A DNA stretch of 64,000 nt from Amphiscolops sp. MND2022 (taxonomy: Eukaryota): positions 69,566,001 through 69,630,000 of the forward strand of contig OZ076409.1 of the NCBI GenBank assembly GCA_964187785.1. Reading direction: 5' to 3'. Below the pieces are notes generated by a model, which worked only from the letters and a program-made list of their open reading frames with translations, ran no database searches and was not told the origin of the DNA. The position numbers were made by a program, and so were the translations under genes. This document shows positions 1 through 64,000 of this stretch, one piece after another (the first letter of the stretch is position 1; the number at the start of each line of letters is the position of its first letter).

Positions 1-640
1 AAGAGGACATGGAGGTAATTTAAGATTCCCAAAATTTTATTTTAACTGGTAACTCTAAAACTAACTTGAGATAAACTGTGACTAAAAGTGAAAAGATATG
101 TCTACTCTATACAAGTCTCAATTGAAAATGAAAATAGGGAAATAGTTTAGCCAAAATGATTTTTACGCATTTCCGGTAAGACGCTTCAGCCACGTCAAAT
201 TAGTAACATTCGCCACCTGAAAACTAAATTAAGACACGTTTTAAAACAAAGAAAGCATAAGCCAATCTAAATGAAAACATATCCAAAATCATCTCCAAAA
301 GGAACATCAATCAGATCTAAAATAGAAAATACATTGAGATGGCACGCCGAAGAAACTAAGCTTTCCTGAGAAAGGCAGTTTTATTACTCTTTTAACAGCA
401 GTTAGTGTAGTTTAGGACGTCAATTTTGCGTTGTGCAAACAAAGCGGCGGAGGAAATAAGAATACATGTCGCTAGTAAGACGCAGACAAGTTTGGAGGTA
501 TACCAATTGACGTCACTGCCTCGCCTATACGTACTAGAAAATCATACCGATTATCCGCCTATATTAATAACCTTGCTAGAAATCATTCCAATTTACCGCC
601 GATATGACGTCACAAACTTGGCAGCTAGTGAGAATATACT

Positions 641-812
641 CTAAAATCTTGGTCAATACTACGTCAACGCTACGCCAGCTAGCTAGTACCTGTTCTAAAA
701 TCTTGGTCAATACTACGTCAACGCTACGCCAGCTAGCTAGTACATGTTCTAAAATCTTGGTCAATACTACGTCAACACCACGTCAGTTAGACAGAATTTT
801 ATCTAAAATCTT
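641..812 (+). repeat. 54-bp tandem repeat in the LTR (3 units plus a partial)
   Basis: CTAAAATCTTG recurs at 641, 695, 749 and 803. Confidence 0.95.
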
Positions 813-1802
813 GAAATAACATGTCACGAACTAACCAGGATAACCGTTTTAGCTCATCCGAAACGTTAAAAAGTATAAAGTTTAATAACTTCAACAAAGA
901 AGTGCCAATTAAAATATACTTAGCAAATAAGATGAAGACAAAAGATTTTGAGTTGTGATTTACTGTCGTTGTCGGAACGTCGACTAAAATGTTGTTCACC
1001 TAAAACTACAATAAAAAACGATTTTTAAGTGTGTTCCCTGGTATTCTTTAGACATAAGAGTCACAGTTTATATTCATTACTGGAGCGCATTGAGATTACT
1101 TTGTACAAGAAATGTATTTTTTTAATGGTTGCATCTTTATATCTAACTTGTTAAATTTACGTAAATTGGTTGTGTTTGTAATCACAATTCTAGCGTTAAT
1201 TTTCCGTTAAAACTGTAGTCACTAAACCTGTTTTGGGATTATTATTATACAATCATTATATGTGTTGGTGTGTTCACTAAAAGATATAATTTTGACGCAA
1301 TTGTCACGTCAGACTTGTACGGTGTCAGACTATTGATCTATACATATATGCTTGTGAATGTTAAACTTTGTGTTTAATTTGATATTCATCATCTCCAGTC
1401 TGTCGGAATATTCTCTTAGCTTCGCTCAAATATTCATAACTTGAAATTAGTCATCAAATTTGATCAAGTCGAAGTCCCAGATCAAGCATTAGTTGTTCAC
1501 GTCAGCGTCATCTCAGCGTCAATTTCCCGCGAACCAAAGCAGTAAAACAGGGAATCGTTTCCGGTTCGACAGACTGAAGTAATATCTACTTCCTGCTTGG
1601 GAGGAATTAAAAGGACGCCGGAATGAAATAATATGCTCGTGATAGATGACTAATAGAGGAAAACTATCGCTGTGTCTCGAAATTTGACGAAATGTCGACG
1701 TAAATTTGGGATCTTGATAATTTTTTCACTGAAAAAACAGGAAATGACTAATTGTTCGGAGGAATTTAGGAATATGTACGTGATCAATGGATGCTAGAAG
1801 GG

Positions 1803-1840
1803 TATATATATGATGTTTATTTTTGTTCAAGGGACTCAGT
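1803..1840 (+). promoter_or_regulatory. Putative LTR core promoter: TATA box plus initiator
   Basis: TATATATA at 1803-1810 and TCAGT at 1836-1840, about 30 bp apart. Both are conserved in the copies near 25785 and 28344. Confidence 0.6.
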
Positions 1841-1963
1841 CCTTTTCAAGCTATAAAACTCAGTTGTTCTCAACCTTTGCTTTAATCTTGTTCCAATCTC
1901 AACTTTATTGAAAACCAGAAAGATAAAATTGAATTCTTTGGAAATCAAACTTTCTTCATCAAC

Positions 1964-2998
1964 ATGTCAACAACAAGAAGCCAAAAGAAGAAAAACACTC
2001 AGCAAAATACTGAAGACATCGTAAGTGAAGGTTTCATTTCGCCAATAAATATAGAGAACTCGCGTTCTTCAATCAGGATATAGACGTAGCAGGTCCGTCA
2101 AGCCCGAAGTCCCCTAGGATAGACAAAAGCTCTTTGGAGAGTTTGAGAGCTTCCTTGAAGGAAGAAATTGCTTCCGATATCAAAACTTTCCTTCTAGAAT
2201 CTCAAAGAGAACAGTTGAAGCTTCTGAGATCTGAAACAGGAGGAAATGTAAGAAATAACACGGTAGATGAGTCGGAAAATGAAACAAGGAGTATCCACAT
2301 CCCAACGAAAACAGTACGAATCAACTCTACTCAAAATAACGACCCTGGCACAAATGTAAGTCGTAACATGGTGACAGGAGTCCTAACCGACTCCACCAAC
2401 CGCCCAAAAAGAACGAAATTAAGGTCCCAGAGTCAACCAGCGGCCAAAGAACGTCCACCGGTGGCCAGAACACTATTTAGAGCAGAAAAGATTGACTCCA
2501 CCACACTACCCATGCCAAAGGCCCTAACGGCATCACTCCCAACTTTCGATCGGAAATCTGACAAATTTGAATTCTTTGAAGACTTGTTCCGTAACAACAT
2601 AAAAATGTACCCGCACCTCACGGAATCCCAAAAAATCAACGACTGTCACTCGTTGCTAAGAGGAGACGCCCTCAAGCTGTTCGGCAACATTGAAGACTCC
2701 AAGAAGGACTCGTTAGACGAAATAATGACAATTTTTTAACGTCGATTTGGAGATTATCTGTCAATGGCAAAAGCCAGATGCGAGTGGGACTCACTCAAAG
2801 TTGATCCGGCAACACAAAAACTACATGAATTCCTGGACGTACTTCAAAAAACTGCGAAAGAAGCCTTCAGTTCGGAAGCTCAACAATTTATTGACAAAGC
2901 AATCTACGCGAAAATGCCAGACCATGTAAAGAAAATCCTCAACAGGGCGTATCTTGAGGACAAACCATACAATGATATAGTACTCCATTTGGAGCGGG
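1964..2998 (+). pseudogene. gag: Gypsy gag, 5' part (1-nt deletion near 2070, stop at 2737, interrupted by the BEL insertion)
   Basis: MSTTRSQK... starts at ATG 1964 and continues through LPTFD..FEFFEDLF and the LRGDA capsid-like motifs. The frame resumes after the TSD (LHLER|EMRLNGL). Confidence 0.8.
2369..2381 (+). promoter_or_regulatory. Primer-binding site, tRNA-Leu-like
   Basis: TGGTGACAGGAGT immediately after the LTR CA. Resembles the complement of a tRNA-Leu 3' end (TGGTGTCAGGAGT); isoacceptor unverified. Confidence 0.7.
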
Positions 2999-3949
2999 TG
3001 TTGGCGCCAGTCAATTGCGAGATCAGAAACTCAAACTCGAACGTGACTGATGAAACTTATAACTCAAAACACTTAGAAACTTTATCAAGATTTAAGTTGG
3101 AAAAATACAAGTCTTAGCAAAAATGACCCTATGTAAAAAAGGGCCACCCCCCCGTCCCGGTAAACCACTCATTCAATCACCTTGAAACTTGGCACACGTA
3201 TAGTAGTGGTGCTACGCTAACTTTTCACTCGAAACACCGAACCCCGTATCTTCTCTGGGTTCCGAGCAATTAACACCCAAAGTGACCTAGGTCGGACCCC
3301 ATGAATTACCCAATTTTGATGTATTAATTATTAGGTTATTTTCTCATATGACCTTGAAGGAAATGTAACTCTGATGAAATTAATGATATTTACATTATGT
3401 AAACATACTTTCTAACCCACCTAACCAACATGCCAAAACCACCACATTCTTTGTTTACTTAGTCAATAACTTCATTTTATGCTTTAAATGTCATTTATTT
3501 ACACAACATATTTCAACTGATATTTGCTTATATTTACTGTAGAATTGTAAACCATATGTATACCATTATTAGATAGAGATTTTCTCCACTGTATAGCTAT
3601 AGTCAAGTTGGGTCTTAGGACCAAGAGACTAATTAATCAACTTCTCAATCTTCACAACTTTTCGCTAGAGTCAGAGCGACTAAGTAGCTACTCTCATAGT
3701 CCGAGAGCGGAGCGCGTGAAGATACAGTGAGGGAAGTGTGTGCAGGATCACATCGGATCCAAATCAGTGCAAAGAGGAATCGCTGGAGATTCCTACGGGT
3801 CACATCGGACCCATCAGCTAAAAGATACAGTCCTTTAAAACACGAAAACCAGGAATTGTTTAGTGACGGTCCACAGCACTAAGCAACGGATCAGGGCGGC
3901 GTAAAGCTTGTCAAGCCTCAGCGCAGGATAAGGGCAAGCAGCCGTTACA
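2999..3949 (+). repeat. BEL 5' LTR (951 bp)
   Basis: TG...CA termini. The only difference I see from the 3' LTR is a C7 versus C9 run. Confidence 0.97.
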
Positions 3950-4074
3950 TTTGGTCCGCCGACCCGGACAACTCGTTGGTGGACGACCCGGACTAGAAGA
4001 AGACGACTCGTTGGTGGACAACTGGGAAGATTGCCCAAGAAGAACAAGTGTCTGGATCTTGGAGTTGCTGATTT

Positions 4075-4266
4075 TGTGTCTCTGGGAGATTGGGCTACTG
4101 TGTCTCTGGGAGATTGGGCTACTGTGTCTCTGGGAGATTGGGCTACTGTGTCTCTGGGAGATTGGGCAACTGTGTCTCTGGGAGATTGGGCTATTGTGTC
4201 TCTGGGAGATTGGGCTATTGTGTCTCTGGGAGATTGGGCTTTTGTGTCTCTGGGAGTTTGGGCTAT
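4075..4266 (+). repeat. 24-bp minisatellite, 8 copies, in the BEL 5' leader
   Basis: TGTGTCTCTGGGAGATTGGGCTAC repeated head to tail. Confidence 0.97.
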
Positions 4267-4305
4267 TGTGACTTTGGGAACTGAGTTCAACCAAGAGGAG
4301 AAGAG

Positions 4306-7300
4306 ATGGCAGAACCAAAACGGTTCGATATCAACAAAATCGAAAACTTTCTGAAGAACTCTGCTGACAAAGCCCAAACGTTGAGTTATTGGAATGCAGC
4401 TGTCGAACACGGTAAGACTGTTAAAGAAATTGATGAGAACCTAACTAGCAATGTTGACGACAAGCAGATAGCAGATTTACTGCTAAGACGAACAGATGCC
4501 ATAAACCGGAGGGATCGGCTCATTAAGGCAGTCGAAAATGCGATCAAAGTCAAGTATCAACCGCAGATACCCGAAATCTTCTCAACAGTGAACAAAGAAA
4601 TGCAGAGCCGATTGGCTGAGTTGCAGCAGCAAAGCTCTAGCGTTGGAAGGGTACAAATGCTGATGTCAGCATTGCAAGACGAAAATCAGATACTAAATTA
4701 CTTGGATCTTGACGAAAAGAAACGTGCTATTGATAGACTAATGGATAGCAACAAAAAGTTGCGGGAAGATTCAATCGCAAATGGCAAAATTGTCGACGAA
4801 AAAGATTATGCTGCAGCATGTCAAGAATTGCTGCAGAAACGGTCTGACATTAAAACGAAAATTGAAGATCTGCTGAAGACAGGAGAAGGAGGAGCCATTT
4901 TGCGAAGTCTTGAAGACGCTGAACAAAGACTAGCAGACGTTCGCGCAAGCGTAGCCGCAGACAAATCAAGTAAAAATGGCACTTCACCACAAAAGGAGCC
5001 GCAACCAGACGATGAGCAAAAGGAACATGATGGTCACAACGCGGAAGACAGCCAAGAGCCAAGAAATGGAGCTAGATCATTGCCAATAGAAGAATTGAGC
5101 ATACATTCGCGAAGTGAAAGAGCCAAAAGCAACAAGACGTCTGTGATTTCAAAAACATCAAGCGCAAGACGAGTTCTACACTTGGAACTAAAAGCTCTGA
5201 AGGAGCAAGAAGAACTGCAATCCCGCCTGGAGAAACTGGGAACAGAAACAAAACAAAAGGAAATGGAAATAGCAGACTTGCAAGGTGAGGTGGCCCGCAA
5301 GGCCAGAATTGCAGAAAAGGAAATAGAACTGGCAAAATTTTCAAGTAGGTGTGGCACCAGCTTGCGAAGTATTTCACCAGTCGAGTCACCAGACGACAAT
5401 CTGACGAAAGTCTCAGATTGGATGGACAAGACCGAAGAAGCTGAAAACGTGGCATTGCCGATTAACGTGCCATCTGTATACCAGCAAACGTCCGTCTCAG
5501 CACCAGTGATTACAGTACAAACAACGCATGGAGGACAACGCTCCGCGATAGCGAGGGACTTGAAACCCTTAGTGAAACCGACCATATCCACAGAAGCCGC
5601 TGTGCGAGATATTGGAAAGGACAGAACAAAGACTGTCATAGATGTTGGCAGTCAAAGAGCAACAGCACAACCAGAAGTGAAATTCGCCACATCGAAGCCG
5701 CCAATGACCCTTATGGCAGGCCAAAGCTGGGTACCACCTACGAATGGAGGCAACCCGAGTAGTGCGTTTCAAGTACCACAGCTTGCGAACACGCAGAAGC
5801 AGTATATGCCAAGTCAAGGGCCGAACATAGTGTCAACTACGAGAGATGACTATTTCATCAGATCTAGTTTGCCAAAATTGAAGTTGGCAGACTTCTCAGG
5901 TGACCCATTGGAGTGGCCAGAGTGGTCACAACTATTCCAAGCAACCGTCCATGCAGCGAACATAGACGACAGTGTAAAAATGAACCACCTGAAAACAATG
6001 GTCACGGGCAAAGCGAAAGAGGCTATTGCTGGTCTTGGGTACACCGCGGAGATGTACAATGTGGCGTGGAACGTTCTAGTTCGAAACTTTGGAAAACCTC
6101 AAATGGTTGTGAATGCTCAACTAAAGAGAATTTACTCCTTTCCACAGATGAAACCTTATGATGGAGCCGCATTGATCAAGTTTGCGAGAATAGTGTCGAG
6201 TTGCGTGAATGTTTTGACACAATTCAACTACGTGGGAGACCTAAACTCAGAAGGAGTTCTGGGCAGCGCCACAAGGAAGTTAACACTGGACATGAAAACG
6301 AAGTGGCTCACTCATGTGAAGCAAATGAACCTGTATCAACCTGGACTCGCTGTGTTCAGTGAATGGCTCAATGATATAGCAGATGTTCAAGACGAATTGC
6401 TTTTGTCTTCAAACCCGAATGCTGATCGCGCGAAGTCGAACTACAAGGAAAAAGCCAAAGGCTCCACGTTTGCCACATCAACAACAAACACAGCCAGTGA
6501 GAACTCGAAATACCAGCGAGAGTGTGCGCTGAAAGATGGCAAACATCCAATATGGAAATGTGAGAAGTTCAAGAAGATGAACGTCGAAGAAAGAGGACAA
6601 AAGGCGAAAGAGTTGAAATTGTGCTTCAAATGTTTGTCAGACGCACATCAGATGAGAAATTGCTCTGGTAGACTATGTGACGTGAATGGTTGCGGAAAAC
6701 CCCATCACAGATTGCTACACAGACCATACGTGGTACAAAAGAAAAATGTTGAAAATGTCGATGAGGTCTCAAACCTGTCCTCAATGAGAAGCAGTGGAGT
6801 GCTTCCAGTCATTCCAGTTTCGATAGGGAGTGGGAGCAAAACTGTGAAAACGTTCGCTTTGTGCGACTCTGGAGCAAGCCTGTCCTTTGTGGACGAGAGC
6901 CTGATGAAAGCGCTAAATCTGATGGGACAGCCAGTGGATTTGAATGTTGCAGGGATTCATGGTGCGTCAGATATTAGTAGCAAACGACTAAGGGTAAGGA
7001 TTGGCGATCAACAAGGAAAAGTCAAAGAAGATATCATGGCCTATAGTCATCCCGACGTAAATGCAGGAAATCGAACGTACAACCTCAAGAAATTGAAGGA
7101 AGAATATCCACACCTGTCAGTGCTGAAAGATTCTACCATCAACCTGAAAGATGTAAAAGTCATCTTGGGACAAGATTGTTACCACTTGCATAGAGCCATT
7201 GGGTATAGAAAATGTGGAAAGTCAAAACCTTGGGCCGTTTTGACGAAGTTGGGATGGATGCTCAGTGGACCCTTGCCTCAACAAGAAACTGCGAAGTTCG

Positions 7301-8658
7301 CCACTGAAAGTTTGGTTTTTGCAGATGTGGATCCATTGGTGGATCAGATGAAAACTCGGTCGAGGATGGAATTGTATACTTCCCACTGCAGCGTATCCGA
7401 AATGTCCAAGGAAAATACGGAGAACTCACCAGACATTTTCGTTGTAGAAAGAAACTGGCAAGAAGTCAGTACTAAACCCCTCCTCTTGGAAATCAAGCAA
7501 ACTTGGAAAGACGAAATGCACCTAGCTGTGAGTGACCATATGACAGTCGAACAAGACAAAAACATGGGTTTCTCAACTGTAGAAGAAAAGAACGAACATG
7601 AAAGTTTTGCAATTAAATCAAACCTCCGAACCTTGGAAGAATTTACTGTGATGCTTGAATTGGTGAAACAGAATACAGCTGTCGCCTCTGTACGACAGCA
7701 TGTCGAAGAAAAGCAACAAACTCAAATGCAAGCCGTGAAGTTCGCTGCCAAGACTTTAACACTTGAAGAGGGAAAAAAGTGTTCTCAATTGAACAAAGTG
7801 GTTGAAGTCGTAAAAGAGTGTCAACTTGAACTTCATGAAGTTCCACGAGGCAAAGCGATATATCGAAGACCCTTTGGTGGTTTGTTGGAACAAAACAAAC
7901 CGGCTGAAGAGAACGCAAGTAATGAAACAAAATCCGTAAAGGTGTTATTTGGTAGAAAACATGACGTTGGCTTGAATGAAAAACTGCTGGACAAAATTAT
8001 TCCAAACGACAGTGAAAATTGTAACAACTGGTTAGGTAATGGAAATTCGGGAATGGATGCAGTGGCACAAGCTAACCCTAACGTGTACACTCAACTGAGC
8101 ACTGGCCACAGCAAGCAATTCGAGAAACGAGCTTGGAAGTTTGAACCTATCTCAATTCGATTTCATGGAAGGAACGAAAGCGCTCAGTTGAATACAACTG
8201 GCATCCTACATGCAAATATGAAGGCAGATGATTTTACAAGCGAAATATCCCTGATAGAGACGCGAATGGGTTCTTCAAAAGCCCGAACAGCAACAAGTTG
8301 TAAAATTGAGCCTTGCATAGGGCCGGCCGCATCGTGGGAAGTGATGATGCGACAAGAATCTTTTGGAAAATGGATTGAAGAAGAATTTAGACAACTTGAA
8401 GTCAATGATTTGGTTTGGATAGTGGACGAGAATGTAAAAAGAGCACACTACAAGATGGGTAGAGTGTTGGACGTCTATCATGGAAGCGATGGGCGAGTGA
8501 GATCAGCGCTGGTGAAAACTGAAGATGGAAAACTGAAACGACCAGCAGTGAAACTGGCACCCATGTTCTACGAAAGTGTTTTTCAGGAGAAAAACAGGGC
8601 CGGCAATGTTGGCGCCAGTCAATTGCGAGATCAGAAACTCAAACTCGAACGTGACTGA
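4306..8658 (+). CDS. BEL/Pao gag-protease polyprotein with C-terminal DUF5641-like domain; lacks RT, RNase H and integrase core
   Basis: Intact 1450-aa ORF. Motifs: LPKLKLADFSGDPLEW (DUF1759-type gag), three Cys/His knuckles, ALCDSGAS protease, PWAVLTKLGWMLSGP, and GRVLDVYHGSDGRVRSALVKT. No YxDD is present. Confidence 0.92.
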   Translation: MAEPKRFDINKIENFLKNSADKAQTLSYWNAAVEHGKTVKEIDENLTSNVDDKQIADLLLRRTDAINRRDRLIKAVENAIKVKYQPQIPEIFSTVNKEMQSRLAELQQQSSSVGRVQMLMSALQDENQILNYLDLDEKKRAIDRLMDSNKKLREDSIANGKIVDEKDYAAACQELLQKRSDIKTKIEDLLKTGEGGAILRSLEDAEQRLADVRASVAADKSSKNGTSPQKEPQPDDEQKEHDGHNAEDSQEPRNGARSLPIEELSIHSRSERAKSNKTSVISKTSSARRVLHLELKALKEQEELQSRLEKLGTETKQKEMEIADLQGEVARKARIAEKEIELAKFSSRCGTSLRSISPVESPDDNLTKVSDWMDKTEEAENVALPINVPSVYQQTSVSAPVITVQTTHGGQRSAIARDLKPLVKPTISTEAAVRDIGKDRTKTVIDVGSQRATAQPEVKFATSKPPMTLMAGQSWVPPTNGGNPSSAFQVPQLANTQKQYMPSQGPNIVSTTRDDYFIRSSLPKLKLADFSGDPLEWPEWSQLFQATVHAANIDDSVKMNHLKTMVTGKAKEAIAGLGYTAEMYNVAWNVLVRNFGKPQMVVNAQLKRIYSFPQMKPYDGAALIKFARIVSSCVNVLTQFNYVGDLNSEGVLGSATRKLTLDMKTKWLTHVKQMNLYQPGLAVFSEWLNDIADVQDELLLSSNPNADRAKSNYKEKAKGSTFATSTTNTASENSKYQRECALKDGKHPIWKCEKFKKMNVEERGQKAKELKLCFKCLSDAHQMRNCSGRLCDVNGCGKPHHRLLHRPYVVQKKNVENVDEVSNLSSMRSSGVLPVIPVSIGSGSKTVKTFALCDSGASLSFVDESLMKALNLMGQPVDLNVAGIHGASDISSKRLRVRIGDQQGKVKEDIMAYSHPDVNAGNRTYNLKKLKEEYPHLSVLKDSTINLKDVKVILGQDCYHLHRAIGYRKCGKSKPWAVLTKLGWMLSGPLPQQETAKFATESLVFADVDPLVDQMKTRSRMELYTSHCSVSEMSKENTENSPDIFVVERNWQEVSTKPLLLEIKQTWKDEMHLAVSDHMTVEQDKNMGFSTVEEKNEHESFAIKSNLRTLEEFTVMLELVKQNTAVASVRQHVEEKQQTQMQAVKFAAKTLTLEEGKKCSQLNKVVEVVKECQLELHEVPRGKAIYRRPFGGLLEQNKPAEENASNETKSVKVLFGRKHDVGLNEKLLDKIIPNDSENCNNWLGNGNSGMDAVAQANPNVYTQLSTGHSKQFEKRAWKFEPISIRFHGRNESAQLNTTGILHANMKADDFTSEISLIETRMGSSKARTATSCKIEPCIGPAASWEVMMRQESFGKWIEEEFRQLEVNDLVWIVDENVKRAHYKMGRVLDVYHGSDGRVRSALVKTEDGKLKRPAVKLAPMFYESVFQEKNRAGNVGASQLRDQKLKLERD

Positions 8659-9559
8659 TGAAACTTATAACTCAAAACACTTAGAAACTTTATCAAGATT
8701 TAAGTTGGAAAAATACAAGTCTTAGCAAAAATGACCCTATGTAAAAAAGGGCCACCCCCCCCCGTCCCGGTAAACCACTCATTCAATCACCTTGAAACTT
8801 GGCACACGTATAGTAGTGGTGCTACGCTAACTTTTCACTCGAAACACCGAACCCCGTATCTTCTCTGGGTTCCGAGCAATTAACACCCAAAGTGACCTAG
8901 GTCGGACCCCATGAATTACCCAATTTTGATGTATTAATTATTAGGTTATTTTCTCATATGACCTTGAAGGAAATGTAACTCTGATGAAATTAATGATATT
9001 TACATTATGTAAACATACTTTCTAACCCACCTAACCAACATGCCAAAACCACCACATTCTTTGTTTACTTAGTCAATAACTTCATTTTATGCTTTAAATG
9101 TCATTTATTTACACAACATATTTCAACTGATATTTGCTTATATTTACTGTAGAATTGTAAACCATATGTATACCATTATTAGATAGAGATTTTCTCCACT
9201 GTATAGCTATAGTCAAGTTGGGTCTTAGGACCAAGAGACTAATTAATCAACTTCTCAATCTTCACAACTTTTCGCTAGAGTCAGAGCGACTAAGTAGCTA
9301 CTCTCATAGTCCGAGAGCGGAGCGCGTGAAGATACAGTGAGGGAAGTGTGTGCAGGATCACATCGGATCCAAATCAGTGCAAAGAGGAATCGCTGGAGAT
9401 TCCTACGGGTCACATCGGACCCATCAGCTAAAAGATACAGTCCTTTAAAACACGAAAACCAGGAATTGTTTAGTGACGGTCCACAGCACTAAGCAACGGA
9501 TCAGGGCGGCGTAAAGCTTGTCAAGCCTCAGCGCAGGATAAGGGCAAGCAGCCGTTACA
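8607..9559 (+). repeat. BEL 3' LTR (953 bp)
   Basis: Near-identical to 2999-3949 and followed by the TSD. Confidence 0.97.
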
Positions 9560-9564
9560 GCGGG

Positions 9565-9917
9565 AAATGCGACTCAACGGCCTTGGAGCGCCAGATGAAG
9601 TGACTCTGGTACCACTCAATAAAATAGAACCAGCTCAAACAAAACAAGAGACAAAACAATTCGAGAACACAACACAGAACACCAAAAAAAGATACTGCTT
9701 CTAATGCAATAAATTTGACCACTTCAAAGCAGAATGTCGAAAACTGAGAAGGGATAAATGGCAACAGACATGGAAGAACAACGGCCAAACTAAAAACAAC
9801 GCAGGCACCACACTTAAATGTGATCCGAGACTCAAACGACACTTCCAAAGAGAAAAGAACATGAAAACTTCCACCCAACAATCGACAATCAGTTTCGGAA
9901 ACGAATCAAAAAATTAG
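9565..9917 (+). pseudogene. gag: Gypsy gag, 3' part with a degenerate CCHC knuckle
   Basis: EMRLNGLGAPDEV... and YCF*CNKFDHFKAEC; ends ESKN*. Confidence 0.75.
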
Positions 9918-9963
9918 TTACGCCGCGCCTGCGTTTTTGGGAAATCGTAGACGCGAGGGCGTA
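9908..9963 (+). promoter_or_regulatory. Putative -1 ribosomal frameshift signal between gag and pol
   Basis: A-AAA-AAT in the apparent gag phase just before TAG, followed by a stem-loop (TACGCC/GGCGTA; GCGCCTGCG/CGTAGACGC). Confidence 0.6.
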
Positions 9964-10329
9964 TTCACCAAAAGATCCCCCTACTACAGATGACTCAACA
10001 ATAGAGTGCGTCGGCACTCCAACAGAGGACTGGTTGAGACAACAAGCACTCGCCTCAATAAGAAGAGCAGTTCCACAACCAGAAAGGGAGGAAACCTACA
10101 CTCAAGACAAGACTACAGAGATGACCATACACGTAATGCAAACCCCATCGTACAACTTCCTTGCCCCACTAAAGAACAAACAGCTACAACCCAAATAGAC
10201 CAAAATGGAAATGTCACCGACGACCACCCACCGCTACAACGAACGAAGAAGATACCCACGGCCCCACAAGGTCATCTATCTTACACGACGATTTCCCCAC
10301 CTCACTTAATTCGATCAAAGAGTATATAA

Positions 10330-13300
10330 CCGAAAAAGATGGGGATACCTACATACCCCTGCACTCGACTATAGTCCTCAAGAACAGAAGACGAATGCTG
10401 TCTTTGCCAGCGAGTTCGGCGAAATAACCATGGACGGCCTAGTTGACTCAGGAGCGTTCATCAACGCCATGTCATGGTCAGACTACAACGCCATTAAAAT
10501 GAACAGTGACAATTGCATTATAAAAGAATACCCACAACCTCCTTTCAAGATCGAATGCGCAAACGCCCAACTAGAACAACCTATTGCCACTGCTGACATT
10601 CAATTCAATATCGGAACATACACGTTCACCGACACCTTTGTCATCCTATCAAAGACGTCATTCCCCATAATTGGACTGAATTTCATGAGAAACCACCAAG
10701 CAGTGATAGATACAGCTAACGGGAGCATCACCTTCCCACATGTCGAAATGACATTAGCCATGACAGACGAAAAGAAAAACTGTAACCCCATACCGCTCCA
10801 AATCATTACCGAAGGGAATCAGACGCTGCCACCACAAGAAACAACAACAGTAAATGCAATAGTCATAACCACCAATGCAACCGTCATCATAGGCGCAGTA
10901 CAACCGCTACCACAGTTTGATGAAACAGCCACCATCATCGTTGCACCAGCACTGGCCACAGCTCATAACAAACGAATAAACCTCCGAATAGCCAACTTGA
11001 CAGATTTCCTTCACACCATAAAAAACCATACCAAATTAGCAGAACTGCAAATCCTTAAACCAGAGGACACAGAACAGATACGACCCATAGACGTTGCAAC
11101 ACTAACCACCCTACAAGACCCAGATGACACGCACATGAAATCCACAAATAACGAACAAAACGACGAAAACCTCTGGTTCCCAACACCCGAAAACCCGGGA
11201 AATGAAGATGAACACACGCCAATACAAAGGCAAATATTATAAGAAATCAGAGAACTTATAAAGAAAGAACAACTCGATCCCACCAATGATCCAGAATCAA
11301 GGAAAGAGTTCCTCGACATGTTCAAATGGGAAAGATCGCAGATTCAGGGAAATGACAGAAAACAGCTTGAGCAAACGGTAGTTGAAAACAACGACATTTT
11401 TGCGCGTCACAGACTTGACGTTGGCATCAACAACAGCTTCAAAGTGAAACTAACGCCAAAAGATGAACGCCCCATATATACACAAAGTTTACCAGTACCA
11501 ATCAACCTGAAAGAAGACCTAACAGACGAACTAGCGCTCATGCATAGACATGTCATAATCACGACATTACTGTTTTCAAGTTATGTCAGCCCGACTTTCG
11601 CACAACGTAAATCAAATGGTAAACTGCGTCTACTTGTCGACCTACGAAAAATCAACGCACTGATATCTGACAACTTCATCAACAAGAATCATCCAGTCAG
11701 CACCCTGTCAGACGCAGCCCAACACCTAGCTGGAAAAAACTGTTCTGTAAATTAGATTGCTCCCAGGCATATCATTGCCTACAAATGGCGGATCAAAGAT
11801 CCATTGAAATGCTAGCATTCAATTTTGCAAGCAGAACCTTTGCATACAAACGACTGGAACAAGGACTGAGCAGAGCTTTGTCAGCGTTTTCAAGCTTCAT
11901 GAGGGAGTACTTGGTTAAAGTTATTAAAGCTGACCAGTATGCGCAATATGTGGACAATATTGGAATAGCTGCCAACTCCGTGACGCAACTGATACGAAAC
12001 ATTCGAGCTGTTTTTGAATGCATCAGACAAGCAGGACTTAAACTGTCCATTGACAAATGCCATTTTGGAATGACCGAGGTCGAATTCCTAGGAAGAACGA
12101 TCACCCCACAAGGAATTGCCCCCCAAGGCCACAAAATCCAGAAATTCTTAGCAAACGTACGATTCCCGAAATCAAAGAAGCAAGTACAAAGATACATAGG
12201 CTTTGTCAACTACTACCGCTACTATATCCCGCGGTTGTCAAAAATGTTACTCGGTTTCTACGAACTACTGAAAGCAGACAAACAGATCAAAGTCACAGAG
12301 GAATTGCTAGATAGCTACAAAGCGATCAACGCAGCGCTAGCGGAGGCATGTGGATTGGCTCTCAAACAACCAATCACAGGACGACAATACGTCCTAATGA
12401 CGGATGCTAGTTTTCGCGCTTCAGGATATGCTTTAATGACCGAAGAAGAAAACGACAAAAAACTGAATTCCAAAAAGAAATTTTTTGCGCCTGTAGCATT
12501 TGGATCAAAAGTATTTTCACCAGCGCAACTGAAGATGTCAGTTTATTGCAAAGAATTTCTGGCAATCTACCACGCGTTTTTAGAATACAGCCACATATTG
12601 TGGGAAACAACCCTACCAACTCTTTTAATGACTGACAACAGATCAGGAACGAGGTTTTTCAAACAAAAGCGACTCCCCCCACACTATGGAATGCATGCGA
12701 CTACGTACTACAGTTCAATTTTCACATCATGCACGTAGCAGGGACGCAAAACACCGCTGCTGATTTCTTTTCGAGAATTGACCTTAACCCTGAAGAAAAA
12801 GTTGAACTAAAAATCCGAAACGATATTACGATCCAACCAATACAAGTGAACCTACAATCGACAGACGTCGCAGATGAGGAGCAACTCTTTTTTCTCCTTT
12901 GAAACAGAAGAGGAGATCCTCCTACAGAAAGAACAAGCAAAACAAAATGCACGAGATGAGGAGACGACAAAAATAAAGCTGTCCATCAAAGAAACAACCC
13001 CAATTCCAATAAACAAGGCATCATACACCTTTGGGGCAATCAAAGAAGATGCACGCATTAGAGTTGAACAAGACTCAGATTTGATTTTCAAAGCAATCAA
13101 GAGAAAATTGATCTGCGAAGAATATGACAAACACCTACTACAAACAGATCCGAAAACCAAACGCCTCTTTGACACGAAAATAGACTAATAGTCAAAGACG
13201 GAATCCTAATGCGAAAATACTATGGGGAATGAGGACAAGTCACGCATCATCAAATATTAATCCCCGAACACCTAATCACAGAACTACTGAAAGCCATTCA

Positions 13301-13680
13301 CGGACAAATGGGAAAACATCCAGGAATCACCAAAATGATCCAAGAATGCAGATCGAAATATTACTACCCTGGCTTGGCAAAGAGGATCAAACAATGGGTA
13401 ATGCAATGCGAAGACTGCATCAAACACAAAAGAATCAACAACAGCCATATCCGACCGAAAATGATCAACAATACAGAACACGTATTGGGACCAGAAGACT
13501 TACTCGAAATCGACATACTGCCAAACCTACTGCAGGATACCAGAACATTGTCATAATGATCGACGTGTTCTCGCGTTACCTATTCGCATACCCAACGCAG
13601 AATGCCACGGCGAAGACAATTGGACGATGCATTGTCGATGTCATGACAAGACACGCATATTTGCCAACATTAATCTTATC
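10330..13680 (+). pseudogene. pol: Gypsy pol: protease, RT, RNase H, integrase N-terminal part; several frameshifts and stops
   Basis: LVDSGA; LRLLVDLRKIN; YVDNI (YVDD mutated); MTDASF..GYAL; H-x5-H...CEDC zinc motif; IDVFSRYLFAYP. Confidence 0.92.
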
Positions 13681-16600
13681 TCCATCGCCAAGCGTAAGTT
13701 AGAGGAGCGCTACAACAACATGCGATCAATCGTGAAGGCGCACTTGGCGGCAATTCATGCCCTACCAGTCATCAAGAAGGAGTCAAGTGTCGAGCTGCGC
13801 AAGTTACTGGAGTCGACCAATGAACATGTGCAAGCACTAGAAGCCTTAGGGCTTCCTGTTGATCAATGGGATGCAATACTTGTGTACTGGCTGCTTGAGA
13901 AACTTGATAATGAGTCGAGAAAGCAATTTGAATTGGCTCATCCTGGCATAGATGTGTTAACATTCAAGGAGTTAAAATATTCATGGATAGACGAAGCCGT
14001 GCATTGGAATCAAGCGGCGACCAGAATGAAGCTTCCGTCCCCAAGACGACGCCTAAGAAGGTGCTTCAAGAAGCATATTCCTCAACTGTTGAGCACTCAG
14101 CAAGCTGTCAGATGAAAGAATGCAATGGGTTTCACTCAATTTCTCAGTGTGATCGCTATGTTGAGCAGTTGGGCACATGTGAGAGAAAGGCAGTGGTGAG
14201 GAAGCTCAAACTGTGCATGAACTGTCTGGGGCGGCATTTCGTGGCTGACTGTCCATCCAAGTTCAGCTGCCGCACTTGCAACGGGAGGCATCACACATCG
14301 CTGCACTTTATCGTGCAGTCGAGCAGCAAAGTGGTGTGACAAGTGGTGCAACGTTCAGTGGTCCATCTGTGCTTCTCTCAGCAGCAATGGTTGGCATAGA
14401 CGACAAAGCTGGAAAGACATTGAAGTTCCGAGCCCTGCTGGACTCTGGGTCTCAAACATCCTTCATCACAGCGGATGCAGCATCGAAACTCAACATCGCC
14501 TGTTCAACAGTTGATGTGAAGATCTCAGGGATTGGTGGACGGCAACAAGCAGCAAAGGAGTCAGTCAATCTCGTGATTGGTCCTCAAAAACTGCCGGTAA
14601 CAGCACTAGTGCTGAACTCAATTGCAGGTAATATACCCTCTCAATCCATTAATTTGAAACAAATGAAATCAATGAAAAGTGTAGCATTAGCTGACGAAAA
14701 CTTCCATCAACCTGGCCCCGTTCAATTATTGGTGGGCGCGGATGTATACGAGGATCTCTTTCTGGACGAAAGGAGGAAGGCTCATGGGCTTCACTATCGC
14801 AAGTCTATCTTCGGCTGAGTGGTCACTGGAGTGCTGTCCCAAGTGCGTACCTACCAATGTCGATCATTCCAAGTTGCAGTGTAACTGGATCTTGCTCGCT
14901 TCTGGGAAAATGAAGAGATTCCTCGAGTGAAGCCAATGTCCAAAGAAAATTGTCAATGTGTGGAGCATTACGACACAACAACCTATGTTGCTGATGATGG
15001 CCGCATCACTGTTCGTCTGCCTTTCAAGTCTGAAGCACGTCCCTCAAACAATTTTCACACAGCAAAGCAGAGATTGTTCCATGGAGAGAAAACTCAAGGA
15101 TCACGGTGATGTGAAGCAGCAGTACCGTGACTTCATCAAGGAGTTTGTAGACATGGGTCACTTGGAAGAAGCTCCTCAGACTTCAGGCTTGCGTTACTAC
15201 TTATCCCATCACTGTGTTTTCAAGGATAGCACAACGACCAAGCTCCGTGTCGTGTTCGATGCCAGGAGCAAATCCCCGAATGGCAACTCGCTAAACGATT
15301 GCCTATTGCTTGGACCCCGTTTGCAGGACGATGTGTTTGATATTTTTATCCGCTTTCGCCTACACCAATATGCCTTGTCGGCAGATGTATCAAAGATTTA
15401 TCGACAAGTGGGTGTAGACAAATCAGACCGTGACTTCCATCGAATTCGGTGGCGTGACCTTGTGACAGATGAGATCCGAGAACTGCGTATGACCCGTGTG
15501 ACGTACGGTGTTGCCAGCTCCTCCTACCTTTCAACCTGAGCACTTCAAGAGAGTGGCAAAAATCATGGACCCAATCCGAACACAGTGAATGTGATTCTCA
15601 ACGATTTCTGGGTTGATGATTTACTGAGTGGGGCTGATACACTGATAGAAGCATGCGTGCTTCAAGACAATCTGATTGAAACCCTCAACAAGAACTGTCT
15701 CCAACTACGCAAGTGGAGCAGCAACGAACCCCAACTCGTCACTCGCCTTTCGAAAGACCTTCAGGAAGCTGGCAAGGCTTACGAAATCAACGATAAAACC
15801 CATCAAATCAAAACACTGGGACTGACGTGGCATCCTCTAGAGGATCACTTTGTGTACGCAAGTAGTAGTGAGTATATTTCAATCATTACAAAACGAACAC
15901 TACTCAGTGATGTTTCAAAGCATTTCGATCCAATTGGCCTCATAGCCCCAGTTCTCGTAGTAGCCAAGGTCATCGTTCAGTCCTGCTGGAAGCTGGATCT
16001 TGAGTGGAATGATGCAGTCCCAGATGATGTGTCACGGGCATACATAAACTGGAAAGATGACATGAGCTCACTATCACAACTCAAGATACCCCGGAAGGTG
16101 CTGCCAACCCACTTGTATGACGCAGCATCCTTACAAGTCTTCTGTGATGCCTCGGAAAAAGCATACGGTGCCTTTGTTTATCTGGTGTCAGTCAAAGATG
16201 ACATCGTCTCTTCAACCCTCATCTCCTCCAAATGCAAGGTGGCTCCAATCAAACCCTCAACTCTCCCTCGACTCTCGAACTCTTGGCAGTTCACACGGGT
16301 GCCAAACTTGCAACAGCAGTCAAGGGGGCACTATCAAAATCAAAGCACGCATTGAACATCTCTGTGCTGTACTCAGACTCAACAATCGCCCTCTCATGGA
16401 TCAAGGCAGACCCTGCTCGATGGCATACGTTTGTGTCAAACCGCGTGTCCCAAATTCAGTCAATGCTCCCATTAACTGAATTCATTCACGTACCCTCAGA
16501 GGAAAACCCAGCAGATCTGTGCTCACGCGGACTGCTAGCAACGCAATTGGTGGCTCAGCAGACGTTCTGGTTTCAAGGGCCATCGTGGTTGGGATCATCA

Positions 16601-17539
16601 TTTCCTGACCAACCTCAGACTCTCCTCACAAAGGAGGAGGTCCGCCAAGAAATCAAAACATTGACAGTGTTAACTTCGCCCAGTAATTCGTTAGTAGACT
16701 TGGAGAATTTCAACTCTTGGAGTGTTTTGTGTGTGAAGAGAATAAAAGAAGCCAGCAAATATTTTGAATTTTTCAACAGCCACACACCCAACTCAACTGG
16801 AGCCAGCTACACACCCAACTCCAATACCCAATCCAACTCAATCCCTTTATACGTGATGATGGTACAGTGGTAAATTCAATAACCCCTTATCAGAAGTCTG
16901 GAGTTCGAATCCCCGAATAACAAAAATTTTATTTTGTCCCCTTTGAACTGAAACTCTGGTAATTTCCAATTTGTATTACGTGTGCTAACCATATATTTAA
17001 TAAAGCTGACACTTCATGGCCGGCGGGATGTTGGCGCACGACATTAGAATAGTATCGTATAATTATCAATCCACTTAGCACAGTGGATGAGTGTTTGCTT
17101 CCGAGCCAGTCTGACCGGGTTCGAATCTGCAACAGTGCTATCTTTTGTTGCTATTTTTGTTTATTCATTCTTAACCTCTGATATATCAATCATATCAGTT
17201 GACATTTGTAATGTTGCTCATTTATGTTTGCGTACATGAACAAATGTAAACAGTCTGAATAGACCTTTTTTTGCCCTTTGGCTGTAAATTCATCGTTTGA
17301 TAGTCAACAACTTAAAAACCCAGTCATGAAATTTTCCTCCTTTGCATCATTATTATACTTTCATATCGTTACTGAACTCTTCAATAAACGTTATCAGTTT
17401 AGTCTTCTTGTTTGAGAAAAGCAAAGGCTTGAACTCTATCTTAAGTTCCCTCCATCTCAATAGTTTGAATTCTATCTTTGAGTTCCTTCAATTATTCTAG
17501 TTCGAACCCTGTCTTGAGTTCCTCCGTCTTAGCTTGAGA
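13681..17539 (+). mobile_element. Truncated BEL/Pao fragment of a second family: gag end, PR, RT, RH, no integrase, PPT and partial 3' LTR from 17029
   Basis: RALLDSGSQTSFI; HHCVFKDSTTTKLRVVFDA; TYGVASS; FWVDDLL; FCDASEKAYGA; ENPADLCSRG; GGCCGGCGGGA|TGTTGGCGC at 17018-17037. Confidence 0.9.
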
Positions 17540-18668
17540 TTACCTATTCGCATACCCAACGCAGAATGCCACGGCGAAGCCAATTGGACGATGCATTGTC
17601 GACGTCATGACAAGACATGCATACCTACCAATATTAATACTATCAGACAAAGGCTTACAATTCCGATCAGAAGTTGTCGCAGAGATAACGCACATACTCG
17701 AAATCCAAATCAGCCACGCGTCAACAAAACATGCACAAACGATTGGAATTTTGGAAAGGACACACGCTTCAATCAAAACTGCACTAAAATATCGACGGGG
17801 GAAAGACGTTCAATGTGGCACAAATATGTCCAAATTGCAGTCATGAACTACAACACAACGTACCATGAAACCCTAGGTTGTGAACCATCCACAGTATTTC
17901 ATGGACGCATACCCTACAACGTTCTAGACCTGAAGTTAGGCATCAAGCCAAAATGGAAAACTACACCTAACTCAGATCTAGGGGAGCAACTACAAAAACA
18001 AATAGACGAAGTGAGAGCGACAGCAAAGGACAATATCATGTTGTCTTACCTCAAATACAAAAAATTTTACGACCGCAAAGCGTCAGCAGCTCCGCTCAAA
18101 GTAAACGTCTACTGCTACATTCTCAAACCGAAAGCTGACAATCAATCAACAAAGTTTGCGTTCCAAGATTGCATCTGGACAGGACCGTACATAGTGATCA
18201 AAGTGCTCTCAAACAATAACTACACAATAAGGAAAACTGGCACGAGACATAAGCAAACACTACACAGAATCCGCATACGACCTTACGTACCAGAACAACG
18301 TGTGCCTGACGTCACGGTACGAGCAAACGAATATTTTCCTGATCCATATTTCTAGGTGTCCCACAATGAATGGTACGCGGTATCATGGGAAATGGATTTT
18401 AGAAAACAATTGACGAACACGAGTCAAAGACATGAATGACGCAACGCCATCGTCACCGGATTTTTCGAATCTTACTACAGACGTGGGGGATAACCCATAC
18501 ATACGACGCCCCTCACCCATTGAAAGTCCACCTATTCCCCCAAGATCACAGCCTACAACTGTCGGATATAACCCGAGGAAACCGGCAAAGTATAACTTGA
18601 GGCCTAACCCTAAATCTAATGCTAATCCTGACTTCAGACGACTCGACGCTCTGACTACGACTCACTAG
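17540..18668 (+). pseudogene. pol: Gypsy integrase core and C-terminus (frameshifted)
   Basis: ILSDKG.QFRS; HAQTIGILERTH; YNTTYHETLG; WTGPYIV (GPY/F motif); YNLRPNP tail. Confidence 0.9.
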
Positions 18669-18908
18669 AAATGAAAAGATGATATCAGGAGTCCAGACCG
18701 AACCGATCTGACAAATTCAATCCAAGGCCATCCATAACGCTACTAGAAGATCTAACTCTACAACTAACTGCCGCTACAACTAACTGCCAGAAGACAGTAA
18801 CAGATAACAATAAAACAATAACTAACTAACTAAACATATCAGTTACAAACAACTTGTCTTTCAACGGATCAATCAGACTCAAGAACAGCCTTCTTCTTCC
18901 TCTCACCT

Positions 18909-21900
18909 TTATCGGTGCCTCTCTTCGTGCGCCGCACAGAACTCCTGCCTTTTACTAGAGCACGAACCAGATTGTTCTCCGGCATCATCAGCAACTTTGG
19001 ATCCACTCACGACAGGCAGGGTACTACCTCTCTTTACACCAAGGTAAGAAGCCAATGAAGTCTGCAACTCCCTACGACTCTTTTTCGTCGAACTGACTAC
19101 CCTTACGGTACTCCGCACAGGAGAAGCAACAGCTGAACCAGCCCCAGACACAACAGAACCGCCGGAACGCATGTCTCGCGGACGTTCTGGAACACTGCGA
19201 AGACGAGTCTCAGCATTTTTCTTCTTTTGAGCCAGATGAGCAGCGAATAGGTCACTGTAACGACCAACGAAAGCAGAACGATCTTTCTGCGCAATTTCCG
19301 CCCAAAGATCGAAATCAGTGGATTCCATAAAGTCCTGAGCTTTCATAACTGACTGCCGGACCGCATCCATCGTAGCAACGGTAAAAAAGGAGCCTTGCTT
19401 GAAAGTAGGCATACGGACATAGCTCTGAACACATTTGATGGCCGAATTCAATACCACAGCAGGAACACTACAGTCTGAAAGATCAATATCAATCGAGGGT
19501 AACCGCATTGGATTCTTTAGCACGACCAAGCTGCATAATTGCAAAACACGGACAAGATTGTGGCGAGACAGGAATCCATAATCCGACAAAAGATACGTAA
19601 CAACGTCGTTTATTGCCGAAGCAGACCGCTCTGACTCTTCATGACGGAAGCGTGCCTCCACAACAAATGCAGCAAACTCGTCAATACTGGCATTGACCGC
19701 ATCTCGCGACAAACAACCAACTTTCTCCAATACGCGCAGCAGTTTACCAAAGAGTCCAAATATGTAACGGTCATCTCCTTCATGAAGCATCTCAGGGCAA
19801 AAGCAATAAATACTCTGGTAGAAGTTGCCAGTCACTAGATGCAACGATAAAATTGCGTCCACGAGGTGATTCATAAAGTCAAGGCAACGACTGCGGACGT
19901 CTCGCACCTCTCCAGTATTGGCTCTTCTCAAAGCATCTCCGAAAGGATGATTGGCCAAAAAATCCTTGACATATATCTTGCCCAGAACAGCCACCTTGGA
20001 CGAGTCCATGTAAGCATCCCAATCGGACAGCACAGGCATATCGGCAACTCGTCGTGTCTGTGTCAGCAGGCAGTATACAAATTCACTTAGTTCGCCGTAA
20101 CTGTGAAAGCCATAATCGGTACGGCCTGAGAGTTGCTTCTTGAAGACGCGGTGATCTGGAAACACACAAACCATAAAAACCCAAATCACCCAAAACTACG
20201 CGATTAGTTTACCACAACGACAACTAACAGAGATCCAGAATGTGCAGCAGCAATCCCAGCAACAAATCAGTGGTATTACTTGAGCACACAAACCAGTCAA
20301 TGCTCTGCATCTGAAACAAAACAAAAAAACAGTGACAATAAAAAGGACACGAAGAGAAACCCCTTGCCTTTTCTCTATCTATCAACCCATTTTAACAACA
20401 AAAAAAACAAGGGAAAAAAAGAGGAACAAATCATACCCTATACAAAGAACTAAACGGGACGGACGTACCCTCTCTGCAGCGCTTTTGATATGGTGAGAGC
20501 CAGTATGACGCACGTACTCCCGCACGAAAGTCCAGACAGAAAGCAACTCGGACACGACATCTCGAAAGCCAACAAACTTGACAGATCCAACGACAATAGC
20601 ACGTCGCAAGGCTGGCACTTCTTCCAACCAGGGCTCCTGCAAAGCCCCCTTCAACCGCAACAAGAGGAAATCGACCATGGACGTCGTCTCAAAGGCACTG
20701 AACACCTCCTGATGACTTTGACGAAAACATCGCAAAAATACATCAGCAGAAAATTCGCGACAGAAAGCAAACTGTCGACCATCGTCCCGGTTGTCAATAA
20801 GAACACGTAGCAGAGTGGGACTACCGCCCCGAATACTCAGAGGCAAATGAGAACCGGGAATGACGCTCACTAATAGAGACAAAGCAGCAAATTCGACGTC
20901 AGGAACACGTTGTCCAGCGGGCTTAGCATGTACACACACCTCCAACGGAGTGTGTTTCTCCCACGTTCTCACTACACAGATCTGCTTATCATCCACCTCC
21001 TCGAAAGTCACACTGTACTCACCAAAGGTGACAAAGCGAGCACTCAGAGCCCGGAGAACTCGTGGGAACAAGGCATGGCAAACCAGCGACTACAACAAAA
21101 CAACAAAGCCTGCAGTCAAATCAACAACCCAAAATCACAGGACAGGGCAAACAATAAATATGGTTACAAAGTCGAACAACAGAAATCCACGTACCAATGA
21201 CTCACAGCGACTCCACATCATATTATACAGGGGGTCCTCAGACTAGAGAGTGGCACGGAAGCAACCCCAGAGACGTCGCAGAAACACGTTGCTCCCGCCC
21301 CAGCGGAGAAGTTCCAGGAGACAGTTCACCGTAGTCATCAGAGGAACATTTGAACCCACCCGGGTACAAGAAGGCAAAAGGTCCTCAGGGAAGGGGAAAC
21401 CTTCAGCCCGACCACGACAAGGCCGCGAAGAGTATTCCGCTTTCTGCTCGGCACTCAACGTCAGAGGATCACGCATCCGCCCATAGACTGGAAGTCCGTT
21501 GTGCACTCTGTAAGTCACATCGGCCTCCCAATGTTTGGGAGTCCCAAAGAAGTGGCGATCGAACTCTCCAGCCCCCCTCGCCGCATGAAAACATCGCGAT
21601 GACAGATGGTGCAATAGAAGGCCCATGGGAAGCCAGTGCTGGACCCACTTACAAACAAACTGTACACTGGGTCGTCTCTGACCATACTACGTCGTAATCG
21701 GGTACGGGCACTATACTGCTTTGGCTTGTCACGAGAGCCAGTCAACCCCTCCAGACTTTTCTCCATTCAAGTCATAAGCTCTTGAAACCCTAAAACAACA
21801 CGGCCAAATCTCGAACAGCATATGCATACCTTCCCAATACCAATAAAAGAAAATATTACGTACTGGACAACAGAGGCTCCACTGTCCTGTCCTCAACCTC

Positions 21901-22837
21901 AGTAGCAACGATAACGCCCAGAACAGCAGTTTGCTGAGGTGTGAAGGGCGCCACTGACTCTACACTCGAATCGTCATCGGTACCTACGAAACCAACACGT
22001 GATGAAGAAATGATAACACAAGTCAGCAATATCAAAACACCATCAAAACAGTTTATTACTATCAGATCGAGGCTGTTGATGACGCGTTTGCGACGCAGCA
22101 GGACTACGACGATAACGCTTCGAACGTTGTTTCCCTGAATCTGCAACTGGTGCAACTAGAACAATTTAATGATACAACCACACATCAATAAAAGTCCATC
22201 ACGAAAAACTAGAATCACAAAGCGCCAAACCTCGCTTCTGACTGGACTTCTCGTCTGGACGTCAAAGATTGAACTGATAACAGGCAACCAAGTTGACGCA
22301 CCAGCTTCAAGGTAACGTCCTCCGCAAAAGTGACGGCGGCCGTACGGGAAGAAGCAGCTACTCCACCAGCAGTCGTAAAGTTGGCCGCAGCGTCTGCGAG
22401 AAGTGGTCCAGAGGGATCAGCAACCAAACTTTGCAAAGGCACATCAAGCCCATCGTCTTCGGAAGAAGAAGGCCCTTTTCCTTGGGAATCAGGCGGTACA
22501 GGCACAGAAACAGAAGAGATCGGAACGACTACAGGAGAACTTCCATCAGGAGGAGGGACAGCAGCAACAGCAGCAGAAATTTGCCCTAGTACAAACACTA
22601 TTCCAATATCGACGCGTCAAGAAAACATAAGCTGTAGAAATGCAAATATGGGAAAGGCCTGCTCATATAATGTGTCATCTACAAAAGCTTAATGGGGAAC
22701 CGAAAAATGTACTCACTAGCTGTAGCACGACGAGCGTCATCAGCGTCACTGTGACGCATGCCCCCCTCAGAGAAGACAAATTGAGTCTCGTTTCCGCTCA
22801 CTAAACCCGAGTCAATAAAGCCTCGGGAGTGAGACAT
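18909..22837 (-). pseudogene. Antisense 8-exon cargo gene (~1060 codons): low-complexity N-terminus, C2H2/BED-like zinc finger, hAT-transposase-like body; damaged in this copy
   Basis: Predicted exons: 22837-22717, 22585-22302, 22155-22060, 21983-21864, 21789-21195, 21089-20469, 20310-20213, 20155-18909. All introns are GT..AG, 57-158 nt, with T-rich acceptors. Contains FYCTICHRDV...RHFFGTPKHW. Confidence 0.72.
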
Positions 22838-22888
22838 TGCGAGCAGCTCGGAATCTGAAAACAAACAGGGTGAAAACAACAACCAAAT

Positions 22889-23145
22889 TGACGTCATCAT
22901 AACGGTGACAAAACAGAAGTTGGCTGATAACCAACGAAATTGACGTCGGCATAACGTCGGCAAAAAGGTTATCAGTGTTGAAAATTTAATCCTATAATCT
23001 ACAATGACGTCTCCATAACGGTGACAAACTTAGAAGCTAGTTAAAAGTTAGCGAAATTGACGTCAGCATAACGTTGACAATCTTGTTTAAGTGAATTATT
23101 TCAATTTACAGCCAATAAAAACGCGATGTCGACATAGCGGTAACA
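22889..23145. promoter_or_regulatory. Array of five 22-bp motifs (TGACGTCnnCATAACGnTGACA) between the divergent cargo genes
   Basis: Copies start at 22889, 22941, 23005, 23058 and 23124; the last is degenerate. Regulatory role is inferred. Confidence 0.7.
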
Positions 23146-23300
23146 CCCGGGATTAAAAGGATAAAAATGATTGATGATCATCTAATCAAAATAGAAGGAT
23201 TTATCCCGATATTCGCCTTAATCTTAATTAATCCGAAATTCATTGTGGAACAATTAAATACGAACGACAGTTGCAAAAGGAAAGCAGTCCCATAAAGAAG

Positions 23301-24002
23301 ATGAATAATCTACTAGACGTATACGAGCTGATCGACATCTCATCGTCAAGCGAGGAGGAAGGCGAGATCACAAGAGCTTCTGCCCCGCTACCTAGGGACC
23401 GCAAAGAAAATCCCAGAATAGTTGTCGAGATACTAAACTCGTCGGCGGAAGCTACTGCAGATGAGGAAGAAATTCTCGACCTTTCTCTAAACTCCCTGGA
23501 AACTGAATGCAAAAGAATGAAACTTAGCAAATCTTACACGAGCTTCGAAACAGTAGAATCGGGACAATACCCGCATTCGAAAAGTTCCGAGGAATTAGCT
23601 GACTCCCCAGAAAGCCCGGACGAGAGCTTGTCCTCTGATATATTCGTTGTAGAAGCTTCAGCAAACAGTGAAGAGTCGGTAGCAAGCAGTAAGGTAGCGG
23701 AATACCTCGAAAAGGTACGCCAGGAAGACTCTTCTACTTATTTCAACACGCCACTGGGAACACCCAGGAAAATCACCTTCACACCCGCAAGCCCCCTGAA
23801 TGACTTGGAGAAGGGAATCTATACAGCCGCTACTACTCCGACCATCGCCTCACAACTCAGAGCCCCAGGTAGCGTCATTCTTCTTACGAGAGCGGCCCTG
23901 TCACAACCCGCTCCCGGTCTGGCCTGTGGTTGCAGACGATTAAAAATCGGAAGAGGACATGGAGGTAGTTTAAGATTCCCAAAATCCTATTTTAACTGGT
24001 AA
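23301..24002 (+). CDS. Acidic, Ser-rich accessory protein (233 aa from ATG 23301) with SIM-like motifs; its 3' end lies inside the terminal repeat
   Basis: Open frame containing ELIDISSSSEEE, IVVEILNSS, EEILDLS and DIFVVE, with C-terminal KIGRGHGG. The same C-terminal coding sequence is at window positions 1-53. Confidence 0.65.
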   Translation: MNNLLDVYELIDISSSSEEEGEITRASAPLPRDRKENPRIVVEILNSSAEATADEEEILDLSLNSLETECKRMKLSKSYTSFETVESGQYPHSKSSEELADSPESPDESLSSDIFVVEASANSEESVASSKVAEYLEKVRQEDSSTYFNTPLGTPRKITFTPASPLNDLEKGIYTAATTPTIASQLRAPGSVILLTRAALSQPAPGLACGCRRLKIGRGHGGSLRFPKSYFNW

Positions 24003-26352
24003 CTCTAAAACTAACTTGAGATAAACTGTGACTAAAAGTGAAAAGATACGTCTACTCTATACAAGTCTCAATTGAAAATGAAAATAGGGAAATAGTTTAG
24101 CCAAAATGACTTTTACGCATTTCCGGTAAGACGCTTCAGCCACGTCAAATTAGTAACATTCGCCACCTGAAAACTAAATTAGGACACGTTTTAAAACAAA
24201 GAAAGCATAAGCCAATCTAAACGAAAACATATCCAAAATCATCTCCAAAAGGAACATCAATCAGATCTAAAATAGAAAATACATTGAGATGGCACGCCGA
24301 AGAAACTAAGCTTTTCTGAGAAAGGCAGTTTAATTACTCTTTGAACAGCAATTAGTGTAGTTTAGGACGTCAATATTGCGTTGTGCAAACAAAGCGGCGG
24401 AGGAAATAAGAATACATGTCGCTAGTAAGACGCAGACAAGTTTGGAGGTATACCAATTGACGCCACTGCCTCGCCTATACGTGCTAGAAAATCATTCCGA
24501 TTATCCGTCTATATTAATAACTTTTCTAGAACTCATTCCAATTTACCGCCGATATGACGTCACAAACTTGGCAGCTAGAGAGAATATACTCTAAAATCTT
24601 GGTCAATACTACGTCAACGCTACGCCAGCTAGCTAGTACCTGTTCTAAAATCTTGGTCAATGCTACGTCAACGCTACGCCAGCTAGCTAGTACTTGTTCT
24701 GAAATCTTGGTCAATACTACGTCAACGCTACGCTAGCTAGATAGTATCTGTTCTAAAATCTTGGTCAATACTACGTCAACACTACGTCAGTTAGACAGAA
24801 TATGTTCTAAAATCTTGAAGTAACATGTCACGAACTAACCAGGATAACCGTTTTAGCTCATCCAAAACGTTGGAAGGTATAAGGTTTAATAACTTTAACA
24901 AAGAAGTGCCAATTAAGTTATACTTAGCAAATAAGATGAAGACAAAAGATTTTGAGTTGTGATATACTGTCGTTGTCGTAACGTCGACTAAAAAGTTGTT
25001 CACCTAAAACTACAATAAGAAGCGATTTATAAGTGCGTTCCCCGGTATTCTTTGGACATAAGAGTCACAGTTTATATTCATGACTGGAGCGCATTGACAT
25101 TATTTTGTACAAGAAATGTATTTTTTAATGGTTGCATCTTTATATCTAACTTGTGTTTGTAGTCACATTTCTTGCGTTAATTTTCCGTTAAAACTGTCAT
25201 CAGTAAACCTGTTTTGGGATTATTATTATACAATCACTAATTGTGTTGGTGTGTTCACTAAAAGATATAATTTTGACGTAATTGTCACGTCAGACTTGTA
25301 GGATGTCAAACTATTGATCTATACATATATGCTTGTGATAGTTAAACTTTGTATTTAATTTGATATTCATCATCTCCAATCTGTCCGAATATTCTCTTAG
25401 CATCGCTCAAATAATCATAACTTGGAAATTAGTCATCAAATTTGATCAAGTCGAATTCCCAGATCAAGCATTAGTTGTTCACGTCAGCGTCATCTCAGCG
25501 TCAATTTCCCGAAAACCCAAGCAGTAAAACAGGGAATCATTTCCGGTTTGACAGACTGAAGTAATATCTACTTGCTGTTTGGGAGGAAACAAAAGGACGC
25601 CGGGATGAAATAAAATGCTCGTGATAGATGACCAATAGAGGAAAACTATCGCCGTGTCTCAAAATTTGACGAAATGTCGACGTATATTTGGGATCTTGAT
25701 GATTTTTTCACTGAAAAAACAGGAAATGACTAATTGTTCGGAGGAATTTAGGAATATGTACGTGATCAAATGATGCTAGAAGGGTATATATATGATGTGT
25801 AATTTTGTTTAAGGGACTCAGTCCTTTTCAAGCTAAAAAACTCAGTTGTTCTCAACCTTTGCTTTAATCTTATTCCAATCTCAACTTTATTGAAAACCAG
25901 AAAGATAAAATTGAATTCTTTGGAAATCAAACTTTCTTCATCAACATGTCAACAACAAGAAGCCAAAAAGAGGAAAAACACTCAGCGAGATACTGAAGAC
26001 ATCGTAAGTGAAGGTTTCATTTCACCAATAAATATAGAGAACTCGCGTTCTTCAAATCAGGATATAGACGTAGCAGGTCCGTCAAGCCCGAAATCCCCTA
26101 CGATAGAAAATAGCTCTTTGGAGAGTTTGAGAGCTTCCTTGAAGGAAGAAAATGCTTCCGAGATCAAAACTCTCCTTCCAGAGTCTCAAAGAGAAACGTT
26201 GAAGCTTCTGAGATCTGAAACAGGAGAAAATGTAAGAAATAACACGGTAGATGAAACGGAAAAAGAAACAAGGAGTTTCCACACCCCAACGAAAATAGTA
26301 CGAATCAACTCTACTCAAAATAACGAGCCTGACACGAATGTAAGTCGTAACA
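23951..26352 (+). repeat. 3' LTR of the Gypsy element (true 5' boundary is at or before 23951 and undetermined)
   Basis: Matches 1-2368 and ends GTCGTAACA. Followed by unrelated flank GCATG rather than the PBS. Confidence 0.88.
24591..24816 (+). repeat. 54-bp tandem repeat (4 units plus a partial)
   Basis: Units at 24591, 24645, 24699, 24753 and 24807; one more than in the 5' copy. Confidence 0.95.
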
Positions 26353-29300
26353 GCATGGTCTGAAGTATCTGGAAGAGAGGAACTGATGATAGCTAGTCAT
26401 TGACACCAATTGGGTAGATTCAGCCCTTTTGAAAATTAGTTTTTGTTTTTTGCGAAGAAACTTGAAGAATCAGGAACAGGCATTGAAGCTCAAATTGACT
26501 GTAAGAATTGAGCGGTCGTTACATATTCCATAACAACTGTGACTAGTTTATTTTTCTTCTTTTCCTTCGTCTTTTTTTTCGATATCGCAGAGAGCGAAGC
26601 GGGTTTCCAGACCCAACGCACCCCGTATTGACGCTCCGAGACTTTTTGAAAGAAGTTTTCATCAGAAAAAACGCCAATTTGGGATTTTCATGTTCCCATT
26701 TACAAAAGAGGGTTGTACGAGACGGAAGGCTCCATTTCGAAGTTTTCCTGCACTTTAAGACTTACAGACTCTTTTTCTAAATTTTGCCTTGCACATTTTT
26801 AAACAACGCCACGCATTCCGAGTTCGAAGCGGTACGCCGATTTTAGACCTTTTGGTATTGTTTGATATCCAATGCGACAAGAACTTTAACGTTGCAGATG
26901 ATTTAATTTTTATTTTCCGCCCATATTCCATATGGGAAAGGAAAATATTAAAATCAAACGTTCTTCTTAACAGAATTTGTCAAGCACCAAATTTACATTT
27001 ACCTTTAAAGATGTTACCAAAAGAATTAAACACACAAAAATTTAGCTTCGTGCAATTCGTATTTGTGGAGATTTCTGGACTATTTAGTTGACCCCAAGGA
27101 CCACAGAATGACCCAAAAAACGAGAAAATTTGCAAAAATTTCCAATTTTTGACGTTCCAATGAATTTTTTTGATAGCTATCGTGAATTAGAAGGTTGAAA
27201 GCAAGGCTTAAATTCGTTGTCCAGTAGGCTTCTATAAAGAGATAAATGCTGTTTTCCGATTGAAAAGATCTCAAATTAATACCGGAAATGACAAAAAAAA
27301 CCAAAAATACCGATTTTTATCGTTTTTTATGCAATTTTTAAATCCAATTTTCGACAGACTTCGTAGATGAGGACGCGTAAAAGGGTCAAAAGGAAAAAAT
27401 GTGTTGTTAGTATGCATAAAGAAGAGATGAATGCAGTTTTTCAAATGAAAAATGTCTGGAACTGACATCTAAAAAGACAAAATTTTCGAAAATTTTTCGA
27501 TTTTCACCATTTCAACCCATTTTTTCATCAAACTATCAATAAACTTCATGGACTAGATTGTTAAAATTCCTGAATAATAAGAAAGATTCTTGTTTCGGTG
27601 AGCTTTCGTTAAGAGATAAGTTCAATTTTTAAAAGAAATATGCATCGAATTGGCACTGAAACTGTCGAAAAAGTTGTTTTTTCCTCTTTTTGTTGCAATA
27701 TCTGTACAATTTCCGAGAACGAGCTAGGCATGACGTTTTTGAGGAAAAAGTTGAAGCGTTTTGCTTCAAAAACATTTCAGAATGACCCAAATTGAGTCGA
27801 AAAGCTTCAACATCTTCGTTTTAAGGCAACTTTTCTGGACCTTCTGAATCATTTTGGAGTCAGAATGTTGGCAAACGTAGAAACAAGATTGAACTTATGA
27901 TGCAATAGGCTTTTTGAGCAATATTTGCAGACTTCGGTTGGAAGAATGGCTCAAACTTGACCGCAAAAGTAAAAAATGTCGAATTTTTTGCCGATTTTCG
28001 ATATTTTCAGTGAACTTTTATTTGATATTGAAAGGTTTTAGTAAAATGAATGCTTCGAAAAACTCCAGATGATAAAACTAGGTCCACAGCACGTTTTTTG
28101 AAGAGAAAATTGCATGTTTAATGGAGAAAAGTTACTTCAGAATCACCCAAATATTGCAAAAATAGGAAGTTTGTACTTTTTTTTACATTTCTAGGCAGCT
28201 TTTGAATGTTTTTTGCACTATTTCTTGGCATAAACTGGTTTGAAAAACACAACAATGACTAATATTGGTATCCAGTAAGCAATTTTGAAGATATCACTTT
28301 AGGAATTTAGGAATATGTACGTGATCAAATGATGCTAGAAGGGTATATATATGATGTGTAATATTGTTCAAGGGACTCAGTCCTTTTCAAGCTATAAAAC
28401 TCAGTTGTTCTCAACCTTTGCTTTAATCTTGTTCCAATCTCAACTTTATTGAAAACCAGAAAGATAAAATTGAATTCTTTGGAAATCAAACTTTCTTCAT
28501 CAACATGTCAACAACAAGAAGCCAAAAGAGGAAAAACACTCAGCGAGATACTGAAGACATCGTAAGTGAAGGTTTCATTTCACCAATAAATATAGAGAAC
28601 TCGCGTTCTTCAAATCAGGATATAGACGTAGCAGGTCCGTCAAGCCCGAAATCCCCTAGGATAGAAAATAGCTCTTTGGAGAGTTTGAGAGCTTCCTTGA
28701 AGGAAGAAAATGCTTCCGAGATCAAAATTCTCCTTCCAGAGTCTCAAAGAGAAATGTTGAAGCTTCTGAGATCTGAAACAGGAGAAAATGTAAGAAATAA
28801 CACGGTAGATGAAACCGAAAAAGAAACAAGGAGTTTCCACACCCCAACGAAAATAGTACGAATCAACTCTACTCAAAATAACGACCCTGACACGAATGTA
28901 AGTCGTAACAGCATGGTCTGAAGTATCTGGAAGAGAGGAACTGATGATAGCTAGTCATCGACACCAATTGGGTAGATTCAGCCCTTTTGAAATTTAGTTT
29001 TTGTTTTTTGCGAAGAAACTTGAAGAATCAGGAACAGGCATTGAAGCTCAAATTGACTGTAAGAATTGAGCGGTCGTTACATATTCCACAACAACTGTGA
29101 CTAGTTTATTCTTCTTCTTTTCCTTCGTCTTTTTTTTCAATATCGCAGAAAGCGAAGCGGGTTTCCAGACCCAACGCACCCCGTATTGACGCTCCGAGAC
29201 TTTTTGAAAGAAGTTTTCATCAGAAAAAAATGCCAATTTGGGATTTTCATGTTCCCATTTACGAAAGAGGGTTGTACGAGACGGAAGGCTCCATTTCGAA

Positions 29301-30857
29301 GTTTTCCTGCACTTTAAAACTTACAGACTTTTTTCTAAATTTTGCCTTGCACATTTTTAACAACGCCACGCATTCCGAGTTCGAAGCGGTACGCCAATTT
29401 TAGACCTTTTGGTATTGTTTGATATCCAATGCGACAAGAACTTTAACGTTGCAGATGATTTAATTTTTATTTTCCGCCCATATTCCATATGGGAAAGGAA
29501 AATATTAAAATCAAACGTTCTTCTTAACAGAATTTGTCAAGCACCAAATTTACATTTACCTTTAAAGATGTTACCAATAGAATTAAACACACAAAAATTT
29601 AGCTTCGTGCAATTCGTATTTGTGGAGATTTCTGGACTGTTTAGTTGACCCCAAGGACCACAGAATGACCCAAAAAATGAGAAAATTTGCAAAAATTTCC
29701 AATTTTTGACGTTCCAATGAATTTTTTTGATAGCTATCGTGAATTAGAAGGTTGAAAGCAAGGCTTAAATTCGTTGTCCAGTAGGCTGCTATAAAGAGAT
29801 AAATGATGTTTTCCGATTGAAAAGATCTCAAATTAATACCGGAAATGACAAAAAAAACCAAAAATACCGATTTTTATCGTTTTTTATGCAATTTTTTAAA
29901 TCCAATTTTCGACAGACTTCGTAGATGAGGACGCGTAAAAGGGTCAAAAGGAAAAAATGTGTTGTCAGTATGCATAAAGAAGAGATGAATGCAGTTTTTC
30001 AAATGAAAAATGTCTGGAACTGACATCTAAAAAGACAAAATTTTCAAAAATTTTTCGATTTTCACCATTTCAACCCATTTTTTCATCAAACTATCAATAA
30101 ACTTCATGGACTAGATTGTTAAAATTCCTGAATAATAAGAAAGATCCTTGTTTCGGTGAGCTTTCGTTAAGAGATAAGTTCAATTTTTAAAAGAAATATG
30201 CATCGAATTGGCACTGAAACTGTCCAAAAAGTTGTTTTTTTCCTCTTTTTGTTGCAATATCTGTACAATTTCCGAGAACGAGCTAGGCATGACGTTTTTG
30301 AGGAAAAAGTTGAAGCGTTTTGCTTCAAAAACACTTCAGAATGACCCAAATTGAGTCGAAAAGCTTCAACATCTTCGTTTTAAGGCAACTTTTTTGGACC
30401 TTCTGAATCATTTTGAAGTCAGAATGTTGGCAAACGTACAAACAAGATTGAACTTATGATGCAATAGGCTTTTTGAGCAATACTTGCAGACTTCGGTTGG
30501 AAGAATGGCTCAAACTTGACCGCAAAAGTAAAAAATGTCGAATTTTTTGCCGATTTTCGATATTTTCAGTAAACTTTTATTTGATATTGAAAGGTTTTAG
30601 TAAAATGAATGCTTCGAAAAACTCCAGATGATAAAACTAGGTCCACAGCACGTTTTTTGAAGAGAAAATTGCATGTTTAATGGAGAAAAGTTACTTCAGA
30701 ATCACCCAAATATTGCAAAAATGGGATGTTTGTACTTTTTTTTACATTTCTAGGCAGCTTTTGAATGTTTTTTGCACTATTTCTTGGCAGAAACTGGTTT
30801 GAAAAACACAACAATGACTAATATTGGTATCCAGTAGGCAATTTGGAAGATATCACT
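25742..30857 (+). repeat. Tandem duplication of ~2.56 kb (25742-28298 / 28301-30857): LTR 3' end plus flank
   Basis: Colinear near-identical copies, each containing the LTR end/GCATGG junction. Confidence 0.95.
28505..28921 (+). CDS. LTR-encoded gag N-terminal peptide (138 aa; intact in the duplicated LTR end, stop supplied by the flank)
   Basis: MSTTRSQKRKNTQ...TNVSRN then SMV*. Expression unknown. Confidence 0.45.
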   Translation: MSTTRSQKRKNTQRDTEDIVSEGFISPINIENSRSSNQDIDVAGPSSPKSPRIENSSLESLRASLKEENASEIKILLPESQREMLKLLRSETGENVRNNTVDETEKETRSFHTPTKIVRINSTQNNDPDTNVSRNSMV

Positions 30858-32464
30858 GCAATTTTTTGTCAGAACTTGTCTCAAAAACACCCAGAAATCC
30901 ATGAAACAACAAAAAAGCAGGTTTTTTCACACTTTAAACCTAATTTTTGTTCTAACTACGAACGTTTTTGAAGAATAGGACCTTCTCTGAGCTGAGCGGC
31001 GAAACAATAGTGTATTCAAAACGCAATTTGGGAAAAAAAGGGGATGAAGTTCATCGAGTTTGCAACAAATGTGTAACAAAGTTTACAACAAATTTTCGGA
31101 TTTTTTCAATTTTCGATAACGTAGTCCCACTCTTCGAAAATTCACTTCAATCACAAAACCTATCGGATCAGGATTGAAACATGTAGCTTTCGTAAATGTT
31201 TCGAAAAAACATCAGACAAGTTTTATTCGCACAACTTTCAAAAACAAAACTTGAAAACGTAAATTTCCACCTTACTCGTCAAATATTCAACATTCGATAA
31301 GCTCCAAGCAAAATCACTAGTAATGGAATACACCTTCCACCATAAATTTTTTCGAGCTACTTCGTAGGTTATAAAGGTGAAACATTCGACAACAACTAAA
31401 ATCGGTGTCTAGTAGGCATTTTTTGGAGAGCCATTTGAAGAAACGTTCCTCAAAGTGACACAAAGTTGTCGAAAATACTTCCGGTGAAACAATGTGCAAT
31501 AATACAACAAACCGGGACCGTTTAAGCTTCCTAAACTTGCAAAGGACCAAGTTTCAAGCTTTTACCATTTTCTCAGTGCCAAAATTTACCCCAAGAAATA
31601 CGCCTTAGACTCGGAAGCCACTTTTTTCCCTTCAGAAGTCACAAAAATTTCATTTTTGTGAATTTGTTTTGGTAGAGTTTTTTTTTGGCGACACAAGTTT
31701 CAGCTCGCAATGATACTTTTGTTAAACTGAAATCAGCTGTGAAAGCAAGGGGGTACCCTTCGCCTAAATGAAAATTTCGGAAAGACAAAGAGAGTCGAAA
31801 AAAACTGAAATGAGGTATTTTCCACAATCAATAGGAAAACTCGTCAATTCCACATGATCAAAAGTAACAAAGAGATCACCCTCAAGACTCGGGAAACTTA
31901 TTTCCTTTGAAGCAATTCTCAAAAACTAAAAATTGCTAAAATTGTTTTTGAAAAAAATTCCGAAAAATTTCTCTTTACTCACTGAGTCGCATATTGCCGA
32001 AAAAAACCAAAAATGGGCGGCTTCCGCAGAAATATAAAATTAGGTGTTTCCTTTAAAAATGGGCTAAAATGAATCAAAGCTCTTTGCTTTGAATGTTTTT
32101 GCGTTTTCATAGTGCACTGGCTACTCTTGAGCCTCAAATTTAAGTTGTTGTAGAACAGTTTGGGGCGGAAAATATCTCGCTGCTCAGCGAGTGTCTTGTT
32201 CAAACATTGACAAAACAAACACGTGTTAATCAGCAACAGCTACAGCTGGGGAAGGTAATCGACCTTAACGATAGAAAGTGATGTGTAATGAAACTCTAAT
32301 AATGCAAATGATTTAACATTTTTAGTGTTGCCCATTTATGTTGTCATCGAATAGACTATCATCCAAGTTACCTTATTTACTTTACCGAGATTACAGGAAT
32401 ATGACGAAAACAAATTTGAAACAAATACGACGAAAAACAAATATGACGACAAGCGAAATGGGAT

Positions 32465-32530
32465 ATGTCAGTTTGCCTAAGGGTTACAGCGCTGCATCTA
32501 AAGCAGCAGCACGGGGTTCGTTCCCCGTTA
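32465..32530 (+). other. Degenerate tRNA-like (SINE-head-like) segment
   Basis: TTGCCTAAGGG A-box-like and GGTTCGTTCCC B-box-like at tRNA spacing; no full cloverleaf. Confidence 0.35.
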
Positions 32531-35500
32531 TCATCAAATGTTTTTATTATTAACTGTTCTGTATGAATATTGTGAGACGTTTTTCCGATTTTTTTTTCAT
32601 TTCACTAAATTGTTCACATCTTTCGAACCCAAAGTGCCTCCTTTAGGTTTTTCCGAAAGTGTACTTTTTTCCAAGAGAAGTTTTCAACGATTTCGGTTTT
32701 CTTTGTAAATAAATTTTTTTGAGGAAACGTTTTTCCGAAAAAAATCAATTTGGGTGCTTTTTCTAATCTGAATTTCATTCTAATCAGTCTAATGTTTTTT
32801 GGCCCTTGAGCGGGTTGTCGGCGTTTTCATTTTGTTTCTCAAAAGCTCATTTTTATTTTAATTTCATTCAAAAAAACTTGAGCCTCATGTCAAAATTGGT
32901 GTTACTGTAGAGAATATGCTGTGCATAATAACTATACTTTTTATCGTAAATAGGGAAGATGGGAGTAAAGAGGTCGGAAAATTTAGTGTACAAAAAATTT
33001 AGTATCACTATTCGAACTCGCCTACAGGCGGAAACAATCGAGGATACTACACAGAGACTGACAGAATTTGAAGGCATGCAAGTTCGAATTTCTTTTGTAA
33101 AACTGAAAATTTCAGACTTCAAAAATGGCAACAAATACGTGCCATGTTTCTTTTTTGCTTTGCGATTGTCATTATTTCTGATGGAAAGACACTTTCCCGA
33201 TAAGAAGACAGTTTAAGCATAAAATTCTGCTACTCAGTACAAAAGAGAATTTTGAATTCTTGCTACGCTTTGTGAAGTGCTGGCTTTTCCTCAAAAATTG
33301 CAAATTCCTGCAAGTACTAATTCAATTGCATTTTCCATCTGATTGTCCACCAAAAACGGACTTGTAATGTTTTGCGCCCCGGGTAGCTAGATGCATAGGT
33401 GCCCAGCCAAGCTAGTGTATACCGGTGGTAAGGCAACTCGTAACCGGAAACATCACAGCCGTTATTTGTCCACTAATCGATCACACACATGAATTCTTTT
33501 GAACAAATATATTGTTCACGCATCTGACACACATTATTTTCCCTCTTTTTTTCCATTTTTTATCCAACTTTTTTTGTTTCTTTTTTCGTTCATTTCCAAG
33601 CGAAAGAATCGAGAGAATCAAAATTTGCTGCAGTGTAGATTGGTAAGTTTACTCAATCTTCAATTAATCTTTTTAGCAGATGCAATTTTACGGCTACACA
33701 CGCCGTTATTTCAATACTAGTAGCAACCTTTTTAAAAAATTTTAGCTTTCAATGTTTGAAGAACTTTTGATATTTTATGAGTCTGTGAAAATAAGTACAT
33801 TGTTGGATGCATTGAAAAATCAGCGAATAATTTTTTTTTCATTTAGAGCAGTTGCAAATTCAAGTTGCTTTCAATTTTGCGGTTTATGAGAAGTAAACGT
33901 GAGAAGCAGTTATACTCTCGCGCAGGTTTTAGTGGTCAATTAAGGATCACAAAGAAACTATGAAAGCATTGCGCAGACTTTCGGGAAAATTGGGAAAACA
34001 ATTTAACAATAAGTTCTTCAACTTCATCAAGCAGGTGAGTCTGTTTTTCAAACCTTCTATGTAGATACAAAAAGTTCCGTTTTCCAATGATCATCTCACT
34101 TCAGTTGTTAAATTTGGGAAATGGGTGCCTGTGAAAAATCTAGGAATAGTAATTTTTCGGCATTTTCTGAATAATTTTAGCTTTGTAGTTCTGACAGTTT
34201 TATGAACTGATTTTCAATTGCTTCCGGTTTTTTGTCGATTCGCTTGCAAATTTTTTTGATAATCCAATCGCGACAACTATTTCGGAACAGGGTTATTAAT
34301 CAAAAACTTACTTGCTTTCTTTGGAAGAGGTCATCTTAGAGCATTATGAAATGTTTCTTGGGGGTAGGGGTTCAAGTTTACACCAAGCATATACAAGCGC
34401 TCAAGCATAGCCAAATATCCATTTTTGTTACTCATATACTTCCTCGCAAGCTTGCATGTGTTGAATCTTGCTCAATTAGCGTCTGTCAAAAACAATGCGG
34501 TGTATTTAGTAGTTCAAAAATGAATTGATTTTATGGGTGGTAACTCTTTCCTGCTATATAATTATATCCCATTGACCACCAGGCAATGGAAGCCCATCGA
34601 TGAAGTTCCATGGATGTTAAGATTTGCAGGCAAAATATCTCGAGTGTTTATGCCACGCTCGGTTTCCCAGAGGAATCAAAACTGAAGGAAAGCGGGAAGA
34701 AGTGAAATTGATGGAAGTGATATAAATACGTCCTCCTTCCACGTCATTGATCACGTGACTGATCACGTGACACAGATAGTGATCGGAAAGACAAAATGGC
34801 GTTATTTTTTATATCATTTATAACTTCAAACATTGCTTAATTCCATATTTATTAGGAAGAAGGCACGAATATATCGTGTAAATTATAGACTTGAAGACCG
34901 TCTGGCTTCTTCGACTTGATAGATGTTTTTATACCAAATATTTTGACTCATTTTTCTTATTCATTTTCTGTTCCCATAAAAATCTGGCCAATTTGTCTTA
35001 CCGAGGGACGTATACTGAGACATGGTACCCTTTTGTCTTTTCCAAGACCAGAACTTTCTCGCTTATCAAAATTATTCTCATTCAAAATGTTCGCAAATCC
35101 GGACACTTACCACATCCTCTGTCCCGCCCTCGAAATTTTTGGTTAACAGAAAAGCACTTGTATAGAAAACCTTATCTTTGCATTTCATTAAAATTATTTG
35201 CCAAATTAAAGATTTATGTTGGCAAAATACTGAGCATTGAAGTATTGCTACAACAGGCTTTCAATTCAAATGCAGATGTTATCATGCAAATTTTATATTC
35301 AATTTTTTCACAAAAATGTATGTGGGTTTAAAAGCAGTTACAAATTCCATACACGAAACTACTTACGCAGACATTAAACAGGTAAAATAAAGGAAAGGTT
35401 AGTTTAAAGTTACCGTTTTACATTCTGGTGAGATATTCTAGACCTGTGAACATTTTCTCTTTCTCCGCCCATAGTTTGATTTTATGAAAAAATTTTTATC

Positions 35501-36626
35501 TTAAGCAATTTTTCTGACAATTTTTGCCAAACTGTAGTTTTATACTCAAAATATATACCAAAAAACGATTCATTTTAAATGTATATATGAACATGAAGGT
35601 AATTGTACTTTTTTGAGAAAATGCCTCGAAAAAAAAGGTTCTGATGGATGGAAAAATTCTAATGTCTTTATTCTTTGCTACAGTTTTGAACAATTGTTTT
35701 CAATGTTTGTTGCTAAAAAAACTTCAGTGAGGTAAACATCACAGTGTTGGGGGGTCTTGTCTTTTTAATATTTCGCCTGAGTCATTCATTCCAGTGTTGA
35801 ACTGCACCGAGTAAAGATTTCAGATACAAATGGCGCAGTGGTACTGTGATGTTTCTCGTACATTCTACTAATACCATGTTTGAAAAAAAACCGACACCTT
35901 CCAGCATCAATTGTTGACAAAAAGTATGGGAACACTTTGATATTGAGAAAGTCTGTGCAGACCTGAAACTAGTTCGTGCAAACATGCATAAAGAGCTGAA
36001 CAAGCAAAGCAATCCAAGAGACAAATATCCTCTTGTCGTCGTCCTGGCAATGCCCAAAAGAATTCGGAAATGATTTTAACTGATTGGAAAAAGCGCATTT
36101 CATTCTTTATGTATGCTTCAACAGAAAACATTAAAAATACTTCATCAAATTGAAAGGGTACAAAAGATTGACATTTCTCAGAGTCGAACTCCACACTCTT
36201 CCTAGTATTAACTAAGTCAAATTCTACAAAATTTAATAAAACATCAAATCGAATACAACAACAATAAAAGCGCATTTTCTGTAGAATCAGGGTTATATCA
36301 CAAAACGTTACCGATATGGAATGTTATATTTGAAAAGGTACCGAAGTTCGAAACTGGTTAGATGCAAACGAGAATCAAAATCAAAACCTGTTGTATAATG
36401 CTAAAAAGCAGCTCGAAGAAGGAAACTTTTGAGAAAAAAACTTTCATTAACTTGAAACGTTAAAAAACAAGTTTGTGAGGGAAAGTTCGTAAATGAAAAA
36501 ACACAAGAGGGGAAGGAATCCTTCAGACTTGGAAACCCGTTTTTGTATATGAAAACATCAAAAAACATCTGAGAAGACCCCTATTGAAGCAAAACCTTCA
36601 AACAAAAAAGCAGTACCTAAAAATAA

Positions 36627-39600
36627 TGTGAGAATTTCAGAACCTTTGATCTATTCTACCTCTGTAGGGGTCAAATACGGACAAGAACCGAATATGACAT
36701 TTCCCCTCTCCCTTCTCTTCCTTTTCAGTTTCGGCTTGAGGTTCCAGGTGGTCTTGCGTCACCGGGAAAGAAATATGAAGGCTTCTCTATCTCCACCGGT
36801 TGCGGCGTTCCTTTCACTCTAGTCCACGGGTTTCCTGTAATATAACAATATATGTTTAACCCTGTATTTCTAGCACCAAAAGTTTCCAGTGTATGGTATC
36901 ACCAGGTATCTCACCGTCTGAATGGGTTTGTAGTGCATTCTCTTCCGGATGAGTCCGTATGGGTGCGTATCTTCCGTCGCGTTCGGAAGTATCATAGACC
37001 TTCGGTTTCCCGTTTTCTTCCGGCAATTCTACGTTGTCCTCATCATCATCGTCTTCTTCGGTGTCAGTATCCGTTGCTTCCCGGTTTTGGACGATCTTTA
37101 GGTTTCCGTTTAATATGCCACAGAGTATCTCGTCCCAGCGTCCGTACTTGCCGTCCAAGCCCCGTAAGCAATGTCTGTTTTTCGGGGTTATATCACCGTT
37201 TGTGTTGATTGCCGGCTCCTTTCTCGCTCGTCGCTCGGTCTGAAATAGTGAACCCGAAATAAATTTTTGGTTTATTATTTTTCCGGCATCCGTTTTTACG
37301 GTATTTTCGGTCCCGCTTATTGCGATTTGTGTTTTTTTGTGAAATTTTCCTTCTTACGATTTTTTGTTGTAATTTTTTTTAACAAAATAGAATGGATCCA
37401 TAACCAAAATTTTCTTTTTGGTGACAACTGGCCTTCGATCTGGTGTTTCTCCTCGGTCTTCGTCTTTGCCATTATAATATGGGCGGGAACCTCTCATTCC
37501 GCATCATGGCCCACATAAATAGTTTTTTTTCGGTCTGCTCGGTGCTGAAATAGTCTTTTCCGACCAATTAGACAGGAATGTTTTTCCGTTTTTAACGATA
37601 TTCGCTAATTTGGTTCTCGGTTTTCTTCCGTGATGTAATTTGAACGGTGTTATTTTTAGTCCCGTACTACAAAGTATGTATTGTGAAACTCATTATTCGT
37701 AATGCTCGGTTCACACTCTCAGTTACATTCAGTCCATCTTCTAGGTTCGCTTTTTTCAAGTTTTTCATTGCTTGTTTCGATCTTTCTACCACTCCGTTTC
37801 CCGTATGCATTCCGGGTGTGCGGTGTTCTATTTCGATGTTTGCGAAATTGTTTATTTTCCCTCAAAATAATTGCTCCACCTTCATCGGATTTTTTCTTCT
37901 TCGGGTTTCCGTACAAATTGAAGTTAATTGTCAATAAAGATTATCACCTCTTTTGCTTCCGAGGTTTTGCAAAATTTTACAGTAGGCCATTTACTGAATC
38001 TGTCTACTGCTATTACTATTTGAATTTCACCGTTTAGGTTTTCCTGTAAAATTGATTTGTATTGCTTGACCAGGTTCGGATAAATTGTCTTGTTTCCCGT
38101 AATGTTTTTTCGGTAATTGGTGGTTAAGGTTTTTACCTGATGCTAAGCGTGCAATTCAGTCTTTGACATTGTTCTCGATGTTTTTTTCATGCCGGGGCAC
38201 AAGAAAATGTTCCCTTCTGAAGTCATGTTCGTAATGCCGGAGTGACCGAAGTGCAAAATGTCCAATAATCGTCTTCTAAGATCTCTCGGGATGACGATCT
38301 GGTCCTCAAAGAATATGAGGTCCCAACTTATTGAGAGTTTGTCAAAAACTGCTCTGTAGCCGTCCGGAATTGTCTCTCTCCTCTGGGCGCATGCTATTTC
38401 TGACTCGGGTTAATTCTGGGTCGATTGCTGTTTTGGAAATCACGGTTTTCAAATCCATCATAAACTCGAAATCCGCTTTTTTGATGTGGTCCTCGGTTAC
38501 TTTTTTGTTTGTGGTGAGTTTTCCGACGATCTGGTTCATCTGTAAATACTTTGCTTCTTTGCAGTCGGTGTTGTATTTTGTGAAGTCCACAATCGGTAAA
38601 TTGACGCCCCGTATGATTAGGTGTATTCTTTGGTCTCAGCTGCTTATTCAATCTCTCCTCCTTGCCGTATTTGTTCCGGTTCTTCTTCCTCTTCTTCGAT
38701 TTCTTAAGGTTAGTAGCTGCCTCCAATTCTGTTTGTTGGGTCGGGTTGGTGCAAATATTGTTCTTTGCGTTTGGTGGTCGTACCGGAGTCTCAATGTTCC
38801 CGGCCGTCACAGCGCGTACCGTTGTTCCACAAGTCTTCATGTTTCGGGCCTATTGTTTCTCCTTCTAATAATGTCCAATATTTCTCTGGTAGCCCCCAAT
38901 TGGTACAAGTTTTCGCGATCCATTTTCTCACCTTCTTTATCTTAAAACAGTACTGCTTTTCAAAATCCTAATATCAGACTGTCCGGATGTTGTTATTTTA
39001 TGTTATTCGGTTTTGTTCACGTTGTTTTTGGTCTCGAATGTTCCTATCGCTTGTGATCGTTTCGTTCTGTGCTCAATGTTGTTCTCGGAATCATTCGTCA
39101 TTCTTTCGGTTGTGGTTCTGTTGCATTTTGATCGATCCGCGAAAAGTTGTGCGTATTTCAAATTTCAATATGCTTGTTCGGCAAGGATGTTGATTACGTT
39201 TTCTTCATCGTAATTTACTTCCGGCGCGACTCTCCCTACCGGATTTCTACTGAGGTAGTCGGTGAATTGCAAATTGACGCCTGCGAGAAGCTGTATTGCT
39301 ATATCGAAATGACTTAGGCGGCCCAGCCATCTCGTTAATTGCGCGCTATACTGTTTATTGCTTCGGTTTGTCCTTATTATTGCTTCAAAGCTTGGTGGTC
39401 GGTATAGAGATGAACTTTCTCTCCGTATATGTAACATCGGAATTTTTTGAATCTGAAAAACACCGCCAGTAGCTCATCGATTGAACATTTCGTTTCGATT
39501 TTGTTCAAATATCGGCTTCCGTATGCTATCTATTTTGTTTTTCCGTCATCTTGCTTTTGCCATAGTGTGATTCCCAGTCCGGTTGTACTAGCATCGGTCG

Positions 39601-41640
39601 GTACTATGTTTTTTTAACCTTTTGCATAGTGTGCTAGACATTGGGCCTTAGGTCAACACCTGTTTCATTTTTCTGAAATCTACTTCTTGTTCGGTCTCCC
39701 AGTACCAGGCTTCGTTTTGCTTCAATAGTTTTTGGAGTCGACCTGTTCGTTCCGAAAGTTTCGGTAAGAATGTTGCCATGTATTGGGTTGCTCCGAGAAA
39801 TGATTCTAGTCTTTTGTGTTTTTCGGTGAGTTCAATTTCAAAATGGTTTTTACCTTTTCTTCAATCAGTTTTGTTCCGTTTTCGTCGACTTCGTGGCCCA
39901 ACCACATAGTTTTATCCATGAAAAATTCGGATTTTTTTACTCACTCGGTATCCGGCTTTTTCTAAGTTGTTCAGAATGTCAATCTAGTTTTTTCTCGTGT
40001 TCGTGTTAATTCCCCAGGTTATTACAACTATGTCGTCTAGCCAAGCTGGTGTACTGTATCCGAGCGTTCGCTCAATTTTTTCTCGAAGTATTGTGGGTAT
40101 GTCGGCAAGACCGTAAAACTTTTTTTGAATCGGTTATATCCGCTGAAATTTTCCCAGGTTATCGCAAAGACGCCCTGTCGGCTTCTTTCTTCGGATAGTT
40201 TCATCCTTCCGTATGCGTAGTCTAAATCTATTTTTGATTTGAATAGTTGTGGTGTTCGGTCACCGGTGATTTCTATCGAAATTTGATTCAATAGCTCTTC
40301 CATGTTCGAGATGTGTGGTCTCAATTAAAGGCAGCTATCATTTAGGTTCCGTGAGTCCAATGCTATTTTTACTGATTTATCACTTTTTAAGGTTCTTAAC
40401 ACCGGTGATACAAAACAATTTTCATTCTCATCGTTGATTTTTTCCCAAAGATCCAGTTTTATCGGTTTTTCTTGTTCTCGTCCTATCTCCTCTTGTAGGT
40501 TAAGTGGTACCGGTCTGGCGTTTTTACCCGGGTAGTGTCCCGGTTTTAGTTAGATGTTTATTTCGGTGTCTTTTATCGTTTCAATATTTTCAAACAGATC
40601 AGAAAATCTATCGAATACTTTCTTGCGTTCTGATTGGCTGTTTTCGGCCAGTTCTATTCTACTGGTTGTTAGCTTGAAATTCTTCGTCCAATCCATCCCG
40701 AGTAATGATATATCTGTTCTTTCGGTTATCAAGATATCTACTTCTTGTTTGTTGTTTTCGTATTCCACATCTAACCGAATTCTTCCTCGGAACTTTACTT
40801 CGTTCTTATTCACGTCTTGGTATCTGTTTGCGGTTTTCTGTTGTTCCGGATAATTCTAGTATGTTTTTGACCGGTGGCATTATCGTTATCGGTGATCCGG
40901 TGCCATTTATGAATAAGTTCATTCTTCCGTTTATTTTCTCTGTTGCCGTATAGTGTTTGTTCTTGGCTTCGACTTTCTTTTTATATTTATTGTGGTGTTT
41001 ACATTCTTCTATCTTCTAATTCATTTGATGTTTCGTCTCGGTCGTCAGTTTCTTCTTCGGTTAGTCTTTTCACTGTTCGGATGTTGGTATATTTTTGTCT
41101 GCATACCTTTGCTTAATGTCCTTTTCTTCCGCATTTGTTGCAATTTGTTTCTATTGCTGGACATTTATGTAATGGTGTCCAGTTCGGTGCCTCACAAAAT
41201 GTGCATTGTCTTTTTCCTGTCGGTCTGAGTTTTGGTCTGGCAGCAAAAGTTTCCATTCTTTGTATCGGTTCTTCTGAATAACCGAATCAAATCTTTAATT
41301 TTGATACTGTCCGGTTCCGTTTTATACTCGGCACTGGTTATTTGGTACAATGCTTTGGGTCCCACTCCCCAGGTCTTCTTGGATAATTTGTTCTTTTCCG
41401 GTCCACTTGGTTGCTGTGATGTCTTCTCCTTTTATTACTGGTACAATGTCTATTTTATGTTCCCGTTTAGTAAAATGCCGGAATCGTTCTGGCCACCGTG
41501 ACTATCTCGGTGTGAATATTGCATTTCCAACCGAATTCCTTGCCTCTACGTTCGGTACTGTATTTTTCTCTGTCATGCCTTTGTTTTGTTAAGAAGTTTT
41601 CAATTTGTTTAAAAGATTGCTGACTGCGCCATTCCGTTCT
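36627..41640 (-). mobile_element. Old Ty3/Gypsy relic (gag end, PR, RT, RH, IN remnants, PPT, short LTR stub)
   Basis: Minus-strand fragments KIDLDYAYGRMKLSEE, QYSAQLTRWL..FTDYLSRNP and PHTRNAYG. PPT GAAGGGAGAGGGGAA then TGTCATA at 36699. Outer limits approximate. Confidence 0.82.
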
Positions 41641-43356
41641 CACACACTAAGCTCTAAGGTTAAAAGAAAGAGTTAAGAGAATGTCCTTAGTTCGCTGACT
41701 ATATCGTAGATATCAAAATATAATGTAGCATCTAATTTAATATGTAGCAAAGTTTTGTTTATCAACAAACAGGTAGGCTAGACATTTTTATGAACCGAAA
41801 CTCGGTAGGTGTCAAATACCGGAATGAACCGAATGTGACCTTTAAAACTACAAAATTTTTCATATAGCGCGGCAAAAGAAAAAAAAGAAATTTCGCTAAA
41901 ACTAAACACCTTCATTTTTTCAAGAAAACGGAAAAAAATGTGACTCGATAAGAATAATGTTTCGTTCATGTGTAATAAGTGGTTCAGCTCGTTTTTGGTT
42001 GGTTATTATTTATACGAAAGGAAAAAATATCTTAGCAGCATTTCCCCAAGTTTTTGATGTTCCATTATTAGAGTGGGAAGAATATTCATTCTTGATGCTT
42101 TTTTGTAGAAAGAACCAATAATGCAAAAACAAACAATTTTTGACCGTTCATTGCAAATTTCAAATGTTTCCTGATTATGAATATGGATGTTCCTTTCAAA
42201 GGAAGTGCTGGAATGAACCAAAAAAAAACATTTGAAAGTATCTATTTATTCAACTGATTTCGTTTTGATACAAAATCAGTGGGTGTAACGGCTACGCTTG
42301 AAACTTTTTCGCTGAAACAGACGAGAAATATCCCGGTGCTCAGTGGGCGCCTTGTAATCGTAGTTCTGATAAAATTCAATTATGCATAGTTCATATATTA
42401 ATTTTTTGTACTCACTTGTATATATTTCAGCACTAAATTACTAGATTCTGAATGTTTCAAAACTTAAAAGAGAAGTAATTGCAAAATCGGATCTCAAAAA
42501 AGTCAAAACAATATTTTTGTATTTTACTGACCTTCGGGTGTTCAGATTTGCTTGACTAGAATTGTTAATGGAGTTTTTTTATCGCCTTACAGTCGGCTTT
42601 CTTCGAGATGTCGTGAAATTTTAGTGCACTAGTTAATAGTGCATCGTTATCCTCTTTTCTATATCCCTGCTTTACTGCCTTGAATGACGATAGCCTAGAG
42701 ACTCTCCGAGGACGAGTTATTGCAAATTTACTTGTAAGACTGAATTTAATTCTCCGTGTCAGAAGTCGAAATTCGAACAATCAATTCAGGAAATTGTGAA
42801 TTACCGTGACAATATAGGTCATTCATAGTGTGGTTTTAAGGCAAATGCCTTTTGCGATATTTTATCATCGAATTGTGGGTGGGATATGTCAAAATATTCA
42901 CATGCACCTTTCGTATATTGCACCGCGGTTGATGTTATTGAAGTCGACCAATCGCACAAAATGCAGACAACAAAATGTAGGTTAGTGACCTGAATTGATG
43001 ATCTGGCTTTTATTTAAAATTTATTTCGACATATCTATAATATACATTTATGTGACAAAAAGTAGGTATGACATGGACATTTGTATGCCCGTGTAGATAG
43101 GGGTCGGCGGTGCACCGATCCGAACCGAAAAACCGGCAGCGAAAACGTGCAAAACCACGGAGAATGATGTATTTTTCGGTGCCAAACCCAGTGTTCCTGT
43201 TGACTGCTTGAAGAATCTGCCCGTGCCCGGGGTAGCGCCCAGCTTTAGCGCTGACGTCACTACGACCCGATTTCCACTGTTTCGCTGAACTGGACTGAGT
43301 TATCGTAATTTTTCGTTGTTTTAATGTATTTAGATTATAATATGCTCGAGGGCTAT

Positions 43357-44133
43357 TGTAACGGCAAGCTCTGGTACAGCAACATCAACCAATTTTGCAA
43401 CTTTGACATGTTCAGAAATTTTGTCAAAAATTCTAATCCGATGTGTGACGTGGCACTGAGCATGTGATTGCTCTTTTCGCTGTTTCCACGAAATTGGCAG
43501 GTACTTCGACAACAAAGAGCAAGAACGAGCAAAAACACGGGCGCGCCGCCAGGACAGAAGCCAGAGACGGCAAGAACATCCGAAAATAGACTCTTTTTGA
43601 GGTGCTAACACCGGTTTTATCGATTTTCAGCATTATGCTACCCTATGTAGCGGAAACCGTGAAAATGAGTCTTTTCGCCTAAAGATCCTTGTTTGGTGCT
43701 TGGAGTCCCTGCGCCCCAGCTTTTTAGCTGTGTGGTTTGCCATATTCGTGCCTGTTTTCATGTATTTTCTGTGATTTTGGCTGTATTCAGTAGCGCTAGC
43801 GCTAGTTTAGATCTTATTCACCAATTTTAGACCTTATTCACATGTCACCCTGGAACTGGAAATTTACCTTATTCTTGGCATTGTTTTTATATGCTAGTTA
43901 AGCGGTGGTCTTTAGAGAGTCAGAAAGATGCCCGTTACTATTAGCAATCAAAGACTAGGACCGGTTGGACAGTAAGTATTCGTCGAAGCACCCGCGGCCC
44001 CGGGACGTATTTCACCCCTGGAGGCAAAATGGATCTGTGGCGATGGGCGCCTGTCCCGAGCGAATCACCCATCCCTGCAGGTTCCTCCACCTCTGTTAAC
44101 GCGTTAAGCGACCGATAACTGCTTGCCGTTACA
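43357..44133 (+). repeat. 5' LTR (777 bp)
   Basis: About 9 substitutions and one 4-bp indel versus the 3' LTR, counted by eye. Confidence 0.92.
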
Positions 44134-47100
44134 TGAGACCTCATTTTTTGGCGACCACAGAGGGATCGCTTCCGATTACTGCCCTAATATATGGTTTTGA
44201 AATTTCCGACCCCCTGGTATTGGACGCCAAGAACGATTGGACTCTGGAAGGAGACGTTTACCCATGGTTTTTCCAACTTTTTTAGATGATATGACGTTAT
44301 ATTTTGGTATTTTTCCTGTATTTCGGGGGATTTTTTCGAATACCTATGGTATGTTTTGATAACAGGTATTTGTTGACAGGTATCGTCTAAAATTGCACGT
44401 TCCCATCAGCGGGTACCTTTGTAATGGCTTAGCGAACCGCTAGAAAGCCGTTACGCATGTGGTAACAGATGTTTTACAGCTCATTTCAGCGTTTTTGGCT
44501 ATGTACGAGGTATTCAGTTGATGGATGCGCCATGTTCCATCTGACCGATAGATGAGCTGAAACGAGTGTTCCCGACTCTCCTTTCCCATTTCCCGTGGAG
44601 ACGTGCTAGAAGCATGTTTTTTGGTGGAAGGCTAGAACAACCACTGACGTTGCCGACGGTCCAAACTGTTTCTCTCTGGCTGGTCTGGTTGTTGAGAAAA
44701 AAGACGGCGAAGGTACCACCCCTCATTCCGCAAGAATCGGTTTTTTGGAGTATGGTATGAAAAATTTTTTAGATTGTGTATTTTTGACGGGGAATCATTT
44801 GTGCATGCTAGTTTTACCCTGTTGCAACTAAGTGTGTGCTTTTGCACCTGTTTTCAGTGAAAAAAGTGCGATTTTTAGTGCAAAAGTCGCAAAAACGTGA
44901 TTTTTGGCATTTTTGAATACTTTTCTTGGTACGAGGGCGAGCGCTCGAAGTATTAGCCACAGCAGTTGCAGAAATGAATAAAAAGTAGCCCAAAACCTTG
45001 AGGGTTATGCTACATAATGTAACGACAACCAGAAAGGCCGTTGGAGTCCTTTTTGAGACACATTTTGCATGAAAAAACCCGGTTCTTGGCGAAATTGGCA
45101 AAAAACCACTATGAAATGCCACCGGGAGAGTGCTGGATTGTGATGTAATTGCCTCTTCCGTGCTGCTATTAGTTTGGGGCACACTCCACAGTACCGAAAA
45201 CAGGATTTAAGAGAGTTTGTAAAGTTTTCTTGGTGAGAACAGGTCGAAAAACCTTGATTTTTGGCCAGTTTCAGGAGTGCCAGAGTGCATCATTAAAACC
45301 TCTGGGGCACTCAGCGTTTTCGTAACCTGGGAGCCCGCGCGCTCTCATTTTCTGTTTTTATAGTAAAAATAACGCGTGGTGGTGAAAACCGCGTGTAAAA
45401 ACTCCCATTCAGTGCTGAGAAAAGTGGAAAAACGCACTGAATTTGATCAATTTTCCACAAAACCGGACTGTCTCTGAGGTAGGGTCGGGTCATCGATTCC
45501 TGAACCCTAGCCAAAAAGTGGTTACATTTTCGTAATCACCACATAAATTAACGTTAGTGCTGAAAATTTGGTGAGCGTATCGGTCACCAAAGTCGAGAAA
45601 AGTTCTCTGACGTTTCGACTTCAGAGAAGCGTAAGAGGACCGAAAAAATCCAAAACTGCAGGACTGTCAGTGCCTTACACCTAGTGGGCACAACCAATTG
45701 AGGGTTTATCCCAGTGCTACGGATAGTGGGGCAACACGTTGGTCCCATTTTGCCCGCCGTATCAGTTTCTGAGGTGATCCTCTTGGCCAATTTGTGAAAA
45801 AAGTCGTCAAAAACAGTGTTTTTTCGTGTACAAAGTACATAGTGGGTCGAAACCTCAAATAAGCGCTCGCGCTTCAATTCGACTGTATCAGTGGCATTGT
45901 AGGTGCCCACTGGCATAGACTACCAAGTTTAGTGCCGATCTGTGTGATACTTGTTGAGAAAAAAGGAAAAACGTGGCACCCAAAAAGGTGCGCAAAAAGG
46001 CAGTTTTTTCTTAATTTTTCCGAGTAACCCGGGCACCTTAGCCGACGGGTGGGGCTATATTGCAGCCCACCATTGTAACCTGTGCTAGTTTCCACGTTGC
46101 TGCGGAGAACTTGAGCTAGCTAGCTCTTTCCAGTGGACCGCAATCTTGAAAAATACGTGAAAAACAGTGCATTTCGGTACATAGTGATACCGCACGTCTG
46201 TACCTAGGTGAAACTGTGTAGAAGGGGCGCAGCTCAATTCTGTGTTCATTTTCGTAAACATACGTGTACCTAAGATCTGCTGGTCAATTTTGGGCTGGAT
46301 ACGGCGATTCCAGTGCACACACGAGCCTCTGGAGAGTTGTTGTCCGATTTTTGGAAAATCCAAAAATTCTTTGAAATTCTTCCTGTGGGTGACTGGAGAC
46401 TTTTTGCCCTAGACCAGGTTAATTTTCTGGCCCAGTGCGCTTGTGGAAAAGCGCTGTGCAAATTTGAACAGCCTACGAGCTTTAGAACGTGTTTTGAGAA
46501 ATCTTGGACGTTGAAAAAACATCAATTTTCTTAAGTCCTCACCGAGACGAGCAGAGGTCCAAATCCTTGAGGAGACCCCCTGCAAGCCTACCACCGTCTA
46601 TTTCACTACTCTAACAGCGTGGATGGTGCCTACTGACAGCGTCTACCAAGTTTGGTGTCAATTGCTACTATATCTGTTGAGAAATTTACTAAAACAAACT
46701 GCACAAGAAGGTGCGCAAGAAGGCGAATTCTACGAAGTCTTGTGGGATTGCCTGAACACCTTATTCAAAGAGTGGTGCCAAATTGCTGCCCACCATCGTA
46801 ACCAGAGCAAGTTTATCGTATTGTTGCCGAAAAAACGAGCGTGAGCGCTCTTTGCAGTTCGCCACAATCTGGGTTGACACGTGAAAAACAGTGCATATTG
46901 GAACACAGTGATATCGAAAGTCTGTACTGTGTTGAATTTTCACCTAGTCACCTCAGCACAAATCAGCTATTACTCCCTTGTACCTCAACTTACGTGGGAT
47001 TGTGTGGTTGATTTTGAAGCCGATCCTGCGTTTCTACCGTCAGCGCTAGCCACTTGAGTTTATTTCAAGTGAATCTGAAAAACCCAAAAATTACCTGAAA

Positions 47101-47975
47101 AACCTCTGAACTGCGACTGGATCCTAATACCTCGATTCCGGACTCACTTCTTGGGCCAGTGCATCAATCCTAACGTTAGTTCATTGCTGTGCGTGTGATA
47201 TTTGATCAGTATCGATGGGCTGCCTTGCTGGATCTTAGCATTTTGTTACTTGAAGTTGTGATATCCTGTGTATTGTAACGAATTGGATCATTTTTTTGAA
47301 CTGTCGGCGCACCTTATTGGAAAGTTGGGATTATATTGCCCTGGACTATTCCTATTGGTGTCAGTTGGTGCACCGTTGCTGAAAAAGTGAGCTCGAGAGC
47401 TCAGCACTGTGGACGAGAGTCTTTGATTGCATGTGAAAAATCGTGTCAATCGAGACACAGTGATACGGAACGTCCGTACCAAATCTAAATCTCGCCCAGT
47501 GGACTGAATTCTCATTGGTTGTTACTGTAGTGTAGCTGGCCATACGTGTGATCGCGTGACCAATTTTGAGCCCGATACCACGTTTCCAGCACTTGTACAA
47601 GCCACTCGAGTAATTTTCGGAAAAAGTTGAAAAATCCAAAAATCGTTGAAAAAGGCTCTAGCTTGAAGCTGGAGGCAATTATCAGCTACGGAAGGTTATT
47701 TTTCTGACTTGTGTGGCTGACGAAACATGCTGTGTCATTTTGTACCCAGTACGATTGATAAAACCGAATTTGACTCTGTTCAGACACACGTTTTGAACAA
47801 AATTCCAAAGAACACCGGAAAATCTATCATTGTAAATCCTCAATACTTCCGCTGTACAGTAGGCGGACCCAAAAAACCTTCATGTTCTAACGGAAGGGAC
47901 CCAGTAGACCTTCCTGGGTGCAAACGAGGCAAATCCCACGGTTCAAAAAAAAATTGCCGACAGGGGTCATAAATT

Positions 47976-48944
47976 ATGGACTCCTCTTGGACTTCGAAAT
48001 TAGGTGCTGAACAGTTCAAGTCAGCAGTGTTGTGTGCCTGGGACGTACTCTGGACTACATCTAACACTGGAATGAAACCTTCGGAAAAATTCCAACGCCT
48101 CTGCTTCCTTTTGAAGGGGGGAGAGGGCACCAGCGCAGCACAACCAATCGATGAACCGGCCTCGATATCTTCGAACAACGCAATCATGGGCATGGCTCAC
48201 ACGTCGCCTATGGATCGAGGCGGGTTGCTCCAGAGCAATCATGGTACTGATGACCCAAAAGATGAATTGATATCTCCCGAAAAGTTGAAGCGAGCGCTAG
48301 CACAAATGCAGATCAATATTTCAGACGCCGTCGAATCAGAACCATTGACACCGCCAACAAAAGACATGGAGGTGGACCCAATATCTTTGGACACCACAAC
48401 CATGTGTATTGCTGACACTTTGCCTGAATATCACGCCGGTGATAATGGGTTGCGTGAGCGCAACCTCTACTCAAGTGAAACGAAGAATGACCGAATATCA
48501 ATCTCACCCTCCACTTCCTTATCGCAAGAGACTGTAAGCAACTCTCACTTCCCTGGAACAAAGTCCCTAATATCAACTACGAAGTTGCTACCGAGTTTGC
48601 TGAAAGACTCCTTTGAGCCACATTCTGCTAAAGGTGGGGTACGGGATTTTATTCATGTGGACCCGCCAGTCTTTATCAATTGGTTGCCTGGTGGTTTAGC
48701 TAAAACTCGACCAACTGGTCATAGACGTGGTCGACCACCGCGCACAGACTTTGAGCACTCATGGGAAAAAGTTCTGTTGTCCATTTATCATGGACGTCGC
48801 CGTGGCCGTCCACCACGCCAAGTTCTACCATGGTCACATCGACCGAAGGGACATAGGCTTGGCCGTCCTCCGAACAACTATTCCAGTCTTGAGATAGACC
48901 CAGTATCCAGAATTTTCTTTATCGGATTTCCTGATGCTTCATGA
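47976..48944 (+). CDS. 322-aa hypothetical protein with three AT-hook-like GRPP motifs
   Basis: ATG-initiated ORF with GHRRGRPPR, GRRRGRPPR and GHRLGRPPN. It is the only long ORF in the element. Confidence 0.55.
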   Translation: MDSSWTSKLGAEQFKSAVLCAWDVLWTTSNTGMKPSEKFQRLCFLLKGGEGTSAAQPIDEPASISSNNAIMGMAHTSPMDRGGLLQSNHGTDDPKDELISPEKLKRALAQMQINISDAVESEPLTPPTKDMEVDPISLDTTTMCIADTLPEYHAGDNGLRERNLYSSETKNDRISISPSTSLSQETVSNSHFPGTKSLISTTKLLPSLLKDSFEPHSAKGGVRDFIHVDPPVFINWLPGGLAKTRPTGHRRGRPPRTDFEHSWEKVLLSIYHGRRRGRPPRQVLPWSHRPKGHRLGRPPNNYSSLEIDPVSRIFFIGFPDAS

Positions 48945-50236
48945 TTGTTTCATGTCCTGCTGCTATTGGATGGTGATGTCTTTCCAGTCCTAACCACACT
49001 CCACTTCTTTTCATAGGGGGAGGAGGTGTCGTCAACGCTTAATCTTTCCTGCTGCATTTTTATGTCAGGCATTCAATTTTGTCCATTCCTCACTATCCTC
49101 ATGTGAAAGAGGGTGCTCAACGACTAAGGCCCGGGGAGTCAACTAAGGCCCGGGGAGCCTCAGTTGAAGACCAACACCCCTATGCTCATCAACTCAATTG
49201 GATAACGCCCGGAGGATATCACTACGTTTGGTAATGGATACCTTGCAGCGTGATGTTCTTGTTGGAGCAGTTTTTTCTGCAACTTTGTTTCGTAATTTTA
49301 GTAGTCATGTAAACGTACGTCGCGACATTTTTGTTTTAGTTTTGTTTGAGATGTTTGAATTCAAATACTTCTGTTAATTCAATAAATAACCCAAATACTC
49401 TACATGTATTGCTACGCCCGAAAGGTGCTATTTTTGTTCTTTTTTTCAAGATTTCCTGAAGTTTCCTCCAGATTCCAACGTGATATCCGGAAAAATAAGG
49501 AGCGCGCGCGCTTCTGATCTGCAAATGGCAAGGTTTGATCTACCTTTGTCTGCTTTACTCTAGTGCTTACTCTTCCTAGCAGTTCGTAGTTTGCTTCTGA
49601 TGCGCTCCTTGACAGATGCTACTGAACTCTATACAGGTATGGAGCTGCACATCAGTGCGTGTTGCCCAAACCAAGCCGAACTGTAAAAAAAGTATCAAAG
49701 AAACAGCTTGTTTTCCTTTCAAACAGTGATTTTTCCACTGAAAAGAAGTTTTAGCGAAAAGAACTTTTAACTGTGCTGCAAACTGAAATTTTATTGCCGT
49801 GGAAAAGATGTTTTGCTGAAAACCACGTGCGTTTTGGAGCGTGAGCGCTCCGCAAAAGAAATTTTAGACGTCCAAAAACCAAAGTGATCGCAGGATCCCA
49901 TTCAGACTTTTGCAGAAAACTCGTGCTAAAAAAGTGGTGCTTTTTTGATTGATGTATGGAATCTTGGATTTGATCAATTTCAAGGTGCATTTTTGAGTAC
50001 TGGTTTTCTAGCTATCGAGCTAGCTCTGTTTCAACAGTTTCTGGACGATGCAGGTTCTCTGGATGGCAAGAGGCAAGACCTCATGGTTGCCCAATCAGCA
50101 AAAGATGACCGTGCCACTGGACCGTTGCAACATCACCAGTTTGAGACCCCCGTGGATTGCACTCATGATGTGGCGATGTTTTCAATGCCAGCCTCTCCGC
50201 ATGACAGGGACGTCTTGCATAAAGTCCGGGGAGTGA

Positions 50237-51238
50237 TGTAACGGCAAGCTCTGGTACAGCAATATCAACCGATTTTGCAACTTTGACATGTTCAGAAATT
50301 TTGTCAAAAATTCTAATCCGATGTGTGACGTGGCACTGAGCATGTGATTGCTCTTTTCGCTGTTTCCACGAAATTGGCAGGTACTTCGACAACAAAGAGC
50401 AAGAACGAGCAAAAACACGGGCGCGCCGCCAGGACAGAAGCCAGAGACGGCAAGAACATCCGAAAATAGACTCTTTTTGAGGTGCTAACACCGGTTTTAT
50501 TGATTTTCAGCATTATGCTACCCTATGTAGCGGAAACTGTAAAAATGAGTCTTTTCGCCTAAAGATCCTTGTTTGGTGCTTGGAGTCCCTGCGCCCCAGC
50601 TTTTTAGCTGTGTGGTTTGCCATATTCGTGCCTGTTTTCATGTATTTTCAGTGATTTTGGCTGTATTCAGTAGCGCTAGCGCTAGTTTAGATCTTATTCC
50701 CCAATTTTAGACCTTATTCACATGTCACCCTGGAACTGGAAGTTTACCTTATTCTTGGCATTGTTTTTAGTCGGCGTTTTTCTTAAGAAAAAAGCCCGAC
50801 TATTACAGTCACTCGTTTTTTTTCTTTATGACAGACTCGAAGCGACGAACGTTAAAATTAACGTTCAACTACTAAATAAGTACTAAACTACTGGACCTCT
50901 AAAGGCAAACGGGGAGCGCATTCATTTACTTTTTCAACGTTACATACAAGCCCGGACGGGACTAAAGTTTCGTACCCCCCCCCTTTCGATTTTTTTTATA
51001 TGCTAGTTAAGCGGTGGTCTTTAGAGAGTCAGAAAGATGCCCGTTACTATTAGCAATCAAAGACTAGGACCGGTTGGACAGTATTCGTCGAAGCACCCGC
51101 GGCCCCGGGACGTATTTCACCCCTGGAGGCAAAATGGATCTGTGGCGATGGGCGCCTGTCCCGAGCGAATCACCCATTCCTGCAGGTTCCTCCACCTCTG
51201 TTAACGCGTTAAGCGACCGATAACTGCTTGCCGTTACA
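50237..51238 (+). repeat. 3' LTR, interrupted by a 229-bp insertion
   Basis: Matches 43357-44133 on both sides of the insert. Confidence 0.92.
50769..50997 (+). mobile_element. Truncated DINE-1/HINE-like element inserted in a T-run of the LTR
   Basis: Absent from the 5' LTR; matches the first ~235 bp of 53460-53949. Confidence 0.8.
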
Positions 51239-53269
51239 TATTGCTGTTTTATCGTGTCTTACATTTACTTATGAAAGGATTCCCGCTAGAGCAAATTCAG
51301 TTGTCAACGATAAATCAGTTTTTATGAGCTGTTTACGCGGTGGTTGCAAATCCCTGTCCAATTCCCGTGATTCTTAGCAGTAACAGACTGGTATCAGGCC
51401 CGAGAGCATCCACTGAGACGGTTCCCCTCAACGGCAACCCTTAGGAGGTAAAATGAGCTGGTGTCATGGTGGTTTTTCCCGGACTATATCCATGATACCG
51501 GTTCAAAAAATTACACTAATTGACTGGATTACGCACTTATGCATTCATACGGACTTTGACTAAATTACGCAATTTTTCAATACACAATTTGACTGAATTA
51601 CGCTGTTTTATTAATTACGTGGTGTAAATTAGTCAAATAGTGTAACACAGTAATTAACTTGACTTTACGCGTCTTGTGAGTCATTGGATACGCGTGTAGT
51701 GCACGTAAATGTCACGAGTTTATGCGAATCTAGTTTTGCACGCGTTTCACGATTACACCCCGTGAATTTCCACCATAACTCTACTCCAACTCCACACACC
51801 CTAACATGGCCCTGCATGAATCATATGAATTCGCGGGTTCCGCAACATTGTTCAATTCCAGGCATGGAACCATTTGGTTCCTTACGACACTTTCATGCTG
51901 TTTCAATGCATGGGGTCATACGTAACCGTATGATATAATGCATGAAATTGCAAGGGATCATCAAAAATTCGGAGCCGGATGGCTATGTACCCTGAATTTT
52001 CATATCGCTCGCAAAAGCAGTTGATCAATTTTTAGTTCAACATTTCCACAAGTCAACGACTACTCATTTTTTTCCTACTAGTCAAAAAATTTGTTTTCGT
52101 GAAGAATCACGCAAGAAAACTGTTTCACGCGATGACAATCAAAAATCGAGTGAGAGAAGCTTGCGCAAATACCAATTACAGTCATAAATTTTGGAATGTA
52201 CGAACACATCGTTTCGTTCGTTAGGAACTGTTTTTATATACTTGGGGGACGTGTCCGGACTTTAACTTAGTCAATAAAATACATCAGAGCTCTGAAATGA
52301 TAACGGGAGAAGGAAATTTTGTCGTATCAGCAAATCTGGCAATGGCGTCGTCAGAAATCTCAGTCGGAAATTTTGTCCTATTTAATAAATTGAAAGAGTT
52401 TCCAAACAAGACGCCCGCTGACCAGCAGGATATTTTCCGTTCAAACTGTTCAAGCAACTACATACTTTTGACCATTTGCACTATGAAAACGCGTGGAAGT
52501 TTCATGAGAAAAGTTTCGACATTTGATTGATGTAATCCCATTTCAGAACGAAACGCTTCAAGAACACACTGAACACCTGTGTCGGCCTGCGCGGATACCA
52601 AAATCTAACCAACTAATTGTTCCATAATATTGCATGGAAAGTCACTGAATTTGGAGTTTGTGAATTCTTGACAACTTTGTGGTAACTTGGGGCACTTTTC
52701 TAAGAAACTGCAGATATGTCTTTCCAAAAGCGCCTACTGGATAACTGGATAACGGATGGATTCAGTCGTTGTTGAAATACGCAATTACTCCAAAGCTTTA
52801 CTAAAAAGTATATGAAAGATTCAAAAACAGAAAATTTTGGATTTTTCGATCATTTAAGTCGTTCTTACAAACTTCTTACATAAAAATTTGTAAACTTCTT
52901 TTTTTAACATTCTGCTTGCCTATTCAAAAAGTTTAGAGTTTTCGATTTTTCGAAAAATTGGGAACTTTTATAAAAAAGTTACTAAACTGTCAAACAACTG
53001 CCAAAATTTGATTTTTTTTACTGATTTGCAGTCATTTTGAGACTATTTTCCAATGTGAAATTGCAATTGACGTTTAAAGCCTTATCGATAACGCATTTGC
53101 TCGCTGTTGAACGTTTTTAAGCTGCAAACCATGGAAACTCGAAAAAGTCGAAACTTTGCATAAGAAACATTGAATTTGGATGTTTTCATTTCCGAATTCG
53201 AGGTCAATTTTAATGTGTTTTTGACGCAAATAATAGCATCGCTTCAAAATAGCGTACTATATAGCCAGT

Positions 53270-54027
53270 TCGTTTTTGAGTGTCTGGAACCTTCTAGCCA
53301 CAGAAAAAAAAACGAAAATTGTACACAAACTGCAAAGAAATGGGTTTTTGAATATTTGTTTCGTTTTTGAGTGTCTGGAACCTTCTAGCCACAGAAAAGA
53401 AACGAAAATTGTACACAAACTGCAAAGAAATGGGTTTTTGATTATTTGTTTCGTTTTTTAGTCGGCGCTTTTATTAATAAAAGAGCCCGACTATTACAGT
53501 CACTCGTTTTTTTTTTCTTTTTTTAAGACAGTCTCGAAGCGACGAACGTTAAAATTAACGTTCACCTACTAAAAGTACTAAACTACTGGACCGCTAAAGG
53601 CAAACACGGAGAGCGCATTCATTTACTTTTTCAACGCTACATACAAGCCCGGACGGGACTAAAGTTTCGTACACCCCCCCTTTCGATTTTTTTTTCGGCG
53701 CTGTGAGATTTTTTTTTCGAATTTTTTTTAATGTCCCCAAAGGGTCCCCCCTTTGAGTTTTTTGTTATTTTGCTACAGAATGCGTGTTTATAAATCAAAA
53801 AGGGTCCCCCCTTTTACATTTTTCGGCACTGTGCGACATTTTCCGAAAGAAATTTTTTTCCGAAAATTTCAAAGTTTTTTTCCAAAAAAAATGTTTTGCG
53901 CTTTTTGAGCCTTAGATATAGCGCCGACTTGAGGCGTTCTCGTCTTGTTAGTGTCTGGAACCTTCTAGCCACAGAAAAAAAAGAAAATTGTACACAAACT
54001 GCAAAGAAATGGGTTTTTGATTATTTG
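53270..54027 (+). repeat. ~91-bp tandem repeat, 3 copies, split by the HINE-like element
   Basis: GTGTCTGGAACCTTCTAGCCACAGAAAA at ~53280, ~53371 and ~53951. Confidence 0.9.
53460..53949 (+). mobile_element. DINE-1/HINE-like (Helentron-associated) non-autonomous element
   Basis: SubTIRs AGTCGGCGCT (53460) and AGCGCCGACT (53920); partial inverted copy at 53483-53492; 3' hairpin GAGGCG-TTCT-CGTCTT; T-rich ends. Confidence 0.7.
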
Positions 54028-57000
54028 GGGTGAAACTGAAGCAGATTTCTTATAATAACTTACGTCTCCTTTTCTCAAAAAGCCTTCTGGACATCATGTT
54101 TGAATGTTGATGAGACGTTTCAAAGTTCAATTTTACAAACTCTTTCGGATTTTTGAAAAAAATGCGTTTGAAAAAATGCGTTTATAAACTTTGGACATTG
54201 TATAAATTTTTAGGACAATATGAGGCGGCTTTCGAACATGAAACTGCGATTGATTTTCACAAAGTCTACTCTATTTTGCGTTTGTTTTCTGAAAAACGAA
54301 AATTAAGAAATTTCGGAAATAACTAGTTTTTCTACTACTTTGGGTCATTTTGAGTTATTGTTATACCTAAAAAATAACAACCCTTTTCTTTCAAAAGGCG
54401 TCGTGCTGCCTAGCTTGATAAAGGATGTTGAGCTTTGGGATTGTCTTTCTCACGAAAAGTTTCACAAACAATCACTAAAATCATCAAAATCAGGAAAAGA
54501 GACACATCGAGACCTTTTCCAAACACAAAAAGGCAAATAATAACAAAAGTCAACAAGATATCAACTGCAATATCCACCAAAAGTCAACGGGATATCAACT
54601 GCAATCCTTGTTGAACCACTCTACTTCCTTAACTCCCGAAACATTTCTGAATTTTATCAGACGTTGCACAAAAACATTTGAAACTTTGAATTTTTCTACT
54701 TCTTTCTCACTAAGGCCGTTTTGAAGTGTTTCTGATGTAAAACACCAAATTTGCGCATCATAAAGGATACTGCAAACCTAATTTTTCCCCTTCGGTTGTT
54801 TTCAACCTTCTAACCCGCAAAACTATCAGAAATTGTACTCAAATAACATGAAAAGCTACATAAACTGGAAAATTTTCGACTTTTCGGAAGATTTGGTGTC
54901 AAATAGAAGAATCTTTTCAATCAAAAAACTGCATTTATACCTTCAAAGTGCTTAATAGACACGAATTTCAGTAACAGTTGTTGTTGAGCGGTGTCAGAGT
55001 CCTAATCCAGGACAACGTTCAAATATTTATAAAAATTGCATTAGAAAATCAAAAAATGTTTAAAAAACTCTTTGACAATTTTGGGGACTCTGTGGCAATT
55101 TTTTCCCACATAACTGCATCCTAATACCAGACCATCCTATTGTTTGTTCGTTTTTGAACGTCTTCAATGTTCTGAACCACGAAATCTCGTGAAAATTTGA
55201 CAAAAGTTGCATAGAAGCGTGAAACATCGATAAATTTCTGATTTTCTGCTTTTTCAGTCGCAATTTGTGCCTTTTTTTGGAAAATGCATTTATTTCTTCA
55301 CACCAGCCTCTAATGACAACGAATTTTTTCCTTGTTGAACGTTTCCATTATTTCAAGCTACCATAGTTTTTGAAGGTTAGACAAAATTTGCATGGAAACT
55401 TTGATAGTCTGGACTTCTTGGAATTTTTCAATTTGATTCTGAATTTGATGCCTTTTTATTTAAAAAAATGCATGTTTCTCTTCAGAGAAGCCTCTTGGAC
55501 GTCGAATTCTTTCCTTGTTGGACGTTTCCAACATTCTAAGTTTGGAAGTTTTTCAAAAAATTGACAAAAAAACTGCATAGAAACTTTGAGGCATTTTTTC
55601 ATTTACTTTTGAGATCTTTTTGAGTTAGAAAAGTGCAATTATCGCTTCATAAAAGACTACTGGACAATGAACCCCAATCTGGTTGAACGTTTTCAACATT
55701 CTAATCCACGAAGTCTATCGATTCTTTGACATAATTGCATGAAGACGTTAAAAAGCGAGAAATTTTCAAATTTTTGGATTTTTTGGTCATTTTTGATCAT
55801 TCTGGGGTCATTTTGGTCATACCCAGAAGGTCCAAAGATCTCTACAAATACATATCACACGAAGCTAAATTTATGTGAGTTGAATTCTATGGGTGAAGCC
55901 TTCTAACTTGGATATAAATTTGGAACATGGCAAATTTTGCGAAAAAAACCTCTTGATTCAAACATTTTCCTTTCTCATATGGAATATGGGCGGAAGATAA
56001 TAAAAGTGGTTTTCGTGTTGGCGTGATTAGAGTTGCAAATTTTCATTTTTGTCTGCTCCTCAACAAAAAACCGGATAACTTCATCAAGTTTCAAAGGTGC
56101 ACCAGTAGGCTCTAATTGCTATTCACATTGCACAAACCTTGATATGACAAAATCGGCAACGCAGAGGAACAAGCTTGAGCGAAAATTTGATATTCCGTTT
56201 CTTTCTAGACCGCGTGAAATGAATTTTTTGTCACGATTGGTGTCAAAAACCATTATGAGGATCCTTTGCCTATGGTGCTACATACTCTAAATTGAGCGAC
56301 AGTATCAATATGATTTGTAATCTTTACATTCGTGTACAGGCATATACAACTGTCAACACTGACAGGTTGAAATCCATTTTTCAATTTATTTCACCATTAA
56401 CAAGCTTTCTCCTCGTCATTAAGAATCTTCATGCTGCTTTTCCTTGAGCGGAAATGCTACGAGGCAAGCATTCATTATCTATTTCATAATTTTTGTTGAC
56501 AGACAGAGTAATGTTTGTTGTTTCTCCCTGACAGGTTAGTAATTTATTTGTGTGTTTGCGCCGAACATATTCATCAACAGCGTTTGCTCCGAACATAACC
56601 CCATCTAAATATTCTGTTAGACTACTGGACATTGCTAGACTCTCGTATCTTCTGTACTCTCGTATGATTAATGAGAGTGTCTGTCTCCTCATTTTGTTTC
56701 TAACCTTATATTAATTTTGCTTTACTTCTATCTTCGACTAGAAGGCGGCTATATGAACAAAATGTAAGACTTGAAGAGATTCGTAAAACCTAGTGGTCGC
56801 CAATATATTTCCTATATTTGCAAAGAAATGTTTGCATAATTTAACGCTGTTGTTCGAATAGGTTCCTCAAAGGCTTCCATTCTTTTTCAAACGTCCTCAT
56901 TGAAATAGTAGGTTTTGCAAAAGCATACTCATCAGTTTTGACTGCAAGCATCCAAATTTTGGTCTACAAGCATCGTTACTCGAGTAGACGGTAAGAAATA

Positions 57001-60000
57001 TCAGCATTTCCATTTGCAAAGCTCTCAGCGAACGGTGAATTTGTAAACAATCGTTCACTTTGTGTCATTAGAAATGTTGCCCCTAGCTGCTAAAATGGAA
57101 GAAATAGTAAAATAACATAGAAATATAATCCAGTGGGTTGCCTTGGAGTTTTGGGGCTAAAATTCATCGAGCTTCAACCCCCAAGCCTTAAAATTTTCAA
57201 TTCATTGTAGTAGCAGCAATCAGAATTGAAGTTGCTTCATTTACTTACCTCAAAGAACTTGTTGTTTCCTTCGACCAAATGGGAAACCCCTTCAATTTGG
57301 ATGTGGGACTACTATAAAAAATTTCCGACTGAGTTAGGAACCATCCACAAACGAGCAAATGAGAGCTTTATTAACGAGTGCCATCAGAGGAGTCAAAAAT
57401 CTCACCCGTACTGCCACTCCACCGCAGATCACCGGTGACCACCGGTGGAACACCAGTGACAACCGGTGGAGGCAATTTTGGATTATCACCCTGGTTGGAA
57501 CTGTTTCAACTTTTTTACCAGATTTTCTAGGTTACCAAGCTAATTTTTCAAGATTTTATAAAAATCAAAAGGAAACTTCCATGCATCAAAATTTCACTGC
57601 TGCAGTGTAAATTTATCAAGCTGCCTATAAGATGCATCTTAAATTTAACGGTAGCCCGAGACGCGAAGTTTTGCAGGTTTCATTAGGACGCAGTGCTAAG
57701 TTTGAAAGCAATTGGGACCTTTATCAATTTCACCGCGCTTTCAGTGCAAAATGTTACATTTTATGTTTAAAAATAGCGTCATACTCAGCGTGCTATTTGA
57801 CTAACGGTGATTATATAAGGTACATAAGGTACTTACTTCAGAAACTTACGTGTGAAAACAAAGTGATTGCGGCGGTGAAGAAGTGGAAATGTTTTCAGTT
57901 TTAACTCAAATAAAGGAAGCTGCATTGTAATCCTACAAAATGTTTCCAAGTATGCTCCCTGAATTTTCCATTTTTTGTCAAAAAAATTAGTCTGCATGAT
58001 TCCATGCAGCATGTCAAGGGTTCAAGCAATCTGGACTAGGGTAGTTACATTTTCCTGCCACCGATGGATTTTTTTTGAAAACAGGAGTTGTGAATTCTGG
58101 AAGATTATTGAAAACGTTATTTTTTTGATTGTCATTATTTCATTGTGGAACCCGGAGGTGCGTTCAATTTTCAAAAAGTTACACCTGAAGCATAAAGACA
58201 ATTTTGGCACCGCGTGTCCGCAAGCCGCGATGTAGGCATTGCTGCAGAACAAAGATAGCTAAGGCAAAACAGACAAAATCGAAGAGCTGATAGCGCAGAG
58301 GTAAATGCTGGTCTGTCAACAAAATGATCACAGTTTCGCATCACGATTTTCCAATATTGTGTATGCATTACAAAATATTCCCACCGGTGGGCCACAGGTG
58401 GACTACCAGTTGCCACCGCAAAAGCTGCGGATGCCACTTCAGTGGTCCACCGGTGGGATTTCGGTGGATAATCGTTGACCACCGGTGGACTGCGATTGGT
58501 TTGACTCTGAGGGCTGGACTCTGAGGATCGACTGAATATAAAATCAGAGAAGTTCATTGGTAAACTCATTGGACTCTTGAGTTCGCTGGGGAAACTTTTC
58601 AAAACGTTTTCGTATTTTACCAAAAGGTTTTGTATATTTATTTCACAAAGCGTCTTAGAATCAAAAATCTTTCCAACTTTGATCAGACTTACAACTGTAA
58701 TTCTTGTTTTCAAATCAAAGAGAAAATTTATCTAGAAAAATTAATCTAGAAAAGTTATATCACATGGCATATTTGTGAATTTTGGCACTTTCTGAAATAT
58801 ATCATGCATTATCTTGCAAACCGTTGGTCATAGAGAAAAATCCCAGGTCCAAAGTTTGTACCTTTGACTCTGTCCCCCACGTTTTGTTTCTCATACTTTT
58901 TCTGAAAATGCCCTCTTTAAGAAATTACATCTTAAATTATCACAAGAAGAATTGTTAATTTCTAGAAATATCAAAAATTCATCAACAAAAATCAAAAATT
59001 ACCCAAAAAGGGCGAGAGAGGAACAGTAGTTCTCCCTTAGATGCGTACACTTCGAATTTCACTTCTTAGAAATATTGCTTCGACGGAATTATCAGAAGTT
59101 TTGTCTAATCTTTTTATAGGAGAACTTTCTCACAAAAAGTGGTAAATGTGAAAGTTAGAGAACAGTGTTAAGACTACCGAACTGAACTATATAGGTTTGT
59201 TCTACTGACCAGTAAGTATCGAGATAATGCGTAAAAGCTAAAATTTTGCAAAAATCTAACGTGATGCAAGTTTCTGAATTTTGAATTGATTTCAAAACGA
59301 AAAGTACCGTTGTATTTGTGATCAGGATTCGAGAGATTTTTGCTTTGAGACTTTTTCTCGATTGGATATGAAAAAAAAATAAATTGCGCTTTCGCCTGCA
59401 ATTTTCGCTTTTCGGATTAGCATTTCAGAGGATTTGGTGCTTTTGTGACAGCGAAAGGTCGCCAAAGCATGAAAAATATGCTAATAGGGAACTTACTTTT
59501 TGAAGTAGGGCGAATACAGGATTTTACATTACTGCTGTCAAATTGCTCAGTGTTTTCCCAAAGGCTAGGCTTTTAACCACCTCACTCTGAATAAATCTCG
59601 TCCTGTGAAAAGATTGAAATTTATATCAAGTTTGGGAAGGCTGAGAAACATATCATCCTAATTGTTATAATGTTTCCTTTCTCAGTAGAACATTGTGAGT
59701 TATGTTATTTGGGCACATTGATACAGCCCATTTTGAATTCGCCAATGCTATACGGCATCTGAAAAATGATGCTGTCGCTACTGCATTGGAAATTTCGTAT
59801 GCGCTTTCTCATTTATTCTTCTTAATGTCTGATTTCAAAAGCAAAACGACTGATTCGTTCGTCAACACAACTAAAATTTATTGTGTAAAGGTTTGAAACC
59901 AATCAATGCTAAATGGGTTGCGAACGGACCATTAAGATTTTAATGCTTTTTGAATCAAGCATCATAGTTTTTTTCTGGCCAGAAATAGTTGTGCATTTGG

Positions 60001-60242
60001 AAAGAAGTTCTTGGTTCCTTTTTTAAAATCTGTGGTGAAAGATCAAAAACAGATTTTGGAAAACTGTTACCTCGATGGTTGGAATAGGCTATCATTTTGA
60101 CTCTTTCTTGAAGAAAAGCGATTTTCAATTTGAGATGTCAAGATGTCGTTACAGTTTGGCACGTATTCCAAAAACCGAGCAAAGACTATAAAACAATAGA
60201 GAATGCACTGACATCGAAAACGAGCTGAAAAAAGTTGTTGCG

Positions 60243-63065
60243 TGGGAGTGCAACAATCGCAATAAAAAAACAAAGGCTTGCTAATATTCTATTCTGTATC
60301 GTATGAATGTAAAACGTACAAAAAACAGATAGGCCTTGCATTCAACTAAAAGTTTATGACAGGTACTGAACTCTCACGTTGGTCACCTGAAGAGTTGAAC
60401 CTAATTGATGACATCAATCACATTCCCCCTTCACTGATGATAGTTCAAACAAAATTTAACATATCAATACAATTACAACAATTACTATAATTTTACCGTA
60501 GTAGCAACAGTGGTTTCGTTCAGACGAGTTTCTTTCAGACGGTTTTTCCGCATCTAAGCTCTACCTCTTCTACAGTAATTCTCTTTGTTTACTGTACGTC
60601 CTGCAACAATTAAAATGTTATTTGAATTTCGTAGCGTAATATACAGTTAACCGATCTTTTTTAGTAGACTTTGTTTTTGTGTGTTTCGTGGTTTTTGTAT
60701 ATGTTAATGTTTATGTTTTCATTTTGTTCAATTTTTAATGATTCAGTATTACAAGTTTGGTCTACGACCGAAATGGCATTTGGAAACTCTTCGGTCGCGC
60801 ATCTGGCTTTCTCTAGTTCCTCTGATATATGTACTACGTGCATACGAAACGTTTGCTCCGGGGGATTCGTCTTTTCTGCTCCTTATTTGTTTCTTTCTGG
60901 CCCCTCTGAATACTGGGTCGATTTCTACCGGGCTCATTAGTAGTGAGAATATAGTCCATCCATTATATTCGCCAGTGTGTGACGGCTGCTTCCCTCAACA
61001 TGCTCCATCTGTTTGGGCATTTCTTCTGTTGCTTGCTGATCCTTCGATCCAACTGTCATCTGCAAGAAACGGCCATCTGGTCCCTCTGCGTCTGCTCCAC
61101 GTCTCGATAGGGGGTTCTAAAGTGTGCATGTTACCGATTCACTACCGATTCGTCTCCGGTGTAATGTTTCATTTGAGCCGGTTGTTATTGTGCCTTTTGT
61201 TCGAGACACCGCTAGTTGTGGCTTCCTTCCGTACATACTTTCAAATTAATCGCGTTTATGTATCTTCTCGTATCTTCTCTTTTTGTATAGTAACATCTAT
61301 GGTAAAAGCGTTGCATTTATCCGCTCTAGTGTTTCCTGGTACGCCGTTTATTATAATGTAGAGTTACATAAAGTAATTGACTATTTTCCAAAAACTGTTT
61401 CACATAGGGATGCTGCTTGCCACCTACCATAGCGATCGATTGAGCTTGATGTGTAAAATTTTCGGTGCGTAACTCTAGTTGATCCCATTAATATCATATG
61501 GATTTCTGGCTTTGTTTTCCACCGATGGTAAATAGTTTGCTAATGTCATTGATATTTGAAGTTAAGGTTTCTACCTTACCAGCCATTTTACAAGGTATGC
61601 ATTCGCCGCAAATTTGTTGGATGTCCTTCCTCTTCCTCATTATGTTTTCTTGTACGTAACTTGCCCGTCTTATGTATGTAACGCACACCGGTTGTTCCCA
61701 GGTATTTTCTTGAATTTATTGCTGGCACATCTATTGGTTCATTCGAGCTGTTTGACACTGTTTTTATGCTTTGTTGTTCCGTGATCGGTACTGTGCTAGT
61801 GGTGCTCCCTGGTTGCCGTTGTTTGAGAGTGGCGTGCTCTGAATCACCCTGAGTATTTCGTCACGTCAGTAAATTTATTTTTCGAATGTCCTTCTCGAAT
61901 TAAGAGATATAAGGTTGAGAAATGGTAATGTCAACGCAATTAACTGCTTTTTGGGTTGTTAGCAACCAACTGACCTCGTTTAATTCGTTGCTTTTTGACT
62001 TCAGTTCGTTTTTGTATCTGTTCTTTGATTGGTGGGTTTTTGTTAACGTTTTTGTGTTCGATCGGTTGCGGGTCTTTCTTTTGTGATTTGTCGATGCTGC
62101 CAGAGTTGTTGCGGAACTCTAATAATGGTATTATGCAATTAAACACGTAATCGTCGTCGTAGTTAGTTTTCGATCAGTTCTGGGTTTCATACTGAATTTT
62201 TGCTTAGATAATCTGATAATCCCTGGCATTTGCCTGTGATGAATTTCATTTTGATGTCGAAATGTGCTAGTTTTTACAATCTTCTTGTTATTTTCCGCCC
62301 ACGTAAATGGGGGAGGAAATTCATGATCTGTGTTGCGTTTTTTTCCAAATTCTGCCAAATCTCCTCCCAGTTTCACCTCACTTAGAGTTACGTGACTATT
62401 CTAGTTATTAGTAAAATCTAGTGACCATGGCGCAGTTGGTAGTGCGTCTGCCTGTCTGCTGTGTTACTTTTTCAGTGGAAAATATTCCGGTGCTTAGCGG
62501 GCGTCTTGTTAGCCTTGCACTGTTTGTTCTGTTTGATCAATTCTTCTTTATAAGTGGCTCAAATGCTTAATGGTTTGTTAGTAGTTCAGTGGGTCGTCCG
62601 TAGATATAAATTCATAAAATGCTCTAGTCACTATACTACTGCGAGCAGTTTCAGTTCGTTCATTGCGTTTTTCTGTTCTACATCCGATAAACACTTACTT
62701 GCGTACCCGACCGACTTTAAACTTTCATCTTTTTGTCTCTGCCATAACGTTGCCCCAAGGCCCTTCGTGCTCGCATCTGTTGTTATATTCTCGTAATTTG
62801 AAAATTTGTAATGCTTTTTTTAGTTTGTTGAGTGTTTGGGCGTGTTTTTTTTTGTTTCCCATATTGCTCTCTGTGCTATGTTTTATGGGAGTGAAACAAT
62901 AATAATACCGAAATAATTGCTTGATAATATTCTCTTCTACATCGTATGAATGTAAAACGTACAATGAACAGAAAAGCCTTGTATTAAACTAAAAGGTTGT
63001 GACAGGTATTCAACTGCCATGTTAGTCACCTGAAGGGCCGAACTTATTTAATGACATCCATCACA
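60243..63065 (-). mobile_element. Very old Gypsy relic: integrase remnants between two diverged LTR stubs
   Basis: ~180-bp direct repeats at 60243-60422 and 62886-63065, both starting TGTGA on the minus strand. PPT AAGGGGGAA abuts the left one. Contains DIQQICGECIPCKMAGK. Confidence 0.7.
62421..62452 (+). other. tRNA-like 5' head (SINE-like fragment)
   Basis: GTGACCA-TGGCGCAGTTGGTAGTGCG places an A box at position 8; no B box. Downstream sequence at ~62480 resembles 42326-42356. Confidence 0.35.
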
Positions 63066-63379
63066 ATATTGTTCGGTAATTCGATAAGGATGACACTTTC
63101 TAGATTTCTGGCACTGTCTGTGTTTTGCATTCCATCATATAGCTGCCTCGCTGTGGTACAGGTTTTTCGAACAGAGTCGATGAAGAGTGAAGCAATGTAG
63201 TTTTAGTCGCGTTTTCGAAGAAGCGGCTAGTTTTTTTTCGTTAGTTCAACTCGATCGGTCCACTTTTTTTATTCATTTGTTCAACGTCATCAGCTTGAAC
63301 TACGGACGTCCAAAACATACTCGAAACGCCAGAAGCTCGTCCGAAACAAAAACATCGACGTCCAGAACCTCGAAAACAT

Positions 63380-63650
63380 AGGATCCCCTTTGGTGTCTTT
63401 CAACCGGATTTTTTTCGGCACTATGCGGTTTTTTTTTGAAGTTTGTTAGACTCCACCAAAGGGTTCCCCCTTTGTTTGTATCGATATTTTGCAACACAAT
63501 GGATGTCAAAATATCCCCCTTTTTACATTTTTCGGCACTGTGACACTGTTCAAAAACGTCATTTTTATTTTTCACAAAGCCCAAAGGGTCCCCCCTTTTA
63601 CAATTTTGAGCCTTAGATATAGTGCCGACTTTGGACGGTCCCGGCTTGTT
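63380..63650 (+). mobile_element. Related HINE-like element, 3' part
   Basis: Shares AAAGGGTCCCCC, TTTTCGGCACTGTG and TTTTGAGCCTTAGATATAG.GCCGACTT...CTTGTT with 53700-53949. Confidence 0.65.
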
Positions 63651-64000
63651 AGAATTGTAACGCTGGCTTGTAGCATCCAATAAGTCAGTAGTATCTTGGC
63701 CTTATATTCTGGGAGTCTCCTGGGCTCAGGTAAATACATCTTGATCTTGGTATGACCACAGGACGTTTGAGTACTGAAAATTTTTCCTCAAAAATAGTTC
63801 TTTTGGGCTTCACCAAATTTGGAATCCAAGTAGTTCAGCAGTAGATCATAGATAATTCTGTTCTACATTCTGACACTCAACAGAATCTGGCACTTGAAAT
63901 TTCTCTGAGTCTGTTTTCAAAGTTTTCAAACCTTCAGACTGCAATCATAAAGGAATCTACTTGAAAGTTTTTCAGTGATACGCCAAATGGAATCAAGGTT

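Follow-up and report, generated by a model that had tools for sequence, protein, structure and literature searches.

The VANC proteins of VANDAL (Mutator) elements are element-encoded accessory proteins that go together with a short, dense, family-specific motif lying partly in tandem repeats, as described in the accessible parts of two articles (PMC5735166, PMC6719617), and VANC resembles MAIN according to the available excerpt of another (PMC13547354). The available sections of a 2019 review list only three TE-encoded anti-silencing systems, all from plants, and none that counters piRNA or KRAB-ZFP silencing (PMC6719617). The plant LTR elements Tat/Retand, Grande and RIRE2 have, in the interval from pol to the 3' LTR, an antisense ORF that is conserved, has tandem repeats nearby and has been given a proposed regulatory role (PMC7264820, PMC11963269, both as partly available), and the accessible portion of a 2020 review reports that the antisense ORFs of LTR elements had not been traced to any TE origin (PMC7264820). 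In animals, the giant Gypsy element Burro of planarians has accessory genes, which the available text presents as apoptosis- or ubiquitin-related and mostly within the polyprotein, with no hAT-derived gene mentioned there (PMC6431247). Foamy-virus tas/bel-2 and the HTLV antisense genes are likewise accessory genes of animal LTR elements, and in foamy viruses, according to the available excerpts, an internal promoter and a transactivator follow the structural genes, ahead of the 3' LTR. Among hAT transposases, ZBED1/DREF, ZBED6 and DAYSLEEPER were domesticated by their hosts as DNA-binding regulators. ZBED1 SUMOylates Mi2-alpha, keeping its targets active (PMC7471704), and the BED fingers of hAT proteins show cooperative binding to short repeats (PMC10368747), both as given in the accessible portions of the sources.

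We compared these systems with a 64,000-nt stretch of Amphiscolops sp. MND2022 DNA (the window), in which a Gypsy element carries a spliced antisense gene and a sense acidic ORF (together, the cassette) between pol and the 3' LTR. As in VANDAL, the element encodes an accessory protein and displays a dense family-specific motif partly in tandem repeats, here in only clades 1 and 2 of the three clades described below; unlike VANDAL, it is a Class I element in an animal, its protein has a hAT fold, the candidate motif also occurs in coding DNA, and the LTR pair gave no CpG-decay signal. Since the modelled antisense protein has a hAT fold, homology to VANC is unlikely. The plant antisense ORFs occupy the same position, but here the gene has multiple introns and an origin traceable to another TE class, and a second, sense ORF extends into the LTR; TRP28 (PF04195), the Retand/Tat antisense ORF domain, had no Pfam match in the cassette. 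Host-domesticated hAT genes offer the same passage from transposase to DNA-binding regulator, with binding predicted in our case, whereas the domesticating host here is itself a transposon, a retrotransposon with many diverged multi-copy families. We found no published description of a hAT transposase kept in a retrotransposon lineage in a search that had Repbase and most subscription journals outside its reach, and a transposase under selection within such a lineage is unusual even if the site proves to be that of a host factor. A candidate protein and a candidate site are both defined, and family-specific regulators of animal retrotransposons therefore become testable with one binding assay and one knockdown.

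The element in the window is a Ty3/Gypsy LTR retrotransposon with paired LTRs, TG...CA ends, a 5-bp TSD (GCATG) on both sides and a primer-binding site starting with TGG (2369..2386, plus strand) immediately 3' of the 5' LTR. The 5' LTR (1..2368, plus) starts 52 nt outside the window and contains the gag start codon; it is 91.8% identical to the 3' LTR (23899..26352, plus), the two being 2420 and 2454 nt long. A nested BEL/Pao element (2999..9559, plus; DUF1759, DUF5641; own LTRs 99.8% identical) interrupts gag outside the cassette and was used as an internal control. The broken gag-pol that follows (9560..18668, plus) encodes RT, RNase H and integrase (RVT_1, RT_RNaseH, Integrase_p58_C); a second BEL/Pao-like insert, recognised by eye in the translations, splits it at about 13681-17539. 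Position 18668, which the earlier note had given as the end of pol, proved correct, and in locus L109 Pfam returned the pol domain order RT_RNaseH, Integrase_H2C2, rve.

The minus-strand spliced zinc-finger gene that the earlier note had proposed is present, with AG..GT exon ends. Its first coding exon (22854-22717, minus; ATG at 22837) has an acceptor-like site ahead of it, and in each of the 28 loci with a recognised first exon such a site lies 13-39 nt upstream of the first antisense ATG. Because of this site, the region holding the motif array, earlier called intergenic, may sit inside a 5' intron of the antisense gene. One or more low-complexity, variable upstream exons in open frame (22215..22586, minus; inferred boundaries, read by eye) are followed by the BED-type CCHH zinc-finger exon (21789-21195, minus; C-x2-C-x16-H-x5-H), an open 621-nt exon encoding an RNase H-like core in which the catalytic aspartates are not conserved (21089-20469, minus), an 82-nt micro-exon (20310-20229, minus) and an open last exon encoding the helical insertion domain, the C-terminal region and a K/R/S-rich tail (20155-18909, minus). 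The splice sites are kept at protein identities of 40-60%: the finger exon donor GT in 40/41 loci, the core exon acceptor and donor in 36/37 and 25/25, AG..GT at the micro-exon in 11/13 of those scored and the last exon acceptor AG in 27/27 scored. The window copy of the cassette is dead, because its finger exon has two in-frame stops and one frameshift. A clade-3 homologue is a natural single ORF. An RVxF motif in the antisense tail, considered as a general feature, was rejected with 7/47.

The sense ORF (23301-24002, plus) encodes 233 residues rich in acidic residues and S/T/P (36 D/E, 49 S/T). Its last 104 nt lie in the 3' LTR, confirming that it enters the terminal repeat, and the two ATGs are 463 bp apart, in line with the gap of about 460 bp noted before. 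The protein has an N-terminal SIM followed by an acidic run, together with RVxF- and KEN-like motifs. The description "SIM-rich" was an overstatement, with one strong SIM before an acidic/serine run in the window protein and plain SIM cores near chance (3.05 vs 2.31 per protein). Cassette modules have been exchanged between subfamilies: between L038 and L047 the antisense exon is 59% and the acidic protein 97% identical, and 5 of 210 pairs were discordant, indicating reassortment of the two genes. With the two modules swapping in this way, the proposal that the acidic protein is the partner of the finger protein is so far unsupported; its proposed engagement of SUMO has one conserved SIM as its basis. 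In the reading favoured below, the acidic protein would be a motif-bearing cofactor in its own right, probably disordered.

A whole Gypsy lineage carries the cassette as a fixed component, and both of its genes are under purifying selection. Among ten-kb loci, which were picked by cargo matches so that the counts hold for cargo-selected elements rather than for all elements with this pol, the antisense gene lay immediately 3' of pol in 59/59 and the acidic ORF was present in 58/59, bearing out the claim that the cassette belongs to the element and showing it fixed between pol and the LTR; these counts are not independent, as copies share ancestry. In short loci, a set partly overlapping the first, pol was no more than 1.5 kb from the antisense gene in 44/44, and no antisense gene away from pol was seen in either set. 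The integrase tree and the cargo tree give the same three clades, with pol identity as low as about 47%, and the lineage, which is very abundant, has been active recently, one family having 14 copies at 99-100% protein identity. Selection on the cassette, for which the earlier note had suggested a dN/dS test, is shown by ratios far under 1 for both genes. Calculated on open frames only and with most pairs dropped as saturated (697/741 for the last exon), the values pooled by dS bin were 0.12-0.22 for the finger exon, 0.14-0.17 for the core exon, 0.10-0.32 for the last exon, 0.05-0.29 for the single-ORF form of the antisense gene and 0.19-0.46 for the acidic ORF, with 0.04-0.22 for integrase. 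These values and the conserved splice sites argue against a passenger, that is, a functionless nested hAT insertion or an independently mobile unit. True hAT relatives in the genome and the broken window copy would suit a passenger, but no inverted repeat common to both cassette ends was present in the 4/4 regions scanned, in agreement with the earlier view that the cassette belongs to the element, and the gene never occurs away from pol in the loci examined. We regard this explanation as highly improbable and already largely refuted.

The earlier note overlooked the identity of the antisense protein, which is that of a disarmed hAT transposase. No cassette ORF had a significant Pfam family, the finger had no zf-BED match, and PDB sequence searches gave no matches. 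We rely on an AF2 model (pLDDT 82, pTM 0.71) made from the natural single-ORF clade-3 homologue and tied to the window exons by tblastn. It shows an RNase H-like core with a large helical insertion domain, the Hermes fold. With this model the top 11 Foldseek rows were all Hermes, 8 of them at E<=0.001, and VIA gave Hermes a Z of 13.5 (rmsd 5.1, 402 aligned), the runner-up reaching 6.3. The cargo profile also matched a true hAT family of the same genome (L150-L165, the nearest by sequence) with E values from 1e-9 to 5e-7 in a set of 222 frames and an hhalign probability of 81, while 25 PF05699-type hAT loci had no match to it (best E 0.37). The CCHH finger aligns with that of a true hAT, L162, and its ligands are near-invariant (63/63, 61/63, 62/63 and 63/63 rows). 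Like Hermes, the protein thus has a BED-type finger and an invariant tryptophan at the W319 position, but it lacks a conserved DDE triad, the arginine at R318 (0/60 in the column before the invariant W) and TIRs, and its gene rides antisense within an LTR retrotransposon. In the D180 column (first catalytic aspartate), D occurred in 0/61 open sequences (E 24, R 19, Q 8) and in 2/43 loci once broken copies were counted. At D248, D was found in 0/61 in the column before the near-invariant Gly ending predicted strand 4 and in 3/61 in the neighbouring column, a register set from secondary structure and motif, MAFFT and global hhalign giving no usable register there or at the glutamate. For E572, no invariant acidic column was found at 668-675, the best being D/E in 46/69 in an uncertain register. 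These models and alignments indicate a hAT transposase origin for the protein, with the cutting residues lost and the DNA-binding finger retained. Modelling of the last exon alone (pLDDT 50) gave no clear fold match, an atlas search with the core exon returned helical-repeat matches of low recognition, and one with the full homologue reached hAT-type families only below 0.9, which we treat as a lead only; our search found no longer homologues of the core exon.

Four of the five phased motifs reported earlier are strong (22889, 22941, 23005 and 23058; 52, 64 and 53 bp), whereas the fifth, near 23124, is degenerate; this array of paired CGs of the TGACGTC-N4-TAACG type (22889..23140, 52-66 bp spacing, no strand assigned) is followed by a CCAAT box near 23112 and is confined to clade 1. 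The array motif matched the genome exactly at 2043 places, and its reversed control at 0. Its ACGT-N7-ACG core recurs, as claimed, in the LTR tandem array (24590..24817, plus; 4.2 copies), once in every 54-bp unit, and occurs 28 times in the window vs 4.3 expected, a number reached in 0/100 shuffles. CG pairs exactly 11 bp apart (CG-11) were enriched 2-4-fold in 47/47 clade-1/2 loci, and reached at least twice background in 29/29 clade-1, 18/18 clade-2 and 0/12 clade-3 loci. They number 20 vs a background of 3 in the 3' LTR, and site density peaks in the LTRs at 5.1-5.7 per kb, compared with 0.2 outside. The counts in integrase (40 and 42) exceed those of synonymous-codon shuffles (18.7+-3.9); the excess is small in the clade-1 core exon (27 vs 22.5+-4.1) and is absent from the nested inserts (8/9, 7/5) and the flank (51/53). 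DNA-helix periodicity was rejected as its cause because there is no CG-pair peak at 22 or 33, and codon phase explains clade-3 peaks at 9 and 12. The LTR pair showed no CpG decay (13/189 vs 52/722), so VANC-type demethylation is unsupported; CpG o/e was about 1, and in a tandem duplication CpG transitions were slightly in excess (8/163 vs 17/742).

The finger protein may bind the element's own motifs, an idea that gains indirect support because the protein is hAT-derived and the motif core runs through the whole element in a clade-specific manner. We tentatively favour, at somewhat short of an even chance, a VANC-like self-binding regulator encoded by the element and built from a disarmed hAT transposase. 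A Gypsy ancestor would have captured a hAT gene, antisense and 3' of pol, and retained it after loss of the cutting chemistry. Introns of an antisense gene persist through reverse transcription of sense RNA, so that this orientation would have let them outlast copying of the genomic RNA. With its BED finger and hAT scaffold retained, the protein would form a dimer or oligomer that binds paired half-sites, each centred on a CG and separated by one helical turn (11 bp); such candidate sites occur throughout the element, most densely in the LTRs and the internal array. Copies of the element would thereby remain transcribable, either through transactivation or through an anti-silencing specific to the family, like that of VANC for VANDAL. 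The internal CCAAT/CRE region would drive the acidic ORF, whose end lies in the 3' LTR. A fuller version, in which the disarmed hAT is a sequence-specific anti-silencing or transactivation system reading an element-wide self-tag that extends even to synonymous positions in pol, tag and finger co-vary between clades and the SIM protein leads to SUMO-dependent chromatin control, we consider rather doubtful.

The sites could instead recruit a host factor, either a CREB/ATF-type bZIP or a SAND-domain CpG-pair reader (DEAF1/GMEB), with the hAT-derived protein binding elsewhere or through protein contacts. The clade-1 array contains sites of the sequence TGACGTCA, a canonical CRE; single CRE-like sites are present in 27/30, 16/18 and 12/12 loci, the acidic ORF of clades 1 and 2 has CRE-like sites and paired CCAAT boxes upstream of it, and clade 3 retains the antisense gene without the CG-11 motif. 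DEAF1 binds two CpGs 6-11 nt apart in the available part of one study (PMC4274154), but that spacing is variable and the one here is exactly 11. Half-site flanking bases also differ between co-resident clades 1 and 2, many clade-2 sites are not CREs, and other DNA of this genome, in a sample with host promoters outside it, has no CG-11 peak. We hold a host factor to be rather unlikely, but a serious rival. A protein that binds its own sites as a repressor, a copy-number brake sparing the host as some domesticated ZBED factors do, would fit the same anatomy and motif data; ZBED6 acts as a repressor, and, separately, TE self-control strategies are discussed in the accessible sections of the literature (PMC6719617), yet the abundance and recent activity of the lineage, and the match of dense family-specific motifs to the VANC pattern as partly available (PMC5735166), make such a brake quite improbable. 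Lower still we place a role after reverse transcription, in which the protein coats cDNA through the paired sites for nuclear entry, protection or integration tethering. The coverage of the whole element, with its LTR maximum, the K/R-rich tail and the nuclear role proposed for plant antisense ORFs in the available part of a review (PMC7264820) are compatible with it, whereas the phased arrays, lying in promoter-like regions, point to a use in transcription.

Two further observations run against self-binding. Clade-1 finger exons diverge, with 51-73% identity to the first alignment row, while the motif stays constant, and the clade-3 finger is equally conserved, yet that clade has no CG-11 signal. 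Clade 3 has a weak dyad of another kind, TGG-N7-CCA, at 9.1 per 10 kb vs 1-3.

The two-gene cassette described in the earlier note was correct in its anatomy when the coordinates were re-checked, and it sits inside a full-length Gypsy LTR element. The 5′ LTR starts 52 nt upstream of the window and extends to position 2368, where the PBS follows directly; the 3′ LTR spans 23899–26352, and the TSD GCATG is found on both sides of the element. Comparison of the two LTRs across 2397 sites shows 65 transitions and 54 transversions (K2P 0.051). Both LTR ends are coding, one containing the gag start codon and its first ~130 codons (about 1970–2368 and 25950–26352), and the acidic ORF terminating in the other. 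RT, RNase H and integrase signatures are present in pol, which is broken, and the element carries two nested BEL/Pao-type inserts. Between the end of pol (18668) and the 3′ LTR lie a minus-strand gene, whose exons include a finger exon (21789–21195), a core exon (21089–20469), an 82-nt micro-exon and a last exon (20155–18909), and a plus-strand acidic ORF (23301–24002). In the window copy, the finger exon carries two stops and one frameshift.

Searches of the Amphiscolops genome with the last antisense exon and the acidic ORF gave more than 100 scored matches each, which are lower bounds. Among 59 ten-kb loci, hand-picked from antisense-gene hit lists to span divergence, pol immediately precedes the antisense gene in all 59 and the acidic ORF is present in 58, bearing out a constant position between pol and the LTR end. 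The one locus lacking the acidic ORF, L032, departs from the element layout at that point; two others (L044 and L118) have internal deletions. In 44/44 short search loci the pol C-terminus was at most 1.5 kb away. The 59 loci form three clades of 29, 18 and 12 loci (clades 1, 2 and 3), with ~47% identity between clade-3 and clade-2 pol. Integrase and cargo trees (16 rows) recovered identical groups, clade 1 being weakly supported in the cargo tree (50/71) with a long-branch warning. Splice sites, counted at loci where the anchor was found among 48 spliced-clade loci scanned, were kept at the finger donor (40/41), core acceptor (36/37), core donor (25/25), micro-exon (11/13) and last-exon acceptor (27/27). 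As clade 3 encodes finger and core in a single 870–910-codon frame, the exons are collinear; the three internal introns found in clades 1 and 2 are absent from clade 3 (L105–L116).

We calculated pairwise NG86 dN/dS for open frames only, pooled by dS bin, from pairs that are not independent. Values were 0.04–0.22 for integrase (582/820 pairs dropped as saturated), 0.12–0.22 for the finger exon (494/528), 0.14–0.17 for the core exon (429/465), 0.10–0.32 for the last exon (697/741), 0.05–0.29 for the clade-3 single ORF (56/66) and 0.19–0.46 for the acidic ORF (384/435), so neither cargo gene is near 1. The cassette is real, lineage-wide and under selection, and we consider it highly improbable that the antisense gene is a passenger.

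Sequence libraries gave no named family for the antisense protein. Searching 1.84 billion proteins with a profile returned 821 matches at E ≤ 0.001, one of them a full-length 890-aa homologue. Database homologues matched this genome at only 47–53% (P0148), 37–45% (P0044) and 31–36% (P0178), and relatives therefore exist outside this assembly. The more distant homologues P0153, P0155 and P0178 lie on long contigs, have no close match here and apparently carry one extra intron within the last exon; their sequences suggest that the lineage exists in another genome.

AlphaFold2, using a 71-row alignment with a natural clade-3 frame on top, gave a model with pLDDT 82 and pTM 0.71. When this model was searched with Foldseek, the first 11 rows were Hermes transposase (best E 3.3e-5), and VIA-align matched Hermes at Z 13.5 (rmsd 5.1, 402 residues; next match Z 6.3). 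Independently of the structure match, a true hAT family of the same genome (L150–L165) was located by a motif search. The cargo profile matched this family in 4 of 222 frames (E 1.3e-9 to 5e-7), and hhalign gave a probability of 81 for the insertion domain and only 5.6 for the N-terminal half. In this family the usual catalytic motifs are present, and one end resembles a terminal repeat. Its left end (L158, L160–L163, all internally deleted copies) shows subterminal direct repeats with a period of roughly 10–12 bp, and an acceptor-like site lies just before its ATG, as in the cargo gene.

Hermes requires D180, D248, R318, W319 and E572 (PMC6027215). The cargo shares the tryptophan (60/60 sequences) but lacks the conserved aspartates and arginine: D is found at the first column in 0/61 open sequences, although two broken copies close to the subfamily of the window do have it, there is no D at the inferred second column, and R is found in 0/60. 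For the catalytic glutamate, the alignment register is uncertain. The four zinc ligands of the finger are nearly invariant. Thus the protein is hAT-derived, is not a hAT transposon and is probably inactive as a nuclease. Among the entries listed by the literature searches, none described an LTR element carrying a gene of hAT origin, though catalogues in paper supplements could hold one. This Gypsy lineage is a new form of accessory-gene LTR retrotransposon.

In every clade the acidic ORF enters the LTR in one and the same frame (overlap 80–132 nt), confirming that it runs into the terminal repeat. The protein had also been called SIM-rich. Compared with residue shuffles in 38 open copies, whose homology inflates the counts, SIMs with an acidic run stood out (30/38 proteins; 0.95 versus 0.12 per protein), whereas plain SIM cores were near chance. 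STP (36/38; 1.05 versus 0.16), RVxF (23/38; 0.92 versus 0.14) and KEN (13/38; 0.37 versus 0.04) were likewise above the shuffles, and GRG occurred in 28/38; for all five motifs we assume their usual meanings. The strong SIM pattern is missing from clade-3 acidic proteins, which are likened to those of clades 1 and 2 by position, STP motif and LTR-encoded end only. The acidic protein had been proposed as the partner of the finger protein, but the two modules reassort between subfamilies (5/210 pairs discordant), which speaks against their being tightly paired one to one.

The phased array between the cargo ATGs (22889–23140) is present in 28/30 clade-1 loci and absent from clades 2 and 3; its strict motif gave 2043 genome matches versus 0 for a reversed control. 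When spaced trimer pairs were scanned without bias, the true core proved to be two CG dinucleotides 11 bp apart (CG-11). In eight representatives per clade, clade 1 had 63 CG-11 pairs per 9.5 kb and clade 2 had 78, whereas CG pairs at other distances numbered about 20; clade 3 had 20 CG-11 pairs, and other DNA gave 15 versus 13. It reached at least twice background in 47/47 clade-1/2 loci and 0/12 clade-3 loci. Within the window, counts over background were 17/2 in the 5′ LTR, 20/7 in gag-pol, 10/3 at the pol end, 28/13 in the cassette and 20/3 in the 3′ LTR, with no excess in the nested inserts (8/9 and 7/5) or the flank (51/53). CG-11 exceeded synonymous-codon shuffles in integrase and clade-2 cargo exons, and did so less in clade-1 cargo exons. 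Half-site flanks differ by clade, and clade 3 has only a weak, different dyad, TGG-N7-CCA, which we take to resemble an NFI site.

Such a pattern would be the expected trace of a fixed-geometry dimeric binder, be it the element's protein or another. Cooperative binding to short repeats is described for hAT BED fingers (PMC10368747), VANC anti-silencing proteins of VANDAL DNA transposons work via dense family-specific motifs (PMC5735166), and ZBED1 keeps genes active via SUMOylation of Mi2-alpha (PMC7471704). These precedents favour self-binding, and by this analogy we consider it likely, over all variants, that the hAT-derived protein would bind the element's own sites. That such binding may serve a pro-expression role is a more tentative proposal, to which we give somewhat less than an even chance; a candidate animal analogue of VANC is plausible. 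The LTR pair shows no CpG decay, which makes DNA methylation a less likely target. That the dimeric binder is instead a host CpG-pair or CRE factor using the sites appears unlikely; self-repression by the element's protein is less likely again, and a role for it in cDNA or integration slightly less so than that.

The window holds several further features. BEL/Pao elements are known almost only from metazoans; the one within the Gypsy gag (2999–9559) is very young, its LTRs being 99.8% identical, and contains a single open frame of 1457 codons and a 24-bp tandem array at 4075–4279. The second insert, in pol, is flanked by a 105-bp pol duplication (13576–13680 and 17540–17644, 91% identical) instead of a short TSD, and may therefore not be a simple insertion. 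A ~2.56-kb tandem duplication (25742–30857, 98.2%) spans the 3′ LTR end and its flank. Direct repeats at 43357–44134 and 50237–51239, 98% identical and ~6.9 kb apart, surround a 323-codon frame (47973–48944) and are probably another LTR element. Strong negative AT skew at 37000–42000 and 61000–63000 suggests minus-strand retroelement remains.

Follow-up and report, generated by a model that had tools for sequence, protein, structure and literature searches.

A predicted disarmed hAT-fold protein encoded antisense in Ty3/Gypsy retrotransposons of Amphiscolops sp.

In this study, we report a gene predicted to be spliced, here called the cargo gene, that is carried by a family of Ty3/Gypsy LTR retrotransposons in the genome of Amphiscolops sp. 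MND2022. The gene was characterised in one copy within a 64,000-nt stretch of contig OZ076409.1 (positions 69,566,001 to 69,630,000, the window) and in relatives of that copy. It lies on the minus strand between the integrase and the 3' LTR, in an interval that also holds a repeat array and a sense reading frame (orfX); it is divided into exons, has been kept under purifying selection and was present in every element sampled by integrase. Its product is predicted to be a disarmed hAT-fold protein, and we somewhat favour the reading that it is a nuclear DNA-binding regulator which keeps the element expressed. The preliminary description had proposed a class II transposase gene inside a class I element, and the predicted fold together with the antisense position within the Gypsy element agrees with this.

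The host element was recognised as Ty3/Gypsy by its TG..CA LTRs, the 5-bp TSD GCATG, a PBS-like sequence and the order PR-RT-RH-INT (Table 1). The two LTRs of the window copy are 93-96% identical. Its gag and PR-RT-RH-INT regions are on the plus strand and are broken, with two BEL/Pao insertions interrupting them. The gag frame opens within the LTR (window 2029-2368), and no clear polypurine tract was seen before the 3' LTR in relatives. The nested BEL/Pao-type element at 2999-9559 has 950-bp LTRs that are 99.8% identical and a TSD GCGGG. It contains a tandem array of 24-bp units (4033-4303) and an ORF of 1457 codons comprising gag and protease without RT, and is possibly a young non-autonomous element. 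The second, decayed BEL/Pao insertion lies inside the integrase (about 13680-17540) and has at its borders, in place of a short TSD, a direct repeat of host-element sequence (99-105 bp, 91-93% identity). Elsewhere in the window, a 2.56-kb tandem duplication (98%) at 25742-30857 takes in the terminal part of the 3' LTR together with the sequence flanking it, and two direct repeats (98%, about 780 bp each) at 43357-51239, enclosing ORFs at 46-49 kb, probably mark another LTR element.

Table 1. Features of the Gypsy element and its cargo gene in the window (positions counted from the first nucleotide of the window)
Feature	Position	Strand	Remarks
5' LTR	1..2368, begins 52 bp upstream of the window	+	TG...CA ends, TSD GCATG, adjoining PBS-like TGGTGACAGG
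gag, 5' part	2029..2739	+	Weak DUF1759 match; nested BEL/Pao element interrupts downstream
pol (protease, reverse transcriptase, RNase H)	10310..12738	+	Split over several frames
Integrase, 3' part, Integrase_p58_C (GPY/F-type) domain	17540..18668	+	End approximate
Cargo exon 8, latter half of the helical insertion, C-terminal hAT region, basic Ser-rich tail	18869..20155	-	Predicted
Cargo exon 7, 82 nt, phase 0 to 1	20229..20310	-	Conserved across families
Cargo exon 6, RNase H-like core with the beginning of the insertion domain	20469..21089	-	Predicted fold
Conserved Trp	20628-20630	-	Cargo exon 6
Inferred CxxH His position	20751-20753	-	Phe in window copy
Inferred D2 position	20826-20828	-	Gly in window copy
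Inferred D1 position	21000-21002	-	Glu in window copy
Cargo exon 5, C2H2 zinc finger and helical DNA-binding-like region	21195..21789	-	Frameshift near 21581 in window copy
Cargo exon 4, 120 nt, acidic, low complexity	21864..21983	-	Deduced from splice signals and related copies
Cargo exon 3, 96 nt, basic KQRSKRYRRS	22060..22155	-	Inferred
Cargo exon 2, Ser/Pro/Ala-rich	22231..22585	-	Ends inferred
Cargo exon 1	22717..22854	-	ATG at 22837
Array, 4-5 copies of a 20-bp motif with CRE-like TGACGTCA cores	22890..23144	+	Between divergent cargo and orfX starts
orfX, acidic Ser-rich, 233 aa	23301..24002	+	Ends inside 3' LTR; no Pfam match
3' LTR	23899..26352	+	Followed by TSD GCATG

All peptides quoted in the preliminary description were found on the minus strand at their positions. 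The span that it gave to the gene, 18909..21766, had to be revised: the gene does not start at 21766 and comprises eight exons on the minus strand, from the ATG at 22837 to about 18869, including the 82-nt exon at 20229-20310 and an RNase H-like exon (20469-21089) which had been overlooked and which holds the first two catalytic positions. The splice model was based on conserved GT/AG dinucleotides and on a naturally intron-poor homologue. Exons 5-8 are well supported, and exons 1-4 are of low complexity with inferred ends. Across copies with protein identities as low as about 40%, splice dinucleotides kept their codon positions in 31/34, 33/34, 34/34 and 30/34 cases. In a divergent intron-poor clade with many intact frames (L146-L184, e.g. 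G000:C2:6779803), exons 5-8 form a single open frame of 870-930 codons, and its junctions agree with the predicted splices; this clade retains introns only in the 5' part, which implies that loss or gain affected all three core introns jointly. An additional 5'-UTR intron is suggested by an AG acceptor that closely precedes exon 1, and the basic peptide of exon 3 is a possible nuclear localisation signal. In the window copy, exon 2 lacks more than 100 bp near 22300 compared with close copies and contains frameshifts, and further frameshifts occur near 21581 and, in the tail of exon 8, near 18946; the copy is thus a degraded representative of a family in which many members are intact.

The zinc finger had earlier been read as one stretch of the type C-x2-C...H-x6-H. 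Its residues, including the C-x2-C pair, are present, but WAFYCTICHRDVFM, which includes CTIC at 21602-21613, and GAGEFDRHFFGTPKHW, at 21531-21554, lie in different frames because of the frameshift near 21581, which is seen against 4/4 close copies. The H-x6-H spacing is likewise specific to the window copy, where 3 nt are inserted near 21547 relative to 4/4 close copies, and was ruled out as a family motif since the relatives carry C-x2-C-x16-H-x5-H. Both Cys of this finger were conserved in 18/18 aligned rows, the first His in 17/18 and the second in 18/18. No Pfam finger scored above threshold, with sub-threshold hints of RNA-binding U1/jaz-type fingers (E 0.035 to 1.5), and the finger falls outside the Hermes-aligned range of the structural model described below.

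Catalytic positions were mapped by the register of native hAT motifs together with predicted strands and helices, not by residue-level superposition, and were tallied over the rows covering each position among 212 database proteins scanned. The inferred D1 was Asp in 3/34 rows. At the inferred D2, Gly was found in 55/62 rows and Asp in 2/62; the inferred CxxH His position held His in 0/61 rows and Phe in 52, and the inferred Glu site was Glu in 10/123. As had been proposed, the peptide LKNPMRLPSID (19488-19520, exon 8) stands at the expected place of the hAT Glu motif, and in the AlphaFold2 model this degenerate site forms a loop or strand and no helix. The DDE residues and the CxxH motif are required for hAT cleavage and hairpinning (PMC4763223). 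The earlier remark that no catalytic motif is visible was borne out at the inferred D/D/E and CxxH positions, none of which is conserved. The residue following D1 was acidic in 27/35 rows, and this is the only feature that would still fit a residual metal site. A Trp at the start of the insertion domain was kept in 46/49 rows and is inferred to be equivalent to Hermes W319. No intact DDE and no TIRs accompany the gene: a shared terminal inverted repeat was absent from 4/4 flanking regions scanned, and no 8-bp hAT-type TSD was found around the gene, the only TSD seen being the 5-bp one of the LTR element.

The AlphaFold plus Foldseek comparison suggested in the preliminary description was performed with a natural intron-poor ORF of 769 aa, modelled by AlphaFold2 from a 51-row alignment (pLDDT 82, pTM 0.69). 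Window exons 6 and 8 aligned to this homologue with hhalign probabilities of 99.8 and 100. The model comprised a zinc finger, a helical region, a five-stranded RNase H-like core, a long helical insertion and C-terminal helices, a layout that corresponds to a predicted hAT fold with finger, DNA-binding helices, RNase H core, helical insertion and C-terminal dimerisation region; as in Hermes, the predicted RNase H core is split by an all-helical insertion. Foldseek ranks 1-11 were all Hermes transposase chains (E 2.6e-5 to 1.3e-3, probability 1.0), and the first other match had an E of 0.018. VIA-align, for which Foldseek's top chains served as the comparison set, superposed model residues 175-703 on Hermes 115-609 (Z 14.0, rmsd 5.4, 397 aligned residues); the runners-up were RIG-I (Z 6.7), ISCth4 (6.4) and RAG (5.3). 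The earlier proposal of a hAT-type protein was upheld in that the modelled homologue matched Hermes and nothing else comparably. In ESM Atlas, hAT, FAM200/ZBED5 and C17orf113 clusters scored 0.89-0.94 (0.91-0.94 for hAT/FAM200/ZBED5), below two unnamed clusters at 0.94, and 10/10 of the best family matches belonged to one clan, hAT/FAM200/ZBED5. hATs fall into three groups (PMC3942097), and the matches of the model lean towards the Buster/Tip side.

Sequence-based searches gave no such link. Pfam searches of the window ORFs and 51 family members returned nothing above threshold, including PF05699 (Dimer_Tnp_hAT); PDB profile searches yielded no hAT link and one chance match at E of about 1; and hhalign against 11 native Ac-type hAT pieces of this genome gave no match (probability 0.2). 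Exon 8 alone was modelled by AlphaFold2 with a pLDDT of 53.6 and no Foldseek match, and its best ESM Atlas score of 0.79 was uninformative. Taken together, a hAT ancestry with loss of catalysis is very likely, and the cargo protein is like a disarmed hAT protein, not a hAT transposase.

The abundance of the gene was determined in the 1.07-Gb assembly. A search with exon 8 gave 6116 first-look candidates, and all of the 131 that were scored had E<1e-97, most of them without a stop, so that the cargo gene is present far beyond chance. Gypsy pol was opposite in orientation in 27/29 cargo loci with long flanks (10/10, 7/7, 4/4, 6/7 and 0/1), and the two others are truncated and still beside orfX; as these 29 loci were drawn from the top-scoring matches, a distant non-LTR donor would have escaped. 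Conversely, when 20 elements were picked by integrase alone, stepwise down a list of 150 integrase matches, the cargo gene was found in 20/20. The paired LTRs of relatives were mostly 96-99.9% identical, indicating that the lineage amplified recently. At G000:C13:16513750-16552349, whole elements were seen repeated head to tail with a period of 14 kb, and one element (L069-L070) had its RNase H-integrase block triplicated.

A profile search recovered 1666 database representatives at E<=0.001, the best 150 of which were family members or fragments. For two database proteins, the closest match in this genome reached only 32% and 53%, a hint that the cargo family may exist in other genomes as well. 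A search for longer database proteins gave none at E<=0.1 among 7992 scored, and none of 388 pattern matches in metagenome contigs was confirmed. Searches of the genome for a donor with PF14291 and PF25431 gave no match, and neither did the controls; with PF05699, ordinary hATs with intact motifs were recovered, unrelated to the cargo by sequence, and no donor hAT was among them.

Selection was assessed in the 17 pairs with a synonymous difference under 0.70. dN/dS was 0.055-0.20 in 16/17 of these unsaturated pairs, and the exception (0.34) involves the decayed window copy; the cargo gene is under purifying selection. A recent nested hAT insertion was ruled out by the lack of TIRs, the presence of the gene in all sampled families and this selection.

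Trees of pol and cargo were compared for 27 elements, after exclusion of a copy that lacks pol and of a partial locus. Both trees set apart the intron-poor clade and two basal families, and six sister pairs recurred; this agreement at depth indicates that the cargo gene is old in the Gypsy lineage. Within clades, divergent cargo versions have been exchanged between near-identical backbones. The 20 integrase-picked elements and the query carried five cargo types, 44-67% identical, and the integrases of elements with different types were 95-98% identical, with an integrase synonymous difference down to 0.06 between types whose cargo divergence is saturated. In one swapped pair, the 8.7 kb of LTR-gag-pol were 97.9% identical and orfX with the LTR about 95%, compared with 65% for the cargo; the synonymous difference was 0.054 in RT, 0.024 in integrase and 0.022 in orfX, against 0.77 in the cargo. 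Breakpoints of exchange flank the cargo gene and its 5' region, and two elements with different cargo types had LTRs that were 95% identical. When four types were compared, the finger and DNA-binding-like region was most conserved (81-82%) and the RNase H core least (56%), the RNase H and insertion surfaces (56-63% between types) being the most variable.

The divergent interval between cargo and orfX contains a 20-bp motif with 5 matches against 0.13 expected, one of the five lying elsewhere. The array was found in the window and in 13/15 other intron-rich elements, and was absent from the two basal intron-rich families and from the 4 intron-poor elements scanned. The main over-represented 8-mer was the CRE-like TGACGTCA, which we take to be probably a host bZIP site; since the core of the array is a CRE palindrome, the array may serve a host bZIP factor. 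It is also a candidate site for the cargo protein. No repeat motif or array specific to a cargo type was found in 11 elements. CCAAT boxes occur within the array region, and CRE pairs occur in the LTRs too. The position of orfX was conserved in all intact elements checked, and in intron-rich families orfX begins with LIDISS or VIDISS, a SUMO-interaction-like motif.

In the explanation that we favour, a hAT gene, either from a mobile hAT element or from an already domesticated host gene, would have entered an ancestral Gypsy element at the DNA level and in reverse orientation. Its antisense introns would outlast retrotransposition, since the genomic RNA corresponds to the opposite strand and would go unspliced at them. 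Cutting activity and transposon ends would have been lost, and the finger and DNA-binding helices would have been kept to bind the element's own DNA, at the LTR or at an internal divergent promoter, where binding would promote transcription or resist silencing. The remainder of the protein may meanwhile diversify, shuffled by template-switch recombination. This explanation draws on the predicted fold, the changed catalytic positions, the purifying selection, the constant context within the element, the high conservation of the finger with the DNA-binding-like region and the exchange of versions; it is weakened by the blank sequence searches, the acidic residue after D1, the lack of a type-specific repeat motif and the 95% identical LTRs of two elements that differ in cargo type. 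An env-like role was ruled out by the absence of the sense orientation and by the nuclear-type fold.

Other readings accept the same origin and assign a different task. The hAT scaffold binds DNA ends and oligomerises, and the protein might accordingly act at integration, binding element ends or host chromatin to tether or chaperone the pre-integration complex; its presence in 20/20 sampled elements would suit such a role, yet 13 insertion flanks showed no obvious common target motif by eye, and a cargo swapped among types 44-67% identical beside integrases 95-98% identical is a poor fit with a tight integrase partner, so that we consider this rather unlikely. A counter-defence or RNA-handling factor that works through protein or RNA contacts, for example in nuclear export of the genomic RNA, with its diversity reflecting a host arms race, is unlikely too. 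It would explain why the RNase H and insertion surfaces vary most, it has the weak Pfam hints of U1/jaz-type fingers and a precedent in CERV, the spliced Gypsy accessory protein of Cer1 that acts in RNA export (PMC10309623), but the pairwise dN/dS is purifying, not positive, and it is the DNA-binding-like region that is most conserved.

The five deeply diverged types coexisting on backbones with near-identical integrase, and breakpoints that flank the gene with its 5' region, may also be read as a multi-allelic specificity cassette resembling a phage immunity region, in which each version controls elements of its own type and rare types spread. VANC21 and VANC6 are family-specific in action (PMC6719617), which gives such a cassette a parallel; however, the type-specific DNA motif array that would go with it was not found and the finger region is 82% identical between types, which makes it distinctly improbable. 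A wider form of the proposal, that the cassette is obligatory, its disarmed hAT versions governing or shielding elements of their own type and being swapped between backbones, with transposon-on-transposon domestication driving the amplification of the lineage, is put forward tentatively, as a somewhat unlikely possibility. Very improbable, finally, is a protein that has remained a nuclease by rebuilding its active site, or a hAT likeness that arose by chance in modelling. The acidic residue beside D1 and the lack of support for hAT homology from any sequence search speak for it; against it are the Gly at D2, the absence of the CxxH His from every covering row, the loss of the Glu helix, and the agreement of ESM Atlas, Foldseek and VIA on hAT with a wide gap to the next fold.

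Compared with known systems, the cargo protein resembles Hermes (PDB 4D1Q, 8EDG, 2BW3) and Buster/Tip-like derivatives (FAM200, ZBED5, C17orf113) in the order of its domains and in its fold, as predicted across some 400 residues, and has in common with them a putative N-terminal C2H2 finger and the Trp at the start of the insertion domain. It differs in having no DDE triad, CxxH His or TIRs, in its low identity (10-13%), in its location within an LTR retrotransposon and in its low-complexity N- and C-terminal extensions. DAYSLEEPER and ZBED/ZNF862 are host-domesticated hAT proteins that have taken on a new job, as the cargo protein appears to have done. Kat1 is a further example (PMC4763223). 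Host-domesticated hATs, however, each occupy a single host locus, whereas the owner of the cargo gene is a mobile element with hundreds of copies.

The position and orientation of the gene have a close parallel in plant Gypsy elements, in which antisense ORFs of unknown role and origin lie between pol and the 3' LTR, among them TRP28/Transposase_28 (PF04195) of Retand and those of maize Grande and rice RIRE2; like the cargo gene they occur in nearly all copies, and a DNA-binding regulatory role has been proposed for them (PMC11963269). Unlike TRP28, the cargo protein had no PF04195 match in Pfam, and it differs from the plant ORFs in its whole-length predicted hAT fold, its predicted splicing and its swappable types; introns are not mentioned in the main text of the Retand paper (PMC11963269). 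Capture of ORFs downstream of pol has been reviewed (PMC6431247). VANC of Arabidopsis VANDAL and the ASY2-like domain of ATLANTYS are, like the cargo, co-opted accessory proteins that are kept by transposons and diverge between families, but they derive from host chromatin or meiotic proteins (PMC6719617, PMC13547354). VANC also relies on family-specific tandem motifs (PMC6719617), of which none was found for the cargo types in the 11 elements. In the literature searched, which included few subscription journals or Repbase reports, a hAT-derived accessory gene in an LTR retrotransposon was not found.

Transposases are known to have been domesticated by hosts; here, one appears to have been domesticated by another class of mobile element, and it has been kept, with its introns, in hundreds of recently amplified copies. 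The cargo gene would provide a traceable origin, and a starting point for biochemical tests, for an antisense accessory ORF of Gypsy elements, a group of unexplained source and role (PMC11963269). Its versions, divergent to saturation and carried on near-identical backbones, may serve as natural variants for studying how an animal LTR retrotransposon regulates itself or escapes silencing.
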